Shown here in pieces: positions 1 to 64,000 of a stretch of 64,000 nucleotides of DNA. The stretch is from the NCBI GenBank assembly GCA_963777505.1, contig CAVZQN010000004.1, positions 832,001 through 896,000 of the forward strand, in the 5' to 3' direction. A model generated the notes under the pieces. It was not told where the DNA came from and did not search any database. It saw only the letters and a list, made by a program, of their open reading frames with translations. The DNA comes from an uncultured bacterium. Its GTDB lineage: Bacteria > Acidobacteriota > HRBIN11 > JAKEFK01. The translations under genes and the position numbers were made by a program. Numbering within the stretch: the stretch's first letter is position 1; the number at the start of each line of letters is the position of its first letter.

Positions 1-2
1 TT

Positions 3-596
3 CTCCAGGGAATTATTGAAGATGCCGGGGTTTCTCTTCAAATTCTATATCCACATTACAGCATACGGATCGGGAAGAGCAGAGTGATCCTGACTCATGG
101 ACATCTTTTTGATCCAAGCCAGGCATTCAGTCATGAAGTCGGAAAAGTTTTTCGCAAAAGCGAAAACTTGACTAGAAAAGATGTGCATAAAATTAGAGAA
201 CAATATTTTCGCCGTGTTTCACTGTATCAAAATGTGATCAGCGGTCTTTCGATGAAGAAAGAATTTCGAAAATGGTTTAGCTCTTTGTATGATCCTCTTT
301 CAGCATTCAAAGAAAATTGGCATCATCGATCACGAAAATCATTCTTGACGCCGGCGATGCGAAGAAGTATTGAAGCGTATGTGCGATATTGTTGCCGTCC
401 GGGCAAAGTAGGAGGGCTTATTTTCGGACATACACATAAGCCCGGAAAGGCCACTTTGAATTCCGGACCTGTGCAATATGTATGGAACTCAGGGACATTT
501 TTGCGTGAATCACCGAATTCACCTACGGGAAGCTTCATTACAATTGAACATTCCAAGAAAACAATTCCTGACGCAGTGCAAGTTCATATTTTGTAA
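3..596 (+). CDS. Metallophosphoesterase (calcineurin-like) family protein, 5'-truncated
   Basis: Frame is open from the window start (LQGIIEDAG...VILTHGHLFD); HGH and FGHTH metal motifs and a late NSG motif. Confidence 0.65.
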   Translation, partial: LQGIIEDAGVSLQILYPHYSIRIGKSRVILTHGHLFDPSQAFSHEVGKVFRKSENLTRKDVHKIREQYFRRVSLYQNVISGLSMKKEFRKWFSSLYDPLSAFKENWHHRSRKSFLTPAMRRSIEAYVRYCCRPGKVGGLIFGHTHKPGKATLNSGPVQYVWNSGTFLRESPNSPTGSFITIEHSKKTIPDAVQVHIL

Positions 597-635
597 GCCC
601 GAATTGATTTAACAAAAGCTTAGGTAGCCTTCTAT

Positions 636-1101
636 TTGAAGATATCAATACGTCGCAATACAGCGGTCTGTCCCTACTGCAAGCAGTCAGTGACTACTAA
701 GGGTGAACTCGGTTTTTGTTCTGTATGTCACACAGTGCATCATTCCGAATGTTGGCGGCAACTCAATGCATGCAGCGTGTACGGGTGTGCCGGATCCCTT
801 GCACAACTGGATGTTAAGGGGCAACGCATTCCGTTCCGACAACATTTGCTTTCATTATTTCCGCTTCTTTCCGTAATTCTTTTCATTTACGGTGGCACTT
901 ATCTTTTTAGTCGTCTCTTTCCCATGAATTATCTCGGCACATTCATTGTGTATGTTATTCTCACAATGGCGACCTTAATTTTCGTCGCATGGAGAATGAA
1001 TCGAGAGTATGCATGCCCTGCATGCGGCATGGGACTACGTCAAAAAATTGCAGGGCTCTATCTCTGCACTTTGCGGCGTGCGGTTCCAGGGCCGCCTTTG
1101 A
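636..1101 (+). CDS. Prokaryotic RING-finger membrane protein (RING, 2 TM, C-terminal Cys cluster); probable 1-nt indel near 1040-1075
   Basis: CPYC...CSVCHTVHHSECW...CSVYGC, two hydrophobic helices, then CPAC. Deleting one base gives ...CGVRFQGRL-TGA(1099-1101), just before the sulfatase start. Confidence 0.55.
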
Positions 1102-1127
1102 CAAATGGAATGATGATGCAAAACCCA

Positions 1128-2531
1128 ATGATATTGATCAAGATTACCATCGCGCTAGTTTGCGTTCTGATGAACTCTGGACTCTGGGCTGCTCCGCAGC
1201 ATGAGCGGCCGAATATCATCTTCATTCTCATTGACGACTTGCGATGGGATGAGATGGATTATCCGTTTGTGAAAGTTCCGAACATTCAGCGCATTGCACG
1301 TGATGGAGCGCGATTCACAAATGCTTTCGTAACCACGCCACTTTGTTCGCCCAGCCGTGCTAGCTTTCTTACCGGACAGTATGCGCACAAGCACGGCATT
1401 ACGGATAACACCGATCGCAGTAAGCGGAGCCATGAGCTAATCACGTTCCCGCGTTTGCTTCACGATTCTGGCTATGAGACGGCCTTCATGGGCAAATGGC
1501 ACATGGGTCTTGATGACAACGTAAGGCCAGGGATCGATCATTGGGTCAGTGTAAAAGGGCAGGGCAGTTATATCGATCCTGAGTTCAACGTGAATGGTAA
1601 ACGTGAGAACATCTCCGGATACTTCACCGACATTCTCAACAAGTTCGCTCTTGATTTCTTGAAGCAGAAGCACTCAAAGCCATACTTGCTTTATATTTCG
1701 CACAAAGCAGTGCATCCTGACCTGATTCAAAACGCTGACGGAAGCGTGTCTGATCCGAATGCAGGAAAATTTATCCCTGCCAAAAAATATTCGCAGCTTT
1801 ACGCGGGAGCTACAATTCCGCATCGTCCAAATTATGGAAAAACTCCAGAAGGCAAACCTGCGCTACTCAGATCAATCCCAGGAATGAATCAACTCAGTTC
1901 AAAAACTGTAACGGACGACGAAACGATTCTCAATCGGTTACGAATGCTCGCGTCTGTAGACGAAGGTTTGGGTCAGATTTTGGAGACTCTTGAAACGCAA
2001 GGAGAGTTGGACAACACATTGATCGTGTTTACAAGCGACGAAGGATACTTTTATGGTGAACACGGTCTGAGTGTTGAGCGAAGGTTGGCATACGAAGAGT
2101 CTGCAAGAATTCCGCTATACATTCGCTGGCCAAAGCTCATCAAGTCTGGTACCACAATTAATGAAGTGACTCTCAGTATCGACCTAGCTCCTACTTTATT
2201 AGAAATCAGCGGTGCTCCAGCCGCAAAAAACATGCACGGACGCTCACTCGTTCCACTTTTGCGAGGCGACAAAATTCAATGGCGCAACGCGTTCCTGATC
2301 GAATATTTCTCAGATAAAGTTTTCCCGCGAGTATTAAAAATGGGTTACCAGTGCGTGCGAACGGAGAAATGGAAGTACATCCACTACGTTGACCTCAATG
2401 GAATGGATGAACTATACGATCTCCATGCCGATCCGTTCGAAATGAGGAATGTTATCAGCGATCCTGACTCGCAGTCTGCCTTAAATGAGATGAAAGCTGA
2501 ACTGAAACGCCAGTTACAAGAAACCGATTAA
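1128..2531 (+). CDS. Secreted Cys-type sulfatase (N-acetylglucosamine-6-sulfatase-like)
   Basis: Signal peptide MILIKITIALVCVLMNSGLWA; PNIIFILIDD; CSPSRASFLTG formylglycine motif; GKWH; ELYDL. Confidence 0.85.
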   Translation: MILIKITIALVCVLMNSGLWAAPQHERPNIIFILIDDLRWDEMDYPFVKVPNIQRIARDGARFTNAFVTTPLCSPSRASFLTGQYAHKHGITDNTDRSKRSHELITFPRLLHDSGYETAFMGKWHMGLDDNVRPGIDHWVSVKGQGSYIDPEFNVNGKRENISGYFTDILNKFALDFLKQKHSKPYLLYISHKAVHPDLIQNADGSVSDPNAGKFIPAKKYSQLYAGATIPHRPNYGKTPEGKPALLRSIPGMNQLSSKTVTDDETILNRLRMLASVDEGLGQILETLETQGELDNTLIVFTSDEGYFYGEHGLSVERRLAYEESARIPLYIRWPKLIKSGTTINEVTLSIDLAPTLLEISGAPAAKNMHGRSLVPLLRGDKIQWRNAFLIEYFSDKVFPRVLKMGYQCVRTEKWKYIHYVDLNGMDELYDLHADPFEMRNVISDPDSQSALNEMKAELKRQLQETD

Positions 2532-2992
2532 TGAAGATGAACGACCTTCGGCTTATGCAAATCAATATTGATGGAACGCCACAAGAGGACGTCGGAATTC
2601 TTTCGCAAGAAGCGAAAGATGTTTGTACTCAAACTGTATCCCTGTATCGTTTAGCTGGGTTTAATCCGCCGTGGGTTGGATATCTTGCGTTGCAAGGGTC
2701 TCAACTAGTCGGCACTTGCGCTTTTACGGGAGCCCCTAAGGACGGTCGTCTTGAGATCGCATATTTCACTTTTCCTGAGTTTGAGGGCCGTGGCATAGCA
2801 ACTTCTATGGCAAGTGAGCTCATCGAGATCGTAATTGCGTCGGGCATTAACGTTCTAGTCTTCGCTCACACGTTGCCGGTTCTCAATGCGTCAAATAGCA
2901 TATTGAAGAAGCTAGGTTTCGTATTCTCTGGCGTTGTAGCCCATTCCGAAGAAGGATCCGTTTGGGAGTGGCAGTTTAGAATAGGTGAATGA
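2531..2992 (+). CDS. GNAT N-acetyltransferase (RimJ/RimL-like)
   Basis: EIAY..FPEFEGRGIA and N.AS..ILKKLGF motifs. Confidence 0.8.
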   Translation: MKMNDLRLMQINIDGTPQEDVGILSQEAKDVCTQTVSLYRLAGFNPPWVGYLALQGSQLVGTCAFTGAPKDGRLEIAYFTFPEFEGRGIATSMASELIEIVIASGINVLVFAHTLPVLNASNSILKKLGFVFSGVVAHSEEGSVWEWQFRIGE

Positions 2993-3103
2993 GGTAGCTT
3001 AGCTTTTAGTGTTCCATTCAGCGTTTTGCAATGGAATCGTAACGCTGAGAAAAGCATTTAACAAATTATACTGAAGCATTAGCCAATCGTTCCAGGAGTA
3101 GCG

Positions 3104-3502
3104 ATGAATTGGATCGTAGCCAATATGAAGTGGGTGATGCTGATATGTGGATTACTCACGTTCACGATGGTCTATGCCGCCATTTCTCCGGATGCTTCCT
3201 TGCGTTCAACGTTCGGAGAGACATTGAATGGTCCAGTTGCAGACATTATCGTTCGGAGTTGGGGTGCACTGATTGCCATGGGCGGATTAATGTTGATCTA
3301 CGGAGCGTTCAATTCTTCTTACCGGCCGCTCATTCTGATCTACACCGGACTTGGCAAGTTGATCTTCATCGGCCTTGTTCTCGCTCATGGTACGAAATAC
3401 CTCAGCCATCAGGCCGGCCTCGCCGTTGTTATTGATTCATTGATGATTTTGCTTTTCATCGCGTATCTTTTCGGACTAAGACGCGATTTGAGTTTAAGAT
3501 GA
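3104..3502 (+). CDS. Small 4-TM membrane protein
   Basis: Four hydrophobic helices; AGGAG RBS upstream. Confidence 0.7.
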   Translation: MNWIVANMKWVMLICGLLTFTMVYAAISPDASLRSTFGETLNGPVADIIVRSWGALIAMGGLMLIYGAFNSSYRPLILIYTGLGKLIFIGLVLAHGTKYLSHQAGLAVVIDSLMILLFIAYLFGLRRDLSLR

Positions 3503-4242
3503 GTGGTTCAACATCGATGTTTTGCAAGGGTTGTTGGCAACATATGCATGTGCCAATTCCAATTCGTGGAATTCTTTCAATTCCATTTCGCTCAATCGGT
3601 ATCAAAAAAAGTCAGATGAACCCTAATTTATGTACGATTTGCGAAACGAACTTTACTAAAGTAAAAAAGAAAAAACAGGTTGTCATTCCAGCGACCATAT
3701 TGTTTGCTGATTTGCGAGGCTACACAAGCCTTTCTGAAAGAGCGCATGGGACAGAAGTTCTTCCTATGTTGCATAACTTTTATGATGAGTGTGCTTCTGC
3801 AATTTGGGAAAGGGACGGGATTGTCAATAAATTCATCGGAGATGCTGTGCTTGCCATCTTTAATTTTCCAATTATGCGAGAGGATCATGTACGGCAAGCA
3901 GTCTTAGCTGGAATGGAAATACAAAAAAGGTTTGTTGAAAAAAAGAATCTAACGGTTACGACGATCGGTGGAAAGGACGTTTCAATCGGGATTGGAGTTG
4001 GAATTCATACAGGCAATGCTTCCATTGGCGAGGTCGGCACTGCGTACAAAGATTTCACAATCATAGGCCCTGTTGTGAATCTGGCTTCGCGAATTCAAGG
4101 AGCTGCTGAGCTTGGTGAAGTTCTTGTGACCGAAGCCGTTTATCGACAGGTAGAGGACCTTTTTCCGCAGGCTGAAAACCGCCCGTATCAACTGAAAGGA
4201 ATCGAAGAACCCGTTATTGGATATCTGTTACGCTCTAAATAA
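3499..4242 (+). CDS. Class III adenylate/guanylate cyclase with N-terminal 4-Cys module
   Basis: ILFADLRGYT, NKFIGDA, GVGIHTG, TIIGPVVNLASR; N-terminal CKGC...CTIC; ATGA overlap with the upstream gene. Confidence 0.88.
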   Translation: MSGSTSMFCKGCWQHMHVPIPIRGILSIPFRSIGIKKSQMNPNLCTICETNFTKVKKKKQVVIPATILFADLRGYTSLSERAHGTEVLPMLHNFYDECASAIWERDGIVNKFIGDAVLAIFNFPIMREDHVRQAVLAGMEIQKRFVEKKNLTVTTIGGKDVSIGIGVGIHTGNASIGEVGTAYKDFTIIGPVVNLASRIQGAAELGEVLVTEAVYRQVEDLFPQAENRPYQLKGIEEPVIGYLLRSK

Positions 4243-5036
4243 TGCTTAATCTCGAATCCGGAGAGTATCTGGGTGTTGCCAGAAGAAAATATGACGCTGA
4301 AGGTGTGTTGATTAGTGAGGTTGAATATCATCAACGCGTATTTGAAGGATGGCACGATCATAAGAACAAACACCTGACGCTTCTTGTCACCGGAGGAAAT
4401 AAGGAACAGAGAAAGCATGCGGAGTTACGAGCTTACCCGGGTGAGGTTCTTATTTACAATAGCGGAGAGCTGCACCGCAACATCAATACACTTCACCCCT
4501 CTTTGAATATTAATATTGAAATCGAAGATGTTTTCTTCGAAAATTATTCTCTCGCTCCTGGTTTATTCGACAAACTATCGCCTGATCATCCGAATTTGAA
4601 GCTTGCAGTATTGAAAGCGTTTCGAGAGTGTCTTTCAAATGATGCTCAAACCACCATGACCATCCATTCCATTTTGCTTAGCTTGTTGAGTCCCCGAAGA
4701 CAAGAAAGGATGATCAATCAATATCCGCGGTGGGTGCCTCGAGTTAAAGAAATAATTCATGATCGTTGGAACGAAAAACTTTCGCTGAAAGAGCTTTCGC
4801 TGGCTGCAGGTGTTCATCCCGTCACAATTTCGAAAAGCTTTTCCAGATACTTCTTTTGTTCGCCAGGTGAGTACATGCGTCAAGTAAAGATCGAGAAATC
4901 AGTTTGTTTGATCAAGCAAACGCAAATACCCCTAACTGAAATCGCCCATCGCTGTGGCTTTTCTGATCAAAGCCATTTCATCCGAACATTTAAAGCTGTA
5001 ACAGGTTTTCTACCCAAAGAGTTCAGGAATCTGTAA
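4242..5036 (+). CDS. AraC family transcriptional regulator
   Basis: C-terminal EIAHRCGFSDQSHFIRTFK...G..P..FR signature; cupin-like N-terminus. Confidence 0.9.
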   Translation: MLNLESGEYLGVARRKYDAEGVLISEVEYHQRVFEGWHDHKNKHLTLLVTGGNKEQRKHAELRAYPGEVLIYNSGELHRNINTLHPSLNINIEIEDVFFENYSLAPGLFDKLSPDHPNLKLAVLKAFRECLSNDAQTTMTIHSILLSLLSPRRQERMINQYPRWVPRVKEIIHDRWNEKLSLKELSLAAGVHPVTISKSFSRYFFCSPGEYMRQVKIEKSVCLIKQTQIPLTEIAHRCGFSDQSHFIRTFKAVTGFLPKEFRNL

Positions 5037-5103
5037 GCAGGCTAAAATCATTCTATTTTTGGATACGCATCTGTGAAATCTTCGTAAAGGACACGGAGGA
5101 TTC

Positions 5104-6063
5104 ATGAAATCAATTCTTGCAATAATCTGTTTCTTTATTTGTGCGGTTCTTCAAGCTCAAAGTCTGCCGAAAGAAGAAATCGATAGTGCAGTCGTAAAAA
5201 TATCAGATCTCATCAAAAGCAACTATGTGTTCGAGGAACAAGGAAACAGAATCGCGGCTCATTTGGAACAAAAGAAACTGGAATTTAAGTCAGTAAAAAA
5301 CTGGGATGAATTCGCCGCTATATGTAACGGGATTTTGCAGTCGTACAGTAACGATGGGCATCTCTTTGTTCGTCATGATGCGAAAACCGTCAAAGAGCTA
5401 TTGACTGCCACAGATCACGAAAGCGAGTCCGCAGTTGATGATCCTTTCTTTCATAGCAAAGGAGCGAGCGAGAGAAACTTCGGGTTTGAAGAAGTAAAGA
5501 TTCTTGAGGACAACATCGGCTACATCAAACTTTCGGAAATAAACATTTCAGAGAAAAGCCTTCCGACACTGTTTGCTGCGATGGAGTTTGTCTCTAACAC
5601 TAAAGCGCTAATCCTGGATCTTCGGGATAATGGAGGAGGCGGTAGTGAGGTCGGTCCCGTGCTGGAAAGTTTTTTCCTTCCTAAAAATATTGACCTTCTG
5701 GAATTCAAGAGCAGAACCGGTGAGGTCACAGCCGAGAAAACAGTCCCATGGCTCACACAGAAGAAGTACAACCATCCTCTGTTCATTATTATTAATAAAA
5801 AGACGGGTTCGGCCGCGGAGGCTCTAGCTTTCGTCTTGCAAGCCAAGAAAAGGGCCATTGTCGTAGGGAGTCCTTCAGCCGGGGCAGCTTATATGAACTC
5901 ATGGTATGTCGTAAACGAGAATGTATTTGCCTCTATTTCAACAGGAGCGCCAACCTTACCCGGAACTGATACTTCCTGGGAAAAAAGTGGAGTACAGCCA
6001 GATCATACTGTCGCCGAAGGTGATGGATTAAAATATATATTGGAGAAGATCAAAAAGAATTAA
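5104..6063 (+). CDS. S41 family peptidase, secreted
   Basis: Signal peptide; IGYIKL, LDLRDNGGG, TGSAAE, GVQPD motifs. Confidence 0.88.
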   Translation: MKSILAIICFFICAVLQAQSLPKEEIDSAVVKISDLIKSNYVFEEQGNRIAAHLEQKKLEFKSVKNWDEFAAICNGILQSYSNDGHLFVRHDAKTVKELLTATDHESESAVDDPFFHSKGASERNFGFEEVKILEDNIGYIKLSEINISEKSLPTLFAAMEFVSNTKALILDLRDNGGGGSEVGPVLESFFLPKNIDLLEFKSRTGEVTAEKTVPWLTQKKYNHPLFIIINKKTGSAAEALAFVLQAKKRAIVVGSPSAGAAYMNSWYVVNENVFASISTGAPTLPGTDTSWEKSGVQPDHTVAEGDGLKYILEKIKKN

Positions 6064-6085
6064 ATCCAAATGGAAGGATAGTACT

Positions 6086-6652
6086 ATGGAAATAGTATTT
6101 GATATTGCCTTGACCGATCAACAGTTCGAACAGATATTACAACTCCAAAGAAAAAATCTTGTGAGTGAGATCAGCGCGGATCAACAAGCGCAGCAGGGTT
6201 TTGTTTTTGCAGAACATACAGTTCCATTGTTAAAAAGGATGGCATCTGAATTGCCACAGGTAATAGCAGTCAGCAGTGGCAGAGTAGTTGGTTACAATCT
6301 CGCGATGCCTGCTTCAATGAAAAATGAGATCGCGAGTCTGGTGCCGATGTTTACGGAATTCGAGCGGTGTGAATACAAGGGTAAACCTTTATCAAAGTAT
6401 CGGTTTATAGTGGGTGGACAAGTTTGCGTAGATAAAGAATTCAGAGGGCATGGTTTATTAAGCAGGCTTTACCACGAAACCAAAAACAGAGTGTCATCTG
6501 ATTATCAGCTCTGTGTTACCGAGGTGTCTGCAAGAAACAACCACGGTTTAAAAGCGCATCAGAAGATGGGCTTTGAAGAGGTCAGTACGTATCATGATGG
6601 AAAAGAGCTGTGGAAAGTCGTAGTCTGGGATATGGAAAATACTCAGAAATGA
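6086..6652 (+). CDS. GNAT N-acetyltransferase
   Basis: GQVCVDKEFRGHG and N..LKAHQKMGF motifs. Confidence 0.8.
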   Translation: MEIVFDIALTDQQFEQILQLQRKNLVSEISADQQAQQGFVFAEHTVPLLKRMASELPQVIAVSSGRVVGYNLAMPASMKNEIASLVPMFTEFERCEYKGKPLSKYRFIVGGQVCVDKEFRGHGLLSRLYHETKNRVSSDYQLCVTEVSARNNHGLKAHQKMGFEEVSTYHDGKELWKVVVWDMENTQK

Positions 6653-7113
6653 AGCGTAGTCCTGCAGCTTTTGCAATCGTTGTTGGCGGTCTTGTTGCCG
6701 GCATATTTGATATCACATACGCGATTATTTTTTCCTCCTTTCGTGGCCGTACTGCAATTGGCACTCTTCAATCGGTTGCCAGCGGTATTCTAGGCACAGA
6801 GGCTTACAATGGCTGGCTCAATACCGCGATTCTTGGTCTCTTGCTTCATTTCTTCATAGCATTTTCAGCAGCCGCGATATTTTACATGTTTAGCCGGAAG
6901 ATTCGCTTTCTTACGCAACATGCAATCGTATCGGGCCTTCTTTACGGAATTATTATCTACGGGGTAATGAATCTGATCGTTCTACCGTTGTCCGCGTATC
7001 CGCATCATATTAACTTTTCGCCTTCACGGCTTGCAATCAACTTGTTTGTCCACATGTTTCTAATTGGACTTCCAATCGCACTAGCAGTGCGGAAAGCCGC
7101 AGCTTCTATATAA
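6649..7113 (+). CDS. 4-TM membrane protein
   Basis: ATGA overlap with the GNAT stop; GLVAGIFDI, LQSVASG, GLLLHF; hydrophobic helices. Confidence 0.7.
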   Translation: MKRSPAAFAIVVGGLVAGIFDITYAIIFSSFRGRTAIGTLQSVASGILGTEAYNGWLNTAILGLLLHFFIAFSAAAIFYMFSRKIRFLTQHAIVSGLLYGIIIYGVMNLIVLPLSAYPHHINFSPSRLAINLFVHMFLIGLPIALAVRKAAASI

Positions 7114-7120
7114 TATTGCC

Positions 7121-7750
7121 ATGGGATACATAACGAAATTACTCGGCAGCACTGAAAACATTACGTTCCGAACGCGGCGGCATTTCTTTGTTATTTTCAG
7201 CGCGATACTGAAAGAGTTCTTGATTCTGCTCGCGTGTGCAATCGCGTTTGTATTTGTTCAAAATTGGTATAAGGGTGATCCGTTGTTCATTTACATCGGA
7301 CTCGCCGTGTTAGCGTTCTGGGCACTCATTTCTGCGCTGGTCGATATTATCAAGTGGCAGAATGATGAATTCGTAGTGACAAATCACCGCGTAATTCGAG
7401 TGAGCGGAGTTTTCAGTAAAAATATTCTGGATTCTTCACTCAATAAGATTAATGACGTCATTCTTCAACAAAGCTGGTTGGGCAGAATCTTCAATTATGG
7501 AACGATCAAAATCTTAACTGCGACAGAAGAAGTCATAAATCTTTTGGACCGCATCCAAAACCCGATCGGATTCAAACAGGCAATGCTTGAATCGAAAAGT
7601 TTACTTGAACCGGTGGGCGGGCATGCCGCTTTTGCAGCGCCGCTAACGGCAACACAACTTCTCGAAGAATTGGAGCAGTTGCGCGCACGACAAATGATTT
7701 CTGATGCGGAATATCAAGAAAAGCGGAAAGAAATTTTGAAACGAATGTAA
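7121..7750 (+). CDS. Bacterial PH-domain membrane protein with C-terminal SHOCT domain
   Basis: 2 TM; VVTNHRVI..SG...LGRIFNYGTI; LEELEQLR...ISDAEYQEKRKEIL. Confidence 0.8.
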   Translation: MGYITKLLGSTENITFRTRRHFFVIFSAILKEFLILLACAIAFVFVQNWYKGDPLFIYIGLAVLAFWALISALVDIIKWQNDEFVVTNHRVIRVSGVFSKNILDSSLNKINDVILQQSWLGRIFNYGTIKILTATEEVINLLDRIQNPIGFKQAMLESKSLLEPVGGHAAFAAPLTATQLLEELEQLRARQMISDAEYQEKRKEILKRM

Positions 7751-7759
7751 GAGGCTTCT

Positions 7760-8281
7760 ATGATTCGATTGTTTTTGTTTTTGCTTCTTGTTCCATCATT
7801 CGTCTTTTCTTACACAGTAGTAAGAAAAGATGGAAGACCATTTCATGGAGATTTGATTACCGAAACCTCCGAGCACATTCTTTTGGAAGATAAAATTGGA
7901 ATAAAAGTAAAGTTCAAAAAAGATCAGCTCGATCTCGAAAAAACAAAACAAGCGAATACAGGATCAAAAAAGGAAGATAAGGACTCAGCTTTCGCTCCTA
8001 AACCAGAGCCGGCATACGAAACAAAAACAATTGGTAACGATCAAACAGAAAATACCTGGACAGGCGAAAAAATATCAGTCGATTTCAAAGACATCGACAT
8101 CAAAGATTTCTTCCGATTTATTGCTGAGATTAGCGGAATGAATATGATTCTGGATCCCGCAGTGAAAGGTTCATTAACAATCCGTTTGGTTGATGTTCCA
8201 TGGGATCAAGCACTCGACTTAGTCTGCCGGCAATATGGCTATGGATACCAAATCGAGGGGAATGTTTATTCAGTGAAGTAG
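7760..8281 (+). CDS. Secreted protein with a stand-alone PilQ/secretin N0 (STN-like) domain
   Basis: Signal peptide; GEKISVDFKDIDIKDFFRFIAEISGMN...VKG..TIRL.DVPWDQALD, followed by a stop. Confidence 0.72.
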   Translation: MIRLFLFLLLVPSFVFSYTVVRKDGRPFHGDLITETSEHILLEDKIGIKVKFKKDQLDLEKTKQANTGSKKEDKDSAFAPKPEPAYETKTIGNDQTENTWTGEKISVDFKDIDIKDFFRFIAEISGMNMILDPAVKGSLTIRLVDVPWDQALDLVCRQYGYGYQIEGNVYSVK

Positions 8282-8316
8282 TCTTTGCACCGCGCAAACG
8301 GAATTCTCTAAAGCCG

Positions 8317-8416
8317 AATCACGGAAACACGGAAGTCACGAAAAACACGAAAAAGATCTAATATTTTCTCTAATATTTGATTTCGTGTTTTCAGTGAATT
8401 TTGAGTTTTCGTGATT
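8317..8416. repeat. 9-mer tandem/inverted repeat hairpin (CACGRAAAA type) between convergent genes
   Basis: AATCACGGAAACACGGAAGTCACGAAAAACACGAAA ... TTTCGTGTTTTCAGTGAATTTTGAGTTTTCGTGATT. Confidence 0.7.
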
Positions 8417-8527
8417 ATGATGTCTTTGCAAGAAAAACCAAGATTCAACAATGAGCTATGCAAAGTAGAAATGAAAAGTAAACTCGGCGTACTCGGCGTT
8501 AAAAAAGATGGTTCGTAAGAAGAAATA

Positions 8528-8815
8528 CTAACGCGGAACTTTGCCCAGTACGTTGATCTCTTCTTCGTAATATCTACGATATAGAATTTGCCATTCCTGT
8601 CCTCCTTCGGGAATTTTCCGCTTAAAGGAGGCAATTCGATCACGTACTTTTTGATCCAGCATCTCGTCAATTTTCAATCGATTGTTTAACACTTTTACGA
8701 TTTCAAGCCGAATTTCATTTAAATCTGTTTTTAAAATTACTTCAGGATCCACACGTAATGCTTCTGCGACTTGATGAGAGATGCGGGTTACTTTTTCACG
8801 ACTTAGTCTCAACAT
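8528..8815 (-). CDS. DUF507 family protein
   Basis: MLRLSREKV...IPEGGQEWQILYRRYYEEE pattern. Confidence 0.75.
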   Translation of the reverse strand: MLRLSREKVTRISHQVAEALRVDPEVILKTDLNEIRLEIVKVLNNRLKIDEMLDQKVRDRIASFKRKIPEGGQEWQILYRRYYEEEINVLGKVPR

Positions 8816-9093
8816 TAAAAAATTAAGTTCCTTTCTCTTTGAAGTTTAGCCTTAACCTTCTTGAACATCTCGTGATATTGCACATTTGCTGCCTGAATCT
8901 CGTCATTGTGTTCGGTCAGAATCTGGCGGACTTCCTCATCAACTTTATCCTCGACCATGAGCTCTTCGAGAATGACTTGATGGACGAGAGAATAGAGCTT
9001 TTCTCTATCGGGATGGCCGATCATATCTTGAGAAACCAGCTCGTGAAGGATCTGTCCCGCCATGTCATCCACCATTTTTTTTGGCACGCGCAT
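8815..9093 (-). CDS. DUF507 family protein
   Basis: ELMVEDKVDEEVR...YHEMFKKVK.KL.RER pattern; tandem with its paralog. Confidence 0.75.
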   Translation of the reverse strand: MRVPKKMVDDMAGQILHELVSQDMIGHPDREKLYSLVHQVILEELMVEDKVDEEVRQILTEHNDEIQAANVQYHEMFKKVKAKLQRERNLIF

Positions 9094-9171
9094 AAAAACC
9101 CCTTCAAGAAGATAAACCGTAATATTACCAGAAATCCTCTAAAACTCACAAGACCTTGGCCACTTTTTTGC

Positions 9172-9957
9172 TTAAGAGGAACCGCGAAGACGCTGAGGGT
9201 ATTTTTTGGTAATGGAAAGAACTTCAGGCAGTAAAGAGCCATTTGTTGAGATGCCTTCCGATGAATAAGCAGTGCGATTGCCCTGCCAATCTGTAAATGT
9301 TCCGCCGGCTTCCTCAATAATTGGAATGAGAGCTCCCGCATCCCATGGATTCAATACCGGATCAACGCAAATACCGGCTCTTCCTGTTGCAACCAGAATA
9401 TGCGCATAACAATCACCCCATGTGCGTTGCCAGGCTGTAGCCGTTTCCAACTCGTTGTAAGCTTCCAAACGTCCAGATTCCACAAAATATTCCCTGCCTG
9501 AATGACAGAACAACGCATCTTTAAGTGAAGTAATTTGATTCACGTGCGCGCGAGTTCCATTCCAGAAACATCCCTCGCCTCGGGCAGCACCGATAATCTC
9601 ATTCAATACAGGAAGGTTTACAACACCCACCGAAAAATTTCCGGAAATTTCCAATGCCAGCATCACTCCATAAATTGGAACTCCCTGAGCAAAAGCTTTG
9701 GTGCCATCAATAGGATCAATGTACCAACAGTACTCATTGGTCGATTTATCACCACCGTACTCTTCCCCAATGATTGAATGCGACGGAAAATGTGTTTGAA
9801 TTAGTTCGCGAATTTTTTGTTCTGATTTTCGATCGGCAATTGTGACAGGAGACTGATCAGCTTTTCTTTCAATTTCAAAATCTTTTTGAAAGTATTCGAG
9901 CGTGATTCTGCCTGCTTGTTCACAAGCATCCATTGCAAAGCTAAGAAATTCTTTCAT
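9172..9957 (-). CDS. hisN: Histidinol-phosphatase / inositol monophosphatase family
   Basis: K.D.SPVT.AD, GEE, WYIDPIDGTKAF, WGDCY and PWD motifs. Confidence 0.75.
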   Translation of the reverse strand: MKEFLSFAMDACEQAGRITLEYFQKDFEIERKADQSPVTIADRKSEQKIRELIQTHFPSHSIIGEEYGGDKSTNEYCWYIDPIDGTKAFAQGVPIYGVMLALEISGNFSVGVVNLPVLNEIIGAARGEGCFWNGTRAHVNQITSLKDALFCHSGREYFVESGRLEAYNELETATAWQRTWGDCYAHILVATGRAGICVDPVLNPWDAGALIPIIEEAGGTFTDWQGNRTAYSSEGISTNGSLLPEVLSITKKYPQRLRGSS

Positions 9958-9977
9958 AACTACAAAGACGCAGAGTT

Positions 9978-11828
9978 TCAGTTTTCATCTGTTAAAGCTG
10001 CTGCTTTGGTGGCGATAAGACCAAAGCCTTTCGCGCGCGCTTCTTTTTCGATGTTTGTCATAGCATTTCGGCTGTCAGGGCGCTTCCCGTATTTCAACTC
10101 GATTGCACAAATTGCAAATCGTGCTTCCCATTGAATGTCGACAAATCCGCGGCGGGTCGCTTCATCTAAAACACCTTGAATCCGGGTGAGCGCCTCTTGC
10201 CAGTAAGGAGCTTGAGCGGTTGAGGCGCAGACCTGAGATGCATGAAGTGTAACAAGAAAATAAGTTCGCAAACCTTTGTTTCTGTTATTCACAGCAAGAG
10301 CACGCTCCGCAACTTGAACTGCTTCCAGCATTCTTCCATCTTCCATTAAGCAACGGCTGTGCAAAGTAAGTGCATATGCTTCACAATCAGAACGCATCTC
10401 ATCACGGAAAACTCCAATGGCTTCGATCGCAATTTCATTCGCCTGTTTTACTTCGCCTTCTTCCAGTAATATCGCAGCGATCCCAAGCCGGCTTTCAGCC
10501 GCAGTTCCTTTTTCGCCAATTTCTTCGCGTATTTTCAATGATGCTTCAAACATTTTCATACTGTCTTCGTATGTGCCTTCAGCAAAAAGAACTTCAGCCA
10601 GATCGAACAATGTGAATGCAAGAGAGCTTCGATCTCCCATTTCTTCTTTCATTCTTATTACTTCATCGTAAAAAGCACGCGCCTCATATAGTTTTCCCTG
10701 GAAGTGATGAATCTCCGCAAGATTATTCATGATCCGGGCATTTCCGATACCATAGCCGGCTTTCTTTGAAATCTGAAGCGCTTCGGTATACCGTTTTTTA
10801 GCTTCTTCAAGATCGCCTTCCTGCATGAGCACATTTGCAATTCCCATGAGTGCTCGAACAACGCCAATCCGATCTCCTACATCTCGCGATGCTTCAAGTG
10901 CACTTTCATAGAGAGTTCGAGCAACGGCAAGATATCCAAGAATACGGTCGGTGTTCGCCATACAATTCAAAGCGGCTGATTCGCCACTGCGATCGCCGAT
11001 TGATTTGAAAATCGTGAGCGACTCTTCAAACATTCTTTTCGCAGCCTGAACGTCCCCTTTTCGACGATAAACATTCCCAAGCGTCAGATTCATGCGCGCT
11101 AATCCATCTTGATCGCCTTCAGCTACCAAAATTTTCTGCACTTCATTCAAAATTTGTTCAGCACGTTTTGGTTCACCGAGATCCGTATATCCTGCCGCTT
11201 CCATCATGCGCGCGCGAGCGACCATCAAACGTGCGGCATGCGAACCATTGGATGACAATTTGTTTGCGGCGCGTGTGGCAGCATCCACCTTTCGAGTAAA
11301 ATCGGATAACGAATCGGCTGCAAGTGCTTCTGCAAAATCAATTCGAGGATCTTCTGAATGTTCGGCTGATGATCTTCTAAGCAAATCTAAAACGGCTTGC
11401 GCTTCCTGACCGCGGCCAGCTTGCGTTAGAACCATTGCTAGACGAAAAGCGCATTGGAAACTTTCTGGATAAAAAACCAGTAATGATCGATAAATCTGAA
11501 TTGCTTTGTCCCAATCGTTTGAGAATTCGCGGTACATTCCTTCGATCAAGAGATTCATTTCGCGGGGCAGTCTGGAGGATTGTCCGAATGCAATTTTCGC
11601 TTCCTCACGCGCTTTATCTGTGTGCCCAAGAATTGCGAGTGTCTCTGCCAGTGCCGCATGAATCAACGGATCAGCAGGATCAAGAGCGACGGCCTTATGA
11701 AGAGAACTTCTTGCAGAAAAAGCATCCATGATCCTCAAACTTTCCAGAGCTTCGCTATAATGCTTTGCGGCTTTCGGATTTGATGGATGTGCAGAGAAAG
11801 CAGGACCTAATCCCTCTACGAATGCCAT
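9978..11828 (-). CDS. Tetratricopeptide repeat protein
   Basis: Multiple 40-aa kinesin-light-chain-like TPRs (e.g. LGNVY..KGD...A...FEESL.I...IGDRSGE). Confidence 0.85.
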   Translation of the reverse strand: MAFVEGLGPAFSAHPSNPKAAKHYSEALESLRIMDAFSARSSLHKAVALDPADPLIHAALAETLAILGHTDKAREEAKIAFGQSSRLPREMNLLIEGMYREFSNDWDKAIQIYRSLLVFYPESFQCAFRLAMVLTQAGRGQEAQAVLDLLRRSSAEHSEDPRIDFAEALAADSLSDFTRKVDAATRAANKLSSNGSHAARLMVARARMMEAAGYTDLGEPKRAEQILNEVQKILVAEGDQDGLARMNLTLGNVYRRKGDVQAAKRMFEESLTIFKSIGDRSGESAALNCMANTDRILGYLAVARTLYESALEASRDVGDRIGVVRALMGIANVLMQEGDLEEAKKRYTEALQISKKAGYGIGNARIMNNLAEIHHFQGKLYEARAFYDEVIRMKEEMGDRSSLAFTLFDLAEVLFAEGTYEDSMKMFEASLKIREEIGEKGTAAESRLGIAAILLEEGEVKQANEIAIEAIGVFRDEMRSDCEAYALTLHSRCLMEDGRMLEAVQVAERALAVNNRNKGLRTYFLVTLHASQVCASTAQAPYWQEALTRIQGVLDEATRRGFVDIQWEARFAICAIELKYGKRPDSRNAMTNIEKEARAKGFGLIATKAAALTDEN

Positions 11829-11897
11829 AGGACTTCCCTCTCTGTCTAATATTGTATTCCTGTTTCGCGTGATTCCACAAAAACTTTGCGTCTCTTG

Positions 11898-11923
11898 GTA
11901 GGGGGCGACCCTTGTGGTCGCCC
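11898..11923. repeat. GTAG-type REP palindrome
   Basis: GTAGGGGGCGACCCTTGTGGTCGCCC. Confidence 0.7.
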
Positions 11924-11968
11924 ATTTTTGGTCTCGGCGGTAAAGTGAACCTGTCGTATACTCTCCTC

Positions 11969-13726
11969 ATGAAATCAAAAACAATTTTGTTGGGTATCGT
12001 TTTTGTTTTATTTCAATTTATAACCGGTTTGTACGCTGCTGAACCTGATGTCGAGATCCGCTGGAGCGTAAAGATTCCAGTGAGAGATGGCGTAAAACTG
12101 AATGCAACTGTGTATCTTCCAAAGCCGAATGCGGGGCCAACTCCGGTAATTTTTACATTCACCCCATACATATCTGACAGTTATCATCCGAGAGCATACT
12201 ATTTCGCAAAACATGGATATGGCTTTCTTCTAATCGATGTTCGTGGCCGCGGAAATTCAGAAGGACTCTTTGAACCATTCAAAAATGAAGGTCAGGACGG
12301 ACATGATGTTGTTGAATGGATTGCAAAACAAAGCTGGTGTAATGGCAAAGTTACAATGTGGGGCGGATCCTATGCAGGCTTTGATCAATGGTCGGTCTTA
12401 AAAGAATTTCCCCAGCATCTTTCCACAATTGTTCCAGCTGCAGCTGCATATGCCGGAGTCGATTTTCCATTCTTCAAAAACATTTTTTACTCATACGACA
12501 TTCAATGGCTGACCTTCACAAGTGGGGTGGCTTCAAATGCAAATTTGTTTGGAGAATCTTCAGTATGGAATCAGTATTTTCGCGAAAGATATCTGAATCA
12601 CCGGCCTTTCCGCGAACTCGATCAGATTTCTGGCAATACTGCTTCACATTTTCAGACCTGGCTTAAACATCCGACACCTGATGAATATTGGGATGCCATG
12701 GTCCCATCTCAAGCTGATTACGAAAAAATTAACAGCCCAATTTTATCGATCACAGGCCATTACGATGGAGATCAGGCAGGAGCCCTGGAGTATTACAAAA
12801 GACATATGAAGTATGGTTCAGTGTCAGGAAAAGCAAAACATTACCTGATTATGGGACCTTGGGATCATGCAGGAACCAGAACACCTGAACTCGAGTTTGG
12901 CGGATTGAAGTTTGGTGAAGCTAGCAAGCTCGATATGAATAAGCTTCACACTGAATGGTATGACTGGACAATGAAGACTGGAACGAAACCAGAATTTCTA
13001 AAGGATCAGGTTGCGTATTTTGTTACGGGTGCCGAGAAATGGAAATATGCGAAAAGTCTGGAAGCAATTTCCAACGATAAAAAAGTTTTCTATTTAAACT
13101 CGAATGGCTCGGCAAATGATGTTTTTCGTTCCGGCGTAATGACGGAGAAGAAACCGGAGGGGTCAAAACCGGATGAATATGTTTATGATCCTTTGGATAC
13201 CCGTCCTGCCGAAATAGAAAAAGATGAAGTCGATTCACCGTATACGGATCAGCGATACGCCCTAAATTTATTTGGAAATGGTCTCGTATACCATACGGAA
13301 CCGTTTGCTGAGGAAACCGAATTCTCCGGATTCATCAAGTTTGTGGCATGGATCGCAATGGATGTGCCTGACACCGATTTTCAAGCAACAATTTATGAAA
13401 TCTTACCTGAAGGCAAAAGCATTCTTCTTACGCAGGATATGATTCGTGCAAGATATCGCGACTCATTGCGCGAAGCAAAGCTTGTAAAGCCAGGCGAAAT
13501 CAACCGTTACGAATTTAATGCTTTTACGTTCATGTCGCGTCAAATTGGAAAAGGGAGCAGGCTTCGTTTGTTAATTACGTGTCCGAATACAATTCATCTG
13601 CAAAAGAATTACAACAGTGGTGGTGATGTTTCTGCGGAGACTGCCAAAGATGCTCGCACTGCACACGTGAAGTTGTATCATGACGCAGAACATCCGTCGT
13701 TTTTGGAATTGCCAATCGTGAAGTAG
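11969..13726 (+). CDS. CocE/NonD family hydrolase (peptidase S15-like), secreted
   Basis: Signal peptide; RDGVKL, TPY, DVRGRG.SEG, GGSYAG and GPWDH motifs. Confidence 0.9.
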   Translation: MKSKTILLGIVFVLFQFITGLYAAEPDVEIRWSVKIPVRDGVKLNATVYLPKPNAGPTPVIFTFTPYISDSYHPRAYYFAKHGYGFLLIDVRGRGNSEGLFEPFKNEGQDGHDVVEWIAKQSWCNGKVTMWGGSYAGFDQWSVLKEFPQHLSTIVPAAAAYAGVDFPFFKNIFYSYDIQWLTFTSGVASNANLFGESSVWNQYFRERYLNHRPFRELDQISGNTASHFQTWLKHPTPDEYWDAMVPSQADYEKINSPILSITGHYDGDQAGALEYYKRHMKYGSVSGKAKHYLIMGPWDHAGTRTPELEFGGLKFGEASKLDMNKLHTEWYDWTMKTGTKPEFLKDQVAYFVTGAEKWKYAKSLEAISNDKKVFYLNSNGSANDVFRSGVMTEKKPEGSKPDEYVYDPLDTRPAEIEKDEVDSPYTDQRYALNLFGNGLVYHTEPFAEETEFSGFIKFVAWIAMDVPDTDFQATIYEILPEGKSILLTQDMIRARYRDSLREAKLVKPGEINRYEFNAFTFMSRQIGKGSRLRLLITCPNTIHLQKNYNSGGDVSAETAKDARTAHVKLYHDAEHPSFLELPIVK

Positions 13727-13729
13727 TTC

Positions 13730-13827
13730 GTAGTAGGCACGCAGGCGAGCGAAGCGAGGCAGGCCGTATTGAATATGTTTCACGGTACTGTTCGGACGCA
13801 TAAATGCGCCTGACTGGTACCAACTAC
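13730..13827. repeat. ~100-bp structured REPIN/MITE-like element, copy 1
   Basis: GTAG...CTAC termini and two internal hairpins; similar to the reverse complement of 24428-24527. Confidence 0.7.
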
Positions 13828-13843
13828 AAACCAAAGAATTTTG

Positions 13844-14023
13844 CTAAGGCGGCACGGATTTGATCCGGGACTCATCGGGTATTCGTGTATAATTCTCTAG
13901 AAAATCTTTAGGTGTCAAAAAAATAACCGCGATAATTGCCAGGCAATAAATATCCCATTGCCATGATCCGCGCGAATATGTCCAGTAAAAGGTCGCACGC
14001 AGAAATCTTGCTAAAGGGTTCAT
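13844..14023 (-). CDS. 59-aa single-TM small protein absent from the ORF track
   Basis: Hand translation: MNPLARFLRATFYWTYSRGSWQWDIYCLAIIAVIFLTPKDFLENYTRIPDESRIKSVPP; ATGA overlap with the VTT gene stop. Confidence 0.72.
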   Translation of the reverse strand: MNPLARFLRATFYWTYSRGSWQWDIYCLAIIAVIFLTPKDFLENYTRIPDESRIKSVPP

Positions 14024-14739
14024 GCTTTCTTTCTTCGTTTCTTAATGATATCAGAAACGAGTTTTACGACTGCTGGAAGAAGAGTCACTAAAAACAAAAT
14101 GATGATCCATTTGAAAGGCAATTCCTTGCCTACATAAGCAAGAATTAGATAACGCGGAAAGCGTCCGGTAAAAGTCGCAAGAACGTATTTCCAATACGTA
14201 TAAGCTCGTGAGATTGCCAGTAGTCTGACGACATCAACGGGGATCGGAAGGAACGCAGCAGCACTTAAGGTTAGAAAAGCGTATTTATCAAAAAAATGTA
14301 AGAGCCTTCGATAGGTGCGAATGTCACGTACTTTTTTTACACGATGATGCCGAAACATCCATCCGAGAATTGCGTAATCGTTGAAATTCGCGATGCAGGT
14401 TCCGACAGCTCCAATGAAGGCAACGAGCACCGGATGGAATGCTTTTGCAACAAAAGCAATGGGAGGCAGAGTAGGGATTGGGAAAAACTGGCATGCGACG
14501 CACATGTATATAAAGAAGTCGTACAAAATTGATCCGTCTTGCGTCACCTGAACATCAGGCTTACGCACCTGTTTTAACAGCGTTAAAAGGCTTGGTCCTT
14601 CAACGTAAAAGATGCGAATAAGAATGAGGATCGTAAAAAAAACGGCGAGAGAAATGAAAATACGTTTTACGCGAATTTCAGGAATCGCAAGGGGCGGAAC
14701 TATTTCTTCTACTGGGACTTCGGGAGTGTCTATTTCCAT
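14020..14739 (-). CDS. VTT/DedA-superfamily membrane protein
   Basis: FLPIPVDV...F.GRFPRY motif; several TM helices. Confidence 0.72.
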   Translation of the reverse strand: MEIDTPEVPVEEIVPPLAIPEIRVKRIFISLAVFFTILILIRIFYVEGPSLLTLLKQVRKPDVQVTQDGSILYDFFIYMCVACQFFPIPTLPPIAFVAKAFHPVLVAFIGAVGTCIANFNDYAILGWMFRHHRVKKVRDIRTYRRLLHFFDKYAFLTLSAAAFLPIPVDVVRLLAISRAYTYWKYVLATFTGRFPRYLILAYVGKELPFKWIIILFLVTLLPAVVKLVSDIIKKRRKKA

Positions 14740-14751
14740 CTGCGTTTATAA

Positions 14752-14824
14752 GTACGGGCGGGTCTAAAGCCCGCCCGAGAACGTTGTTGATGAATAACAG
14801 GCGGGTCTAAGACCCGCCCCTACG
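14752..14824. repeat. GTAG-type REP doublet (REPIN)
   Basis: GTACGGGCGGGTCTAAAGCCCGCCC ... GGCGGGTCTAAGACCCGCCCCTAC. Confidence 0.8.
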
Positions 14825-14837
14825 TCAATATTTCTAC

Positions 14838-15494
14838 TCAGTCGATAATATAGCCGTTCCGTGTAATAAACAGCTTTCGCCTTCCACCTGAAAAATATGG
14901 AGATTCTACGTAAACAGCTTCAGGAAATTTGCAATATTTTCTGTTGCGATGCAGGAATCTGAAGATGACATCTGCGCCATGATCGGCGAGCCATTCATCA
15001 TTCGGTTGCTGATAGTGATGTTTGTTTTGTTCAATGCTTGTGAAGGTAATTAATTTTTCATAGTTTCCGAGCCCGGTGAATCGTATCCATTTTGGAAATC
15101 TTAGAAAAATTCCACCCGCTGAAGCGCGCGATCCGCTCCAGCGAAAATCTGTTGTGTGACCACGATTGTCAGTGTATTGAACGACACCTCGTTTTATTGC
15201 AGCCGTTCCTGCTGGATAAGCTCTGTCACCTACGTATCGATACGTGGAAAGATAGACGGCGGTGAGAATAAGAACAGCGGAAAGAATTAGAAAGGGAAGC
15301 CAAAACAAAACTGCATTTCGCTGAAATCGTAACAGAATAGGGTCATAGGGATAGGGAGGGTTCCATTTTCGCCGCAGTTGAGAGTACATCGTCGCCATTC
15401 TGCGGCAGAAAAAATAGAGACAAAATAAGAACAGTCCTGCGGCGACTAGCGTAAACCGCAAGTACGGACCCTGAAATGCAGAAACCAGCGACAT
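14838..15494 (-). CDS. Hypothetical 2-TM membrane protein
   Basis: Long ORF in operon orientation; two hydrophobic helices. Confidence 0.6.
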   Translation of the reverse strand: MSLVSAFQGPYLRFTLVAAGLFLFCLYFFCRRMATMYSQLRRKWNPPYPYDPILLRFQRNAVLFWLPFLILSAVLILTAVYLSTYRYVGDRAYPAGTAAIKRGVVQYTDNRGHTTDFRWSGSRASAGGIFLRFPKWIRFTGLGNYEKLITFTSIEQNKHHYQQPNDEWLADHGADVIFRFLHRNRKYCKFPEAVYVESPYFSGGRRKLFITRNGYIID

Positions 15495-15509
15495 CTATTT
15501 GAGGCCGGA

Positions 15510-15791
15510 CTACGGCGCGAGAATTTTCACATCTGACAACAATGGCCGTTTCAAGTACCGGTTAATTTTGCTGATAATTTCCGGCTTCATTGAATTCAGT
15601 GTTGAAAGCCATTGCGGATGGTGAACGCGCACTGTCAGCACTCCCTCCTGGAATCGTTCGGGCTCTGTTACTTTTCGTAAATTTTCCCCGACACAATAAT
15701 TCCAGGCAATCCGCACGATTCCCTGTTGCACTTCCGGAATGTCCGCGTAATGCTCCGTAAATACTGGATACAGTTCCGCGATTGGGAACAT
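15510..15791 (-). CDS. DUF721/DciA family protein
   Basis: W...VG.....T.P.....G.L.V.V....W...L......I...IN pattern. Confidence 0.7.
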   Translation of the reverse strand: MFPIAELYPVFTEHYADIPEVQQGIVRIAWNYCVGENLRKVTEPERFQEGVLTVRVHHPQWLSTLNSMKPEIISKINRYLKRPLLSDVKILAP

Positions 15792-15792
15792 C

Positions 15793-16293
15793 TCACTCCA
15801 TTATGATCAAAACCTGTTGTGAGGAAACAGGCGCACCTTCGGAAACTAAAATCTGTAGCACCTTACCTGGGCGCGGCGCCTTCAATTCGTTCTGCATTTT
15901 CATGGCTTCCATGATCAGCAGAGCGTCTCCCTCTTTGACTTCTTTGTTTTCTGTTACCGCGATCTTTACAATCTTGCCCGGCATTGGCGCAAAAACTTTA
16001 AATGGGCCCGCCGGCGTAGATTTTTTTGCAAGTTCGGACGCTTTGAACTTGCGAGCCTCATACAACTCAAAAAGAATTGTTCCATTGTGAAAATGCGCCT
16101 CAAAACGATTATTCTGTTTTGCAAGCGCAACTTCGTATGATTCGCCTTCCACCAGCAGCGAAAAAACCTGCGGATCCGGTCGAACCGCATTTACAGTAAA
16201 AGTTTTCTCTCCAATTGTCAAACTATAACTTCCATTTTTTTGTTCCACTTCAACGGAAACTTGTTTTCCCGAAATCATTGCAATGAATTTCAT
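15793..16293 (-). CDS. Biotin carboxyl carrier protein
   Basis: APMPG and EAMKMQNE biotinylation motif. Confidence 0.92.
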   Translation of the reverse strand: MKFIAMISGKQVSVEVEQKNGSYSLTIGEKTFTVNAVRPDPQVFSLLVEGESYEVALAKQNNRFEAHFHNGTILFELYEARKFKASELAKKSTPAGPFKVFAPMPGKIVKIAVTENKEVKEGDALLIMEAMKMQNELKAPRPGKVLQILVSEGAPVSSQQVLIIME

Positions 16294-17792
16294 TCGCGTA
16301 ATCCCTCTTTTCTTCCAAGTATTTTCCAGGCATTCACTTGTTTTGAAGAAGGATCTGGTATTTGTGAAAATCCGGATGTTAGACGCTCAAATTCCGAAAT
16401 CGCAGCTGCAGCCAGCGCGATGTCTTCATATGGATTTTGTTCTGAAGTTTTTTCTTTTTTAAAGAAGTCATCAATAAATGAAGTTGTGACGTTTCCTTTT
16501 TCGAACGCTGTAGTTCTTAACACCTGCTGATAAAAGGGGATTGTCGTTTTAATTCCGACAACAAGATATTCCTCCAGCGCTCGTGTCATCCGTTCGATTG
16601 CTTCTTTGCGATTTCGTCCCCATGCGACAAGCTTGGACAAGAGTGGATCGTAATGGATAGGCACTTCGAATCCCTCATAAATTCCACTGTCATCACGGAT
16701 TCCCGGGCCACCAGGGACACGTAAGGTCGAGATAATTCCTGGAAATGGAAGGAAATTATGTTTCGGATCTTCTGCATAAATCCGGCACTCAATCGCAGCA
16801 CCGCGAAAAACAATGTCTTTCTGACTGAATTGCAATTTTTCTCCAGCAGCAATTCGGATCTGTTCCTTTACGATATCGACTCCGGTCACCATTTCTGTTG
16901 TTGGATGCTCTACCTGCACACGAGTATTCATTTCAAGGAAATAAAAATTCTGATTTGCATCCACAAGAAATTCCATGGTGCCCGCATTTGTATAACCGAT
17001 ATCCTGCGCCGTTCGTACAGCAGCTGAACACATGTTTTCGCGTGTCTCATTTGTAATGAAAGGAGAAGGACATTCTTCAATCACTTTTTGATGCCTGCGT
17101 TGAATTGAACATTCCCGTTCACCAAGATGAATTACATTTCCAAAATGATCGGCGATCACCTGAATTTCTACATGATGAGGACTCTTAATCTGCTTTTCCA
17201 AATAAACGGATGAATCACCAAAAGCTGACAATGCTTCTGATTGCGCAATTTCAAAAGCAGCTTTCAATTCAGACTGACTTGAAGCAAGACGGAGGCCTTT
17301 ACCGCCGCCACCTGCTGCTGCCTTAATCATGATCGGGTAACCAAATTCATCCGCAATTCGTATCGCTTCATTGAGGTCGCTGATCGGTTCAAGCGTACCT
17401 GGCACCACTGGCATTCCTGTGCGCGTAACAGCTTGCCGCGCTTGTGTTTTGTTGCCCATCAATTCAATGATCTGACTTTTGGGTCCAATGAAAATAATGC
17501 CGGCTTTTTCGCAGGCTTCAGCAAAACCAGCACGCTCCGATAAAAAACCATACCCGGGATGAACTGCTTCACATTTTGTTTCTTTAATACATTCAATAAT
17601 CCGCGGAATATTGAGATAACTTTCTGAAGAAGGGGAAGGACCCAACAAGATCGCTTCATCCGCAAGCCGCACAGCAAGCGATGTGCGATCGGCTTCGGAA
17701 TAGCCCACGACTGCAGTTTTCCCCATCTCGCGACATGCGCGGATGATCCGGACGGCGATCTCGCCACGGTTGGCTATGAATATTCGATTCAT
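16290..17792 (-). CDS. accC: Biotin carboxylase subunit of acetyl/propionyl-CoA carboxylase
   Basis: ANRGEIA, HPGYGFLSE, GGGGKG, RECSIQRRHQK and EMNTR.QVEH motifs. Confidence 0.93.
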   Translation of the reverse strand: MNRIFIANRGEIAVRIIRACREMGKTAVVGYSEADRTSLAVRLADEAILLGPSPSSESYLNIPRIIECIKETKCEAVHPGYGFLSERAGFAEACEKAGIIFIGPKSQIIELMGNKTQARQAVTRTGMPVVPGTLEPISDLNEAIRIADEFGYPIMIKAAAGGGGKGLRLASSQSELKAAFEIAQSEALSAFGDSSVYLEKQIKSPHHVEIQVIADHFGNVIHLGERECSIQRRHQKVIEECPSPFITNETRENMCSAAVRTAQDIGYTNAGTMEFLVDANQNFYFLEMNTRVQVEHPTTEMVTGVDIVKEQIRIAAGEKLQFSQKDIVFRGAAIECRIYAEDPKHNFLPFPGIISTLRVPGGPGIRDDSGIYEGFEVPIHYDPLLSKLVAWGRNRKEAIERMTRALEEYLVVGIKTTIPFYQQVLRTTAFEKGNVTTSFIDDFFKKEKTSEQNPYEDIALAAAAISEFERLTSGFSQIPDPSSKQVNAWKILGRKEGLRE

Positions 17793-17824
17793 GTGTATAC
17801 GCAAGTATAAGTGAAGTTGTACCG

Positions 17825-18006
17825 GCGGGGGAGCGGAGGTGCAGGGGAGCAGGGGGGCGGAGGAGCGGGGGAGGAGAGGGGAGAAAGGGTGAAGGGGAGA
17901 AAGGGTGAAGGGAGAAAGGGAGAAAGTGATAGCCGGTTAAAATGAAAGCGTATGACAAATACGTTTAGCCGATCACCCTCGCTCCCCTGCTCCCTTTCTC
18001 CCCTGC
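17825..18006. repeat. G-rich octamer tandem repeat with an inverted C-rich arm
   Basis: (GCAGGGGA/GAAAGGGA)n at 17825-17926; CCCTCGCTCCCCTGCTCCCTTTCTCCCCTGC at 17976-18006. Confidence 0.75.
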
Positions 18007-18048
18007 ATTATCCATATACAAACGCAAAGAAGCGGAGAATAATTCTCC

Positions 18049-19590
18049 CTACAACGGAATATTCCCGTGCTTCTTCGGTGGATTTTTGTCCCTCTTGTTT
18101 TCCAGCGCCGCTAGGGCGGTGATCAGCTTTGCGCGGGTATGTTGTGGTTCGATTACTTCATCGATGAATCCGCGTTCTGCTGCCACATAGGGACTTGCGA
18201 ATTTTTCTCTGTATTCCTGGATCATTTTTTGGCGGAATGCTTCCGGATCTTTAGCCTTTGCAATTTCACGCTTATATACAATATTTACTGCGCCTTCGGG
18301 ACCCATCACCGCAATTTCAGCACCCGGATAAGCAAAATTAAAATCGGTGCGAATATGTTTGCTTGCCATAACGCAATATGCGCCACCATATGACTTACGT
18401 GTGATTACAGTAATTTTAGGTACAGTCGCTTCAGCAAATGCATACAGGAGCTTGGCACCATGTTTGATAATTCCGTTAAATTCCTGATCGGTTCCCGGAA
18501 GAAATCCTGGAACATCTTCAAAAACAATTAAAGGAATATTGAAACAATCGCAAAAACGAACAAACCGCGCAGCTTTAATTGACGCATTGATATCAAGTGT
18601 TCCTGCCAGATGGGCGGGTTGATTCGCAACAATTCCGGCTGTGCGTCCTGCGAATCGCGCAAAACCGATCACGATGTTTTGAGCGAAATACGGTTGTACC
18701 TCAAAAAAATTCCGATCATCAACTACCGAATGAATTAATACTTTGATGTCATAGGGTAAGTTTGGATCTTCCGGTATGAGCGTCAGCAAAGATTCATCCG
18801 ATCGACCCGGATCATCGGAAGTTTTCACAAAAGGAGGATCTTCTGCATTGTTGGACGGTAAATACGAAAAGAGTTCGCGGATTGAAGTTAAGCAGGATTG
18901 ATCGTCTTCAACTGCAAAATGTGCAACACCGCTAAGCGCATTGTGTGTCATCGCGCCGCCTAACTCTTCTTTTGTAACTTCCTCATGCGTTACTGTTTTG
19001 ATTACATCGGGACCTGTAATAAACATGTAACTCGTATCTTTGACCATAAAAATGAAATCAGTGATTGCAGGAGAATAAACGGCTCCACCTGCACAGGGTC
19101 CCATAATTGCACTGATCTGGGGAATCACACCCGATGCAAGTGTATTGCGCAAAAAGATGTCCGCATACCCTGCAAGACTTGCAACTCCTTCCTGAATGCG
19201 TGCGCCGCCGGAATCATTCAGGCCAATAACCGGAGCACCAGCTTTCATCGCAAGATCCATAATCTTGCAGACTTTTGCTGCATTCGTTTCACTGAGGCTG
19301 CCGCCGAAGACTGTAAAATCTTGCGCGAAAAGAAATACGAGACGTCCATCTATCCGGCCGTGACCCGTGATGAAACCATCTCCTGGAATTTTCTGTTCTT
19401 GCATTCCAAAATCCAGGCATCGATGAACGACAAAACGATCGGTTTCAACAAACGAACCTTCATCAACCAGCAGCGAAATTCTTTCACGTGCCGACAGTTT
19501 TCCTTCTTTATGTTGTCTTTCGATGCGCTCTTCGCCACCACCCTGATCGGATTGCTCATTTCGTTTGCGGAGTTCGTCTATCTTTTTCAT
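18049..19590 (-). CDS. pccB: Acyl-CoA carboxyltransferase beta subunit
   Basis: [30 protein letters not shown] and C-terminal KKHGNIPL. Confidence 0.92.
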
Positions 19591-19626
19591 ATCTTATTCA
19601 CCACAGAGACACAAAGTTCATCGATA

Positions 19627-21894
19627 CTATTCATCAATATACCCCAGAGCTTTGAGGTTTTCGCGGGTAGTTTCGTCCATGGTAGCGTGTTCGGCTTTTT
19701 GCCATGCTCCTATTTTTTTGCTTGCTGAAAGCCATCCGAAAACTCTGCTTCGTAAATACGCGGCTTGAACAGGATCTTTGTCAATCCTGTTATCTTTTTC
19801 GAGCGGATCAGCCTTCAGGTTGTAGAGCTCTTCGTTTCTGGATTGAATGTGTACCATGTATTTAAGATCATTTTCAATATAGCCATACGCTTGTGACGCA
19901 ATAGTCTGAGTCATGACTGGCCTTGTTGGAAAGTCTGATGATGAAAGATATGGAATGATACTGTTCCCATCGACATTCCAATTTCGACGCGAAAATTGCA
20001 TAAGATCTACAAGTGTTGGATAGATATCAACCGTCCGTACCGGCTGACTAATCCTTTTCCCTTTCAGCGGAGTTTGATCAGCGAATTTAATGACAAGTGG
20101 AATATGAATACTTTCTTCATAAAGTTGCGAATTATGGCCTTGAAAATTGTGTTCCCAGAATGCTTCACCATGATCTGCGGTAACAACGATCACAGTATTT
20201 TTATAAACGTTCAGTTGTTTTAATTTTTCGATGACACGGCCAACTTCATAGTCCCCATATAAAAGGTTTTCATCATATGTCGCGATGATGTAATCGCGAT
20301 CCGCTTTTGTTGCATCCACTTCTCCCATATTGATTTTCCGCCGCATTTCGTAAGAAGCGTCTCGATATCCTTTATAGGATGGATCTGTAAAGCGGTTCTT
20401 GAATTTCTCCGGAGGGTTAAATGGAGCATGAGGTTCTCGATAGTGTAAGTACGCAAAAAATGGACGATTCTTATCTGAGCGCTCAAGCCATTGAACAAAT
20501 CTGTTTGTGATATCTGAGCCCCATCCCGTATAATTTGGCTCCCGAAAAACTTCACGAACTTCCTTAAATCCTTGCGTCATTCCAAATGTATTTGAAGCAT
20601 TTCCATTTGCAACGAATGTTCCGGTATCGTATCCGCCCGATTGAAATCGCTCTGCAAGCGTAACAGTTGCGGAAGGAAGTTTGCTTTTCCGTAAAATGAT
20701 TTGATGGTTATAAGGATCGAGCCCTGACATTAAACTTGCAGTAGATGCCAGTGTATAAACTGCCTGGCAGTATGCTCGCTCAAACACGATACCTTCACGC
20801 GCTAACGCGTCAAAATTTGGTGCGGTCTTTCGATTGTATCCATAAGTCTGATAATGCTTCGCGCCTGCCGCATCCTGAACGATAACGATAACATTTGCGC
20901 CACGGTTGGCTTTGCGGATCCCTTCCACAATTTCCTGGTTAACATCAGGAGAATCAAGGGCATCCTGAAAAAGCACAGGCTCAATCCACGCAGCTTTTCC
21001 CGAATCAAAAACAGAATTTCTTTTTAACCCGAGCTCAATTTCATAAATAGCCGGTTCACTGGACGTAATGTGTTTTGATAGTGCAACATCTTCAAATGAT
21101 AGAATTTCTTTGTCTGTTCGTTTCTGGAAAATTCTTTTTTCAGATTGTCCATCCCTTCGTAATGTAACAGCGAATTCGGCAAAATCATCATCATCGGAAA
21201 TTGCAGCTGGATCAAAAAAGACTCCGAATTTAAGTCTGGAATTTTTATTGAGTTTTTCGTAATAACGAATTGTTCCACCGGCGGGTAAAACGAGTGCCGC
21301 GCGCCTTTTTCCATCAAAATTCAAGGACTGCGCTTCTGGCTCCGGATGTTTTTCGCCAATGTGTGGTGGTCCTGACAAATATTGTGCCGGAGTAATGACT
21401 GCATAGTAAGCTGAAGCTGCAAGAGTTCGTTGATCATTTTCGTGGGTTCTTAATTCATTCCACTTGAACTCGATAACATTTGTCTCAGGTAGCAGAGCTT
21501 TCGCAGGCAATTGAAGTGAATGAATATCAGCTTCGCCATTAACTTGAATTCTTCCTGCATCCTGTTTATTCAACAGAACGCTGACGGAATTCGGGAAAAA
21601 GGATCCTAACTTGATATGCAGATAAAGTGGAGTGATGCGGGGAGTCTTAAAGAAAAAGGATGTTTTTTCGGCAGAAGCCCATTGGAAAGTTTCATTTCCA
21701 TCCTTTTCTGGTTGCGACCATCCTGAGAGCAAAAACTTTTTATCTTCACTTCTACCAAAGATGATGACCTGGGATTGATCGTTTTTCTCAGCGTATGGAA
21801 GTCGTTTGATAAGATCAATTGGAATTTGCGAAGTTGTGTGCGATCGGCATCCTGAAAGGATCAGGCAGAGAAGTAGTGCGATTTTCAAATGCAT
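19627..21894 (-). CDS. Sulfatase-like (alkaline phosphatase superfamily) lipoprotein
   Basis: LSGC lipobox; NVIVIVQD; YTLASTASLMSG; EPH.P; ADHGE; LKALGY C-terminus. Confidence 0.8.
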   Translation of the reverse strand: MHLKIALLLCLILSGCRSHTTSQIPIDLIKRLPYAEKNDQSQVIIFGRSEDKKFLLSGWSQPEKDGNETFQWASAEKTSFFFKTPRITPLYLHIKLGSFFPNSVSVLLNKQDAGRIQVNGEADIHSLQLPAKALLPETNVIEFKWNELRTHENDQRTLAASAYYAVITPAQYLSGPPHIGEKHPEPEAQSLNFDGKRRAALVLPAGGTIRYYEKLNKNSRLKFGVFFDPAAISDDDDFAEFAVTLRRDGQSEKRIFQKRTDKEILSFEDVALSKHITSSEPAIYEIELGLKRNSVFDSGKAAWIEPVLFQDALDSPDVNQEIVEGIRKANRGANVIVIVQDAAGAKHYQTYGYNRKTAPNFDALAREGIVFERAYCQAVYTLASTASLMSGLDPYNHQIILRKSKLPSATVTLAERFQSGGYDTGTFVANGNASNTFGMTQGFKEVREVFREPNYTGWGSDITNRFVQWLERSDKNRPFFAYLHYREPHAPFNPPEKFKNRFTDPSYKGYRDASYEMRRKINMGEVDATKADRDYIIATYDENLLYGDYEVGRVIEKLKQLNVYKNTVIVVTADHGEAFWEHNFQGHNSQLYEESIHIPLVIKFADQTPLKGKRISQPVRTVDIYPTLVDLMQFSRRNWNVDGNSIIPYLSSSDFPTRPVMTQTIASQAYGYIENDLKYMVHIQSRNEELYNLKADPLEKDNRIDKDPVQAAYLRSRVFGWLSASKKIGAWQKAEHATMDETTRENLKALGYIDE

Positions 21895-21929
21895 GAATGA
21901 GCTCAACCGCCAAGACAAGACGCCAAGAA

Positions 21930-22574
21930 TTATTTTTTAACCTTTTCCCAGTCTTTGCGGAATTTTTCTGCACCAATGTCCGTTAGCGGATGGTTCAGAA
22001 GTTTATCCAGGACATTATAAGGCATGGTTGCAATATCGGCTCCTGCCATGGCTGCCTGAACAACATGTACAGGATGACGAATGCTGGCCGCGAGAATTTC
22101 TGTTTCCAAATCGTAATTGTCGAAAATGGTAACTAGCTGATCGATCAATTCCATTCCATCAATTGCGATATCATCCAATCTCCCGATAAATGGACTCACA
22201 AATGCAGCTCCGGCTTTTGCTGCAAGCAACGCTTGAGTCGGAGAGAAAATCAAAGTGACATTAATGCTGATCCCTTCTGATGACAGCTTTTTTATGACTT
22301 TCAGTCCTTCCCAATTGATCGGAACTTTCACAACTATATTGTCGGCAATTTTTGCGAGAGATTTGCCTTCTTCAACCATTTCTTCGAAACGAGTCCCGAC
22401 AACTTCAGCGCTTACAGGACCTGATACAACCTTGCAGATTTCTTGCAGAATTTCCCTATAATCACCCGATTCTTTTGAAATTAAAGATGGATTAGTTGTG
22501 ACACCATCAAGAATTCCCATTGCCTGAGCTTCACGAATTTCTTTCAGGCTGGCTGTATCAATGAAAATTTTCAT
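21930..22574 (-). CDS. tal: Transaldolase / fructose-6-phosphate aldolase (TalC type)
   Basis: FIDTA, GVTTNPS, VVKVP, VSPFIGR, AASIR and HPLTD motifs. Confidence 0.9.
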
Positions 22575-22616
22575 TAGCCGTCACCTCCTGCATGCATTAT
22601 AAACAATTTCAAAAAA

Positions 22617-22685
22617 GTAGGGGCGGGTCTAAGACCCGCCCGAATAAGTCTCGATATAGCGGGCAGGTTTTTGACCCGCCCCTAC
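22617..22685. repeat. GTAG-type REP doublet (REPIN)
   Basis: GTAGGGGCGGGTCTAAGACCCGCCC ... GGGCAGGTTTTTGACCCGCCCCTAC. Confidence 0.82.
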
Positions 22686-22697
22686 GAATTCAAAAAA

Positions 22698-24224
22698 TTA
22701 ACTGCTTGGTACTTCTACTGGTACAAAGAAAGTATTGCCGCGGCGATAAATCAAGAAGAGGAGTGATTCGCCCACTTTGGCACGTGAAACGATATCACGA
22801 TAATCATCGACACTTTTTACTGGACGTCGATTGATTTCCAGAATGACGTCACCACGTTGAATTTCCGCCGTCTCTGCAGGGCTATTTACCTTGACTCGTG
22901 TTACGACAACGCCTTCTTCATTTTCCATCTCTAACTGGCGTGCGGTATCTGAATCAAGATCCTTAACCGTTAATCCAAGTTCCGCTGTTTCTTTTTCTTC
23001 ATCGGTACCTAATTCCTCACCGGAGGCAAGTTCCGTATCTTTCATGGTTCCGACTGTTACGGTTAATTCCTTTTCCTTTTTGTCGCGAAGAACTTTCATC
23101 TTTACTTGAGAGCCGGGTTTTGTCGCTGCTACGAGCTTCGGAAGTTCATTTCCTTCTTTTAAGGGTTTACCGTTGTATTCAATAATGACGTCGCCACGTT
23201 GTACGCCTGCTTGGTCTGCAGCTGATCCCTTGGTGACATCGGAAACGACTGCGCCATAATCCGCGCCAAATTCACGCTTCATGGCATCATTCCATTGTGA
23301 TTGGATAGAAACACCAAGCTGTCCGCGGATTACACGTCCTGAGGATTTTAACTGTGGCAAAATTTCTTTTGCCATATTAATCGGAACTGCGAATCCAATT
23401 CCTGCAGATTGTCCTGTTCTACTTGCGATCGCAGTATTGATTCCAATCACTTCACCACGCAAATTCAAGAGCGGTCCACCACTATTTCCAGGATTGATCG
23501 AGGCATCAGTTTGAATGAAATCTTCAAATGTAACGCTGCCTAGAGCTCTTCCTTTTGCACTGACAACACCAACGGTGACTGTGTGTCCCAAATTAAAAGG
23601 ATTGCCAATTGCGATTACCCAATCACCGACTTCAAGAACGCCGGAATCACCGAGTGGAGCGGCTATGAGTTCGCTTTTGGGTTCAATCTTTATTAAAGCA
23701 ATATCAGTCTTAGGATCACGACCGATTATTTTGGCATCAAGGCCATTACGGCCTGTTACATCATCATCTTCAAATGAAACTTTGATTGATTCTGCATTTT
23801 CAATGACATGATTATTTGTCAGAATATATCCATCTGCATCGATCACTACGCCAGAACCTAGCGAGTTTTGTCTGCTTTCACGTTCTTCTTCGGGTCGATC
23901 ACCGAAGAAGCGGCGGAAAAACGGATCATCACCAAAAAAATCATGAAAAGGATCACGCCCACGCACAACTTGCGTTGTGTAAATGTTTACAACTGTGGGG
24001 TTTAAACGTTTTGCAATTTTACGAAATACATCGAACGTTAAAGGCTGACCGGAAAGGTCTTCTGGGGATATTGTGCGGGCCACGCGAGTGACGTCAGCCT
24101 TTTCAGTATCCTGGCCAACGGCTTGGTTAAATAAATCAAGCCGAGCAGTAAAAACCATTCCAGCAATCAGGCCAACCAGCGCCACGCCGATCAGGGCCGC
24201 CAAGCCATATCGCCTGTTGCTCAT
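22698..24224 (-). CDS. degP: DegP/Do (HtrA) serine protease with two PDZ domains
   Basis: TNNHV, DIA and INPGNSGGPL catalytic triad motifs; two PDZ domains. Confidence 0.92.
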   Translation of the reverse strand: MSNRRYGLAALIGVALVGLIAGMVFTARLDLFNQAVGQDTEKADVTRVARTISPEDLSGQPLTFDVFRKIAKRLNPTVVNIYTTQVVRGRDPFHDFFGDDPFFRRFFGDRPEEERESRQNSLGSGVVIDADGYILTNNHVIENAESIKVSFEDDDVTGRNGLDAKIIGRDPKTDIALIKIEPKSELIAAPLGDSGVLEVGDWVIAIGNPFNLGHTVTVGVVSAKGRALGSVTFEDFIQTDASINPGNSGGPLLNLRGEVIGINTAIASRTGQSAGIGFAVPINMAKEILPQLKSSGRVIRGQLGVSIQSQWNDAMKREFGADYGAVVSDVTKGSAADQAGVQRGDVIIEYNGKPLKEGNELPKLVAATKPGSQVKMKVLRDKKEKELTVTVGTMKDTELASGEELGTDEEKETAELGLTVKDLDSDTARQLEMENEEGVVVTRVKVNSPAETAEIQRGDVILEINRRPVKSVDDYRDIVSRAKVGESLLFLIYRRGNTFFVPVEVPSS

Positions 24225-24245
24225 TTATTGATTCCTCCTACTTAT

Positions 24246-24375
24246 TAAGCTGTGAAAAATGCCTTGTAATGCTGGAATCTCGCCGGCTCTAATAAGAAGC
24301 TCGAGCTCGGCCGGCCGGGAGGCCAGCGTTACAAATCCTAAGGCACAGATTGTTTTCTGCATTTTTCACAGCTTA
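24246..24375. promoter_or_regulatory. 130-nt stem-loop in the degP leader (cis-element or small RNA candidate)
   Basis: Perfect 17-bp stem 24246-24262/24359-24375; inner 12-bp stem 24264-24275/24323-24334. Confidence 0.55.
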
Positions 24376-24386
24376 TTACACTTCCA

Positions 24387-24414
24387 ATGTTAAATATCGA
24401 ACAAAAAAAAGCAA
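24387..24414 (-). promoter_or_regulatory. Putative sigma70-type promoter of degP
   Basis: TTGCTT-N16-TAACAT on the minus strand. Confidence 0.4.
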
Positions 24415-24427
24415 ATAGGTACTTTTT

Positions 24428-24527
24428 TAGTAAGGTACGCGGTCGGACGCATGAAATGCGGCCGACAGCACCGTAAATATTGTCGCTACGGCACTGCTTC
24501 GCTTCGCTCAGCTGCGTGCCTTACTAC
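24428..24527. repeat. ~100-bp structured REPIN/MITE-like element, copy 2
   Basis: TAGTAAGGTAC...GTGCCTTACTAC terminal inverted repeat; homologous to 13730-13827. Confidence 0.7.
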
Positions 24528-24530
24528 AAA

Positions 24531-25430
24531 CTAATCTTCAAAAAGCCCGGGTTGTTTCTTCTTTTTACTTGTTTTTCGGGCAATTTTCTTTAGTTGCGGA
24601 AACTCTTCAAGCATCGGTTCAGGTACGTCTACAGGTCCTTCTGTAACTTTTGACTTCAACTGTAGAATATTGGCCGGCGCTTGTCCGCGAAAATGATTAT
24701 TTCCTACTACAATTACCTCTTTCGATTTTTCTCCCATTTCATGAATTCGGGGTACCCAATCATCCAATTCTTGATCACTGTATAAATAGTCGTAACGGGC
24801 ATCCCTGTTTTCGCGTCCTTTGCCTTTGGCAAACCAATTAGCGTAATTCCTGCCATGAAAACGTATATATGATGTTTGACCAATGACATGAGCAGAAGGA
24901 CGGATCATTTTTTTGAAAACTGGTTCATCCACATTACAAAAGCCGATATTATTTTTCTGCATCCATTTGAAAACACCTTCTTCAATCCAGCTTCTATGTC
25001 TGAACTCCACAACCAATGAATATTTTTTAAAATAGTCTGCAATTTCTTCCAGCCGTTCCTGATTTTCAGGCAAATTACGAAATGAAATCGGGAATTGCGC
25101 AAGCAAACAGGCAAGACGTCCTTCATCAACCAGCGGTTTAATTGCTTTTATGTAAGCCTGGACATCTTCTTTTTTGAGAGGTTTTTTTACGTGAGTAAAT
25201 TCTTGGAAAAGTTTCGCAGTAAATTTGAATTTAGGATTATGCTGGACCCTTTTTGCCCAGCTTTCGGCCATCTTAACTTCAGGAACCCGATAGAATGTGT
25301 TATTCAACTCGATTAAATCGAAATACGAAGCGAGATACGCAAGTTCATCAAAACCACGTTGACGCGGTGCCGGATACACAATGCCTTTCCAATCTTCATA
25401 GGACCAACCTGCAATGCCGAATAACACCAT
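24531..25430 (-). CDS. DUF72 family protein
   Basis: GIAGWSY..W.G..YP, ELNNTFY, QFP.SF, EFRH.SW, RFHGRN and Y.YLYS motifs. Confidence 0.88.
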   Translation of the reverse strand: MVLFGIAGWSYEDWKGIVYPAPRQRGFDELAYLASYFDLIELNNTFYRVPEVKMAESWAKRVQHNPKFKFTAKLFQEFTHVKKPLKKEDVQAYIKAIKPLVDEGRLACLLAQFPISFRNLPENQERLEEIADYFKKYSLVVEFRHRSWIEEGVFKWMQKNNIGFCNVDEPVFKKMIRPSAHVIGQTSYIRFHGRNYANWFAKGKGRENRDARYDYLYSDQELDDWVPRIHEMGEKSKEVIVVGNNHFRGQAPANILQLKSKVTEGPVDVPEPMLEEFPQLKKIARKTSKKKKQPGLFED

Positions 25431-25480
25431 AAAATTAAAAGTTAGAGAGAAAAAATAAAAATTAGATTGAGTTAGGGAGT

Positions 25481-25889
25481 TTATTTTTGATTTTTCATTT
25501 TTAAAGAGTATTTCAAGAATAATTCCATATCCCACAAAAACTATCCCAAACAACGCAAGCGTAATATGCATAACATGTCTCAACCCTGAGGATGCTGATA
25601 CAGCTGCCGGAGGTGGGAAAATTGCTAGAAGAATAAAGAAAAGCAATCCAAAGCATGCTCCTTTCCACAGTGCAGGAGCGCCAAGTTTTTTCCTGATTGC
25701 AGCGTAGACAAGCGCAGCTGGAACTCCAAAAAGAAGTCCACTTGCGATCACTTCAAGCGTTCCTCCCCATGAAAATCCACTGGAACCAAGCGCGATCATG
25801 GCGATGATCCACATTGCTACACGTCCCCCAATGCCCAGAAATAGGCCGGACACCAGACTCGCCACTATAAGTCTTCGCCAAAACATCAT
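25481..25889 (-). CDS. 4-TM membrane protein (read into DUF72 by a probable 1-nt indel)
   Basis: Four hydrophobic helices; deleting one base from the A-run gives ...LFKMKNQK-stop near 25481. Confidence 0.55.
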
Positions 25890-25890
25890 T

Positions 25891-25953
25891 AATAGAGAAT
25901 AGAGAATGGAGGATAGAGGATTGTAGGAGCTATCCTCTATCCTCCATCCTCTC
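25891..25953. repeat. Heptamer tandem/inverted repeat (GRATAGA)n...(TCTATCC)n
   Basis: Read directly; a second copy lies at 45144-45210. Confidence 0.75.
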
Positions 25954-25966
25954 TTCGTTTATAATT

Positions 25967-27283
25967 ATGTCACCTATGGAACAATATGTAATCGGCATTG
26001 ATGTTGGTGGTACAAACATAAAAGCGGGTGCGGTTGATTATCAGGGCAATATCATCGCAAGCTTGCGTGTGCTGAGTGAAGCATCATCCGGACCAGAAGC
26101 AATTTTATCGAAACTGGAGTCAATTGTTCGCGACCTCCAGTTGAAAGTAAAAGATCGAACCCTCGCAGCAATCGGATTTGGCATCCCGGGAGCCATTCAT
26201 TCGATTGAAGGGATCGTCACTCAAGCACCGAACTTTCCTGCATTAAATGGAATGCCGATCGGAAAATTATTAAGTGAGCGGATTCACAAGCCGTGTTTCA
26301 TTGAAAATGATGCTAATGCAATTGCATTTGGCGAAATGTGGGTTGGAGCAGGACGCGGCTTTTCTCATATTTTGTGTTTGATTCTTGGAACTGGAGTCGG
26401 CGGCGGAGTGATTATCAATGGTGAATTGCTTCGCGGCGCTGATGGCATGGCCGGAGAATTGGGGCATGTTGCCGTTGATATGGATGGTGCTCAATGCAAT
26501 TGTGGAAGTTTCGGATGTCTGGAGACATTAGCCTCTGCTACTGGAATTCTGCGAATGTATCGCGAACAAATCGCAAAACATCCTGAATCTTCACTGAAGT
26601 CATTTTCAGAAATGACACCCGCCCTTATTTTTGCTGAAGCCACAAAGGGCGACGAATTTGCTCGTTCTTTATTTAAACAAGCCGGACACGGATTGGGCGT
26701 TGGTATGGCTTCTTTCATTAACATCTTCAATCCGGAAGTTCTGATTATTGGCGGCGGAGTTGCAGCAGCATGGGAATTTCTGGTTCCTCCCGCAATTGAC
26801 ACAATGAAAAGTCGTGCATTTAAAGCTCCAGCTGAACGAGTAAAAATTGTACGCGCTGAAAAAGAGAATGAAGCTGGAATTCATGGATGTGCTTACCTTG
26901 CATGGGACGAATTGCGCCGCGGTAATTCGATTCGTAGGGCAGGAGAACACCGCATCGCTCCATGGGGATTCTGGGAAGTTCTTGAAGAAGCGAAAGACTA
27001 CAAAGTAAAACGGATTTTTGTCCATCCCGGCCATCGCCTCAGCTATCAAAAGCATCAACAACGCGAAGAAACATGGATGGTTGTAACCGGTACCGCCGGC
27101 GTTGTATTAGATGGCAAAGAATTGACATTAGAAGCTGGCCAAACCCTTCATATTAAAAAAACGCAATGCCATCGTGTATCCAATCCAGGTCAGAGTCCGC
27201 TGATTTTTATCGAAGTTCAGTGCGGGACCTACTTCGGTGAAGATGATATCGTGCGACTGGAAGACGACTACAAGCGAAGTTGA
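25967..27283 (+). CDS. ROK sugar kinase fused to a type II phosphomannose-isomerase-like cupin
   Basis: DVGGT, ENDAN, GTGVGGG, GELGH, CNCG..GCLE; then PWG...VKRI.V.PG.RLSYQKH...IEVQ.G.Y.GEDDIVR.ED.Y.R. Confidence 0.85.
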   Translation: MSPMEQYVIGIDVGGTNIKAGAVDYQGNIIASLRVLSEASSGPEAILSKLESIVRDLQLKVKDRTLAAIGFGIPGAIHSIEGIVTQAPNFPALNGMPIGKLLSERIHKPCFIENDANAIAFGEMWVGAGRGFSHILCLILGTGVGGGVIINGELLRGADGMAGELGHVAVDMDGAQCNCGSFGCLETLASATGILRMYREQIAKHPESSLKSFSEMTPALIFAEATKGDEFARSLFKQAGHGLGVGMASFINIFNPEVLIIGGGVAAAWEFLVPPAIDTMKSRAFKAPAERVKIVRAEKENEAGIHGCAYLAWDELRRGNSIRRAGEHRIAPWGFWEVLEEAKDYKVKRIFVHPGHRLSYQKHQQREETWMVVTGTAGVVLDGKELTLEAGQTLHIKKTQCHRVSNPGQSPLIFIEVQCGTYFGEDDIVRLEDDYKRS

Positions 27284-27341
27284 TACAGTCGTTTTCTCAG
27301 GAACCTTGTGGCGGCTTTCTACGTAAAATATTTCAGCAAAT

Positions 27342-27383
27342 GCAGGGGAGCAGGGGAGCGGAGGAGCAGGGGAGCGGAGGAGA
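27342..27383. repeat. G-rich octamer tandem repeat
   Basis: GCAGGGGA GCAGGGGA GCGGAGGA GCAGGGGA GCGGAGGA. Confidence 0.75.
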
Positions 27384-27384
27384 A

Positions 27385-28503
27385 ATGAAAATAATCCATT
27401 GGCTCGCCATTTTTGTTTCATTCATTTTCGTTAATGGTGTGTCGGCTCTTGAGCTAAAGTTTTACCCTTCTGATCAGTTGTTTCTAAATGAAGCTGAAGC
27501 CCGGCGGCAAACATACGATGTGATTGCCCATCTTCTTGTTGTAAAAAATGACTCCAACGAGCCAATTACGTTAACCAACGTAGACTTGCAAATCAAAAAA
27601 GATAATTCAGTAATCCAGGAAGTTCATTTGGATCTGGCTAACTTAATCGCTTCAACAAAGCAAATCGTTGGAATGAAAGAGCAAGGCATGCAAATTATGG
27701 CCGATATCATTTTGCCTGATAAAGCGCTGGGGAAAAATGGCAAATTGGGATCTTCTGCTGAATTAAAACCAGGCGAAGCTTTAATCGCACAGAATATGTA
27801 CATCACCTTGCAAAGAATCCCCGATGTCATGCAAGCAAAAGCCACAGCGAAAAGTACTTCCAACAGTCCGGTGGAAGGTTCAACGGAGATCAAGATCGTT
27901 CAATACAAGTCGCCAAACAAATATATTTTTCCACTTGAAGGTGTTTGGTACATGCAGGCGGTTCCAAATGTTACAAGCCATCATCGCTGGATGTCGCAAA
28001 CAGAATTTGGAATCGATTTTTTGAAGCTTGATGAAAAGGGTTCGCAATATAAAACGGATGGAAAATCAGCAGGTGATTTTTATGCTTTTGGCCAACCAGT
28101 CCTTGCAGCAGCAGATGGCGTTGTTGTGATGGCCATTAACGATGCTGTGCAAAACTGGGATGCATGGATTCCACGCGAAGGCGAATCAGATGAAGCTTTT
28201 TCGGAACGTGCAGAAAAATTTCAATTGGAATCGATGAAAAAGGATTTGTATCGCACTGTCACCGGTAACCTTGTGGCGATCGAACATCCTGGCGGTGAAT
28301 ATTCCGCCTATGCTCACTTAAAAACGGGAAGTGTCCGCGTCAAAGTTGGCGACCGTGTAAAACAAGGCCAGCAAATCGCAGAGGTAGGCGATACGGGTGA
28401 CTACTATATGGCGCATCTGCATTTTCAGATCAGTAATAGCACAGATCTTTTGAGACGCAAGAAGCTTGCCTTTCGAATTCGTCAACTTAAGAAGAGGCCT
28501 TGA
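27385..28503 (+). CDS. M23 family metallopeptidase, secreted (C-terminus probably frameshifted near 28450)
   Basis: Signal peptide; H...IDF, V.AAADG.V, GN.V.I.H, YAHL, HLHFQ. The shifted frame continues DARSLPFEFVN. Confidence 0.85.
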   Translation: MKIIHWLAIFVSFIFVNGVSALELKFYPSDQLFLNEAEARRQTYDVIAHLLVVKNDSNEPITLTNVDLQIKKDNSVIQEVHLDLANLIASTKQIVGMKEQGMQIMADIILPDKALGKNGKLGSSAELKPGEALIAQNMYITLQRIPDVMQAKATAKSTSNSPVEGSTEIKIVQYKSPNKYIFPLEGVWYMQAVPNVTSHHRWMSQTEFGIDFLKLDEKGSQYKTDGKSAGDFYAFGQPVLAAADGVVVMAINDAVQNWDAWIPREGESDEAFSERAEKFQLESMKKDLYRTVTGNLVAIEHPGGEYSAYAHLKTGSVRVKVGDRVKQGQQIAEVGDTGDYYMAHLHFQISNSTDLLRRKKLAFRIRQLKKRP

Positions 28504-28554
28504 GCTTGGCCACTTTGCCCGAATCAAAAAACAATAGCTTTGTGTCTTTGCGGT

Positions 28555-30351
28555 TCAGGTTTGGCTCCAGCTGCGCGGGAAATAGCCAAGATTTTGTGCG
28601 AGTGAAGAAGGTACACAAAAATACGTCATTGAAATCGGCGGATTATATCCACCATGTTTTGGGAATGGGTAGATTGTTCGAGTGTGGACCGAATACTTAG
28701 AAAGCACCGCAAAACCGCCGAGAGCTGCACAGATTTTCCAGCTATGTCTTCCATAGTGATCAGTGCCAAATACAGGACGCAATCCTTGTCCGGATAATTC
28801 ATGTACATATCGAAAACCGGCATGGTACGTGTTCCACCCTGTATGCATAAGATCATAATCATTCAGCGCGGATTCTTCAGTGAAGATGACGACGATTCCT
28901 GCCGCACAATACTTTCGGAAGACTTCCACAATTTTTTGATTTGTCTGGCTCCGAACTTCATGAAAGCCGTTACCGACAAACATCACTGCGCTTTCTGTTG
29001 AATGTCCGGAAGTTCGAACAGCATCAATCACGATATCTGGATTTGCTATATCCGCTTTTCGGATAAAGATCATATTTTTAGGGAGGATGTTTTTGCGTTG
29101 TAAATCTTCAGCCTTATCGATTGCCGCATCTTCCAGATCCGCGCCAAAGTACTGAATATTTTGTTCACCGCTGCGATCAAGCCGCTGTCGTGTTGCTTCT
29201 CCCTGACCTAATGCGTGTTCAATAAACACGGAACATTGCAAATTGTGATCTTTGCAGAAACGATCATATGTATCATTTGCCATTTCAAAAGTTTTGCGAT
29301 TTGCATCCTGGCTTGCTGCAATATTTTTTCCGCGCTGAACCCATGTCTTTGTTGCTTTACCGGAGAGTCGATCCGCCAGCACTTGCATATACGGTACATA
29401 GGCATGAATAATTCCGAAAGGTCCTGGTCCGCGCTGAATTACTCGCGCTCCAAGCGCCGTTAGCTTTCCTTTCGATTGAATGATTCCAGCATTGACCAAC
29501 AATGTTTTCATTTCTGGAGTTATCTTTGGAAGCGCTTGAAAGACATTCGAGCCTTCATCCATTCCCTTCAGCGCCTTCGTTGCATGCAAACTTAAAATCA
29601 AAGGCACGAGCCGGTAACTTGTTTCTAATTCAAATCGAGAGGCAACCCATCCCGTAGTTTTGCCTTGCGGAACAGAGTATTTAAGAAAAGAGGAAACAAG
29701 GTCCAGCGTTTCGGAAGTGATCTTTCCGCCGGACAATATTTCCAGCATGGGTTCAACCATGTCGCGTAAAAATTCTGGAGGAATTGGAATCGTGTTTCGA
29801 AAAACATCATGAGCCTGAGGAATGTCTGCGATGTGATAGGTCTTCCGCTTTGCAATCAAATAGCCGCGGCAATGAAAAAGTGAAAGATCCCAGCTAAGCT
29901 GGTTTTGATCCAACATCATTTTGTTTGAAAGTTTTTCTGGATCAATCCGTTTTTCATCTGCGATTACTTTTGTAAGACCGAATTGACTGTGGGCAGAAAG
30001 TACATGTTTCAAGATCCAGAGATCAGACGGTGCACACACCGCGGCGCTATAAACAATCGTGCGTAACACACGCACTGCACTGAGAAAGGAATCCTGTTCA
30101 CTTTTGGAGAAGCCTTTTGCTTGCTCCATTTTCTTTTCAGCATTTTTGAGCCAGGTCAGCAGCGCATTGCCATGTGTAAATAAATGAGGGACATGTTGCA
30201 GAAATAATTTGAAAGATCGTTCTGAAATGTAAGGAAAACCTGTGCTGCTTAAGCTTGTGCGTCCGGTAAGAATCCGAACCAGGTAACTTCTGCGCGGATG
30301 GGGCAAATCAACCAAAAGCTTGCCGGCTCGTCGTAAAATAGGGCTACTCAT
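28555..30351 (-). CDS. Putative class I SAM methyltransferase with helical N-terminal domains (AprA-related-like)
   Basis: Degenerate motif I FIEHALGQG, GADLE..AI, ADIANPD, FHEV, YVHELSGQ; resemblance judged by eye. Confidence 0.55.
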   Translation of the reverse strand: MSSPILRRAGKLLVDLPHPRRSYLVRILTGRTSLSSTGFPYISERSFKLFLQHVPHLFTHGNALLTWLKNAEKKMEQAKGFSKSEQDSFLSAVRVLRTIVYSAAVCAPSDLWILKHVLSAHSQFGLTKVIADEKRIDPEKLSNKMMLDQNQLSWDLSLFHCRGYLIAKRKTYHIADIPQAHDVFRNTIPIPPEFLRDMVEPMLEILSGGKITSETLDLVSSFLKYSVPQGKTTGWVASRFELETSYRLVPLILSLHATKALKGMDEGSNVFQALPKITPEMKTLLVNAGIIQSKGKLTALGARVIQRGPGPFGIIHAYVPYMQVLADRLSGKATKTWVQRGKNIAASQDANRKTFEMANDTYDRFCKDHNLQCSVFIEHALGQGEATRQRLDRSGEQNIQYFGADLEDAAIDKAEDLQRKNILPKNMIFIRKADIANPDIVIDAVRTSGHSTESAVMFVGNGFHEVRSQTNQKIVEVFRKYCAAGIVVIFTEESALNDYDLMHTGWNTYHAGFRYVHELSGQGLRPVFGTDHYGRHSWKICAALGGFAVLSKYSVHTRTIYPFPKHGGYNPPISMTYFCVPSSLAQNLGYFPRSWSQT

Positions 30352-30363
30352 GATTTTATCAGC

Positions 30364-30400
30364 GTTTCACATTGTGAAACATCGTTTCAAAATCTGGAAT
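30364..30400. promoter_or_regulatory. Tandem palindromic operator candidate
   Basis: GTTTCACATTGTGAAAC plus a degenerate GTTTCAAAATCTGGAAT 20 bp further on, starting 13 bp upstream of the 30351 start. Confidence 0.5.
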
Positions 30401-30441
30401 TATTATTTTATCACACTGGTAGCGGGAAGTAATGGATGGAA

Positions 30442-30466
30442 GTAGGGGCGGGTCTAGGACCCGCCC
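30442..30466. repeat. GTAG-type REP singlet
   Basis: GTAGGGGCGGGTCTAGGACCCGCCC just downstream of recA. Confidence 0.8.
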
Positions 30467-30475
30467 GGAGAAATT

Positions 30476-31504
30476 CTATGCGGTTGCAGCAGCTTTCGCT
30501 TCTTCTTTTGTCAGGTTCAGTTTCAAGCGAACCTGATCTTCAACTTCTTTTGAAATATCAGAATTATCCCGCAGGAATTTTTTTACATTTTCACGGCCCT
30601 GGCCCAGCCGGGTGTCTTTAAACGAGAACCATGCGCCACTTTTTTCAATGACAGCATGGATTGTTCCGAGATCGAGTAAATCGCCTTCACGCGAAATTCC
30701 TTCGCCATAAATAATGTCAAATTCAGCAATCTTAAAGGGAGGCGCAAGTTTGTTTTTAACAACTTTTACTTTTGTGCGATTTCCCACTGTTTGATCACCT
30801 TCTTTAATCGGCATTTCACGGCGAATTTCCATGCGTACGCTTGAATAAAACTTGAGAGCGCGTCCGCCTGTTGTGACTTCATTGCTTCCAAACATCACAC
30901 CGATTTTTTCGCGAATCTGATTGATGAAAAGCAGACATGTTGCAGATCGAGATACAATTCCTGTCAATTTGCGCATTGCCTGTGACATCAATCGAGCCTG
31001 CAAGCCCATATGTGAATCACCCATTTCACCTTCGAGTTCCGCTTTCGGTACCAGAGCAGCAACTGAATCAATTACAACAAGATCAATTGCTCCACTGCGG
31101 ATTAACATTTCTGCGATTTCAAGCGCTTGTTCTCCGCTGTCCGGTTGCGAAACCAAAAGATTATCGATGTTCACCCCCAGTTTGCGCGCATATTCCGGAT
31201 CTAATGCATGTTCTGCATCAATAAATGCAGCCATCCCTCCGGCTTTTTGCGCTTCGGCGATTATATGCAAAGCAAGAGTCGTCTTGCCAGAAGACTCCGG
31301 CCCAAAAATCTCCACTACACGTCCACGTGGCACACCGCCGATACCCAGAGCCGCATCGATTGAAAGAGCACCAGTTGAGATTGTCGGAATCGAGATCGCT
31401 TCCTTGTCACCAAGTCGCATGATCGAACCTTTTCCGAACTGTTTCTCAATCTGGAGTAGTGCAACTTCAATCGCTTTGCTCTTATCGTTTCTTACTTCAG
31501 CCAT
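30476..31504 (-). CDS. recA: Recombinase RecA
   Basis: [31 protein letters not shown] and KNKLAPPF motifs. Confidence 0.99.
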
Positions 31505-31603
31505 TTTGATGCAGCTCTCCTTTTTTGAATTTTATGTAATCTTATTGTATCTCTTTCAAAGACGCAAAGGCGGGATGCGGGATGCGCGGTGCGCGATTAG
31601 CTC

Positions 31604-31653
31604 AACCGCCAGACGCCGAGACGCCAGGTTAAGAATTTGTGTCTTTGCGGTTC
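31604..31653. repeat. Complete (empty) 9-mer ACCGC/AGACGC inverted-repeat element
   Basis: AACCGCCAGACGCCGAGACGCCAGG ... TTTGTGTCTTTGCGGTT. Confidence 0.65.
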
Positions 31654-31655
31654 AG

Positions 31656-32102
31656 TTATTGCTTTTCTAAATCCAGTGTCTCTACCGGCAAATCCCAATG
31701 CGCCAAAAGTATCTCAAAGCGTCGCTGTTCTTCTTTCTTGAATGTTTCTTGATCAGGGTAAAGCGGCTTGGTGATTGTTTCCGGATCAAAATCATCATGT
31801 GCAATCGTGGAATTTTTCCAAACAATTGTTACACGATAATCCCAGCGTCCATCTTCCGTAAAATGATAAACAGGTGTCGATGCCGTTACCTGCAAAATGC
31901 GCCCCATCTCAATTTCTTTCTTTAAAACGGGGTAGTGATTTTTCTTAAACAAACGGATGAATTCGTTCTGAAATCCCCAACGTGCTTTGTAATAATACTC
32001 AACCGTGTATGGTTTCTCCTGAGCGTATGCTGGAAAATATGGTGCAAGAGTTATTAAAATCAAAACACAAAAACGCACAAGTATTTTTTGATGCACTCTC
32101 AT
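31656..32102 (-). CDS. Secreted hypothetical protein
   Basis: Signal peptide ending AYA; conserved-looking YYKARWG...LFKKNH...AHWD; AGGAG RBS. Confidence 0.7.
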   Translation of the reverse strand: MRVHQKILVRFCVLILITLAPYFPAYAQEKPYTVEYYYKARWGFQNEFIRLFKKNHYPVLKKEIEMGRILQVTASTPVYHFTEDGRWDYRVTIVWKNSTIAHDDFDPETITKPLYPDQETFKKEEQRRFEILLAHWDLPVETLDLEKQ

Positions 32103-32156
32103 TTCTCCTTCGTATGTCGGGAAATACTTAGCTCAACCGCCAAGACGCTAGTTGAT

Positions 32157-32361
32157 CTATTTCTTTGAGCGTTTCGATTTCTTTTTGGAACGAGATTTTA
32201 ACTTCCGTTTTTTCTTGGTTTTTGGTTTTAGGTTTGACACGTTCCGGAAGTTCCTTATATCCTGTTTCGCGATTCCACTCTTCGTAAGTCTCTGGAGAAA
32301 TTTCTCCTTTCACCAGAAGTTCGGCAAATTTTCTGCGTTGAGCTTTACTTTTGAATGGCAT
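32157..32361 (-). CDS. Small basic protein (MPFKSKAQRR...) with a Lys-rich tail after correcting a 1-nt indel
   Basis: Removing one base near 32220 gives TKTKKKRKLKSRSKKKSKRSKK-stop at 32157-32159. Confidence 0.6.
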
Positions 32362-32364
32362 AAC

Positions 32365-32742
32365 TTATCCCGGTAATAACTCAGTTGTAGTATTCCTCGA
32401 CTTCTTGCGGCCAAGATCAACAGCATACTTCAACCAACCTGGTGTGTGATATTTTTCCAGATATGCCTGATCGATTTTATCGTTCAATGCTTCACTTTTT
32501 GTTTGACGCGCACGTACGGCGATTTCTTTATCATCGACCAGAATTGCCCCTTGTGGGTCTTCAAGAAATGTACGATACCAACTTCGTCGTTTAATACTCC
32601 ATGATCGTACGAAGACGCGGTCAGCAACAACCACAGCCCAGATCCGGATGAATTTGTGATCGCCAGTACCTGCTCGGATTTTGATCGCAATATTTTTCCG
32701 TATGGATGCTAATACCGTGCGATTGAATTGGCGCTTTTTCAT
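32365..32742 (-). CDS. DUF2255 family protein
   Basis: IWAVVV..RVFVRS....SWYR...ID.AY..KY pattern. Confidence 0.75.
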   Translation of the reverse strand: MKKRQFNRTVLASIRKNIAIKIRAGTGDHKFIRIWAVVVADRVFVRSWSIKRRSWYRTFLEDPQGAILVDDKEIAVRARQTKSEALNDKIDQAYLEKYHTPGWLKYAVDLGRKKSRNTTTELLPG

Positions 32743-32780
32743 GAAGACGATTTACACAGCAAGAATGACTCATTCGTTGG

Positions 32781-33926
32781 TTATTGTTGTCCCAGCCAGG
32801 CTTGATTTCCTGACGCATCCTCTATTTCATTCAATATCCGTTGAATAGCCGCATCAGATATCTGGTGTTTCCTATGGGTTGCATCTATGAATATATCAAA
32901 TTTTCCCGAACCAAATTTATTGATCCGCTCTTTAACGATGTCTTTATATCGATCCGATTTTGTGCCTGAAAAACAACATGGATCATATTGATTAAATATT
33001 TGTAAATGCTTTCTGCGGTCTCCGTAGGAGTCAAGGATATAAAGATCAAGGTAGTTCACCGTTTGATAAACTTTTGGCTCATTCTGCTCATAATCACCCC
33101 ATTCTCCAGACTCAGGTAGACGAAGATGAATAGGATAGGATCCTGCAACGCTAAAACTGTTTTGGATCCTTTCATCGAGAGCGGATACAAACGTAGTCGT
33201 CCATCCACCTCCTGATATTCCAACCATGGACACAGATGAGTAGTTATAGTTTTTGGATAGATAATTTAGAACAATCAAAACCGGCTCAATGAAGAATTTG
33301 ATTGGATGTCCGTGTTGGGGTTTTAAGAACTTGATGTGATCGTGACGTTCCAATCTAAAGTTCCCGATTGTGGGTAGTACAATAGTCGGCTGATTGTTAC
33401 GTCCCATCAAAGGCATTGAAAAAGCTACAACTGAGTATCCTGCATCAAGGAATTTTCCAATTTGCTTTTTACCCATAAGAAAATCGCCATTATGTCCTTC
33501 ATGGTAAAGAATGACTCTATTGTTTGGAGATTTTGGGATGAAATGATAGCAGTAAGATTCCAGACCGAATTCCATTCTGGCAGTTACTTTGTCGATGCTA
33601 CTTTTTGCGGAGAGATCATCAAAACGGTCATCCACAAAATTTTTCTTAACATCCGAAGGAAGGGTTGATGGAAGTCCAGATTCTCCCCACAAGAGAGTTA
33701 TCAATTCTGTTCTTAGCCGTCCAATATCTTGCTGTTCTTTGATAGAGATGAGGCTGGCGGTATCGTTCTCCAAAAATTCTTCGGGCGGAGGCGGTGAGAT
33801 TTTATTATAGAGTTCTGATAAGAATTCGTAAGGTGGCAGCTTATCTTTATGGATTAGCACCCCCAACATTATTGCCATAAAAAAAAGTATTGTTAAGCAG
33901 GCGAATTTTAGTATTCTCATCCGCAT
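32781..33926 (-). CDS. Membrane-anchored alpha/beta-hydrolase-fold protein
   Basis: N-terminal TM; YH.GH; GISGGG nucleophile elbow; DPCCF; late His. Confidence 0.68.
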   Translation of the reverse strand: MRMRILKFACLTILFFMAIMLGVLIHKDKLPPYEFLSELYNKISPPPPEEFLENDTASLISIKEQQDIGRLRTELITLLWGESGLPSTLPSDVKKNFVDDRFDDLSAKSSIDKVTARMEFGLESYCYHFIPKSPNNRVILYHEGHNGDFLMGKKQIGKFLDAGYSVVAFSMPLMGRNNQPTIVLPTIGNFRLERHDHIKFLKPQHGHPIKFFIEPVLIVLNYLSKNYNYSSVSMVGISGGGWTTTFVSALDERIQNSFSVAGSYPIHLRLPESGEWGDYEQNEPKVYQTVNYLDLYILDSYGDRRKHLQIFNQYDPCCFSGTKSDRYKDIVKERINKFGSGKFDIFIDATHRKHQISDAAIQRILNEIEDASGNQAWLGQQ

Positions 33927-34016
33927 TTTTTGGGTGCTTTATGAGCGGAACATGAATCGATCCTGGAATAAGGATATAGAAAAACGTCTTTCTTGGAATA
34001 TAGAATCAGAAGATTG

Positions 34017-34304
34017 TTATTCAAGTCGAGCGATTCTGCCATCAAATTTTGTTTTTATCCGGGGAGCATTGGGCGCTTGCTCATCCAGTGACTGGCGATA
34101 CTTTATACAACCTTCAAAAAATTGCGGCCATTCGGGCACTTCCGGAATAGGATCACTCTTCTCGGGCAATAAGCCCCAGAGTTCTGGATGATGCCAGCAG
34201 AGCTCATGCCGGCTGGTGTCCCGATGTTTACGGATTCCAGCTCGAAGTCTCTTCATTTCGTCAATGAGTTGTTCTCGCGACATTGTATCAAGATCGTCAT
34301 CCAT
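34017..34304 (-). CDS. Hypothetical protein
   Basis: AGGAGG RBS; conserved-looking LCWHHP.LWGLLPE...GCI.YR.SLD. Confidence 0.7.
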   Translation of the reverse strand: MDDDLDTMSREQLIDEMKRLRAGIRKHRDTSRHELCWHHPELWGLLPEKSDPIPEVPEWPQFFEGCIKYRQSLDEQAPNAPRIKTKFDGRIARLE

Positions 34305-34412
34305 GATGTTCCTCCTGAAGCCAGTGAATTCACGTTATATAATGAACTCGGCTCCTAGTTAAGCGTCTATTGATAATCTGATCCCATTATTTCTTTCCTG
34401 CAAGTGAGTACC

Positions 34413-37029
34413 ATGACTCCAGAACGTTGGAAACAAATTGAACAAATCTTTTCCACTGCGGCAGAATTGCCTCAACACGAAAGAGAAAATTTCCTGAAAA
34501 CGACTTGCGCGAATGATTCCGAGTTGCGTTTTGAGGTTGAATCGCTCCTTGCGCAAGATACCGAAACTGGAACGATGATGCAGACCTTGATTTCAAAGGC
34601 TGCAGGGTCTCTTCGCAGTTCAGATCTTACAGGAAAAAGGATCGGTCCCTATCGAATCATATCTCTTACCGGTGAAGGTGGGATGGCGCAAGTTTATAAA
34701 GCTGTCAGGGATGACGATCAATATCAAAAGGTTGTCGCTATAAAAATTTTGCGACAAGACTCGGCGCCATTATTTCTTATTAGCCGATTCTGGTACGAAC
34801 GTCAAATTCTTGCGAACCTCGAACATCCTTGCATCGCTCGTTTCCTTGAAGGGGGGACAACAGAGGAAGGCATTCCGTACTTTGCTATGGAATTCATCGA
34901 AGGACAGCCAATTACAGAATATTGTGATTCGCATAACCTTACAATTCGAAAACGTCTTGAATTTGTTCAGATCCGTTTGCGAAGCAGTTCAGTACGCACA
35001 TAAAAATCTTGTCATACATCGAGATCTCAAACCAAGAAACATTTTAGTAACCGATGAAGGGGTTCCTCGATTATTAGATTTTGGCATTGCTAAATTATTG
35101 AACCCTGAAATTGGATCCGAAGTTCCGAGCGCAACAATCAGTTCAGTACGCATGATGACTCCCGATTACGCCAGCCCTGAACAAGTACGCGGGGAGAAAG
35201 TTACAACTGCTACTGATACTTATTCACTAGGTCTTGTACTTTATGAAATGCTTTCAGGAAAGAGACCTCAGGAAGTTCATACGAATTCATTTGCTGAAAT
35301 TGAACACGTTGTTTGCGAGCAGGAACCGGAACTTCCCAGCGCTGCAATACTTCACCAAAAGTCCAAAATAAATACCAAGAAATTAAGCCGTGAAATTTCA
35401 GGAGAGCTGGATAACATCGTTTCAATGGCGATGCAGAAAAATCCACTTCAACGCTATGCCACTGTGGAGCAATTTGCGGAAGATATTTCAAATTATTTAG
35501 AAGGTCGCACGATTCGAGCAAAAACACCCACACTGAGTTATCGCGTCATAAAGTTCGCGAGACGGCACCGAACTGCAGTAGCTGTGACAGCATTTGTAAT
35601 TCTTACACTTGCAGCAATTGCTGTATTAATGACAATGCAAGCGTCACGGATAGCAAAAGAGAGAGATCGCGCAAGTGAAGTCACGAAATTTCTTGTTGAG
35701 CTTTTTCAAGTTTCCGATCCAGGTGAATCGAAAGGGAATTCTGTCACTGCGCGCGAACTTTTAGACAAGAGTGCTAAGAAAATTGAAAGCGACCTTAAGG
35801 AACAGCCCGAGGTTCAGGCTGCATTGATGGAAACAATGGGTAAGGTGTATGGCAACCTTGGACTCTATAACACCGCGATCCCAATGCTGGAAAAAGCACT
35901 TGAGATTCGCAAACAAACTCTTGGTTCTAAAAGCCCGGAAATTGCAGCAACCATGAATAGTCTTGCTGGAGCTCTTCAGAATGCAGGAAAACATGATAGA
36001 GCATTAAAAATCGGAGGAGAGGCGCTCGCATTGCGTCGAAAACTCTTTGGAAATCAACACCCAAGTGTCGCTGAAAGTTTGAGTGTCACTGGCGGCTCCC
36101 TGTTTGAAAAAGGACAGCTCAAAGAAGCGGGCGCTGTGTTTCGAGAGGCATTGGCAATCCGGGAAAAAGCGTTCGGCCCTGAACACTTACTTGTGGCAAC
36201 GAGCTTATCTCAACTTGGTTTGATTCTTTCGGTAGAAGAGAAGAAAGATGAAGCAGAGCCTTTGTATCGGAGAGCACTCACGATCCGCCGAAAACTTCGT
36301 GGTGCCGATCATCACGAAATTGCAACAAGCCTGAATAACCTTGGGAGAATCCTGCTGGATAAAGGTGATTACATTGGTGCTGAAGAAATGTTTCGGGAAG
36401 CTGTGCAGCTGGATAGAAAAATATTAGGAAATGATCATCCGGATCTTGCTGTAACGCTTTCTAGTCTCGCATGGACATTGAAGGAACAAGAAGAATATTC
36501 AGAATCGGAAGAGCTTTTTCGTGAAGCACTCGCTTTGCGAAAACGGGCTCTTGATTCCCAACATCCAGCGATCGCCAGAAGCTTATACAACTTAGGTTGT
36601 ATTCTTACTGACAAAAAGGATTTCGATCAAGCTGAAACCGTATTGAAAGAAGCTCAGGAGCATTGGAAAAAAACGCTTCCTGAAATTCACGCGAACCATG
36701 CAACTTTGTTAGCCGCGATCGGAAAAGTCCAAATGGGAAAACAAAAACTGAATGAAGCTGAAACCTCATTCAAGCAAGCAATCGAAATGCGGATTCGCAC
36801 ATTGAGCGCCGATCATCCGAGTATCGCAATCGCGAAAGGGACTCTTGGAGAGTGCATGGGCTTGCAGGGCCGTTATAAAGAAGCCGAAGTCTTGCTCCTT
36901 GAATCCTACAATGCTTTGCTTGCCAAGTATCCAAAAAGTCATCCGGAGGCAAAGGAAGCACAATTACGCCTCATTTCGTTTTATACATCCTGGGGAAAAC
37001 CAACCGAAGCCGCCCGATACAAACAGTAA
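34413..37029 (+). CDS. Membrane Ser/Thr protein kinase with C-terminal TPRs (1-nt indel at ~34963)
   Basis: GEGGMA.V, VAIK, HRDLKP.N, DFG, TPDYASPEQ; TM; 42-aa TPRs. Two ORFs join as RLE-LFRSVCEAV. Confidence 0.9.
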
Positions 37030-37057
37030 TCTCTGCGCCTCTGTGGTTGAGTTTAAA

Positions 37058-38944
37058 CTATCCAAGTTCGATCGGGCGTTTATGGAACACGATGCGCCAA
37101 TCCAGAATTTCATCGATCATTTTTTCCGAAATGTCATCCACGATCTGCGCAAGCGATGCAGAATCAACCGTTGATTTATTTCGAAACGTCTCCAGGTCAA
37201 CGTATTTTTCGTCAAGATATTCAGCCATCGCAACATTGTGACGTCCCACCCTTTGAAATTCTCCCTGACTGAGAATTCCTGCAAAGGCAGCACCAAAAGC
37301 AGGACAGACAATGGATAGAAGAGAAAAGGCAGTGCCTAGTTGAGGGAAATCATTCAAATAAGGCCGTATAGAAGTATTGGAGTATACAAATGGAAGGTCT
37401 TTCAATACATGCAATCCACATCCTATTGCAGCCAGGATGAACATTCCGAATGCTAAAAGATGAAGGCGATGATGGATATTTCCATTCCATGTTGCTTTTC
37501 GAAAATGATAGGCTGCTTGATGTTTTGTTTCCTGTTGAATCAAGCCTGCAACTGCCTTGAGATAATCCTGAGTGAGTTTGGTGTTTGGTAAACCAATATG
37601 TTTCGCCACACCGGAAAAATGCCAGTGAACCCAGCTTGAAGAGGGATCTTCATAGTGAGTGTGGATTGGCTCAGGTGCAGCCAATGGAGGAATCCGCCCG
37701 ATTGCTGCGAGAAAACGTGTTTGACGGAGCAACTCGGCGAGCAAACGGTAATCGATCCGTCTGTCATACCATTTGCGTGAACGATCAAAAAGATAAACAA
37801 CGATGATCGAAGCAATTGCAAATAATTCCGCAAATCCAAGCGCATGTTTATGCAGCACAAACGCAAGAAAAGCAAACAGCACAGCCAAAGCGCTCATCAA
37901 GTAGTTCCAAATAAATCCACTGTGATAGAGATTTGTATAATAACCAGCAAGAGCATCTGCAAATTCATAGTGCGGTCTGACTTTTTGTTGTATGTTTTCA
38001 ATAACCTTCGTAAGCTCTTCTCTGGCCGCAGGCGAAATGTTTTCTATGGATTGAATGGATGCGGTCCAATCTTTGGGTTGATCCTTAATTTTCTTCAGGC
38101 TCCTGTCGTAGCCGAAAACCTTATTAAATAATTTCCATAAGACTGCAAAATTCCAACTCGGAATTTTCTCAGAAAAATACATGCTCCGAAGATCAACGAC
38201 TTTTGTTGCATGATGTGCAATCTCATGTGGATCTTCTTCTTTGGGTGGAAGTATTCTTAACGCAACGGCGGCATGAAAATCCGTTTCATCCACATCTTTA
38301 AATATCTTTTCTTTTTCTATCGGATCATTCTTATCTTTCTGTCGTTCATTTTTCGATTTCGGACGGCGATAAACGACGTCATGCGGCTTATCGGGGTTGA
38401 CTTGTACGATAGGAATCGAAAACTTTTCTGCTTCTTTTACGATGTGCCCTGTACCGCCGGCACCACGCGGCTCCTGTCCATTCCAGATTGCAACTAAAAC
38501 GTCGGAATGTCTGAGTACCATTAAACCCGCAGCTTCATATGCTTGTTCTTCTTTTTCAGTAGAACCATCCATTTCAAAAATCACTGGCTCTTCGTCGCCA
38601 GGTTTATTTACGTTTTCACCGTAAATTTTTTCAGCATCCGTTGGGCTTCCAGGTTTAAAAAAAGGGAGAGGGCAGTAAAGCTTATATCCGGACTTTTGTG
38701 CTATCGAGGCTACAATTTGATCTGCTCCGTCAGCAAGTGGGGAAAGGATCTGTAAGCCATGCTCAAGACCATCTTGTTGTTTTGGAAGTGATTGAATAAC
38801 GCCTTTTAGTTTTGTGAAAATTTCATTCAGCTTTTGGTCGATCTGATCACGATCCATCTTTTGCAAGTCTTTCATTCGATGGCCGGTAACTCCGACTCGT
38901 AAGATGAATCCGTGAGACTCAGGTGATGTTCCCTTTGCTGGCAT
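37058..38944 (-). CDS. SLOG (YspA/DUF1273-like) domain fused to two SLATT/DUF4231-like 2TM modules
   Basis: RVGVTGHR, LSPLADGAD, CPLPF, YEAAG, DVLVAIWNG...GGT; TM pairs followed by IDYRLLAELLR and EF.R; C-terminal E..DW. Confidence 0.78.
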   Translation of the reverse strand: MPAKGTSPESHGFILRVGVTGHRMKDLQKMDRDQIDQKLNEIFTKLKGVIQSLPKQQDGLEHGLQILSPLADGADQIVASIAQKSGYKLYCPLPFFKPGSPTDAEKIYGENVNKPGDEEPVIFEMDGSTEKEEQAYEAAGLMVLRHSDVLVAIWNGQEPRGAGGTGHIVKEAEKFSIPIVQVNPDKPHDVVYRRPKSKNERQKDKNDPIEKEKIFKDVDETDFHAAVALRILPPKEEDPHEIAHHATKVVDLRSMYFSEKIPSWNFAVLWKLFNKVFGYDRSLKKIKDQPKDWTASIQSIENISPAAREELTKVIENIQQKVRPHYEFADALAGYYTNLYHSGFIWNYLMSALAVLFAFLAFVLHKHALGFAELFAIASIIVVYLFDRSRKWYDRRIDYRLLAELLRQTRFLAAIGRIPPLAAPEPIHTHYEDPSSSWVHWHFSGVAKHIGLPNTKLTQDYLKAVAGLIQQETKHQAAYHFRKATWNGNIHHRLHLLAFGMFILAAIGCGLHVLKDLPFVYSNTSIRPYLNDFPQLGTAFSLLSIVCPAFGAAFAGILSQGEFQRVGRHNVAMAEYLDEKYVDLETFRNKSTVDSASLAQIVDDISEKMIDEILDWRIVFHKRPIELG

Positions 38945-38966
38945 TTAATTTTCCATGGCTCGAATT

Positions 38967-40427
38967 TTATTTTTTTAGATCATCAGCAAAGATTGCGACG
39001 CGAAAGCCTGTGTCACTGAATCTGCGTGTAAATTCTTTCCGGGTTCGTGAAGAACTACGACAAAATGCTGCGGCACTTGAATAGGAACCGCCGCGAACAA
39101 CACGATATTGCGGATCGCCATGTGTTTCCCATACCGAAGCTCCTGATGGTGATCCTTTGTAGTTTGGATGCCATGGATCCATGCACCATTCTTGCACATT
39201 TCCATGCATATCAAGAAGGCCGAAACCATTAGCTGCATCCGTGCTTCCTGAATCAAATGTTTGTTGTCTTCGTACTCCCGAAAGAGTACGACCCCACGGA
39301 GAAGTGGCATCAAAATTCGCAATGGTGGGAGAAATTGTTTCGCCGAAATGGAATGGTGTGAGGGTTCCTGCGCGGCAAGCAAATTCCCATTCTCCTTCAC
39401 TTGGCAATCGATAAGGCCTGCCAGTACGAGCTGAAAGGCGATCGCAAAATTCGATCGCTTCTTCCCATGTTATTTGTTCAACAGGACGATCTTTTCCACG
39501 GAAAAATGAAGGCTCAGAATTGAGTTCGATCTTCACTTGCGGCCAATCAGCAACCTCAGCCCATTGGGCTTGTGTAATCTCGAGACGCGAAAGAAAAAAC
39601 GAAACAACTTGAACCTGTCCTTGCGGAGTTTCGGCTTGTGCAACTTCTTTAGCTTGCAGAAGCGGTAAACCAACACGCTGTAACTCTTTTACAACCTGAC
39701 TAAACTCTGTTTCCGAAGAACCCATCCAGAAATTCCCACTTGGAAGTTCAATCATTTCCAATGATTCATTGCTTCCTAAGTCTTCCCGAAATAATCTTCC
39801 TTCGCGCTGCATTCCTCCTTTCATTACACCGGAACTATCAATCGTCGCTACTGTGAATTGAAATGTTTCAAAGCGGGCAGACGGAACGATCGCACGATAG
39901 ATTAGAAAGGCAACAACGAATGTGAAAATTGTTAACAAAAGTGCGGCAGGCAAAATCCATTTTGTAGCGGATCGAATTTGCGCAATTGTTTGATTTCCAG
40001 GAATGACCCGCTGAGGCTCTATTCTTTGGCCGGTAAGAAGTGAGTGCACATTTTCAGCAAGACGCAAAAGATGTCTGTGCAACGGTGGAGTCAGCGCGTC
40101 CAACCAGTGCGGAACACTGATGAAATACTCCAGAGATTTTGACATTGGCACATCTTCGATGCGAAAGGGGATGATTGCGAGGCCTTTGTGAACGGCTCGC
40201 TCAACTTCACGCTTCACTTCGTACGAAGAATTCGCATGATTCGAAAAAACAAGAATGAAGATTCGTGCTTGATTGATTGCTTCAATGATCGCTTCACCAC
40301 GATCGATTCCAGGCAAAATGTCACGCGGTGCAATCCAACAGCGGATACCATTTGCTTCCAGCGTTGCACAGGCTGCATCACCGACTGGCTTGTCAGGCGC
40401 GGCGTATGAAATGAAAACGTCATGCAT
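38967..40427 (-). CDS. TIR - TM - FGE-sulfatase (C-type lectin fold) domain protein
   Basis: DVFISY, CWIAPRDI.PG, S..V.REVERA; TM WILPAALLLTIFTFVVAFLIY; F.MGS, RLPSEGEWE, GNV.EW, RGGS, GFRV. Confidence 0.88.
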   Translation of the reverse strand: MHDVFISYAAPDKPVGDAACATLEANGIRCWIAPRDILPGIDRGEAIIEAINQARIFILVFSNHANSSYEVKREVERAVHKGLAIIPFRIEDVPMSKSLEYFISVPHWLDALTPPLHRHLLRLAENVHSLLTGQRIEPQRVIPGNQTIAQIRSATKWILPAALLLTIFTFVVAFLIYRAIVPSARFETFQFTVATIDSSGVMKGGMQREGRLFREDLGSNESLEMIELPSGNFWMGSSETEFSQVVKELQRVGLPLLQAKEVAQAETPQGQVQVVSFFLSRLEITQAQWAEVADWPQVKIELNSEPSFFRGKDRPVEQITWEEAIEFCDRLSARTGRPYRLPSEGEWEFACRAGTLTPFHFGETISPTIANFDATSPWGRTLSGVRRQQTFDSGSTDAANGFGLLDMHGNVQEWCMDPWHPNYKGSPSGASVWETHGDPQYRVVRGGSYSSAAAFCRSSSRTRKEFTRRFSDTGFRVAIFADDLKK

Positions 40428-40440
40428 AATTAGATTGAAC

Positions 40441-40546
40441 GGAGCGCAGGCTTCCAGCCTGCATTACGGGCCGCGGACTTCCAGTCCGCCAATTCCGCAG
40501 GCAAGATGCCTGCGGCCCATAATGCGGGCAAAGATGCCCGCGCTCC
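40441..40546. repeat. Nested REP doublets (GGAGCGC.../GGGCCGC... family)
   Basis: GGAGCGCAGGCTTCCAGCCTGC [GGGCCGCGGACTTCCAGTCCGC...GCAGGCAAGATGCCTGCGGCCC] GCGGGCAAAGATGCCCGCGCTCC. Confidence 0.78.
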
Positions 40547-40554
40547 GTATAAGC

Positions 40555-41943
40555 TCAGAAAATTTTCTTGAATTTGTCTTTTAACTTTCGGAAAAGATTT
40601 TTGCTTTCTTTTTCTGCTAACTGTTTCAACTTTTTCTCTGTCCAGGATTTCATACCAGGATCCAATTTTCCGCAGCGATCAAAATCATTTTTTGCTAATG
40701 GCAAATTTCCCTGGGACAGATAAATTGCTCCGCGATTACAATATGGCTCGGCAAAATTGGGTTCGAGCTTGATCGCCAATGTATAGTCCGTAACCGCTTG
40801 TGTAATATTTTTTAACTCCTGGTTTGACACCCCGCGAGAATTTGCCGCTTTCGCATGCTTCGGGTTTAATCGCAGCGCTTGCGTGAAATCGGAAACAGCA
40901 TCTCTATGTTTATCCAGGCTCTGATTGGTTAAGCCACGCTGATAAAATACCTCCGCCTGATTTGGATCGTATCGCAGTGCCTCGTTTAAGTCTTTTAATG
41001 CGAGCGCTTCGTTCCCTTGCTTCTTATATACCTGTGCGCGATCGCTGTAGGCTGCTGCAAAATCCGGTTTCAATCCAATTGCTTTACTAAAATCCACAAT
41101 GGCTTGATCGTAATTGCCTGAAATGCTGTAAGCCTGACCGCGATGATGATACGCTTCGGCATTTTGAGGATCCAACTGCAGTACTTTGTTGTAATCGATG
41201 ATCGCATTGGGATAGCGATCGAGTTTGTAATACGCTTGACCGCGGTAATGATAAGCATCTTCGAAATTCGGATCCTGTTGAATTGCTTTGTCAAATGATT
41301 CAATCGCTTTATCGTATTTTCCTTCCTCAAATTCTCTGACGCCTTGCGAGTAATATGGATTCTCTTGAGGTTTCGGGCGTTCAACAACTCCTTTGCTTCG
41401 CAGCAGATTCATCACATAAGGCAAACCTTTGATCAAACCGAATGTAGCAGTGAAGGCAATGAAGAGCGTGAGTATGACACTAGCAGCAATTGCTTTGCCG
41501 CTAAATTTCTTGCTTCCGAAAAGTTTTGGTTGTGATGTGCCGCGATTCAAGAGTTGCGATACTGTGTCTCCTAACAACTCAAGATGGCTTTCCTGGGGTC
41601 CCGAATATGCATCGAGATATTGCAAAGAGCCGATGTAATATTCGAGAGCCTTATCCGCAACTACATTTTGAACGCGATAAGGAAGGACCGTTACGCCTTT
41701 GTTGATTGCACGTTCTACTTCACGATGAATTTGACGCGATGCATTCGCGTGTGTAGACATTACGAGAACCATCACCGATGCTTCATTGATGGCTTCGATA
41801 ATTGCAGCGCTCCAATCTGCGCCAGGTGTGATATTGCGAGGAGCTATCCAGCAATTGATCCCGCGAGCTTCCAGAGTGACACAGATTGCGTCTGCAGCCG
41901 CGCGATCGACAGACGAATAGCTTATAAATACTTCGTGAGCCAT
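40555..41943 (-). CDS. TIR - TM - TPR protein
   Basis: EVFISYS, CWIAPRNI.PG.DW, S..I.REVERA; TM AIAASVILTLFIAFTATFGLI; about seven 34-aa TPRs. Confidence 0.88.
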   Translation of the reverse strand: MAHEVFISYSSVDRAAADAICVTLEARGINCWIAPRNITPGADWSAAIIEAINEASVMVLVMSTHANASRQIHREVERAINKGVTVLPYRVQNVVADKALEYYIGSLQYLDAYSGPQESHLELLGDTVSQLLNRGTSQPKLFGSKKFSGKAIAASVILTLFIAFTATFGLIKGLPYVMNLLRSKGVVERPKPQENPYYSQGVREFEEGKYDKAIESFDKAIQQDPNFEDAYHYRGQAYYKLDRYPNAIIDYNKVLQLDPQNAEAYHHRGQAYSISGNYDQAIVDFSKAIGLKPDFAAAYSDRAQVYKKQGNEALALKDLNEALRYDPNQAEVFYQRGLTNQSLDKHRDAVSDFTQALRLNPKHAKAANSRGVSNQELKNITQAVTDYTLAIKLEPNFAEPYCNRGAIYLSQGNLPLAKNDFDRCGKLDPGMKSWTEKKLKQLAEKESKNLFRKLKDKFKKIF

Positions 41944-42005
41944 ACCCCTATCTGTCCATTCTAAGTATTACACAAGTTAACCGCAGAGACGCCGAGCCCA
42001 CAGAG

Positions 42006-43400
42006 TCATTTAATCTTGCGCGGTTCGGTTAGATTCGCAGGATCGAACAGCGTGGCGAATTCTTCATCGCTAAGAAGTTTGCGTTCCTTCACAATTTCTT
42101 TGATTGATTTCCCCGTTTGTTGTGATTCTTTGACAACTTCTGCAGCTTTCAGATACCCAATAAAAGGGTTGAGTACTGTTGCTAGACCCAATGTTCGGTC
42201 TGCATACCGATTGCAGGCTTCAGCGTTAGCCGTAATCCCTGTAACGCATTTTTCGGTAAATGCGCAAATACCGTTTGTAAGAATCGTCATCGATTCAAAC
42301 AGATTATGTGCAATAACAGGCATCATCACATTCAATTCAAGCTGTCCTGCTTGTGCAGCCATCATTATCGTTGTGTCATTTCCAATCACATGAAATGAAA
42401 TCATGTTCAACATTTCAGCCATTACAGGATTTACTTTGCCTGGCATAATCGATGATCCTGGCTGCACTGCCGGTAACGTAATTTCATCTAACCCAGTATT
42501 CGGTCCTGATGCGAGCAATCGAAAATCATTTGCGATTCGCGTCAGCTCGATTGCAAGGTTGCGGAGCGACGCCGATAATTCTGTAAATGAAGACATGCTT
42601 TGCATTGCTTCAAACATGTTTTCGGCAGGACGCAAGTTGAAGCCTGTGAGTCCACTCAAGTAGGAAACAATTACGCCACGATAATCCGGATGCGTATTTA
42701 CGCCGGTTCCTACTGCGCTTCCTCCGATGCCAAGTTCTTCCAATGAAAGCTCCGAATGAATAATCTGAAAACGCATTTTTTGGATGGCGCGCGCATAGCC
42801 GCTAAATTCCTGTCCTAATCGTATCGGTACCGCATCTTGCAAATGAGTTCGGCCTGATTTCAAGACTGGATCAAATTCTTGTGCTTTTTCGCCAAGTGCA
42901 TTCTCAAGCTTTTCAAGCTGATTGAATAGACCCGGCAGAAGCGCTAACGCTGCTAAACGCATGGAGGTTGGAATGACATCATTCGTAGATTGCCCCATAT
43001 TTACATGATCGTTCGGACTGATGAGTTGATGATCACCTTTCTTTCCACCTAAAACTTCAGCCGCGCGATTTGCGATCACTTCATTGACATTCATGTGAAA
43101 CGATGTGCCGGCGCCGGCTTGAAAAACATCAACGACAAAGTTGTCGTTGTATTCCCCAGCCGCAACCTGCGTAGCAACATCTATGATTGCTTTTGCTTTA
43201 TGCTCATCAAGATAACCAAGCTGCATATTTGTTTTTGCAGCAGCTACCTTAATTAGAGCCGCTGCACGGATCAGCTCTGGATGTGCTTTTTGCCGGCTGA
43301 TTGGAAAATTGCGGACGGCACGCGCAGTCTGCACGCCATAATATGCCTCCTCCGGAACTTCCATCGTGCCTAGTGAATCCTTTTCTACCCTCGTTCCCAT
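42006..43400 (-). CDS. aspA: Aspartate ammonia-lyase / class II fumarase
   Basis: YYGVQT.RA, GAGTS..MN.NEV, GRTHLQDA, GSSIMPGKVNP, GQLELNV; GGAGGAG RBS. fumC is not excluded. Confidence 0.8.
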   Translation of the reverse strand: MGTRVEKDSLGTMEVPEEAYYGVQTARAVRNFPISRQKAHPELIRAAALIKVAAAKTNMQLGYLDEHKAKAIIDVATQVAAGEYNDNFVVDVFQAGAGTSFHMNVNEVIANRAAEVLGGKKGDHQLISPNDHVNMGQSTNDVIPTSMRLAALALLPGLFNQLEKLENALGEKAQEFDPVLKSGRTHLQDAVPIRLGQEFSGYARAIQKMRFQIIHSELSLEELGIGGSAVGTGVNTHPDYRGVIVSYLSGLTGFNLRPAENMFEAMQSMSSFTELSASLRNLAIELTRIANDFRLLASGPNTGLDEITLPAVQPGSSIMPGKVNPVMAEMLNMISFHVIGNDTTIMMAAQAGQLELNVMMPVIAHNLFESMTILTNGICAFTEKCVTGITANAEACNRYADRTLGLATVLNPFIGYLKAAEVVKESQQTGKSIKEIVKERKLLSDEEFATLFDPANLTEPRKIK

Positions 43401-43472
43401 GACTCCTCCATACGGTATGTGTGAAACATACAACATGTATTATAAAATCCATTAACCACAAAGGCGCAAAGT

Positions 43473-44540
43473 ATGAAAGCGATTGTTTTGCAAGAGATTG
43501 GAGATATAGTCCTCCAGGAATTTGATCCTCCTCGGATAGAAGACTCCGGCGATGCGCTTGTTCGCGTAACCACTTCCGGAATTTGTGGTTCTGATCTTCA
43601 TATTATTCATGGCCGCGATCCTGGAATTCGGATGGGCACAATCATGGGTCATGAGTTTGTTGGCGTGATTCAGGAATGTGGAAGCTCAGTTGCGAATCTG
43701 AAATCCGGAGATCGAGTCGTTTCGCCTTTTACTGTTAACTGCGGAGTTTGTTTTTATTGCAAACACGATTTTCCGGCACGATGTGTGCGCTCAATCGGTT
43801 TTGGTTTTATTAGCGAAGATGGTTCAGGCTTGCACGGTGCTCAAGCTGAACTCGTTCGAGTTCCGATGGCTTCAACTACCTTGATGAAAATCCCGGACCA
43901 AAAAGAAAATGGTACGCCTTTAAAAGATGAAGATGTTTTGTTTCTTGGCGATATTTTTTCTACTGCCTATTCAACTGCTGAAGGAGCAAAGATTAACAAA
44001 GGTGATACGGTGATCGTTCTCGGCTGCGGTCCGGTTGGACTTTTAGGCATTCTTTCCGCAAAGTTATTTGAACCAGCCCATATTGTAGCGGTGGATTCGG
44101 TGGAGTACAGACTTGAGAAAGCCCGCAGCTTTGGTGCAATTACTGTGAATCCAGACCAAAAGGAAATTGCAAAAGTCTTAGCTGAGTTAACTGAAGGCCG
44201 TGGTGCAGATGCTGCGATCGAAGCAGTAGGAAATCCATCTGCGCTGGATCTTGCAATTCAAGCCGTACGTCCGGGTGCTGTAGTTTCCATTGCAGGCTAC
44301 CACACAGAAAATGTTTATGAGTTGCCGATCCAACTCGCTTATAAAAAGAACCTGACTATCAGAATCGGCCGCTGTAATGCGGGTAAATACATGCGTCAGC
44401 TCTTGCCTTTTGTTCTGCAGAATAAGGTCCCGATCACAGACATCATCACGCATGTACTTCCACTCAATGATGGAATCCGCGGTTACGATATCTTTACCAA
44501 ACGGCATGAAAATGCAATTAAAGTTTTATTGAAGCCGTGA
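43473..44540 (+). CDS. Zinc-dependent alcohol dehydrogenase (formaldehyde-dehydrogenase-like)
   Basis: CGSDLH, GHE, CG.C..C...C, G.QAE and GCGPVG motifs. Confidence 0.9.
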   Translation: MKAIVLQEIGDIVLQEFDPPRIEDSGDALVRVTTSGICGSDLHIIHGRDPGIRMGTIMGHEFVGVIQECGSSVANLKSGDRVVSPFTVNCGVCFYCKHDFPARCVRSIGFGFISEDGSGLHGAQAELVRVPMASTTLMKIPDQKENGTPLKDEDVLFLGDIFSTAYSTAEGAKINKGDTVIVLGCGPVGLLGILSAKLFEPAHIVAVDSVEYRLEKARSFGAITVNPDQKEIAKVLAELTEGRGADAAIEAVGNPSALDLAIQAVRPGAVVSIAGYHTENVYELPIQLAYKKNLTIRIGRCNAGKYMRQLLPFVLQNKVPITDIITHVLPLNDGIRGYDIFTKRHENAIKVLLKP

Positions 44541-45163
44541 CGAACAAAATTAATCACTCCTTGCGCGAAGAACTCATTGAAATGATTCAGCACGATGAAT
44601 CGATACGCGAAGAACTTGCGCAAACCGGTGAGCTGTTTGTTGGATATCATCCCAAAATGGCGGAAGTTCATCGTCAAAATGCGAAACGCCTTGACGAAAT
44701 TGTTGCACGTCATGGCTGGCCTGATGAATGCGCTGTTGGTAAAGACGGATCGGAAGCCGCATGGCTGATTGTTCAACATGCGATCGATCAACCAGATTTT
44801 CAAAGACGAATGTTTATCTATTTGCAGAACGCAGCAGAGCAAGGACGCGCCGAAGCATCGCAACCGGCATTTTTAGAAGATCGCATCCGCTCATTGGAAG
44901 GGCGTCCACAAAAATATGGGACGCAATTTGATTGGGATGAATCGGGTGAAATGAGCCCCTATCCTGAAATCGAAGACCCCGCGAATGTGAATGAACTTCG
45001 TGCATCGGTAGGACTTCCAACAATTGAAGAAGCAATTCGAGAGATGCGCGAAAGCATGAAAAGAGTACTGAACCAAAGCCACTCGACATTACGAAACGAA
45101 GAAAGGAAATGGAAGAATGGGCAAGCTCCGTTGGATGGCGCAAGAATAGAGAATAGAGGATAG
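44537..45163 (+). CDS. DUF6624-like protein (C-terminus probably frameshifted at ~45060)
   Basis: GWP....VG..G..AAWLIVQHA, LEDR....GRPQ.YGTQ, R..VGL; the shifted frame gives EMEEWASSVGWR. Confidence 0.75.
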   Translation: MTNKINHSLREELIEMIQHDESIREELAQTGELFVGYHPKMAEVHRQNAKRLDEIVARHGWPDECAVGKDGSEAAWLIVQHAIDQPDFQRRMFIYLQNAAEQGRAEASQPAFLEDRIRSLEGRPQKYGTQFDWDESGEMSPYPEIEDPANVNELRASVGLPTIEEAIREMRESMKRVLNQSHSTLRNEERKWKNGQAPLDGARIENRG

Positions 45164-45210
45164 AAGATAGAGGATAGAGTCAGCTCCTCATCGCTCTATC
45201 TTCTATCCTC
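45144..45210. repeat. Heptamer tandem/inverted repeat (GRATAGA)n between convergent genes
   Basis: GAATAGA GAATAGA GGATAGA AGATAGA GGATAGA ... CTCTATCTTCTATCCTC. Confidence 0.75.
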
Positions 45211-46555
45211 CTCCTATACTTGATAGAGCACGATAACAAATACCAAGAATAGAAGCAGCAAGAACGACTTTTGTCATGCTGAACTTAAATCGCAAGAGAG
45301 CGACAAAACTTGCGACACTTACAGCGAGCACAAAAAAATCGATTCCACCGGTTTTCGGAAAGAGGGCATGCAAAGCAAACCAGACTGCCAAATTTAAGAT
45401 CACTCCAACAACAGCTGCAGTGATTGTAGACAACGAGGAATTGATTAATGTGTTTCCGCGCAGCAGCTCTACGTACGGCGCACCAAGAAAAATCCATAAG
45501 AAGCAGGGCAGGAAAGTTACCCAGCTGGAAATGAATGCACCGATTGACGCAGCAACCAGTGGACTCATGCTGTCAGATTGATTCCAACCACCCATGAACC
45601 CGACGAATTGAACAACCATAATCAGTGGCCCAGGTGTTGTTTCGGCGAGTCCTAATCCATCCATCATTTGTCCTGCAGTAAGCCAGTGGTACTGCTCTAC
45701 AGCTTGCTGTGAAACATATGGAAGCACAGCGTAAGCTCCACCAAATGTAACCATGGCTGCTTTGCTGAAAAACAATCCTTCTTTAAAGACCGTACTATTC
45801 CACCCCAGCATCGCGCCCGATAACAATACAGGGGTCCACCAGAGTGCAAGACATACGAACAAAATTTTCATAGAACGTAAAAGCGAAGGGCGGGTGTGTT
45901 CAGGTGATTGGGTATGATCATCAATGACGGAATGATTTTCCGTGGAAGCTTTTGTATGGTTCTGAATGATTAGAAATTTCGCCGGTCGAAGTTTTCCGCC
46001 GATAAGCCCGATCAAGCCAGCGGCCAGGATAATGATAGGGAACGGAACTTTGAAAAAGAAAATTGCTACAAAAGCCAAAGCAGCAATGCTCCACATCAGT
46101 TCATTCTTTAATGCTTTGCTACCGATCCGAACAACTGCAACTGCAACAATTGCAATCACAGCGCCTTTCAATCCATAAAAAATTGAGGCAATCCAATAAA
46201 CATTTCCATACGCCGCATAAACATAACTCAGCGTCCATAGAATAAGCATGGAAGGAATAACAAAAAATGCTCCGGCCACGATACCGCCAATCGTTTTGTG
46301 AAGCAGCCATCCTATATAAATGGCAAGTTGCTGTGCTTCTGGGCCAGGCAGCAGCATGCAGTAATTCAGAGCGTGAAGAAAGCGTGAATCGCTGATCCAC
46401 TTTTGTTTTTCAACAAGTTCAGAATGCATGATTGCAATCTGTCCGGTGGGGCCACCAAAACTAATAAAGCCAAGCTTTAACCAGAAGCGGAATGCTTCCC
46501 AGAAATTGACACTGCGGGGTATTGATGGAGGTGGATCCTCAACTGTTGATGACAT
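45203..46555 (-). CDS. chrA: Chromate efflux transporter
   Basis: SFGGP.GQ, LPGPEA, TFGGAY and TPGP duplicated CHR motifs. Confidence 0.92.
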   Translation of the reverse strand: MSSTVEDPPPSIPRSVNFWEAFRFWLKLGFISFGGPTGQIAIMHSELVEKQKWISDSRFLHALNYCMLLPGPEAQQLAIYIGWLLHKTIGGIVAGAFFVIPSMLILWTLSYVYAAYGNVYWIASIFYGLKGAVIAIVAVAVVRIGSKALKNELMWSIAALAFVAIFFFKVPFPIIILAAGLIGLIGGKLRPAKFLIIQNHTKASTENHSVIDDHTQSPEHTRPSLLRSMKILFVCLALWWTPVLLSGAMLGWNSTVFKEGLFFSKAAMVTFGGAYAVLPYVSQQAVEQYHWLTAGQMMDGLGLAETTPGPLIMVVQFVGFMGGWNQSDSMSPLVAASIGAFISSWVTFLPCFLWIFLGAPYVELLRGNTLINSSLSTITAAVVGVILNLAVWFALHALFPKTGGIDFFVLAVSVASFVALLRFKFSMTKVVLAASILGICYRALSSIGGG

Positions 46556-47540
46556 CGCAGAAAAAACCGATCCCTTGTTGTATCGCGCGCCGATAGACAA
46601 TTGCAGCTGCTGCTACATCCTGAAGTGCGGTACCGGTGGAGTCAAAGATAAAAATATCATCCTTAGAAGTCCGGCCCGGCTTAATCTGAGAAACGACTTC
46701 ACCAAGGTCAGCATGCACATCTTCAATTTTCATTGTGCCGGCAGAGATTGCATGATGCAAATCGCCGATTTTCGCACATTGATCACGGATGTCGGTTACA
46801 ACTTTGCTTGAAGCAAGTAATGAAGGTTCAAGTTCTTGTTTGTCATGACTGTCAGCGCCCACACCCGCTACAAAAGTTCCCGGACGAATGTGTTCGCTTG
46901 TAATCAAAAATTTTTTTGAAGTTGTGCAGGTCACGATTGCATCACTGCTTCTCGTTGCTTCTGCGATTTCCGGAACCGCTATCACTGGAATTCCGAGTTC
47001 CATAGTCATTGCCTGAGAAAATTCTTTTGCAAGCTGCTGATCCTGATCGAAAGCAAAAGCGCGATTGATTGGAAGTGAATGTTTTAGAGCAGCAAGCTGA
47101 ATTCTTCCTTGTCTGCCGCAACCAATAATTCCAGCGGTTGTTGAATCGGAACGGGCCAAATATTTTGCCGCTACAGCAGTTGCTGCGCCTGTGCGTTGAA
47201 CTGTAATCTCAATCGAATCAAGAAACGCAAGTGGAAATCCACGGATTCCATCGGATAGCAGAATTGCTCCTTGAATCGTTGGAAGTGCAAATCGTGTTTT
47301 GTTTTGAGGAAAATTGCCATTGATTTTTACTGCGACGTAAATCTCATCATCATATGGCATCGATGCAGCTTTTATATGGAACATTCCGCCCTGACCGGTG
47401 ACATCAAGAACACCAGGTTGCGGAAGTTTGCCTTCAGCGTACAGCCGAAACGCTTCTTCAACTGCCTCAACATAATCACCGAATGACATAAGCTTCTGAA
47501 TATCAGAACGCTTTAGAATCAGAGTACCGCGGTAGCTCAT
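46539..47540 (-). CDS. Ornithine cyclodeaminase / mu-crystallin family protein
   Basis: T..RTGA, GCG.QG, GAD...KQE and FDSTG.A.QD motifs. Confidence 0.88.
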   Translation of the reverse strand: MSYRGTLILKRSDIQKLMSFGDYVEAVEEAFRLYAEGKLPQPGVLDVTGQGGMFHIKAASMPYDDEIYVAVKINGNFPQNKTRFALPTIQGAILLSDGIRGFPLAFLDSIEITVQRTGAATAVAAKYLARSDSTTAGIIGCGRQGRIQLAALKHSLPINRAFAFDQDQQLAKEFSQAMTMELGIPVIAVPEIAEATRSSDAIVTCTTSKKFLITSEHIRPGTFVAGVGADSHDKQELEPSLLASSKVVTDIRDQCAKIGDLHHAISAGTMKIEDVHADLGEVVSQIKPGRTSKDDIFIFDSTGTALQDVAAAAIVYRRAIQQGIGFFCDVINS

Positions 47541-47548
47541 GTTGATTC

Positions 47549-48688
47549 CTAGCCACAAAAAAGGCGGATGAATTCGATGATTGCATTGCGACATGCAATG
47601 ACTTCATTGATCCATACATATTCTTCGATGCTATGTAATCCAGCGCCGCCGGGTCCAAAGACGACGGATGGGATACCGGCTTTTCCCAAAATTGCGCCAT
47701 CGGTCCAAAAGGACATTCCATTGCGAGTGGTATTTTTTCCGATTTTTTTCATCGAAGCTTCAAGAAGGTCAGGCACGTTGCTATCAGACGGCAATTCATA
47801 GGATGGTTGTCCAAAAAGATACTTTGCTTCCGCTTCAAATTCAGGATCGCCATTGGACAAATTATTTAAGATCGATTGAATTTCATGAAGTGCTGTTTGG
47901 TTTGCTTCACCTGGAATCAAACGGCGTTCGACTTGAAGCGTGCATAAATCTGGATATGTGCTGAGTTCGCGTCCACCTTGAATTAGCGACGCGTGTAAAG
48001 ATGGATGTTCAACAAGTGGATGCGGATCGCGCGCAGCAAGTTGCTTTTCTAATTGTTCAAGCCCTGAAAGAACGCGTCCCATGCGAAGGATTGCATCGCG
48101 TCCATCGCGCGGACGGCTTCCATGCGCTGCGACACCGCGCGTTGTCACCTCAACCCAGGAAAAACCTTTGTGCGCAATTCCGATCTGAAGATCTGTTGGT
48201 TCCAATACGATTGCTGCATCCGCTTTCCATTTTTGCACCAACGACTCAGCTCCAATACTTGCATATTCTTCATCAGCTACTGCTGCAATGATCAATTCGC
48301 CTGAAGGCAGACCGCCACGCAAAGCATAGGAACGTGCCGCAGAGATCATCGCCGCAACTCCGCCTTTCATGTCTTGCGAACCGCGGCCATACATTCGATC
48401 ATCCCGTTCAACAGGATCAAATGGCGCTTTCATTCCGATTACGCCAACAGTATCCAGGTGTCCACACAACATCAGCGATGCGCCTTTGTTTTTGCCTTTC
48501 AATACGCCAACAACATTTGGACGTCCAGGCGCTGCTTCACTGACTTCAACATCGAGTCCATAGTTGCGCATCTCCCGCGCAACAAATTCAGCAATCTGCT
48601 TTTCTCCAGCAGCACCAGGAACCAGTGAAGGATTCACAGAATCAATGGCAATTAAGTCACGTAAGAGTTCAATCGAATCATCTTTCAT
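47549..48688 (-). CDS. ArgE/DapE family M20 deacylase
   Basis: GHLDTV, GRG..DMKG, DEE, EPT, AHGS and H...E motifs. Confidence 0.9.
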   Translation of the reverse strand: MKDDSIELLRDLIAIDSVNPSLVPGAAGEKQIAEFVAREMRNYGLDVEVSEAAPGRPNVVGVLKGKNKGASLMLCGHLDTVGVIGMKAPFDPVERDDRMYGRGSQDMKGGVAAMISAARSYALRGGLPSGELIIAAVADEEYASIGAESLVQKWKADAAIVLEPTDLQIGIAHKGFSWVEVTTRGVAAHGSRPRDGRDAILRMGRVLSGLEQLEKQLAARDPHPLVEHPSLHASLIQGGRELSTYPDLCTLQVERRLIPGEANQTALHEIQSILNNLSNGDPEFEAEAKYLFGQPSYELPSDSNVPDLLEASMKKIGKNTTRNGMSFWTDGAILGKAGIPSVVFGPGGAGLHSIEEYVWINEVIACRNAIIEFIRLFCG

Positions 48689-48727
48689 AAACTTCCTGCT
48701 GTAGTCTGCACCGCAGAGGCACAAAGA

Positions 48728-51403
48728 TTAATGCGAAAGTAAATAGATATCGGCTTGCATGGCTGGCTGCGCAAAAATAATTGTGGAAAGATCACGCGTA
48801 AAATCGTAACCATTCCCTTCAAAGGATAACGGAAAAGAGAAGGGCACCTTCAATGCGACCTCCGGAGATCCAATCAATTTTCCATTTTTCCAATTTGCAC
48901 GATAAAAAAGGATTTCATTATTATCACTTTCTACTGCATAAAGAAATGATTGATCATCCGGCGCGATCCGCACCATCATCGTAGGAACATCTCGAATTAA
49001 CAATATCGATTCTTTAGTCTCCAGAATTAACGAAGAAATTCCTGTCTTCTCACCTTCAGTTGCGCGGCCAATTAGATATTTACCGTCACTGGTTATATCG
49101 CCTACAACAAAGCCATTTTGAGTTACAAGTTCCATGTCTGAAGTTTCTGGTGAAACTTTCCAAATTGTACGGTCTGGATTTTGTCCTGTCCGAACGGACA
49201 TATAGATTGACTTACCATCTGACGACCAGATCATATTACTGATGTTGCCTTCCATCGGTTTTAATGCTTTGACTTTTCGGCCGTCCGCACTACCAACAAA
49301 TGGTTTATTTATATCCAGAAAAACAAAACGAGAGGAATCTCTTGTCCAGTCTCCGGTACCGATACCGGTTCCTTCACCGATTCGAATCCCCCTTGAACTT
49401 CCATCTGTGGGCGAGATCCAAAGCTGATCATTTGAATTACCAGAACCGAATTTTAAAAACATGATCATTTTGCCATCAGGGGAAATCACCGGCTGAGATG
49501 AAACTTCTTCGATGATTCTTTTGACTTCTCCTGTTTTCGAGTCATATCGAACCAATGCGCCGGATCCTCTGCCATTCACATAATAAATTCCACCGCCACG
49601 ATCGGGCATCGGCTCAAGATCAGGGCCTGGTCCGAAGGTAACCTGCGTGAACTTTTTCTTATCCAGATCAAACTTCCAAATGTTTTCGATTCCATTTTCT
49701 CGCTTACGTAAAAGAATGCTGTGATCTGGCTTATACCAAGCAAAATCTCCAGAAAAGTCGTTTATAACAGCTAAATCTTCAAAAATGCGATCATTTAGAT
49801 TCACTTTATAAATATGAGCTTCAGTCGCCGGATTCATTCGAGCGCGAACCAATAGTTGATTTGGATCAGTAAAAGGCAGGATTGTGGTTGGGACTATGTT
49901 TTCTTTAAACTCAAATACGCTCTGTTCATTAATGCCCGTCTTTTCGCTTCGATAGATTACGTTTCTACCTGCATTTTTGAAGTAATAAAGATATTTACCA
50001 TCGGAAGATGGTTCGACATTTAGGCCGGCCACAACAAACTCTGGTTTGCCGCCAAGGGTCGGTACTGCCCAGGTTTCCTCCCGGCCGAAATCCCTGCGGT
50101 AATAGATTTTCGTTCCATCTGCTGAAAAACTTGAAACAAGTTTACTCCCGACATCATTCGTGAGCTGAAGCGGTTCACCGCCTGTTGTAAGCATTACGAA
50201 CACCTGAAGTATGTTGTCTACTGGTGCACTGAATGCAATTGCATGTCCATCAGGAGAAATTCTGGATTCGATAATTTCCTTATTCCAATTGCTGATCTGA
50301 CGCACCTTTGTCGGAAGTTTTTCTTCCGGTTCCGGCCAAAATTTATATGCAGCAAAGCCTGCTGCTAAAAGAACAGCTAAAAGCCCTGCGAAGAGAAACT
50401 TCTTTTTGTTTGAAGCCGGTGGCGCGGTTCCTGTCGTTGACACTTCCGCTGGCCGAGCAATTGTTTGGGAACTTGCAACCGGCACAGAGACGGAAGCAGA
50501 ACGGCCTGAATCGATTTCCCGTTTCAACCGTTTCAAGTCAGCGCGCATTTCCGACGCAGTCTGGCATCGTACATCGCGATCTTTTTCCAGAGCTTTGCGG
50601 ATGATACGATCCAATTCAGGATGCGTTTCAGGATTTAATCTTGTTGGAGGGATCGGATCTTTATTCAGGATCGCTTCAAACACAACGGCTGAAGTTGGAC
50701 CGCTGAAAGCCTGTCGTCTTGTGATCATTTCGTATAGCACTGCCCCGAATGAAAACAGATCGGTGCGTGTGTCAATGTCTGCTCCGCGTGCCTGTTCGGG
50801 AGACATGTATGCAATTGTTCCGATTGTCATTCCTGGACTTGTCAGCGATTCAGGATTTTCTTGCGTTTGCATCGCAGATGCTTCGCCTTGCAGCGTACGG
50901 GATGGAAGTAATTTCGCGAGACCAAAATCAAGCACCTTTGCGTGACCACGTGAAGTCACAAAAAGATTTGCAGGTTTAATGTCACGATGAATTATGTTCT
51001 TGCTGTGAGCAGCATCCAGAGCATCTGAAATCTGAATGGCAAGTTCGACAATTCCTTCAGTCGAAAATTGTTTTGCTTCAATGCCATGCTTTAATGTCAT
51101 CCCTTCAAGCAATTCCATGACGATGTAATGGACGAATGGTCCGTCATTTGATCCGTTTTCACTGAGATGATCCGCGCCGATGTCGTAAATTGTGCAGATA
51201 TTGGGATGATTCAATGCAGATGCGGAACGTGCTTCGCGTTGAAGCCGTTCCAGGGCTTGTTTGTCATTGGCAAGTTCTTGCGGCAGAAATTTTAGCGCAA
51301 CTCCACGGCCAAGGCGCACATCCTCAGCGCGATAGACAACCCCCATTCCTCCGCCGCCTAGCCGCTCAATGATTCGGTAGTGCGAAATTGTCTTACCAAT
51401 CAT
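48728..51403 (-). CDS. Membrane Ser/Thr kinase with TolB-like beta-propeller
   Basis: [29 protein letters not shown]; TM; SPDG repeats. Confidence 0.92.
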
Positions 51404-51469
51404 CGGCAGAAAGTTTACTACACTTTCTCTATGACTCTGTGGTAAAAAAAGTACAAGGAGAAAACGACT

Positions 51470-53239
51470 ATGAATCGTAGAGAGTTTATGCGGAATTCAG
51501 CGATCGCAATGACAGCAGCGGGTATTTCGGCGGATGTATCTGCAACAGAAAATGCAGCGACTCCTGTTGCAATGGAATCATTGCCAAGAGTTGGACCAAA
51601 ACAGACCGTCAAAGGAAAAAAAGCGGTAGCCAGCAGTGACAATCCGATCGTTACCCAAACGATGCTTGATGTAATGCGAGACGGAGGCAATGCAGTCGAT
51701 GCTGCAGTTGCTGGATGTTTAGTGCAAGCCACAGTTGCGCCTCATATGACAAACCATACGGGAACCGTGATGTTCCTGTATTGGGAAGCAAAAACGGGGA
51801 AGTCGTATGCGCTTGATAGTTCCGGAACGCTGGTACCAGGAATGGCGCCATTCCGTCCAGTTCCGCCTGGATTGGGAGTCCTGGATTCCGGACCTGTTGC
51901 GCCGATGGGATGTATTCCTGGATTCATGCCTGGTCTGAATGAAATGCATAAACGTTTTTCTACGAAGTCATGGTCGTCCTTGTGTGAACCTTCAATTCGT
52001 TGGGCCGAAGAAGGCTTTCCAATCTCTTCATTCATGCATTCAGTATTAGCTGAGGAGATGCCACTTTATGCATATTTTCCAGAAGGACGTGAATTGTTTA
52101 CGCCGAATGGATTTCTTCCGCAAGTCGGCGATCGATTAAAAAATCCAAAACTCGCACAGACGTTGAAAAGGCTTTCTGCCGAAGGACCTGAATATTTTAC
52201 AAAAGGGGATTGGGCAAAACATTTTGTCGCTGAAGCAAATCGATTGGGCTGGAATATCAAATTGGAACACATGACAGAAATTCCGCCAAGATGGGATGAG
52301 CCATTGAAGTATGAATACAATGGTTACGAAATTCTGCAGTTTGGTCCGCCGCAACGTCAGGCACTTTTTACAGCGTACGTTCTCAATGTGCTGAATTTGT
52401 TGAACATCAAATCGTTGGGACATTATTCGAAATCTCCTGAGACGCTTTACTATTTCGCACATGCGATGCGACGCGCACAGTTTGAACTTGGAATGCTGCA
52501 TGATCCAAAACATTTCGATGTGCCAGTTGATGTCTGGATGTCAAAAGATTTTTATCGCATGGCAGCGGAAATTTTGAAACGAAGTAGGCCCAAAATTGAT
52601 TTGACCGAACATGTGAAAGTCACATCAGGAAATCCTGCATTAATCGCTGCTGGAATTCCTGCAGGTACGCCTGATAAACGCGCGGTCCATGTTGGAAGTT
52701 GTGAGCTGAGCATTGTGGATCAACAAGGAAACTGGGTGCAGATGATGAATACACTGCAATCCGGTGGCATTCCAGGCGCCGTTGTGGATGGTGTGATTAT
52801 GGTGGGGAGTCATGCACAAACATCGATGGATTCTCCGATTGCAGGATGGCTTACCGGTGGTTGTAGAATGCGCAGCGTTTATGGCAGCACGATTGTGCTG
52901 AAAAACGGACGCCCGATTTTATCGATGGGTACTCCAGGCAGTCCGCATTTTACGATGCCGATCGTTTTGTCCAATGTACTTGATTTCGGAATGGATCCGT
53001 ATGATGCGGCTGATGCTCCGCGTATGGCACCGATCAGAGACGATTACACGATTGAAGTTGAGAGTCGCGTGCCACAATCAGTATTCAGTGGATTGTTAAA
53101 ACTCGGAGTTCATGTGCGCGCACTTCAAATGTATGACTATCATATGGGTTCTTTCCAAATGTGCTGGCGCGATGAAACGACAGGGTTGCTGAATACGTGC
53201 GCCGATCCGCGCAGAGCAGGAAACGCGGACGGCTTTTAA
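51470..53239 (+). CDS. Tat-exported gamma-glutamyltransferase-family Ntn hydrolase (divergent active site)
   Basis: NRREFM Tat motif; [10 protein letters not shown]; SIVD..GN; GTPG; ADPRR. Confidence 0.85.
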
Positions 53240-53353
53240 GGGAGCGCGGACGTCTCGTCCGCATCAGGAATCGCATATTGCAATCGATTGTAGATTGTAC
53301 GATTTAATATTGGAACTATAAAATTTGCAATTTGCAATCGTACAATCTGCAAT
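53240..53353. repeat. REP singlet followed by a heptamer hairpin (GATTGYA)n/(TRCAATY)n
   Basis: GGAGCGCGGACGTCTCGTCCGC; ATTGCAATCGATTGTAGATTGTACGATT...TTTGCAATTTGCAATCGTACAATCTGCAAT. Confidence 0.68.
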
Positions 53354-53373
53354 AAATCTTTAGAAGTTTTCGA

Positions 53374-54368
53374 ATTTACCGCAGAGCTACGCAGAGATAA
53401 TCGACATTCGCATCACCATCATCTTCAAAGGTTGACTGTTACGCGTAAAAAAGTAGCAGCGATTGATGTGCCACCATCAGTACTCGTGTTGTGCGCTTTC
53501 GCCAGTTCCACAAGCTGATTGTGCAGTTCCTCAACTTTTCCATTCTTTTCGGCAGCTTCGTAAGCGTTCATTGTGGGGCCGTAGAATTGCCTGAACATTT
53601 CAATCACTTGTGTTGGGTTCTGATCAGGCGAGATGAATCGGAATGTGTCTTTGATGAATGATATCTTTTCTCTGGCTACTCCTGCCTTGGCAAAACGTTC
53701 GACGACATGATCCTCTACACCCCACGTCATGGGGCTGATGAAGCCTTCCGGCGGTGGAGGTGTGAACGACGAGCTGATTTTTAGCACCTGTGCCACGAAA
53801 GTTGGATCGTTCGGAATCCAGTTGCCCATCACGATGCGGCCGCCTGGTTTTGTAACCCGAACCATTTCCCTGGCTACATCGAAAGGTTTGGGTGCGAACA
53901 TGGCGCCAAAAATGGAAATTGTCAAATCAAACGAATGGTCTTCTACGCCTTGTAAGTTACACGCGTCTCCTACCATGAATTTCAAATTGTTGAGCTTCGC
54001 TTCCGCTGCCCGCCTGTTTCCGGCCTCAACGAGATTTTCGGCTATGTCGATACCGACAACTTCAGCTCCCAAACGGGCCATAGGAACTGCCGTCGTACCA
54101 TCTCCGCATCCGAGGTCCAACACCCGAAGAGGCGGCTTGACCCCGATTGAATTCACAAGGGTTTCTCCAGATTCACGCATCAGGGAAGCAATCCTGGTAA
54201 AATCGCCCTTCTCCCACAAAGCTTTGTTCGGATTCATATTCACTCCTCAGGGACATGTATGATTCGCGGCCATGAGAAGCTCCGCGCCGCAAATTATTGT
54301 TAAGCCTAACTATGACTGCGCTTTATACAATTTGCAATTTGCAATCTCTGCGTATCTCTGCGGTAAAT
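53374..54368. mobile_element. Gene module bounded by 25-bp inverted repeats (24/25 match)
   Basis: ATTTACCGCAGAGCTACGCAGAGAT at 53374-53398 and ATCTCTGCGTATCTCTGCGGTAAAT at 54344-54368; mobility is inferred only. Confidence 0.45.
53425..54237 (-). CDS. Class I SAM-dependent methyltransferase
   Basis: VLDLGCGDG, GID, GDA, FGAMFAP and RV.KPGG motifs. Confidence 0.9.
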   Translation of the reverse strand: MNPNKALWEKGDFTRIASLMRESGETLVNSIGVKPPLRVLDLGCGDGTTAVPMARLGAEVVGIDIAENLVEAGNRRAAEAKLNNLKFMVGDACNLQGVEDHSFDLTISIFGAMFAPKPFDVAREMVRVTKPGGRIVMGNWIPNDPTFVAQVLKISSSFTPPPPEGFISPMTWGVEDHVVERFAKAGVAREKISFIKDTFRFISPDQNPTQVIEMFRQFYGPTMNAYEAAEKNGKVEELHNQLVELAKAHNTSTDGGTSIAATFLRVTVNL

Positions 54369-54379
54369 CGCTAGAATCT

Positions 54380-56800
54380 TTATTCGTTACGAAGTGCGAT
54401 CGCTGGATCTACTTTCAATGCTCGCTTTGCAGGAACAACCGATGCAAACAGTGAAACAACTAGCAAAGCAGCCGGTACGATAAAGAAGGTGAATGGGTCA
54501 AATGCTTTGACATTGAACAGCTCACTTGAGATCAGAGTTGCAAAGCCGAAAGAGATGGGTAATCCGATGATGAGTGCGATCGCAAATTGTTTTAGACCGC
54601 TGTTCAGGAACATATTCACTAATTCCTTATCAACAGCGCCAAGAGCACGCCGGACGCCAATTTCACGCTTGCGTTGATTCACCGTGTATGCAAGAACAGC
54701 ATATTGTCCAGTTGCCGCTAACAAAATCGCTGCGATTGCAAAAATCCCAAATAAAGTTGCAAGAAACGAAGTTCCAAATCTTCCGATCTGAATCCATTCA
54801 TCTAAGAGTCGAACCCAATATACAGGCAAATCGGGATCGATCTCTTGAACTGCTTTTCTTAAGCTTTCCGAATAACGCATTGGATTGTCCGTTGTTCGAA
54901 GCACAATACTAACGAAGCGTGGCACTTCTTGTTCGATTGGAAGATAAAGAGTTGGGCTTAGCTTTTCATCCACTTCATCCTGCTGGACGTTGCTGACTAC
55001 ACCGACAACTGTTAGCCACGGATTATTTTCATTGAGCTCACCAAGTCGCAGACGTTGTCCCACTGCATCCGCTCCCGGCCAGAATTGTTCAGCAAGCATT
55101 TTATTCACAATCACAACCTTCTGAGCATCCTTGTGATCCCTTGAATCGAAAAAACGTCCTTTGATCAAAGGCACTTTGAAAGTTGTGAAATAATTTGGAG
55201 CAATGCTTGCTTGATGAGCAACAGGAAGAAGATTGGATTCCGTGGTAGAGTTTTTCTCCGTTGTAACGTAGTTCGAAGGAACAAAAGTGCCGGGTAAGCT
55301 GGATGTAATCGTAGCGGATTGAATTCCCTGGATCGCACCAAGGCGTTCAATGAGTTTTTGATAGAAACGAAGTTGTGAATCTGAATCAGGATATTGAGCC
55401 TCAAAAAGTCCAATGCGTCCTGTTAATATGCCATCAATGTTTGCGCCTAGTTCAATATGACGTAACTTCAACACGCTGCGTGTCATCAATCCGGCTGAAA
55501 TTAAAAGTACACACGAAAGCGCGATTTGACCTGTGACCAGACTGCGACTCACTTTTCCAAGAGGCTTTGCTGAAGAATATCCTCCTTGATGCAACGATGT
55601 AACAAGATCCGTTCTGGATGCACGAAATGATGGAAGCAAGCCTGCCAGAAGAGCTGCAAACAAAGCGGCACCGATTCCGAACAGCAGCGTACGCCAATCT
55701 GTCCCCATTTCGATCCAGTAAGGCGGAGCCATATTAGGATTATTTTTTAATGTCGCTATTGTGTAATGTCCAGCCCATTCAGCCAACAAAGATCCAATAA
55801 GTCCACCGGCAAAACTGATCACAACACATTCTGTGAATATGTTTACGATGAGTCGCCATCGATCGGCTCCGAGTGCAGAACGGATTGCAAACTCGCGGGA
55901 ACGAGCGAGCGAACGTGCTAACGTGAGGTTCGCAACATTACCACACGCAATTAACAGAACTAAAAGGACTGCTCCAAACATTGCGAATAGGATCGATCGA
56001 GTTTCGTCATCTACATATTCCCGTTCATAAGGTTTCACAACAGGCACGAGCCCTTTGATTTCCGGATTCTCTTTCGCCTGACGTTCCGCTATGGTGCGGA
56101 ATTCGGAGCGAACGTGTGCAATCGTTGCTCCTTTTCGTAAACGTCCAAAGACTTCGAGGTTGGCGCTGTCACTGCGTTTCACATTGCTGATGTCCAGTGA
56201 TAACGGAATCCAAACATCTTCCCGTGCCGGAAATCTAAAATCGGGAGGCATGACACCAACAACAACTGTGTTTCGTGCGTTTACGCGAATGGTTTGACCG
56301 ATAATATTAGGATTTGCGTCATATCGATTTCGCCAAAGATGATAGCCAAGAATTACTACTGGGTTTGCGCCAGGTTGATCTTCGCCTGTAACGAATAACC
56401 GGCCGAGATGCGGTTTTATTTTGAGCACATCAAAAACATTCGTGGTGACGTAGGCTCCATCAAATCTTTCTGGTCTTGAATTGCCGCTTAAGTTAATCGT
56501 CCCTTGATAAAATGCGGCAAGGCTTTCCATATTTCGCTGCGAGACGCGCCACTCAAGGAAGTCATGAACAGGGACAGATAAGCTGTCCTCACCTTGCGAT
56601 GGATTGCTCCATTCCATATGAACGAGTTGATCCGATTCATGAAAAGGTAAAGGCCTCAGAATAAATGCATTGATTGCACCGAACATGAACATCGTTAATG
56701 CGAGTCCGGTTCCTAAAATCAGAATTGAGATGAGAGTGTTTCCAGGATGTCGAAGTAAGATACGAAAGCTCAGAGCGAGTTCCCTCAGAAATGGTCGCAT
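54380..56800 (-). CDS. Duplicated MacB/FtsX ABC permease (ADOP type), orphan
   Basis: Two MacB-PCD/FtsX repeats; LIACGNVANL, REFAIRSALGA, EIGVRRALGA, DP..ALR.E. Confidence 0.9.
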   Translation of the reverse strand: MRPFLRELALSFRILLRHPGNTLISILILGTGLALTMFMFGAINAFILRPLPFHESDQLVHMEWSNPSQGEDSLSVPVHDFLEWRVSQRNMESLAAFYQGTINLSGNSRPERFDGAYVTTNVFDVLKIKPHLGRLFVTGEDQPGANPVVILGYHLWRNRYDANPNIIGQTIRVNARNTVVVGVMPPDFRFPAREDVWIPLSLDISNVKRSDSANLEVFGRLRKGATIAHVRSEFRTIAERQAKENPEIKGLVPVVKPYEREYVDDETRSILFAMFGAVLLVLLIACGNVANLTLARSLARSREFAIRSALGADRWRLIVNIFTECVVISFAGGLIGSLLAEWAGHYTIATLKNNPNMAPPYWIEMGTDWRTLLFGIGAALFAALLAGLLPSFRASRTDLVTSLHQGGYSSAKPLGKVSRSLVTGQIALSCVLLISAGLMTRSVLKLRHIELGANIDGILTGRIGLFEAQYPDSDSQLRFYQKLIERLGAIQGIQSATITSSLPGTFVPSNYVTTEKNSTTESNLLPVAHQASIAPNYFTTFKVPLIKGRFFDSRDHKDAQKVVIVNKMLAEQFWPGADAVGQRLRLGELNENNPWLTVVGVVSNVQQDEVDEKLSPTLYLPIEQEVPRFVSIVLRTTDNPMRYSESLRKAVQEIDPDLPVYWVRLLDEWIQIGRFGTSFLATLFGIFAIAAILLAATGQYAVLAYTVNQRKREIGVRRALGAVDKELVNMFLNSGLKQFAIALIIGLPISFGFATLISSELFNVKAFDPFTFFIVPAALLVVSLFASVVPAKRALKVDPAIALRNE

Positions 56801-56830
56801 TCACTACCCTCCTGCGCGCAACATGCGACG

Positions 56831-56913
56831 TGCAAGTGTAATGCCATCCATTCTTCCTCTAAAACGCAATTGAGTGTGTTCATATGTGGGATTTATTTAG
56901 TCAAAAGCGAACA
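56831..56913 (-). promoter_or_regulatory. Sigma54 -24/-12 promoter with two upstream activator-like sites
   Basis: Minus-strand TGGCATTACACTTGCA at 56831-56846; 15-bp imperfect TGT..ACA-type sites at 56877-56891 and 56899-56913. Confidence 0.6.
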
Positions 56914-56949
56914 GGAAGAATTTTTAATCGCAAAGTCGCTGAGAGATTT

Positions 56950-58668
56950 TTATTGAAGTGTTAGCCGGAAGGCGGCCATTTCTTGAGCGTTTCGAACGAG
57001 AAGGATATTGCCAACTAGCACAGGATGATTCCAAGTTTTCCCTTTGATAGCCTGGAACCGTGCGACTTCTGTGAACTGTTCAGGCACAGCCTTGACTAGT
57101 GCAAGCTCGCCTCGTTCTGACAAGATCAATAGCAAGTCTTGATCCGCGATCAGCACAAGTTGTCCATTTCCAAATTTTCCACCCTTCCACTTTTTGGCAC
57201 CCTCTTTAAGATCGATGCAAGCCACATAGCGTCCGTCAAATCCGTAAGCATGACCTTTGTGAACAACAAAGTCGGTGAAGTATGGTTTTAGACCGATCGA
57301 TGTCCAACGCTCTTTGGCAGTCCATCCTGAAGTATTCTTTGTTACTGCGAGGCGTCGTGTTCCGCCTCGATCACTAACACTGATTAATACATCCCCGTCT
57401 GCAGTTAAAGCAGGCTGCACAATTGGGTAACCTTTCCAATCGTGTTTCCAGAGCAGTTTTCCATCAGTGGGTGAAACGCTACTTAAACCTGCGCCGCTCA
57501 ATACAAGAATTTGCGGCACTTCGTTAATGGTCATTAAGTGGGGTGAACTGTAGCTCTCAGCACCCACTGGACCTGTCCATCGTGGATTGCCATTAGATAC
57601 ATCGTAGGCTACTAAAACGCCGGAAATGGCAACGACAACGATATCATTGACTACTAGAGGTGAGCTCGAAAATCCCCAAATTGGCACTTTCGTTTTTGTT
57701 TCAGTCGCTGGATTCCTAGACCAGATAACTGAACCATCAACTGCATTCAGCGCATTCAGGATTCCAGTTCCACCAATTGTATAGATACGACCATTACTAA
57801 TTGTTGGAGTTCCACGCGGACCTGCACCACCATTGGATTCCCAGAACCGTGCTTTATCTGTGTGCTTCCACACCGGCTCACCAGTTGTCAATTTATAACA
57901 AGCAACGACTTCCTCATCTCCACGTTGTTCCTGCGTATAAAAAAAGTTGTCGCGTGCTGCGAATGATGACCAGCCAGGTCCGATGGGCCGCCGCCATAAT
58001 TCAGCAGGTGGCGATGCAGACCAATTGGTTTGAATACTTACACCATGAATAATGCTGTCGCGATTCGGTCCGCGGAAACCAGGCCAATCTGCATTCGTTA
58101 TATTTCCCGGCTGCGCTGTTGAGCCTGCTGTAGCTTTGTCAGTTAATTTATCTGTTAGTTGATCTTCAGGAGTTGCCGACCAACGCCACGCGAGATCGTT
58201 ATCGAAATCACTTGTTATGCCACCGGTTCTAAGCAGGATCCAAATTCCTGCCGCAAGAAAAATTGTTGCAACCATTGTGATGCGGCGAGCGCCAAGAGAA
58301 AGGTGACGGGTTGCGACTGCCCATCCTACAAATGCGACAGCAACGATCGGGACTGACAGGATGTAAAACAACATCCCCATTCCACCCTTGGCAATCGACA
58401 CATGAATCAGGCGTGATGTAATGAAAATCGCAACTGCCATCAAAACAATTGCGGTCAAACGATCGAACCAAGGTGCGCGGCTGAAAAACAACCACCACAA
58501 AATAATCAGCAACGCGCCAATCAACCCTCCAAATACACCAATCAATAAAGCATCCGGAATAAAAACAGGAACGACATACTTGAGCAGCAACATTAGTACA
58601 GCAATGACCACGCCGGGCCACACTCGGAGGGATTTCGGATTCGATTCGCCTATCTGGGTCATAGACAT
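56950..58668 (-). CDS. PQQ-like (BamB-type) beta-propeller protein with N-terminal TM domain
   Basis: About 5 TM; DWPGFRGP.RD, G.GWSS, GPR.TP, SSP repeats, TWNHP. Confidence 0.85.
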   Translation of the reverse strand: MSMTQIGESNPKSLRVWPGVVIAVLMLLLKYVVPVFIPDALLIGVFGGLIGALLIILWWLFFSRAPWFDRLTAIVLMAVAIFITSRLIHVSIAKGGMGMLFYILSVPIVAVAFVGWAVATRHLSLGARRITMVATIFLAAGIWILLRTGGITSDFDNDLAWRWSATPEDQLTDKLTDKATAGSTAQPGNITNADWPGFRGPNRDSIIHGVSIQTNWSASPPAELWRRPIGPGWSSFAARDNFFYTQEQRGDEEVVACYKLTTGEPVWKHTDKARFWESNGGAGPRGTPTISNGRIYTIGGTGILNALNAVDGSVIWSRNPATETKTKVPIWGFSSSPLVVNDIVVVAISGVLVAYDVSNGNPRWTGPVGAESYSSPHLMTINEVPQILVLSGAGLSSVSPTDGKLLWKHDWKGYPIVQPALTADGDVLISVSDRGGTRRLAVTKNTSGWTAKERWTSIGLKPYFTDFVVHKGHAYGFDGRYVACIDLKEGAKKWKGGKFGNGQLVLIADQDLLLILSERGELALVKAVPEQFTEVARFQAIKGKTWNHPVLVGNILLVRNAQEMAAFRLTLQ

Positions 58669-58747
58669 ACTAAATCAAACGATTTTCAAAACTGGTTTGT
58701 TCCTGAGAACGTCTGCTTTGTTTATCGTACCATTAAACATTCTTATA

Positions 58748-59146
58748 CTACTCTATCTCAAGGCGCTGTTTCATATCAGCGTATGCAGATTCGATGAGTC
58801 TGACGAGGGCCGTCGCATTGATGTTGCTATCGGGCCTGAGCTTTACATGGCGCATGTACTTGCCGGTACCTTCCAGCAGTCCTGTTGGATCCTCAAGTTC
58901 GGCGCCGCGGAAAAATCCTACATTGACATGGTCTTTGAACGCATTGACATAAGCGAAGGCGGCATCAGCGATGCATGCGGTCGGGTGACCATCATGCAGC
59001 AATTCGCGTACATCATCTCCACACTGGCGGATGATGTCGAACCAATGCAGCGCGATATCACCCAATTCACCTGAGTGTTCGTTCATCCAGGCAGTGATTG
59101 CAGGATCTCGCTTGACCGAACCGAAGAATCGCAAGACTTGACTCAT
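58748..59146 (-). CDS. DUF1801 (YdhG-like) protein
   Basis: HVNVGFF.GA.L.DP..LLEG.GK.MRHVK motif. Confidence 0.82.
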   Translation of the reverse strand: MSQVLRFFGSVKRDPAITAWMNEHSGELGDIALHWFDIIRQCGDDVRELLHDGHPTACIADAAFAYVNAFKDHVNVGFFRGAELEDPTGLLEGTGKYMRHVKLRPDSNINATALVRLIESAYADMKQRLEIE

Positions 59147-59206
59147 AAAGTTGCGTGGCTCATGATTTTTGCGTCTTTGCGGTTCAAGGAGCTGAGCCGT
59201 ACAAAT

Positions 59207-59620
59207 TTATTGCTGGTTAGCGATAAAGGTGCCCTCGTTGATTACGCCGGGAAATCCTGAAAAGCTCCATTCGCCACGGATCGTTTCTCCTTCAAAAGTG
59301 CCACCCAGGAAAACATTATTATCCGCGACTCCAGGATTCAAATTAATCCCGATGGTCTGGCCATCAAATGAGCCTTCCAGTGTGCCTGTTCCAATTTGCG
59401 GACCTACTTCAACATCCGATGAACCAATTCTATCAAGCTCCCAGCGTCCGCTAACGCGAGTGGTGCTGACTTCATCAAGATAGATAAACCCTTCAACAAC
59501 CCGTATTCCTGAATGAAATGCGGTATAGCGATATCTTCCAGTTTGGGATGGATCGTCGTCACTACAACTCACAATAAAAACTGCTGCCAACAAAACAATT
59601 AAAAGTCGCAAATATTTCAT
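59207..59620 (-). CDS. Lipoprotein, beta-rich
   Basis: MKYLRLLIVLLAAVFIVSC lipobox. Confidence 0.7.
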   Translation of the reverse strand: MKYLRLLIVLLAAVFIVSCSDDDPSQTGRYRYTAFHSGIRVVEGFIYLDEVSTTRVSGRWELDRIGSSDVEVGPQIGTGTLEGSFDGQTIGINLNPGVADNNVFLGGTFEGETIRGEWSFSGFPGVINEGTFIANQQ

Positions 59621-59777
59621 TGATAACCCTCGATTCATATCTATGCAATAACTATACCCGAACTATGTTCGAGCAGTCCTGCTACCGACTCTCAAAAAAC
59701 TGTATAGCTCGTAACAGTAATCTGATTCTTCATTCATCTTTCCTCTTTCATATTTCATCGTTTAGAATAGAGTGCTT

Positions 59778-60577
59778 ATGCCTGATCTTGAAGCTGCATT
59801 AACTCGCCGGCGGTTTGCTGAAACTTTACGGAAAGATTTATGGTGGTTGCAGTCGCTTCTTACTTTTATTGGCCTTGGCTCTTTTGTTTTTTACGCAACA
59901 TGGGCAGCGATGCAGGGCAATCATTTTGAATGGGGACCTTACCTTTCTCCGTTTTATTCACCGCTTCTCTTTGGAGATTCCGCTCACAGCTGGTTTGGAG
60001 CCCGTCCGGGCTGGATGCCGTTATGGGTTACAGCAGCGATGCTGATTCTTTGGGCACCGGGTGGATTTCGCGTTACTTGTTATTACTATCGCGGCGCATA
60101 TTACAAATCATTTTGGGCAGATCCACCAGCGTTGCGCCGTCGGTGAGCCTCGCAAACATTATCTCGGTGAAAAGTCGTTTCCATTGATCATGCAAAATAT
60201 CCATCGTTTCTTCCTATATATAGCGCTCATTTTTATTTTGGTTCTGGCTTACGACGTCTGGCGTGCCATGTGGTTTGTCAATCCTGAGACCGGCAAAACT
60301 GAATTCGGCATTGGATTAGGAACGCTAGTGCTGCTATCTAACGTAATTCTTTTAGGCGGTTACACGTTGGGTTGTCATTCATTGCGGCATTTAATTGGCG
60401 GCAAGCATCGATGAAATCTCAAAAAAGCCGGCCTGCTACTTTGCATATCAAAACGTCAGCAAACTCAATCGCAGACATATGCTTTGGGCCTGGATGAGTT
60501 TGATCATGGTTATGTTTTCGGATGTCTATGTGCGGATGTTATCGATGGGAATTTGGAAAGACTGGAGAATTCTTTAA
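59778..60577 (+). CDS. Succinate dehydrogenase membrane anchor, mycobacterial Sdh1 type (indels at ~60132 and ~60403)
   Basis: YLSPFYSP, FR.TCYYYR.AYY..FW.DPP.CAV.EP, QN.HR, GCHS.RH, LN..HM.WAW.SL, spread over three ORF fragments. Confidence 0.8.
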
Positions 60578-62392
60578 TGGCTGATTATCAGCAGATTAAC
60601 CATGATGTGCTTGTCATTGGTGCGGGTGGTGCAGGTTTGCGTGCCGTGATCGAAGCTGCATCTGCAGGTGCCAAAGTTGGAGTGATTTGCAAATCACTTT
60701 TGGGAAAGGCTCATACAGTTATGGCGGAAGGTGGAATTGCTGCTGCGCTTGCAAACGTTGATGAACGGGACAATTGGAGTGTTCATTTTGCCGATACAAT
60801 GCGCGGCGGACAATACATCAACAATTGGAAAATGGCGGAGCTTCATGCGAAAGAAGCACCCGATCGCGTTAAGGAACTGGAAGCATGGGGAGCTCTTTTC
60901 GATCGAACGAATGATGGACGCATCCTTCAACGAAATTTTGGCGGACATAAATATCCGCGTCTTGCTCATGTAGGGGATCGTACTGGTCTTGAAATGATCC
61001 GTACTTTGCAAGATTACGCCATTCATCTCGGCATTGATGTTCATATGGAATGCACGGTGCTTAGACTGCTTCAAGATGGACAAGAGAGTCATTGGTGCCG
61101 TTGCGTATGAACGCGAGCGCGGACGCATCAAAGTTTTTCATGCCGGTGCTGTCATTCTTGCAACAGGCGGTGTCGGACGCGCTTACAAAATCACAAGTAA
61201 TAGCTGGGAATACACAGGCGATGGTCATGCACTTGCGTATCGCGCAGGTGCAGATTTGATGGATATGGAATTCGTGCAATTTCATCCAACAGGAATGGTG
61301 TGGCCTCCGAGTGTTATGGGAATTCTTGTCACGGAAGGAGTTCGTGGCGAAGGCGGTATTCTTTCAAATAAGGAAGGCCGGCGATTCATGTTTGATGACA
61401 TTCCGGAAAATTATAAACATCAAACGGCTGACACACCTGAAGAAGGCTGGCGTTATTGTCAGGGTGATAAAAACGCGAGACGTCCTCCCGAGTTGTTAAC
61501 GCGTGATCACGTTGCGCGATGTATCGTTCGCGAAATCAAGGAAGGCAAAGGAAGTCCGCATGGCGGAGTCTATCTTGATATTTCATGGATCAAAGAAAAA
61601 CTTCCGAATGCCGCAGAACATATTAAGAAAAAATTGCCAAGCATGTATCATCAATTTAAACAGCTTGCCGACATTGATATTACGCAGACAGCAATGGAAG
61701 TCGGGCCAACGACTCATTACATCATGGGTGGTATTCGTGTTGATGCAGAAACTGAGATGTCAACGCTTCCTGGATTATTCGCAGCAGGTGAGTGTGCTGC
61801 TGGAATCAATGGTGCCAACCGTCTTGGTGGAAATTCTCTTTCGGATTTACTTGTGTTTGGAAAACGTGCGGGTGAATTTGCTGCAAGATTTGCAAACGAA
61901 AATCCTCCAGGCAAAATCGATCCGCATCAAATTGAAGACGCAAAAACCATGGCGCTAAAGCCTTTTGAAACTTCTGGCGGCGAATCGCCTTACGCGATTC
62001 AACAGGATCTTCAAGAAACGATGCAGGATTTAGTTGGGATCGTTCGCAATGAAAAAGAAATGCTGGAAGCACTTAATCGGATCGGTGTTTATCAATCGCG
62101 AAAAGAAAAGGTGAGTGTTACCGGAAATATTGAATACAATCCCGGATGGCATACCGCACTCGATCTAAATAATCTCTTAATTGTTTCAGAAGCGATTACA
62201 CGTTCAGCCATTCAAAGGAAAGAAAGCCGCGGTGCACAATTCCGCGATGATTATCCTGAAAAAGATCCGCAATGGGGTAAGTACAATATTGTTATACGAA
62301 GAGGAACAAAGGGTGAGATGATTGTTGAACGCGTATCAATTCCTGAAATTCCAGGCGAGTTAAAACAGGTGATTGAGGAGAATCAGCAATAA
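60577..62392 (+). CDS. sdhA: Succinate dehydrogenase/fumarate reductase flavoprotein (indel at ~61080)
   Basis: GAGGAG, AHT.MAEGG, QFHPTG, TEGVRGEGG, HY.MGG, GANRLGGNSL, ESRG. Confidence 0.92.
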
Positions 62393-63129
62393 TGGAAGCA
62401 ACATTTCAGATCTGGCGCGGTCAGCGTGAATCGGGTCGTTTTGAGGAATACAAAACCGAAGTGGCTGAAGGAATGGTCGTTCTGGATGCGGTGCTCAAAA
62501 TTCAAGCTGAAAAGGCAAATGATCTGGCGGCACGTTGGAACTGCAAAGCAGGTAAATGTGGTTCCTGCTCCGCCGAAGTAAATGGAATTCCGCGATTGAT
62601 GTGTATGACACGAATGAATACTTTGCCGATGGATAGTCCAATTACTGTTGAGCCGATAAAAGCATTTCCCTCGATCAAAGATCTTGTTACGGATGTCTCA
62701 TGGAATTATGAAGTTAAGAAAAAGATTAAGAAGTTTAAGCCGAGACCGCCTGATGCTTCCGATGGAACGTGGCGGATTTTTCAGCCGGATGTAGATCGCG
62801 TTCAAGAGTTTCGTAAGTGCATTGAATGTTTTCTTTGTCAGGATGTTTGTCATGTGTTGCGTGATCATCATTTACATCAAGGATTTATTGGCCCAAGATT
62901 TCTGGTGTATGTTGCTGCCCTGGAAATGCATCCACTTGATACGGAAGACAGATTGGCCGAGTTGAAGAATCAACAAGGCATCGGCTATTGCAATATTACG
63001 AAATGCTGCACGAAGGTATGTCCGGAAAATATTACGATTACGGACAACGCAATCATTCCATTGAAAGAAAGAGTGGCTGATCAATTCTACGATCCACTCA
63101 AAAAGCTTTTACGCATTTTCAGAAAGTAG
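62392..63129 (+). CDS. sdhB: Succinate dehydrogenase iron-sulfur subunit
   Basis: CKAGKCGSC, CIECFLCQDVC and CNITKCCTKVCP Cys clusters. Confidence 0.93.
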   Translation: MEATFQIWRGQRESGRFEEYKTEVAEGMVVLDAVLKIQAEKANDLAARWNCKAGKCGSCSAEVNGIPRLMCMTRMNTLPMDSPITVEPIKAFPSIKDLVTDVSWNYEVKKKIKKFKPRPPDASDGTWRIFQPDVDRVQEFRKCIECFLCQDVCHVLRDHHLHQGFIGPRFLVYVAALEMHPLDTEDRLAELKNQQGIGYCNITKCCTKVCPENITITDNAIIPLKERVADQFYDPLKKLLRIFRK

Positions 63130-63150
63130 GGGCGGGTCTAAGACCTGCCC
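63126..63150. repeat. GTAG-type REP singlet overlapping the sdhB stop
   Basis: GTAGGGGCGGGTCTAAGACCTGCCC. Confidence 0.78.
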
Positions 63151-63171
63151 GTATTTCCGCAAGGAGGCAGC

Positions 63172-63667
63172 ATGTTTAAATTGAAACCGATCGAAAAGAG
63201 TTCGATTCCCCGTGCGATTGAAAAAGCGGAACGCTACAGGCTTTTGAATGAACCTGTTGAAGCGGAGAGCATCTGCCGTGATGTTCTTGAAGTTGATTCA
63301 CACAAATCAAAAGGCACTTGTTGTTTTACTGCTTGCTTTAACAGATCAATTTGAAAAGGGAATCCCTGTAAGTGAAGCCCAATCGATTCTGCCCAGGTTG
63401 GGGCATGAATATAACAAGGCGTACTATGGCGGAATTATTTGTGAAAGAAGAGCAAAGGCTTTGCTAGAAATGGGATCGGTTGGATCTGCATTCGTTGCAT
63501 ATGATTGGTTTATGCAAGCAATCCGTTTGTATGAAAAAGCTGAAACGCTGCGTCCTCCTGAAAATGATGATGCAATTTTGCGCTGGAATACATGTGTGCG
63601 GATCCTTGAACGGAATCCCGAACTAAAACCATCATTTGATGACCGCGTCGAACTCCCTTTGGAGTAA
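63172..63667 (+). CDS. Helical hypothetical protein (indel at ~63300)
   Basis: AAGGAGG RBS; two ORFs join as DVLEVDS-TNQKALVVLLLALTDQF...NDDAILRWN.C.R. Confidence 0.7.
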
Positions 63668-63727
63668 GACGGGACCGCAGACGTCTGTCTGCTTAGGGTC
63701 GCGAAATCTGTCTGCATATGATAAATT

Positions 63728-64000
63728 ATGAGCAATACTACAATCTGGTTTTCTTCTGCTTTCTTCCATTTGTTTTGCACAAGACTCAACCGCAGCAATC
63801 TCTACTACGAAATGAAAGGCGACACCGGACCTGTGATCGTATTTTCCCATGGTGGTTTTGGTGATCGAAGAATGTGGGATGGTCAATTCGATGAATTCGC
63901 AAAGAAGTACCGTGTAATTCGATATGATCATCGCGGCTTTGGTAAATCTCCTGCTCCGGAGTCCGCATATTCACCAGTGCAAGATCTTGTGAATCTTCTA
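63728..64000 (+). CDS. Alpha/beta hydrolase, 3'-truncated
   Basis: Hand translation LYYEMKGDTGPVIVFSHGG...MWDGQ...YRVIRYDHRGFGKS. Confidence 0.8.
   Translation, partial: MSNTTIWFSSAFFHLFCTRLNRSNLYYEMKGDTGPVIVFSHGGFGDRRMWDGQFDEFAKKYRVIRYDHRGFGKSPAPESAYSPVQDLVNLL

Follow-up and report, generated by a model that had tools for sequence, protein, structure and literature searches.

The window, i.e. the whole 64,000-nucleotide stretch of DNA that was analysed, contains a locus of three genes, all on the minus strand according to the ORF list. They encode a TIR-TM-TPR protein of 462 aa (40555-41943), a TIR-TM-FGE-sulfatase-domain protein of 486 aa (38967-40427) and a 628-aa protein (37058-38944) that combines a SLOG domain with SLATT-like transmembrane hairpins, here termed SLOG-SLATT. 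The two TIR genes are separated by a 127-bp spacer (40428-40554), and only 22 bp (38945-38966) lie between the TIR-FGE and SLOG-SLATT genes; a first-pass annotation of this DNA had reported the same co-directional arrangement and gaps, and the ORF coordinates agree with it. It was also right in placing a REP element within the larger gap. This is a REP-like palindrome of ~110 nt (core ~40439-40550, no strand assigned), identified by its inverted repeat, its copies elsewhere in the genome and its fold: the element is genome-wide, with 48 matches in its own genome, ~20 of them near full length with 79-93% identity, and its fold energy (-82.4 kcal/mol, z = -9.15) was equalled by none of 200 shuffled sequences. 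The "repeat arms" that were said to bound the locus at ~37031 and ~41979 are not supported, as a repeat search found no repeat of at least 12 nt joining the two sites, which merely hold two complementary 8-nt words whose order is not inverted. No defence island was seen around the locus, its flanks being occupied by housekeeping genes (recA, aspA, ADH and transporters); in the same-genus genome the cassette is syntenic, lying near recA as well, and the neighbourhoods of related loci are heterogeneous. Elsewhere in the window are Ser/Thr kinases, one fused to TPR repeats (34404-37029) and one to a TolB-like propeller (48731-51403).

Each of the two TIR proteins displays a single hydrophobic segment after the TIR domain in a Kyte-Doolittle scan. 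In the TIR-TM-TPR protein, delineated by ORF, Pfam and hydropathy, the TIR module spans residues ~1-135 (DNA 41539-41943), the TM segment residues 152-170 (41434-41490) and the TPR repeats residues ~193-446 (40606-41367); Pfam TIR_2 (PF13676) matches residues 5-116 with 80.7 bits against a cut-off of 28, and several TPR families are matched, TPR_1 with 171.9 bits. In the second protein, delineated in the same way, the TIR module comprises residues 1-135 (DNA 40023-40427; TIR_2 at residues 4-100, 71 bits against 28), the TM segment residues 158-176 (39900-39956) and the FGE-sulfatase domain residues 224-478 (38994-39758; PF03781, 148.4 bits against 23.3). Pfam and hydropathy together thus recover every domain previously named in these proteins, namely TIR, TM, TPR and FGE fold. 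The best NCBIfam names for the second protein, PvdO (116 bits against 500) and GldK (65 against 350), are far off their equivalog cut-offs, and its FGE-sulfatase domain probably serves as a binding module; the protein is 75% identical to its same-genus ortholog (locus L002). The predicted TM topology derives from a crude hydropathy scan, and the charges flanking the TM segments favor neither orientation. A candidate catalytic glutamate, E75 in the first protein and E74 in the second, sits in an S-x-[WQF]-[IV]-x-x-E motif, which we take to correspond to the canonical S-x-W-x-x-x-E motif of catalytic TIRs. Across an alignment of 53 TIR domains the E75 column is Glu in 44, and it is invariant in a close clade of 13 members. 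In the entire 5.23-Mb genome there are two TIR_2 matches, which are exactly the two genes of this locus.

The SLOG-SLATT gene, present in one copy in its genome, was delineated by ORF, AlphaFold2 modelling, fold search and hydropathy. When the AlphaFold2 model (pLDDT 91.6) was searched against all 48,161 chains, the top 15 rows for residues 13-232 (DNA 38249-38908) were all SLOG-superfamily structures. The closest was YpsA (2nx2; Z 14.6, rmsd 3.4 over 156 residues), followed by DprA (3uqz; Z 12.2), ShosA (11.1) and LOGs (8-9), with TRPM2 at Z 8.0 (8sr7, rank 14) and 7.7 (7aov) and the 3'cADPR-bound SLOG domain of BcThsA at Z 7.6 (rank 19). Foldseek gave a probability of 1.00 for 2nx2, 8zva, 1rcu, 6y01 and 4ljl, though with the whole model as query no E-value reached 1e-3. 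The first-pass annotation had assigned a SLOG fold to the protein at 37-39 kb and named any other fold as a point that would speak against its reading; the YpsA match upholds the assignment. At the level of sequence profiles, residues 1-260 yielded no Pfam SLOG-family or DUF1273 match even at E <= 1, and a RefSeq "DUF1273 domain-containing protein" was matched by tblastn with E 2e-8; neither the SLOG domain nor the system as a whole is recognised by any Pfam, NCBIfam or PADLOC model. The domain has two motifs, G73-x-D75 (G73-A74-D75) and G163-G164-T165, and among 81 homologs G73 is invariant while D75, G163, G164 and T165 are each at least 90% conserved. According to PMC6459960, the YpsA clade is marked by a GxD/E signature that is predicted to bind substrate, and because G73-A74-D75 is conserved the signature can be said to be present here.

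The rest of the protein contains four TM helices, arranged as two hairpins in both the model and the hydropathy profile. The first, a SLATT/DUF4231-like module at residues 321-414 (DNA 37703-37984), scores below cut-off in the window protein itself (NCBIfam SLATT_1 23.9 bits against 41; DUF4231 16.3 against 24.7). Four full-length homologs exceed the DUF4231 cut-off of 24.7 (P0014 25.7, P0021 25.9, P0060 31.5 and P0100 27.7 bits) and another, P0055, exceeds that of SLATT_1 (31.5 against 26.3). The second 2TM helical module, at residues 459-621 (DNA 37082-37570), reaches only 14.4 bits with Pfam SLATT_1 in the window protein and 21.2 bits (model positions 8-114 of 122) in homolog P0060, the cut-off being 26.3, and hhalign relates the two halves with a probability of just 0.2%. 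Of the SLOG-(2TM)x2 architecture proposed earlier, the four TM helices hold; the first pair looks SLATT-like through its homologs, and the second pair remains below the SLATT_1 cut-off. The fusion defines a large family, with 5195 cluster representatives (50% identity clusters) at E <= 1e-30, whose database names are just "hypothetical" or "DUF4231".

A survey of the neighbourhoods of SLOG-SLATT homologs for TIR partners, as suggested along with the first-pass annotation, recovered a TIR match no more than 8 kb away in 45 of the 80 genome loci, of which 43 came from one search and two, L043 and L060, from others; Pfam TIR_2 was borne out in 49 of the 51 neighbouring proteins behind those 43. 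If only loci flanked by 5 kb or more on each side are considered, the count is 28 of 49, L060 included, leaving 21 of these, and 35 of the full 80, with no TIR within 8 kb. Many of the TIR/SLOG-SLATT pairs have a gap of less than 130 bp. All the TIR_2 genes of a genome adjoin its single SLOG-SLATT gene in four of six genomes examined, i.e. the present one (2/2), G001 (2/2), G003 (1/1) and G005 (1/1); in G002 one of two does so and in G004 two of eight, and each of the five other genomes has exactly one full-length SLOG-SLATT gene. The independent RefSeq annotation of the Caballeronia plasmid pSBC2-4 lists, in this order, DUF4231, TIR and WD40 proteins; among the partner proteins of SLOG-SLATT homologs, CHASE2, PD40, SPOR and DUF4189 domains are seen as well. 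The same SLOG subfamily further occurs without SLATT in TIR-caspase-SLOG(-TIR) operons of a Rhizobium plasmid and of B. subtilis pBS72, the SLOG domains of which are detected by our HMM with E 1e-30 and 1e-28, respectively.

Seen from the TIR side adjacency is weak, as just 10 of the 80 TIR-clade loci taken from metagenomes have a SLOG-SLATT profile match. Of these 80, 18 extend 3 kb or more to each side: one has SLOG-SLATT, in five others the partner is an RCK-RyR channel or RyR-TPR-S, and the remaining 12 have solely heterogeneous, housekeeping-like neighbours; what recurs most often next to a clade TIR is a further TIR (nine loci). A TM segment follows the TIR module in 52 of 56 complete proteins of the clade, and their C-terminal parts comprise FGE-sulfatase (9), TPR (9), Sel1 (4), Ank (3), WD40 (2) and other domains (5), with none recognised in 24. 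Of 201 genomes searched in the phylum, 12 match the SLOG profile, 11 the TIR clade and 9 both, against 0.66 expected; counted by genus, 6 of 135 have both (0.41 expected), though such counts treat related genomes as independent and thereby overstate significance. In seven of the nine co-occurring genomes the genes lie on different contigs or 1.4 Mb apart. Because the TIR clade and the SLOG subfamily thus co-occur unlinked, operon-based searches may undercount such systems. Full-length SLOG-SLATT homologs are present in 1 of 40 relatives and in ~4 of 200 genomes examined across the phylum; the next-closest ones belong to other phyla, and the gene is also found on mobilisable plasmids beside IS elements. 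Taken as sequence evidence, these patterns support a functional link of the TIR clade to the SLOG subfamily: the earlier suggestion that the TIRs feed a SLOG effector is favored by 45 of 80 loci, four of six genomes and nine co-occurring genomes against 0.66 expected, with the weak reverse adjacency (10/80) counting against it.

Given these observations, the reading that we lean towards, with slightly better than even confidence in the whole chain from TIR through signal and SLOG to pore, is that the locus encodes a Thoeris-like module of unusual layout that uses an NAD+-derived second messenger. It builds on what the sequences themselves display: the folds of the domains, conservation of the catalytic Glu and of the SLOG pocket motifs, and linkage in the genome. 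Both TIR proteins would be single-pass membrane proteins with a catalytically competent TIR domain in the cytoplasm and the TPR or FGE/C-type-lectin-like ligand-binding domain across the membrane. A cue perceived by these sensor domains would cause the TIR domains to assemble and to convert NAD+ to an ADP-ribose-derived signal, probably a cADPR isomer, as might be expected from the established biochemistry of TIRs and Thoeris. The 628-aa protein would then bind this signal through its YpsA-like SLOG domain on the cytoplasmic side, and its SLATT-type 2TM hairpins might in turn open or assemble into a membrane-permeabilising pore, resulting in growth arrest or death; this last step is modelled on what is reported or predicted for SLOG in ThsA and for SLATT in CBASS and in Thoeris of type VII. 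The two TIR proteins may be alternative sensors for the one shared effector.

The same chain could alternatively operate outside immunity, with the TIR-generated messenger and SLOG-gated membrane protein reporting on the envelope or on what lies outside the cytoplasm (neighbours or predators, for example, damage to the envelope or a small ligand), in a manner comparable to the receptor Ser/Thr kinases of this genome that bear the same kinds of sensor domains. Such a role would accord with the prevalence in the TIR clade of TM segments (52/56) and C-terminal binding repeats or domains, with the CHASE2, PD40, SPOR and DUF4189 domains of SLOG-SLATT partners, with the kinases fused to TPR and the TolB-like propeller in the window itself, and with the housekeeping surroundings, the synteny near recA within the genus and the one full-length SLOG-SLATT gene in each of the five other genomes. 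We nevertheless consider it unlikely: patchy distribution, homologs in other phyla, and association with mobilisable plasmids and IS elements form a pattern typical of conflict systems, characterised TIR-SLATT systems are described as anti-phage (bioRxiv 10.64898/2025.12.03.692087), and immune receptors, too, characteristically join variable sensors to a constant signalling module.

Other readings dispense with the messenger. The TIR-TM-sensor proteins might be self-contained sensor-effectors that deplete NAD+ once activated, with SLOG-SLATT being independent or auxiliary; stand-alone TIRs of this kind exist and were excluded by Yirmiya et al. as known NAD+ depleters (bioRxiv 10.64898/2025.12.03.692087). 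The 12 of 18 long-flank TIR-clade loci with no recognisable effector nearby, the 35 of 80 SLOG-SLATT loci with no TIR, and the nine loci where a clade TIR has a further TIR as its most recurrent neighbour would all fit. This is made improbable by the genome-wide co-occurrence even of unlinked genes (9 genomes against 0.66), by the location of every TIR_2 gene beside a SLOG-SLATT gene in four of six genomes, by the mere 22 bp between the TIR-FGE and effector genes, by the conservation of the SLOG pocket motifs and by the presence of the same SLOG subfamily in TIR-caspase operons. Finally, the TIRs could be adaptors that bind SLOG directly at the membrane in a pre-assembled receptor-channel complex with no diffusible messenger, as all three are predicted membrane proteins and TIR and SLOG share a Rossmann-like fold class (PMC9503650, PMC7159879). 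We regard this as very improbable, since the catalytic Glu is conserved and an adaptor-only TIR needs none; moreover, the TIR clade and SLOG genes are often unlinked, as a diffusible signal would allow, though binding is still compatible with this.

Three elements seen in this analysis appear to be undescribed: the effector family in which SLOG and SLATT are fused, the clade of receptor-like TIR-TM-sensor proteins and the channel partner with an RyR domain that recurs beside them. A wider, tentative reading, which we hold to be rather unlikely, would posit a widespread TIR clade with the layout of Toll-like receptors, i.e. an extracytoplasmic ligand-binding domain, a single TM helix and a cytoplasmic TIR, that signals inwards via an NAD+-derived messenger. 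The dedicated receiver would be the YpsA-like SLOG subfamily, fused or coupled to interchangeable outputs in the form of a SLATT pore, an RCK-RyR-domain ion channel or a caspase, and as sensors and receiver are often encoded far apart they would constitute a dispersed network of many sensors to one receiver rather than an operon. If true, TIR signalling in bacteria would be connected, through the recurrent RyR-domain partners, with the pairing of cADPR and the ryanodine receptor in animals, the channel partner offering a testable bridge between the two. To our knowledge, the characterised Thoeris TIRs are soluble and sense phage components inside the cell. A constant membrane-tethered TIR with changing, presumably outward binding domains would suggest either another trigger for TIR immunity or a non-immune use of the messenger, and the ligand of the SLOG-SLATT family, once defined, would add a receptor class for NAD-derived signalling.

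Among known systems, type VII Thoeris has been validated as a TIR protein (ThsB) with the SLATT effector ThsH and canonical cADPR as signal in a 2025 preprint (Yirmiya et al., bioRxiv 10.64898/2025.12.03.692087), which also cites type III Thoeris as combining several TIRs with a SLOG-domain effector. Because type VII is validated and type III cited there, the first-pass claim that the locus departs from known Thoeris types is partly out of date: TIR with SLATT and multiple TIRs with SLOG are both known, and what stands as undescribed are the three elements named above. As at our locus, a TIR gene of type VII adjoins a membrane effector with SLATT-type 2TM helices, and a TIR-made ADPR derivative is expected to lead to membrane breach. 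ThsH is described in the preprint as SLATT-annotated, with a ligand pocket modelled between SLATT protomers; compared with this description, the locus effector has a separate YpsA-like SLOG domain (~220 aa) before the SLATT hairpin and a second 2TM module after it, and its TIRs differ from type VII as described in their predicted membrane anchors and large C-terminal sensor domains. A ThsH-type effector match was found neither in PADLOC 2.0.0 (2023) nor in NCBIfam.

Types I (ThsB with the SIR2-SLOG protein ThsA) and III share with the locus a SLOG domain as presumed receiver of the TIR signal. Type III resembles it further in having several TIR genes per effector and a SLOG of the DprA/YpsA kind rather than STALD, its effector being described in a review as bearing an SMF/DprA-type SLOG (PMC13276650). 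Unlike ThsA, the locus effector has no SIR2 domain by Pfam and its SLOG is structurally nearer to YpsA (Z 14.6) than to BcThsA (7.6); unlike either type, as far as the second-hand description of the type III effector goes, its output would be a SLATT membrane module. PADLOC returned weak ThsB TIR matches (13-17 bits), and the type III models of NCBIfam a single match, ThcB4 at 22.2 bits against a cut-off of 220, confined to the TIR domain, and none on the effector. In the PADLOC check proposed at the outset, no PADLOC model recognised the locus as a system.

In CBASS, 2TM/SLATT effectors are the killing output of a nucleotide second-messenger system (bioRxiv 10.64898/2025.12.03.692087); at this locus a SLOG domain has the sensor position that SAVED or other domains hold in CBASS, a TIR enzyme stands upstream instead of a CD-NTase, and PADLOC found no CBASS effector at the locus. 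The YpsA/DprA clade (2nx2, 3uqz) provides the best structural matches to the SLOG domain and shares its GxD/E signature, but YpsA is soluble and related to cell division and DprA processes DNA, whereas the locus SLOG is fused to four TM helices. A cytoplasmic SLOG-fold N-domain (MHR1/2) ahead of a TM pore module is also seen in TRPM2-type channels, TRPM2 being a cation channel with structures containing ADPR-derived ligands; its membrane part, a 6-TM TRP channel, is unrelated to the two 2TM SLATT-like hairpins, and the resemblance is an analogy of layout rather than demonstrated orthology. The generic hallmark of Thoeris, TIR genes genomically coupled to an effector with a ligand-sensing domain, is found at this locus, which by its sequence looks like an apparently undescribed variant of Thoeris immune signalling with probably outward-facing sensor domains.

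The three genes at the core of the locus all lie on the minus strand and encode a TIR-TPR protein of 462 aa (40555-41943), a TIR-FGE-sulfatase protein of 486 aa (38967-40427) and a SLOG-SLATT protein of 628 aa (37058-38944). The intergenic gaps of 127 bp and 22 bp, like the co-directional arrangement reported in the first-pass annotation, agree with the ORF coordinates. Pfam searches recovered a TIR_2 domain at residues 5-116 of the 462-aa protein (80.7 bits against a cut-off of 28) together with a block of TPR repeats, and in the 486-aa protein a TIR_2 domain at 4-100 (71 bits) and an FGE-sulfatase domain at 224-478 (148.4 bits). Each has a single strongly hydrophobic segment directly after the TIR module (152-170 and 158-176, respectively), in keeping with the TIR-TM-TPR and TIR-TM-FGE architectures initially assigned to them. 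A scan for promoters and terminators at the locus returned fewer sites than were seen in shuffled sequences.

The 628-aa protein had no Pfam match above threshold and no PADLOC match, and its sole NCBIfam match was to SLATT_1 (SLATT: SMODS and SLOG-associating 2TM domain) at residues 321-414, with 23.9 bits, below the cut-off of 41. Nothing significant emerged when its sequence, or a profile of 81 full-length homologs, was compared by sequence search with PDB chains. An AlphaFold2 model based on the alignment of these homologs (mean pLDDT 91.6, pTM 0.91) shows residues 13-232 as an alpha/beta domain; beyond it come long helices, among them four TM segments that form two hairpins. In a fold search against 48,161 PDB representatives the top 15 rows all belonged to the SLOG superfamily and aligned on residues 13-232. 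Matches to this domain included YpsA (2nx2; Z 14.6, rmsd 3.4 over 156 residues), DprA (3uqz; Z 12.2), ShosA (8zva; Z 11.1), TM1055 (1rcu; Z 10.7), a molybdenum cofactor carrier (2iz5; Z 10.4), LOG enzymes (Z 8-9) and TRPM2 (8sr7; Z 8.0), with the BcThsA SLOG domain bound to 3'cADPR (7uxs; Z 7.6) at rank 19. With the whole model as query Foldseek returned no match at E ≤ 1e-3, yet gave a probability of 1.00 for the same SLOG structures. Within the SLOG domain G73 is invariant in the alignment, and D75, G163, G164 and T165 are nearly so. Brzozowski et al. (PMC6459960) describe GxD/E as the signature through which members of the YpsA clade are predicted to bind their substrate, and G73-x-D75 corresponds to this signature. 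When subsets of the alignment were run against Pfam, several full-length homologs exceeded the DUF4231 or SLATT_1 gathering scores over the first hairpin; the second hairpin gave only sub-threshold SLATT_1 scores, and comparison of the two 2TM halves with hhalign detected no profile-profile similarity between them. Hence, the data support a SLOG domain followed by a SLATT domain and a second 2TM module, so that of the SLOG-(2TM)x2 layout first proposed the SLOG fold and the two hairpins stand, the second hairpin being at most a tentative SLATT domain.

At E ≤ 1e-3 this large family numbers 15,004 cluster representatives; tightening the threshold to E ≤ 1e-10 leaves 10,386, and to E ≤ 1e-30 leaves 5,195. 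Its members, where named at all, are labelled 'hypothetical protein' or 'DUF4231'. Seven long representatives showed at most a DUF4231 domain, one of them having no match to it, and, as weak evidence on fusion, a search for TIR domains joined to SLOG-SLATT homologs found no longer homologs.

We scanned one genome per species, obtaining 526 relatives, and kept 80 loci. The TIR partners that had been anticipated in the neighborhoods of SLOG-SLATT homologs were indeed found within 8 kb at 45 of these 80 loci: an iterated TIR profile detected them in the 8-kb flanks of 43, with TIR_2 confirmed by Pfam in 49 of 51 flank proteins, and L043 and L060 also bear a TIR; at 35 loci there is none within 8 kb. 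Restricting the count to the 49 loci whose flanks both span 5 kb or more leaves 28 with a TIR, and in many of the pairs the gap is below 130 bp. TIR_2 matches in the genome containing the window (5.23 Mb, 95.9% complete) are limited to the two window TIRs, and it has one SLOG-SLATT gene. In five other whole genomes, each with a single SLOG-SLATT gene, the share of TIR_2 genes adjoining it is 2 of 2, 1 of 2, 1 of 1, 2 of 8 and 1 of 1, and on a mobilisable Caballeronia plasmid the RefSeq annotation places a DUF4231 protein before a TIR protein and a WD40 protein. The linkage is, as judged from gene neighborhoods on the effector side, real. DUF4062 replaces or accompanies TIR_2 beside some homologs: of the proteins at L009:2739-5942 and L003:9934-12222, one combines DUF4062 with TPRs (1068 aa) and the other with TIR_2 (763 aa). 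Loci of the Sphingomicrobium or Sphingomonas type (L065, L068, L069, L071-L073, L075, L079 and L081) have a small ORF (140-223 aa; ~7230-7980 in most) that matches nothing in Pfam, situated between a ~720-aa TIR-TPR gene and the SLOG-SLATT homolog.

Both window TIRs belong to a tight clade, whose ~135-residue module shows 46-71% identity over 80 metagenome loci and has E74 among its invariant residues. The SLOG-SLATT profile matched at only 10 of these 80 loci, most of the contigs being short. Flanks of 3 kb or more on each side are available at 18 loci: SLOG-SLATT is found at one of them, a 2TM-RCK(TrkA_N)-RyR channel-like or RyR-TPR-S protein at five more, and heterogeneous housekeeping-like neighbors alone at 12; adjacency is weak when judged from the TIR side. 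The clade itself is receptor-like in its predicted layout. All 56 complete metagenome members contain TIR_2, and in 52 a hydrophobic segment follows the TIR module (Kyte-Doolittle score ≥2.0 in 41 of the 52). Their C-terminal parts comprise FGE-sulfatase (9), TPR (9), Sel1 (4), ankyrin (3), WD40 (2) and DUF4189, DUF4185, YARHG, DUF6242 and BNR-like domains (1 each), with 24 unrecognized. The TIR proteins that accompany SLOG-SLATT homologs in genomes extend this set by CHASE2, PD40, SPOR, STAND NTPases, SIR2 and GAF-cyclase. Given that the NAD+ used by the TIR is cytoplasmic, that the SLOG domain lies on the same side as both hairpin ends and that there is a single TM segment, the C-terminal domains should face the periplasm; the charges flanking the TM segments do not decide the orientation.

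Many related loci have a protein of ~600-720 aa directly adjoining the SLOG-SLATT gene, the clade TIR gene or both; it combines a pair of N-terminal TM helices with a TrkA_N (RCK) domain and, often, a RyR domain (genome loci L009, L029, L030, L033-L036, L038-L040, L044 and L077; metagenome loci L108, L121, L127, L128, L130, L139 and L145; also L172:3265-5001). Its domains suggest a 2TM ion channel gated by a ligand, and the RyR domain draws attention since animal ryanodine receptors are linked to cADPR. Adjoining clade TIR genes at L125:4591-6873 and L146:4485-6749 are proteins of 755-761 aa with a RyR domain at the N-terminus and a TPR-S ('sensor') domain; one of the proteins has a C-terminal nucleotide cyclase domain.

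Co-occurrence was assessed in the genome of the window and an even sample of 200 others from the phylum. The SLOG-SLATT profile matched 12 of these 201 (E ≤ 1e-30) and the TIR-clade profile 11 (E ≤ 1e-25; one of them, G040, flagged as unpublished, is a TIR-only genome). Both were present in nine genomes versus 0.66 expected, and in 6 of 135 genera versus 0.41 expected, P-values for such counts being overstated because related genomes are not independent. In seven of the nine the two genes lie on separate contigs or at a distance of 1.4 Mb, and this co-occurrence resolves much of the asymmetry in adjacency between the effector and TIR sides. The SLOG partner takes several forms: the 4-TM SLOG-SLATT form is found in the genome of the window (G000), G006, G142 and G144, and in G191, which has no TIR-clade match; G033 and G134 have a soluble 337-aa SLOG protein adjoining a gene with a partial channel-profile match; and G010, G011 and G014 have a stand-alone SLOG of 184-199 aa. 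The same subfamily is stand-alone in TIR-caspase-SLOG(-TIR) operons of a Rhizobium plasmid and B. subtilis pBS72, whose SLOG proteins match the profile of the window N-terminal domain (E 1e-30 and 1e-28). These varied forms and operons indicate that the conserved pair seems to be the TIR clade and the SLOG subfamily, with SLATT one of several outputs. The operons encode TIR, caspase, stand-alone SLOG and a further TIR on R. binae plasmid p4 (L083, 4620-6989) and TIR, caspase and stand-alone SLOG on pBS72 (L084, 4644-6498); one of the two SLOGs is annotated DUF1273, and the operons may be caspase-type Thoeris systems in which SLOG is a component of its own. A protein that resembles SLOG residues 16-186 and is annotated 'DprA-like' or 'ssDNA binding' is found in 20 Microbacterium phages (records H16-H30, e.g. 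MN183284.1 2671-3132; 27-28% identity, best E 1e-6). According to Iyer et al. (PMC9503650), viral YpsA-like SLOGs are proposed possibly to degrade cADPR-type host signals.

The 127-bp spacer (40428-40554) contains a palindromic element of ~110 nt, and its 48 matches in the genome and very stable fold (z = -9.15) confirm the nested REP element noted at first. The element is REP- or MITE-like, with full and half copies at 47 other places on several contigs. The repeat arms claimed to bound the locus at ~37031 and ~41979 had to be rejected: a repeat search of the window found none of ≥12 nt joining them, and the likeness between the two ends amounts to two complementary 8-nt words whose order is not inverted and which are unique as 22-25-mers. 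The window contains 9 copies of the 8-mer CTCTGYGG where 2.6 are expected, and the doubled 8-mer occurs at five places in the genome versus 0 in controls; sites are at 37039-37046 and 41981-42005 of the window and at C1:46030, C4:1141664, C6:459473 and C8:279140 elsewhere in the genome. A Ser/Thr kinase-TM-TPR gene (34404-37029, plus strand) converges on the SLOG-SLATT gene; it is split into overlapping frames, 34404-35003 and 34810-37029, each with part of the Pkinase domain, the split reflecting a frameshift in a pseudogene or else an error of sequencing. Also in the window, on the minus strand at 48731-51403, is another Ser/Thr kinase of receptor type (891 aa); its TolB-like beta-propeller region belongs to the class of sensor domains borne by TIR partners elsewhere.

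On balance, we lean towards a Thoeris-like module, in which the two membrane TIR sensors would generate an NAD-derived messenger, and the SLOG domain would read it and gate the SLATT membrane effector. The same chain might instead serve non-immune outside-in signaling, which we consider unlikely. Bearing on this choice, the flanking genes are housekeeping ones (recA, 30479-31504; aspartate ammonia-lyase, 42009-43436; alcohol dehydrogenase, chromate transporter and an ADOP-family permease) and the locus is not within a defence island. The ADOP family would point to an organism of the Acidobacteriota type. A same-genus genome has the identical order TIR-TPR, TIR-FGE, SLOG-SLATT, likewise adjoining recA (identity 49% for the effector and 75% for TIR-FGE). 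Apart from this genome, a search of the remaining 39 relatives yielded no full-length homolog, and in the phylum sample one occurs only in G142, G144 and G191. As the next-best full-length matches also come from other phyla, the distribution is patchy, which is usual for accessory or conflict genes. That the TIRs are self-contained NAD-depleting sensors with SLOG-SLATT as an unrelated neighbor seems quite doubtful; the sparse adjacency seen from the TIR side speaks for it and the pairing across genomes against it. A direct TIR-SLOG complex is highly improbable in our estimate. When residues 1-240, holding the SLOG domain, were co-folded with residues 1-140 of the TIR module, the score was 0.01, without a verdict. 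Overall, the genes, domains and REP element described in the first-pass annotation largely hold, the arms excepted, and its messenger-effector interpretation is partly supported, through effector-side linkage and co-occurrence.

Targeted searches of literature accessible in part found no description of a fused YpsA-like-SLOG and SLATT effector, of a membrane-anchored TIR clade with sensor-type C-terminal domains, of TIR-clade/SLOG co-occurrence at the genome level when unlinked, or of the RyR-domain partners, nor any work combining TPR-S, RyR and TIR; the words SLATT, SLOG and DUF4231 are absent from the text of PMC13069673. The SLOG-SLATT effector or the membrane TIRs may be among the 29 putative effector types of Yirmiya et al. 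(bioRxiv, December 2025; 10.64898/2025.12.03.692087), who validated Thoeris types V-XI. The TPR domain of the type VIII effector ThsI was, according to these authors, earlier predicted to act in TIR signaling, and is presumably the Pfam TPR-S domain. Type X uses an ion channel, type VII pairs a TIR with the SLATT-annotated effector ThsH, triggered by canonical cADPR, and type III, as cited there, combines several TIRs with a SLOG-domain effector, this SLOG being of the SMF/DprA and not the STALD kind according to a review (PMC13276650). Iyer et al. (PMC9503650) report TIR-SLATT neighborhoods in Firmicute phages and YpsA-like SLOG domains that sense cADPR variants. With these TIR-SLATT and TIR-SLOG precedents the general logic is already known, and the departure from known Thoeris types that was claimed for the locus no longer holds as worded, type VII uniting TIR with SLATT and type III TIRs with SLOG as far as these sources describe them.

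Follow-up and report, generated by a model that had tools for sequence, protein, structure and literature searches.

The two TIR genes between positions 38,967 and 41,943 of the 64,000-nucleotide stretch of DNA analysed here (the window) form, on balance probably, a three-gene, chromosomally fixed signalling system with the gene that adjoins them, a TIR/SLOG-SLATT unit built on the logic of Thoeris. This reading starts from direct observations of the domain architecture, a conserved Glu, linkage of the genes across phyla, and the SLOG fold. A preliminary description of the same DNA had presented the TIR proteins, P0001 and P0002, as a pair of receptors. Both proteins are real and their coordinates and strand (Table 1) had been given correctly, but the adjoining SLOG-SLATT gene, encoding P0004, was overlooked. 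With this gene beside the TIR pair, the "two receptors" become a three-gene signalling system, and P0004 is the strongest clue to the function of the pair.

Table 1. Genes and features of the TIR/SLOG-SLATT locus (nucleotide positions in the window; aa, amino acids).
Feature	Nucleotides	Strand	Residues	Remarks
P0002	40555..41943	-	462 aa	TIR, one hydrophobic segment, TPRs
P0002 TIR	41524-41943		1-140	Glu75 codon 41719-41721
P0002 hydrophobic segment	41428-41496		~150-172	
P0002 seven TPRs	40654-41376		~190-430	followed by basic C-terminal tail
Spacer P0002/P0001	40428..40554	-		127 nt, GC-rich
P0001	38967..40427	-	486 aa	TIR, one hydrophobic segment, FGE-sulfatase
P0001 TIR	40008-40427		1-140	Glu74 codon 40206-40208
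P0001 hydrophobic segment	39894-39959		~157-178	
P0001 FGE-sulfatase/C-type-lectin-like domain	38994-39758		224-478	Ser451, Cys456
P0004	37058..38944	-	628 aa	starts 22 nt past the P0001 stop
P0004 YpsA-like SLOG domain	38360-38905		~14-195	
P0004 variable charged linker			~200-320	
P0004 SLATT/DUF4231 module	37061-37984		321-628	four long hydrophobic helices

Pfam TIR_2 matched residues 4-100 of P0001 (71.0 bits) and residues 5-116 of P0002 (80.7 bits; cut-off 28 for both). The N-terminal regions of the two proteins are identical at 68 of 138 positions (49%, E 1e-44) and have in common VFISY, CWIAPR(D/N)I.PG, REVERA, and LEY(F/Y), which bears out the close similarity that had been described. 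The TIRs had also been called paralogous; they are indeed homologues, but not the products of a recent tandem duplication, because they fall into separate, well-supported subclades of the TIR tree (support 99/93 and 100/100). The Glu of REVERA (E74 in P0001, E75 in P0002), previously singled out as putatively catalytic, is shared by all 14 TIRs that were aligned. It aligned with the Glu of the W-x-x-x-E motif in PdTIR (3h16), TIR-STING (6wt6), and Cat1 (9mud), the established position of the catalytic Glu in TIR NADases. The Trp that usually stands four residues ahead of this Glu is not conserved in the present TIR clade, whose profile matched 86 solved TIR chains. Judged by their sequences, both TIRs look catalytically competent. 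Against the NCBIfam model for ThcB4 of type III Thoeris, P0002 scored 22 bits (cut-off 220).

The N-terminus of P0004 is predicted to adopt a Rossmann-like SLOG fold of the YpsA type. Its AlphaFold2 model (pLDDT 89.3, pTM 0.89) matched YpsA (2nx2), TM1055 (1rcu), DprA (4ljk), and the Moco carrier (6y01) at probability 1.00, and all compact matches at that probability were SLOG proteins. The SLOG domain of ThsA with 3'cADPR (7uxs) matched at 0.97. By target TM-score YpsA was nearest (0.61), with ThsA at 0.43; the Foldseek E-values for the whole model were weak (0.02-0.3) because all 628 residues of P0004 served as the query. At the sequence level, BLASTP related P0004 to a DUF1273-annotated protein (E 3e-18) and the ESM Atlas returned a sub-threshold YpsA lead (0.82). 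Pfam YpsA did not match P0004 itself; it matched 4 of 36 relatives, one above the cut-off (P0483, 28.3 vs 27.7 bits), and PDB sequence searches with P0004 and with its N-domain profile gave nothing significant. At the other end of the protein, NCBIfam SLATT_1 matched residues 321-414 (E 3.3e-5, 23.9 bits, below the cut-off of 41). DUF4231 was matched by 31 of 41 relatives and SLATT_1 by five, and RefSeq names a relative with 27% identity "DUF4231 domain-containing protein". SLATT is predicted to be a pore regulated by ADPr derivatives in the available text of PMC9503650. The linker between the two modules (201-320) is 18-28% identical to those of close relatives, compared to 59-77% for the SLATT core; fast evolution of P0004 was considered as a sign of an arms race, and the low identity comes mainly from this linker. 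A search with only the N-domain retrieved 3836 representative clusters with E values up to 1e-3, and plasmid and phage collections yielded nine records each, mostly matches to the N-domain only.

We used a genome_contigs search to survey the neighbours of this effector family. A relative of P0004 is encoded by 550 of the 599 matched stretches, and the best 80 loci were kept. Among these, a TIR gene is adjacent to the effector gene in 23, lies within two genes in 35, and within three genes in at least 39. TIR genes account for 46 of 403 genes at rank 1-3 vs 7 of 490 at rank 4 or beyond (odds ratio 8.9, Fisher p 1.8e-10), and TIR_2 exceeded the Pfam gathering score in 11 of 12 linked proteins that were rechecked. 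Fourteen of the 23 adjacent genes are co-directional with the effector gene, with gaps of -14 to 174 nt. The link is scattered across the entire effector tree, in loci from many phyla, and 21 of the 46 linked TIR proteins (19 loci) consist of a TIR at the N-terminus, a single hydrophobic segment, and a further domain at the C-terminus. An annotated Caballeronia plasmid, on which a DUF4231 protein adjoins a TIR protein, provides an independent case. A Rhizobium plasmid carries a standalone form of the P0004 SLOG domain within an operon of the order TIR - caspase - SLOG - TIR. In the closest metagenomic relatives, co-location was read solely from P0001 and P0004 homologues on contigs of matching size (26302, 20205, 3588, 74235).

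The locus therefore has the gene arrangement general to Thoeris, TIRs in operon-like association with an effector that bears a nucleotide-sensing domain, as indicated by the 22-nt gap, the SLOG fold, and the linkage. These data also bear on the possibility that the TIRs are themselves NAD+-depleting effectors, with P0004 an unrelated neighbour or part of a separate system. Many bacterial TIR fusions are NADase effectors according to the available text of a recent preprint (bioRxiv 10.64898/2025.12.03.692087), and 41 of the 80 effector loci have no TIR gene within three genes. Many of these 41 lie on incomplete contigs, and in several the neighbouring genes encode TrkA_N or RyR proteins. Such an explanation is very improbable in view of the enrichment at rank 1-3, the operon-like gaps between TIR and effector genes, the closeness of the P0004 SLOG fold to the cADPR-binding SLOG of ThsA, and the standalone SLOG domain embedded between TIR genes.

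A signal peptide, whose absence had been noted, is impossible in P0001 and P0002 because the first TIR strand begins at residue 4; the 19-residue hydropathy maximum within the first 40 residues is only 0.72 and 0.97 in the two proteins. Each protein does contain the single hydrophobic segment behind basic residues that had been described, with Kyte-Doolittle maxima of 2.72 (P0001) and 2.18 (P0002) over 19 residues, as called with a crude hydropathy threshold rather than a trained predictor. Lys and Arg precede the segment in both; in P0002 the positive charges on its two sides are balanced (3 vs 3). Among the best 120 relatives of the TIR clade, hydrophobic 19-mers occur in 107, and 71 have a single one; in these 71, Lys and Arg are more abundant on the TIR side in 48 proteins, equally abundant on both sides in 16, and less abundant on the TIR side in 7. 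The position of the segment is kept across relatives and its sequence is not. Since the TIR has no signal peptide and the NAD+ that it needs is cytoplasmic, and given the hydropathy and charge bias of the clade and the C-terminal domain types catalogued below, the two sequences are most reasonably read as bitopic proteins with an N-in/C-out layout. The receptor interpretation advanced earlier gains from the same features but is limited by 14 of 55 TIR-FGE relatives that have no hydrophobic segment, so that FGE domains function in the cytoplasm as well. These soluble variants and the use of a hydropathy threshold would suit an arrangement in which neither segment crosses the membrane and every domain is cytoplasmic. 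We give that arrangement hardly any credence when set against the height of the two hydropathy maxima, the conserved position of the segment, and the 48:16:7 charge bias.

The resemblance to Toll-like receptors that had been proposed holds in part. As in Toll-like and IL-1 receptors, the predicted protein crosses the membrane once, between a TIR in the cytoplasm and a repeat or binding domain outside it, and heteromeric pairs are possible. In contrast, the orientation is mirrored (the TIR is N-terminal and there is no signal peptide), and neither LRR nor Ig domains are present, the Pfam output for P0001 and P0002 holding no LRR family match. The TIR here has also retained the NADase Glu, and its linked partner is a nucleotide-sensing effector rather than adaptor TIRs; the TIR domain alone is homologous.

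The C-terminal domains are those originally reported. Pfam detected seven TPR_1 stretches in P0002 (E 5.8e-52), an architecture retained in close relatives at 74-88% identity, and an FGE-sulfatase domain at residues 224-478 of P0001 (E 3.7e-43). True FGEs require both catalytic (copper-binding) cysteines and carry GGS(F/Y)LCH(E/D)SYC, whereas P0001 has RGGSYSSAAAFC, where Ser451 stands in for the first Cys and the second is kept as Cys456. The Cys pair had been described as lacking; only its first member is replaced, and Cys456 is nearly invariant among 32 relatives. Scores against the enzyme-level NCBIfam models PvdO, EgtB, OvoA, SenA, and GldK were all far below the cut-offs. A role as the true FGE for the two sulfatases of the window (636-2531 and 19627-21918) was rejected because one of the two cysteines is missing. 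Among solved structures, TvpA (PDB 2y3c, E 7.4e-17) is the second-best relative of the domain and resembles P0001 in that the second Cys is kept and the first is absent. Unlike for TvpA-type DGR proteins, no template/variable repeat pair was found in the 36-44 kb region (no repeat exceeded 37 nt), the ORFs scanned in the window included no reverse transcriptase, and the P0001 domain was rejected as a DGR target for this window. The FGE or "FGS" domain is also found in bitopic bacterial receptor kinases and caspase-FGE proteins, where it is regarded as a binding module without enzymatic activity (Kaur et al. 2020, PMC7159879). In these proteins, as in P0001, the FGE-sulfatase domain is always C-terminal under varied N-terminal signalling or effector heads; P0001 differs in having a TIR as its head and no vWA-MoxR ternary system or DGR nearby. 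FGE relatives with other heads in our searches include nine Pkinase-FGE proteins, six with a hydrophobic segment, and eight caspase-FGE proteins. We found no literature coupling a TIR domain with FGE-sulfatase.

A catalogue of the C-terminal domains on this TIR clade and on TIR partners elsewhere, as suggested in the preliminary description, proved diverse, with CHASE2, SPOR, PD40, Sel1, DUF4189, and a xylanase-annotated domain among them, types that usually lie outside the cytoplasm. On the TIR tree, FGE requires four changes, TPR five, and DUF4189 three. Plausibly, the ectodomains gate the TIRs from the periplasm. The same three genes could also cooperate with ectodomains that act as envelope anchors (binding peptidoglycan, lipoprotein, or glycan) and with activation by a cytoplasmic cue, for example a phage protein, as in Thoeris. 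SPOR and PF00691, the OmpA-like domain, occur on relatives, and these domains bind the wall rather than sense ligands. The soluble TIR-FGE forms are compatible with anchoring, and because the SLATT effector is likewise a membrane protein, co-localisation could suffice as a purpose. Known ThsB proteins are moreover triggered by infection inside the cell, as stated in the available text of bioRxiv 10.64898/2025.12.03.692087. Anchoring nevertheless seems to us rather unlikely, as the ectodomains on a single TIR clade are highly diverse and repeatedly swapped, to which variable recognition is better suited than a constant anchor, and CHASE2, a dedicated sensor domain, is also present among them.

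The locus is flanked by aspA, ADH, and recA. In a second genome (locus L001) the same three genes occur in the same order between aspA and recA (recA 94% identical), and the P0001 and P0004 counterparts overlap by 4 nt. The spacer between P0002 and P0001 encodes a long nested hairpin on the mRNA strand (-82.4 kcal/mol, z -9.15), the stability of which was equalled by 0 of 200 shuffles; the corresponding spacer of L001, 71 nt long, gave -47.5 kcal/mol (z -4.86). The hairpin motif occurs once within the window, and no Rfam family matched it or any other part of the window. PADLOC returned only weak TIR-model matches for the TIR proteins, none for P0004, and only generic kinase, cyclase, protease, and TPR matches for 25 neighbours. 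A defence-island context was rejected on account of the flanking genes and these generic matches.

This setting raises the alternative that the genes are not directed at phage and constitute a housekeeping or social outside-in second-messenger pathway, for envelope stress, kin or contact recognition, or regulated death or dormancy, with the SLOG-SLATT protein as a gated channel. The stable place between aspA and recA in two genomes, with no mobile or defence genes around it, would be in keeping with such a role. So would the divergence of the TIR proteins at about the rate of their neighbours (74-75% identity between the two genomes, compared to 70-80% for aspA, ADH, ROK, and a 598-aa ORF), the Ser/Thr kinase and caspase heads on the same FGE domain, and the frequency of relatives in soil phyla with many signalling proteins. 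We consider a non-immune role improbable, however, as the partners of the relatives are of conflict type (SIR2-TIR, STAND/AAA_35-TIR, PNP-TIR, caspase, patatin, nSTAND) and phage defence by TIR plus SLATT has been demonstrated experimentally, according to the available text of bioRxiv 10.64898/2025.12.03.692087.

The closest known system is described in the same available text, in which type VII Thoeris consists of a ThsB TIR and the SLATT effector ThsH with a canonical cADPR signal, type III of several TIRs and a SLOG effector, and the SLOG domain of ThsA binds 3'cADPR (bioRxiv 10.64898/2025.12.03.692087). As in type VII, a TIR gene here adjoins a membrane effector with a putative SLATT module, the likeness to ThsH being one of annotation, and the expected logic is that of a TIR-made, ADPR-derived signal leading to a membrane-breaching oligomer. 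Unlike in type VII, the locus contains two TIR genes, whose products each include a hydrophobic segment and end in a large TPR or FGE domain, and P0004 adds the N-terminal YpsA-like SLOG domain and has four hydrophobic helices vs two. The words "periplasm", "sensor", and "membrane-anchored" are absent from the main text of that preprint. The locus shares with types I and III a SLOG domain as the presumed receptor of the TIR product, and several TIR genes per effector also occur there. Compared to type I (ThsA SIR2-SLOG), SIR2 is missing, the output is a membrane module, and the nearest SLOG is YpsA, not ThsA. Among the publications listed by our literature searches, and in the available text of PMC7075850, we found no description of bitopic bacterial TIR receptors; SLOG-SLATT fusions and membrane TIRs may already be catalogued. 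TIR plus SLATT is already known from type VII; the novelty would lie in the predicted bitopic sensor TIRs and in the fusion of SLOG to SLATT.

In the three-gene system that we favour, P0001 and P0002 would be bitopic inner-membrane proteins with the TIR in the cytoplasm and, on the periplasmic side, a binding domain of TPR or non-catalytic FGE/lectin-like type. P0004 would be the effector, combining a cytoplasmic YpsA-like SLOG nucleotide sensor with a four-helix SLATT membrane module. A ligand or envelope perturbation may act on the ectodomains, upon which the TIRs would be gathered and activated, by analogy with assembly-activated TIR NADases, and would convert NAD+ to an ADP-ribose-derived signal such as a cADPR isomer. 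Fold and gene context suggest that this signal would be bound by the SLOG domain of P0004. The SLATT module may then oligomerise or open, in line with published SLATT effectors, and the loss of membrane integrity would result in growth arrest or abortive infection. As a tentative possibility, the locus may represent an outside-in TIR immune pathway. Bitopic TIRs with swappable ectodomains (TPR, FGE/lectin, DUF4189, Sel1, PD40, CHASE2, SPOR) would form a widespread class that monitors the periplasm for adsorbing phages, damage to the envelope, or foreign surface molecules. A cytoplasmic NAD-derived messenger would open the SLOG-gated SLATT pore, and the pair of different ectodomains encoded here would serve as co-receptors.

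A large effector family emerges from this analysis, with an N-terminus that Pfam leaves undescribed, and because the recurrent partner of this family is a TIR, it provides a concrete ligand hypothesis for YpsA-like SLOG domains. If the ectodomains are mere anchors, the locus is still a clean Thoeris-like case fixed in a core chromosomal neighbourhood. The characterised Thoeris TIRs detect infection from inside the cell, according to the available text of bioRxiv 10.64898/2025.12.03.692087; a TIR with a regulatory domain outside the cytoplasm would, if true, be a new sensing mode for bacterial TIR signalling and a directly testable bacterial analogue of animal receptor-type TIR signalling. Should the outside-in reading be correct, Toll-like receptor signalling would have a functional counterpart in prokaryotes, and Thoeris would include a class that senses before or without DNA entry.

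The locus comprises more than the two TIR genes. Four consecutive ORFs on the minus strand encode an aspartate ammonia-lyase/fumarase-type lyase, a TIR-TPR protein (P0002), a TIR-FGE protein (P0001) and an effector candidate (P0004), with gaps of 62, 127 and 22 nt in that order. The preliminary description had covered the two receptor-like proteins and overlooked P0004, which starts 22 nt past P0001, an operon-like spacing. In the one locus used for close-relative DNA comparison (L001), the order aspA, TIR-TPR, TIR-FGE, SLOG-SLATT and recA is the same as in the window, with a 183-aa ORF between aspA and the TIR-TPR gene in L001, and the three genes therefore constitute a module at a conserved core-chromosome site between aspA and recA. 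Identity between the two loci is 94% for recA, 80% for aspA, 75% for P0001, 74% for P0002 and 46% for P0004. Homologues of P0001 (75-87% identical) and P0004 (46-57%) were also found on contigs of equal size (26302, 20205, 3588 and 74235).

Coordinates in the window of the genes, ORFs and spacer discussed in the text
Feature	Coordinates	Strand	Length
Aspartate ammonia-lyase/fumarase-type lyase	42006-43436	-	
TIR-TPR protein (P0002)	40555-41943	-	462 aa
Spacer between P0002 and P0001	40428-40554	-	127 nt
TIR-FGE protein (P0001)	38967-40427	-	486 aa
Effector candidate (P0004)	37058-38944	-	628 aa
Ser/Thr kinase-TPR gene (split)	34404-37029	+	
ORF	32781-33926	-	381 aa
ORF	28555-30351	-	598 aa
Sulfatase, N-terminal prokaryotic RING-finger match	636-2531	+	
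Sulfatase	19627-21918	-	
Succinate dehydrogenase/fumarate reductase flavoprotein gene (split)	60484-62392	+	

Relative to L001, the window holds about 5.5 kb of extra DNA between P0004 and recA (~31600-37030), containing 148-aa and 77-aa ORFs, a gene for a DUF2255 protein, the 381-aa ORF and a frameshifted Ser/Thr kinase-TPR gene. The latter is convergent with P0004 and absent from the syntenic locus; its kinase N-lobe (G-loop, VAIK) lies in ORF 34404-35003 and the remainder in 34810-37029, and it is either a pseudogene or the result of an assembly indel. The flavoprotein gene is likewise split: two overlapping ORFs cover positions 1-173 and 171-414, respectively, of the FAD_binding_2 profile, a second sign of assembly frameshift errors or decay. 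At least two genes in the assembly are frameshift-split; P0001, P0002 and P0004 are intact. With the thresholds applied, no family of Pfam, NCBIfam or PADLOC was matched by the 598-aa or the 381-aa ORF; the former is kept beside recA in L001 (70% identity). The system could also be a non-immune envelope pathway, a reading suggested by the housekeeping neighborhood and by the ORF scans within the window, which found no known defense genes near the three genes.

P0001 and P0002 both begin directly with a TIR domain (Pfam TIR_2, 71 and 80.7 bits; cut-off 28); over 138 residues, these regions share 49% identity (E 1e-44). Just past the TIR, each protein has exactly one strongly hydrophobic 19-residue stretch (~157-178 in P0001 and ~150-172 in P0002; Kyte-Doolittle maxima 2.72 and 2.18), followed by an FGE-sulfatase domain in P0001 (E 3.7e-43) and by seven TPRs in P0002 (Pfam). 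This architecture is as the preliminary description had drawn it. The accompanying term "paralogous" does not extend to a recent duplication: in a 61-row TIR tree, the subclade that holds P0001 is FGE-linked (support 99/93), P0002 belongs to a different, TPR-linked one (100/100), and the pair are therefore not recent duplicates. Changes of the C-terminal domain label on the same tree (FGE 4, TPR 5, DUF4189 3) point to repeated swapping of these domains. The Glu of the REVERA motif, E74 in P0001 and E75 in P0002, is invariant in 14/14 TIRs from the window and related loci. When PDB sequences were searched with a profile, this residue aligned with the Glu of W-x-x-x-E in PdTIR, TIR-STING and Cat1, which is the position of the NADase Glu; the Trp of this motif is not conserved in the P0001/P0002 TIR clade.

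The C-terminal half of P0004 has four long hydrophobic helices, as judged from hydropathy and an AlphaFold2 model. Residues 321-414 gave a sub-threshold match to NCBIfam SLATT_1 (E 3.3e-5), and among aligned relatives Pfam DUF4231 was matched by 31/41 and SLATT_1 by 5/41; relatives are annotated as "DUF4231 domain-containing" or "SMODS and SLOG-associating 2TM effector domain" proteins. The N-terminal 200 residues had no Pfam match, and their sequence profile retrieved nothing significant from PDB sequences. This region is nevertheless a predicted SLOG domain of the YpsA type, based on sequence matches, Pfam YpsA in relatives and structural modeling. In tblastn searches, this region matched a "DUF1273 domain-containing protein" encoded by Rhizobium plasmids (E 2e-8) and, in nine Microbacterium phages, "DprA-like" proteins (E ~1e-6). 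By BLASTP, the Rhizobium protein aligned over its full 159 residues with 29% identity (E 3e-18), and the motifs VGxTGH, LAxGADQ, SDVxxAxW and GGT are common to both proteins. Conserved positions of the P0004 SLOG region (residues 1-200) are G18, G21, G73, D75 and G163-T165. Pfam YpsA was matched by 4/36 relatives, one of them above the gathering score. The AlphaFold2 model (41-sequence alignment; mean pLDDT 89.3, pTM 0.89) had compact Foldseek matches at probability 1.00 to YpsA (2nx2, target TM-score 0.61), TM1055, DprA and a Moco carrier protein, all of them SLOG proteins, and a match at 0.97 to the ThsA SLOG domain with 3'cADPR (7uxs), with weak E-values for the whole model (0.02-0.3). From hydropathy and a Lys/Arg-rich stretch past the second helix, both termini of P0004 are predicted to lie in the cytoplasm, which fits a cytoplasmic sensor domain. 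The linker at residues 201-320 (window ~37985-38344), which contains part of the low-confidence segments of the model, is 18-28% identical in relatives with a SLATT core that is 59-77% identical.

An alignment scan for the P0004 family, with one genome per species, confirmed 550 relatives in 599 matched stretches. Linkage was counted in the best 80 loci of these 550, with ORFs called by a greedy method of our own and TIRs identified by an iterated profile. The 80 loci come from Acidobacteriota, Thermodesulfobacteriota, Pseudomonadota, Verrucomicrobiota, Planctomycetota, Latescibacterota, Myxococcota, Nitrospirota, Gemmatimonadota, Elusimicrobiota and Bacillota. A TIR gene was adjacent to the effector gene in 23/80 loci, within two genes in 35/80 and within three in 39/80; these are lower bounds, since many contigs stop near the effector gene, and one locus (L017) was left out. 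TIR genes accounted for 46/403 genes at ranks 1-3 and 7/490 at rank 4 or beyond (odds ratio 8.9, Fisher p 1.8e-10). Pfam TIR_2 confirmed 42/42 first-round profile matches (among 56 proteins scanned), and 11/12 proteins checked later were above the gathering score, the twelfth being a 30-residue fragment. The 23 adjacent TIR genes were co-directional in 14 cases (gaps of -14 to 174 nt), convergent in seven and divergent in two. The TIR-linked state was spread over the whole effector tree (22 changes; shuffled mean 26.6). Independent annotation agrees: on a Caballeronia plasmid, the gene for a DUF4231 protein precedes those for a TIR protein and a WD40 protein.

Other arrangements were also encountered. 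Six loci of Dadabacteria/Thermodesulfobacteriota type (L002, L004, L005, L006, L028 and L031; L003 is cut at a contig end) are inverted, with two tandem full-length SLOG-SLATT paralogues (~617 and ~594 aa) and, after 54 nt, a single protein composed of a TIR, a hydrophobic segment and DUF4189. In Acidobacteriaceae, the gene immediately downstream of that for the effector encodes a ~680-aa TrkA_N (NAD-binding) protein. Other recurrent neighbors are small or fused RyR-domain proteins, and TrkA_N/RyR proteins (L035, L036, L038, L040, L045, L056, L060 and L062; also L012, L013, L014 and L039) may represent a second class of partners for this effector family; TIR genes occur further on in L056 and L062. 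A standalone SLOG relative is encoded on Rhizobium binae plasmid p4 (L082, NZ_CP071608.1, 3620-5989) in a four-gene operon of a ThsB-type TIR, a caspase, a YpsA-like SLOG protein (DUF1273) and a TIR_2 protein, adjoining IS110 and IS30 transposases. The operon resembles a Thoeris-like system in which the effector is a caspase and SLOG is a protein of its own.

Among the 46 TIR proteins encoded within three genes of the effector, a layout in which an N-terminal TIR precedes a single hydrophobic segment and 60 or more additional residues is seen in 21, from 19 loci; five have several segments, 10 have a segment in other arrangements and 10 have none. These calls rest on hydropathy thresholds, and large soluble proteins can give false positives; the "segment" called at residue 423 in the NB-ARC protein of L008 is an example. 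Among the second domains are DUF4189 (6 loci), TPR, FGE, PD40/WD40, CHASE2 (2 loci) and SPOR, as well as the cytoplasmic-type SIR2, AAA_35/STAND, NB-ARC, PNP and cyclase. A search with the TIR and segment of P0002 returned 783 proteins at E <=1e-3 among 1829 candidates. A catalogue of C-terminal domains on this TIR clade, which the preliminary description had proposed, yielded a diverse set: counted from Pfam lists, the best 120 of the 783 carry TPR families (14), Sel1 (12), DUF4189 (2) and, in one protein each, AAA_35, a protein kinase, a xylanase-annotated domain and others; a second annotated domain is lacking in about 81. Of these 120, 107 contain one or more hydrophobic 19-mers and 71 contain exactly one (median start residue 176). 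Among the 71, Lys+Arg is richer on the TIR side in 48, balanced in 16 and poorer there in seven.

The FGE domain of P0001 is closest among solved structures to PvdO (E 7.7e-23), TvpA (7.4e-17) and ToxD (1.6e-16), non-FGE members of the fold; TvpA is a DGR variable protein. A search for repeats near the locus and scans of the window ORFs found no DGR repeat or reverse transcriptase near P0001. At the true FGE motif GGS(F/Y)LCH(E/D)SYC, P0001 has RGGSYSSAAAFC. The catalytic Cys pair, described earlier as lacking, is lost in its first member (Ser451) and retained in its second (Cys456), a pattern that is the same in TvpA and holds across 32 relatives. Kaur et al. 2020 (PMC7159879) argue that "FGS" domains are binding modules, and the P0001 domain is likewise best read as a putative binding module. 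The window also encodes two sulfatases; P0001 contains the only FGE-family domain seen there and lacks the first catalytic Cys, so their maturation must rely on a gene outside the window. The ectodomains of P0001 and P0002 could be anchors rather than sensors. Fourteen of 55 TIR-FGE proteins have no hydrophobic segment, which counts against a purely periplasmic role for FGE. The domain also follows kinases (nine proteins, six with a segment) and caspases (eight proteins, four with a segment).

The spacer between P0002 and P0001 forms a nested hairpin of unusual stability (-82.4 kcal/mol, z -9.15; 0/200 shuffles equally stable). The L001 spacer at the same place (8464-8534, 71 nt) is also stable (-47.5 kcal/mol, z -4.86), and a GCGGGC-N6-GCCCGC hairpin is common to both. 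The spacer in the window matched no Rfam family and has no second copy there; its possible roles are those of an intercistronic attenuator, a processing/stability element or a REP-like palindrome.

The preliminary description had likened the topology of the pair to that of Toll-like receptors. They are not Toll-like receptors: homology is confined to the TIR, the orientation is the opposite one and no LRR is present. The logic of the locus is Thoeris-like and closest to type VII, which combines a TIR with a SLATT effector (ThsH) and a canonical cADPR signal (bioRxiv 10.64898/2025.12.03.692087). The same preprint describes binding of 3'cADPR by the ThsA SLOG domain, and type III systems with several TIRs and a SLOG effector. 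Unlike in type VII, the TIRs here are predicted to be bitopic with ectodomains, two different TIRs are present and the effector fuses SLOG to a SLATT module of four helices. The words "periplasm", "sensor" and "membrane-anchored" are absent from the preprint's main text, and the available sections of a TIR survey (PMC7075850) describe no bitopic TIR sensor. In the literature covered, bitopic TIR sensors of bacteria were not described and no paper combined a TIR domain with FGE-sulfatase; an earlier mention is possible. SLATT is a predicted pore regulated by ADPr derivatives (PMC9503650). The YpsA clade has been tied by prediction to NAD or ADP-ribose. In a Thoeris-like mechanism, the periplasmic TPR and FGE domains would govern assembly of the P0001 and P0002 TIRs, which would produce an NAD-derived messenger; this would be bound by the SLOG domain of P0004, whose SLATT module would then breach the membrane.
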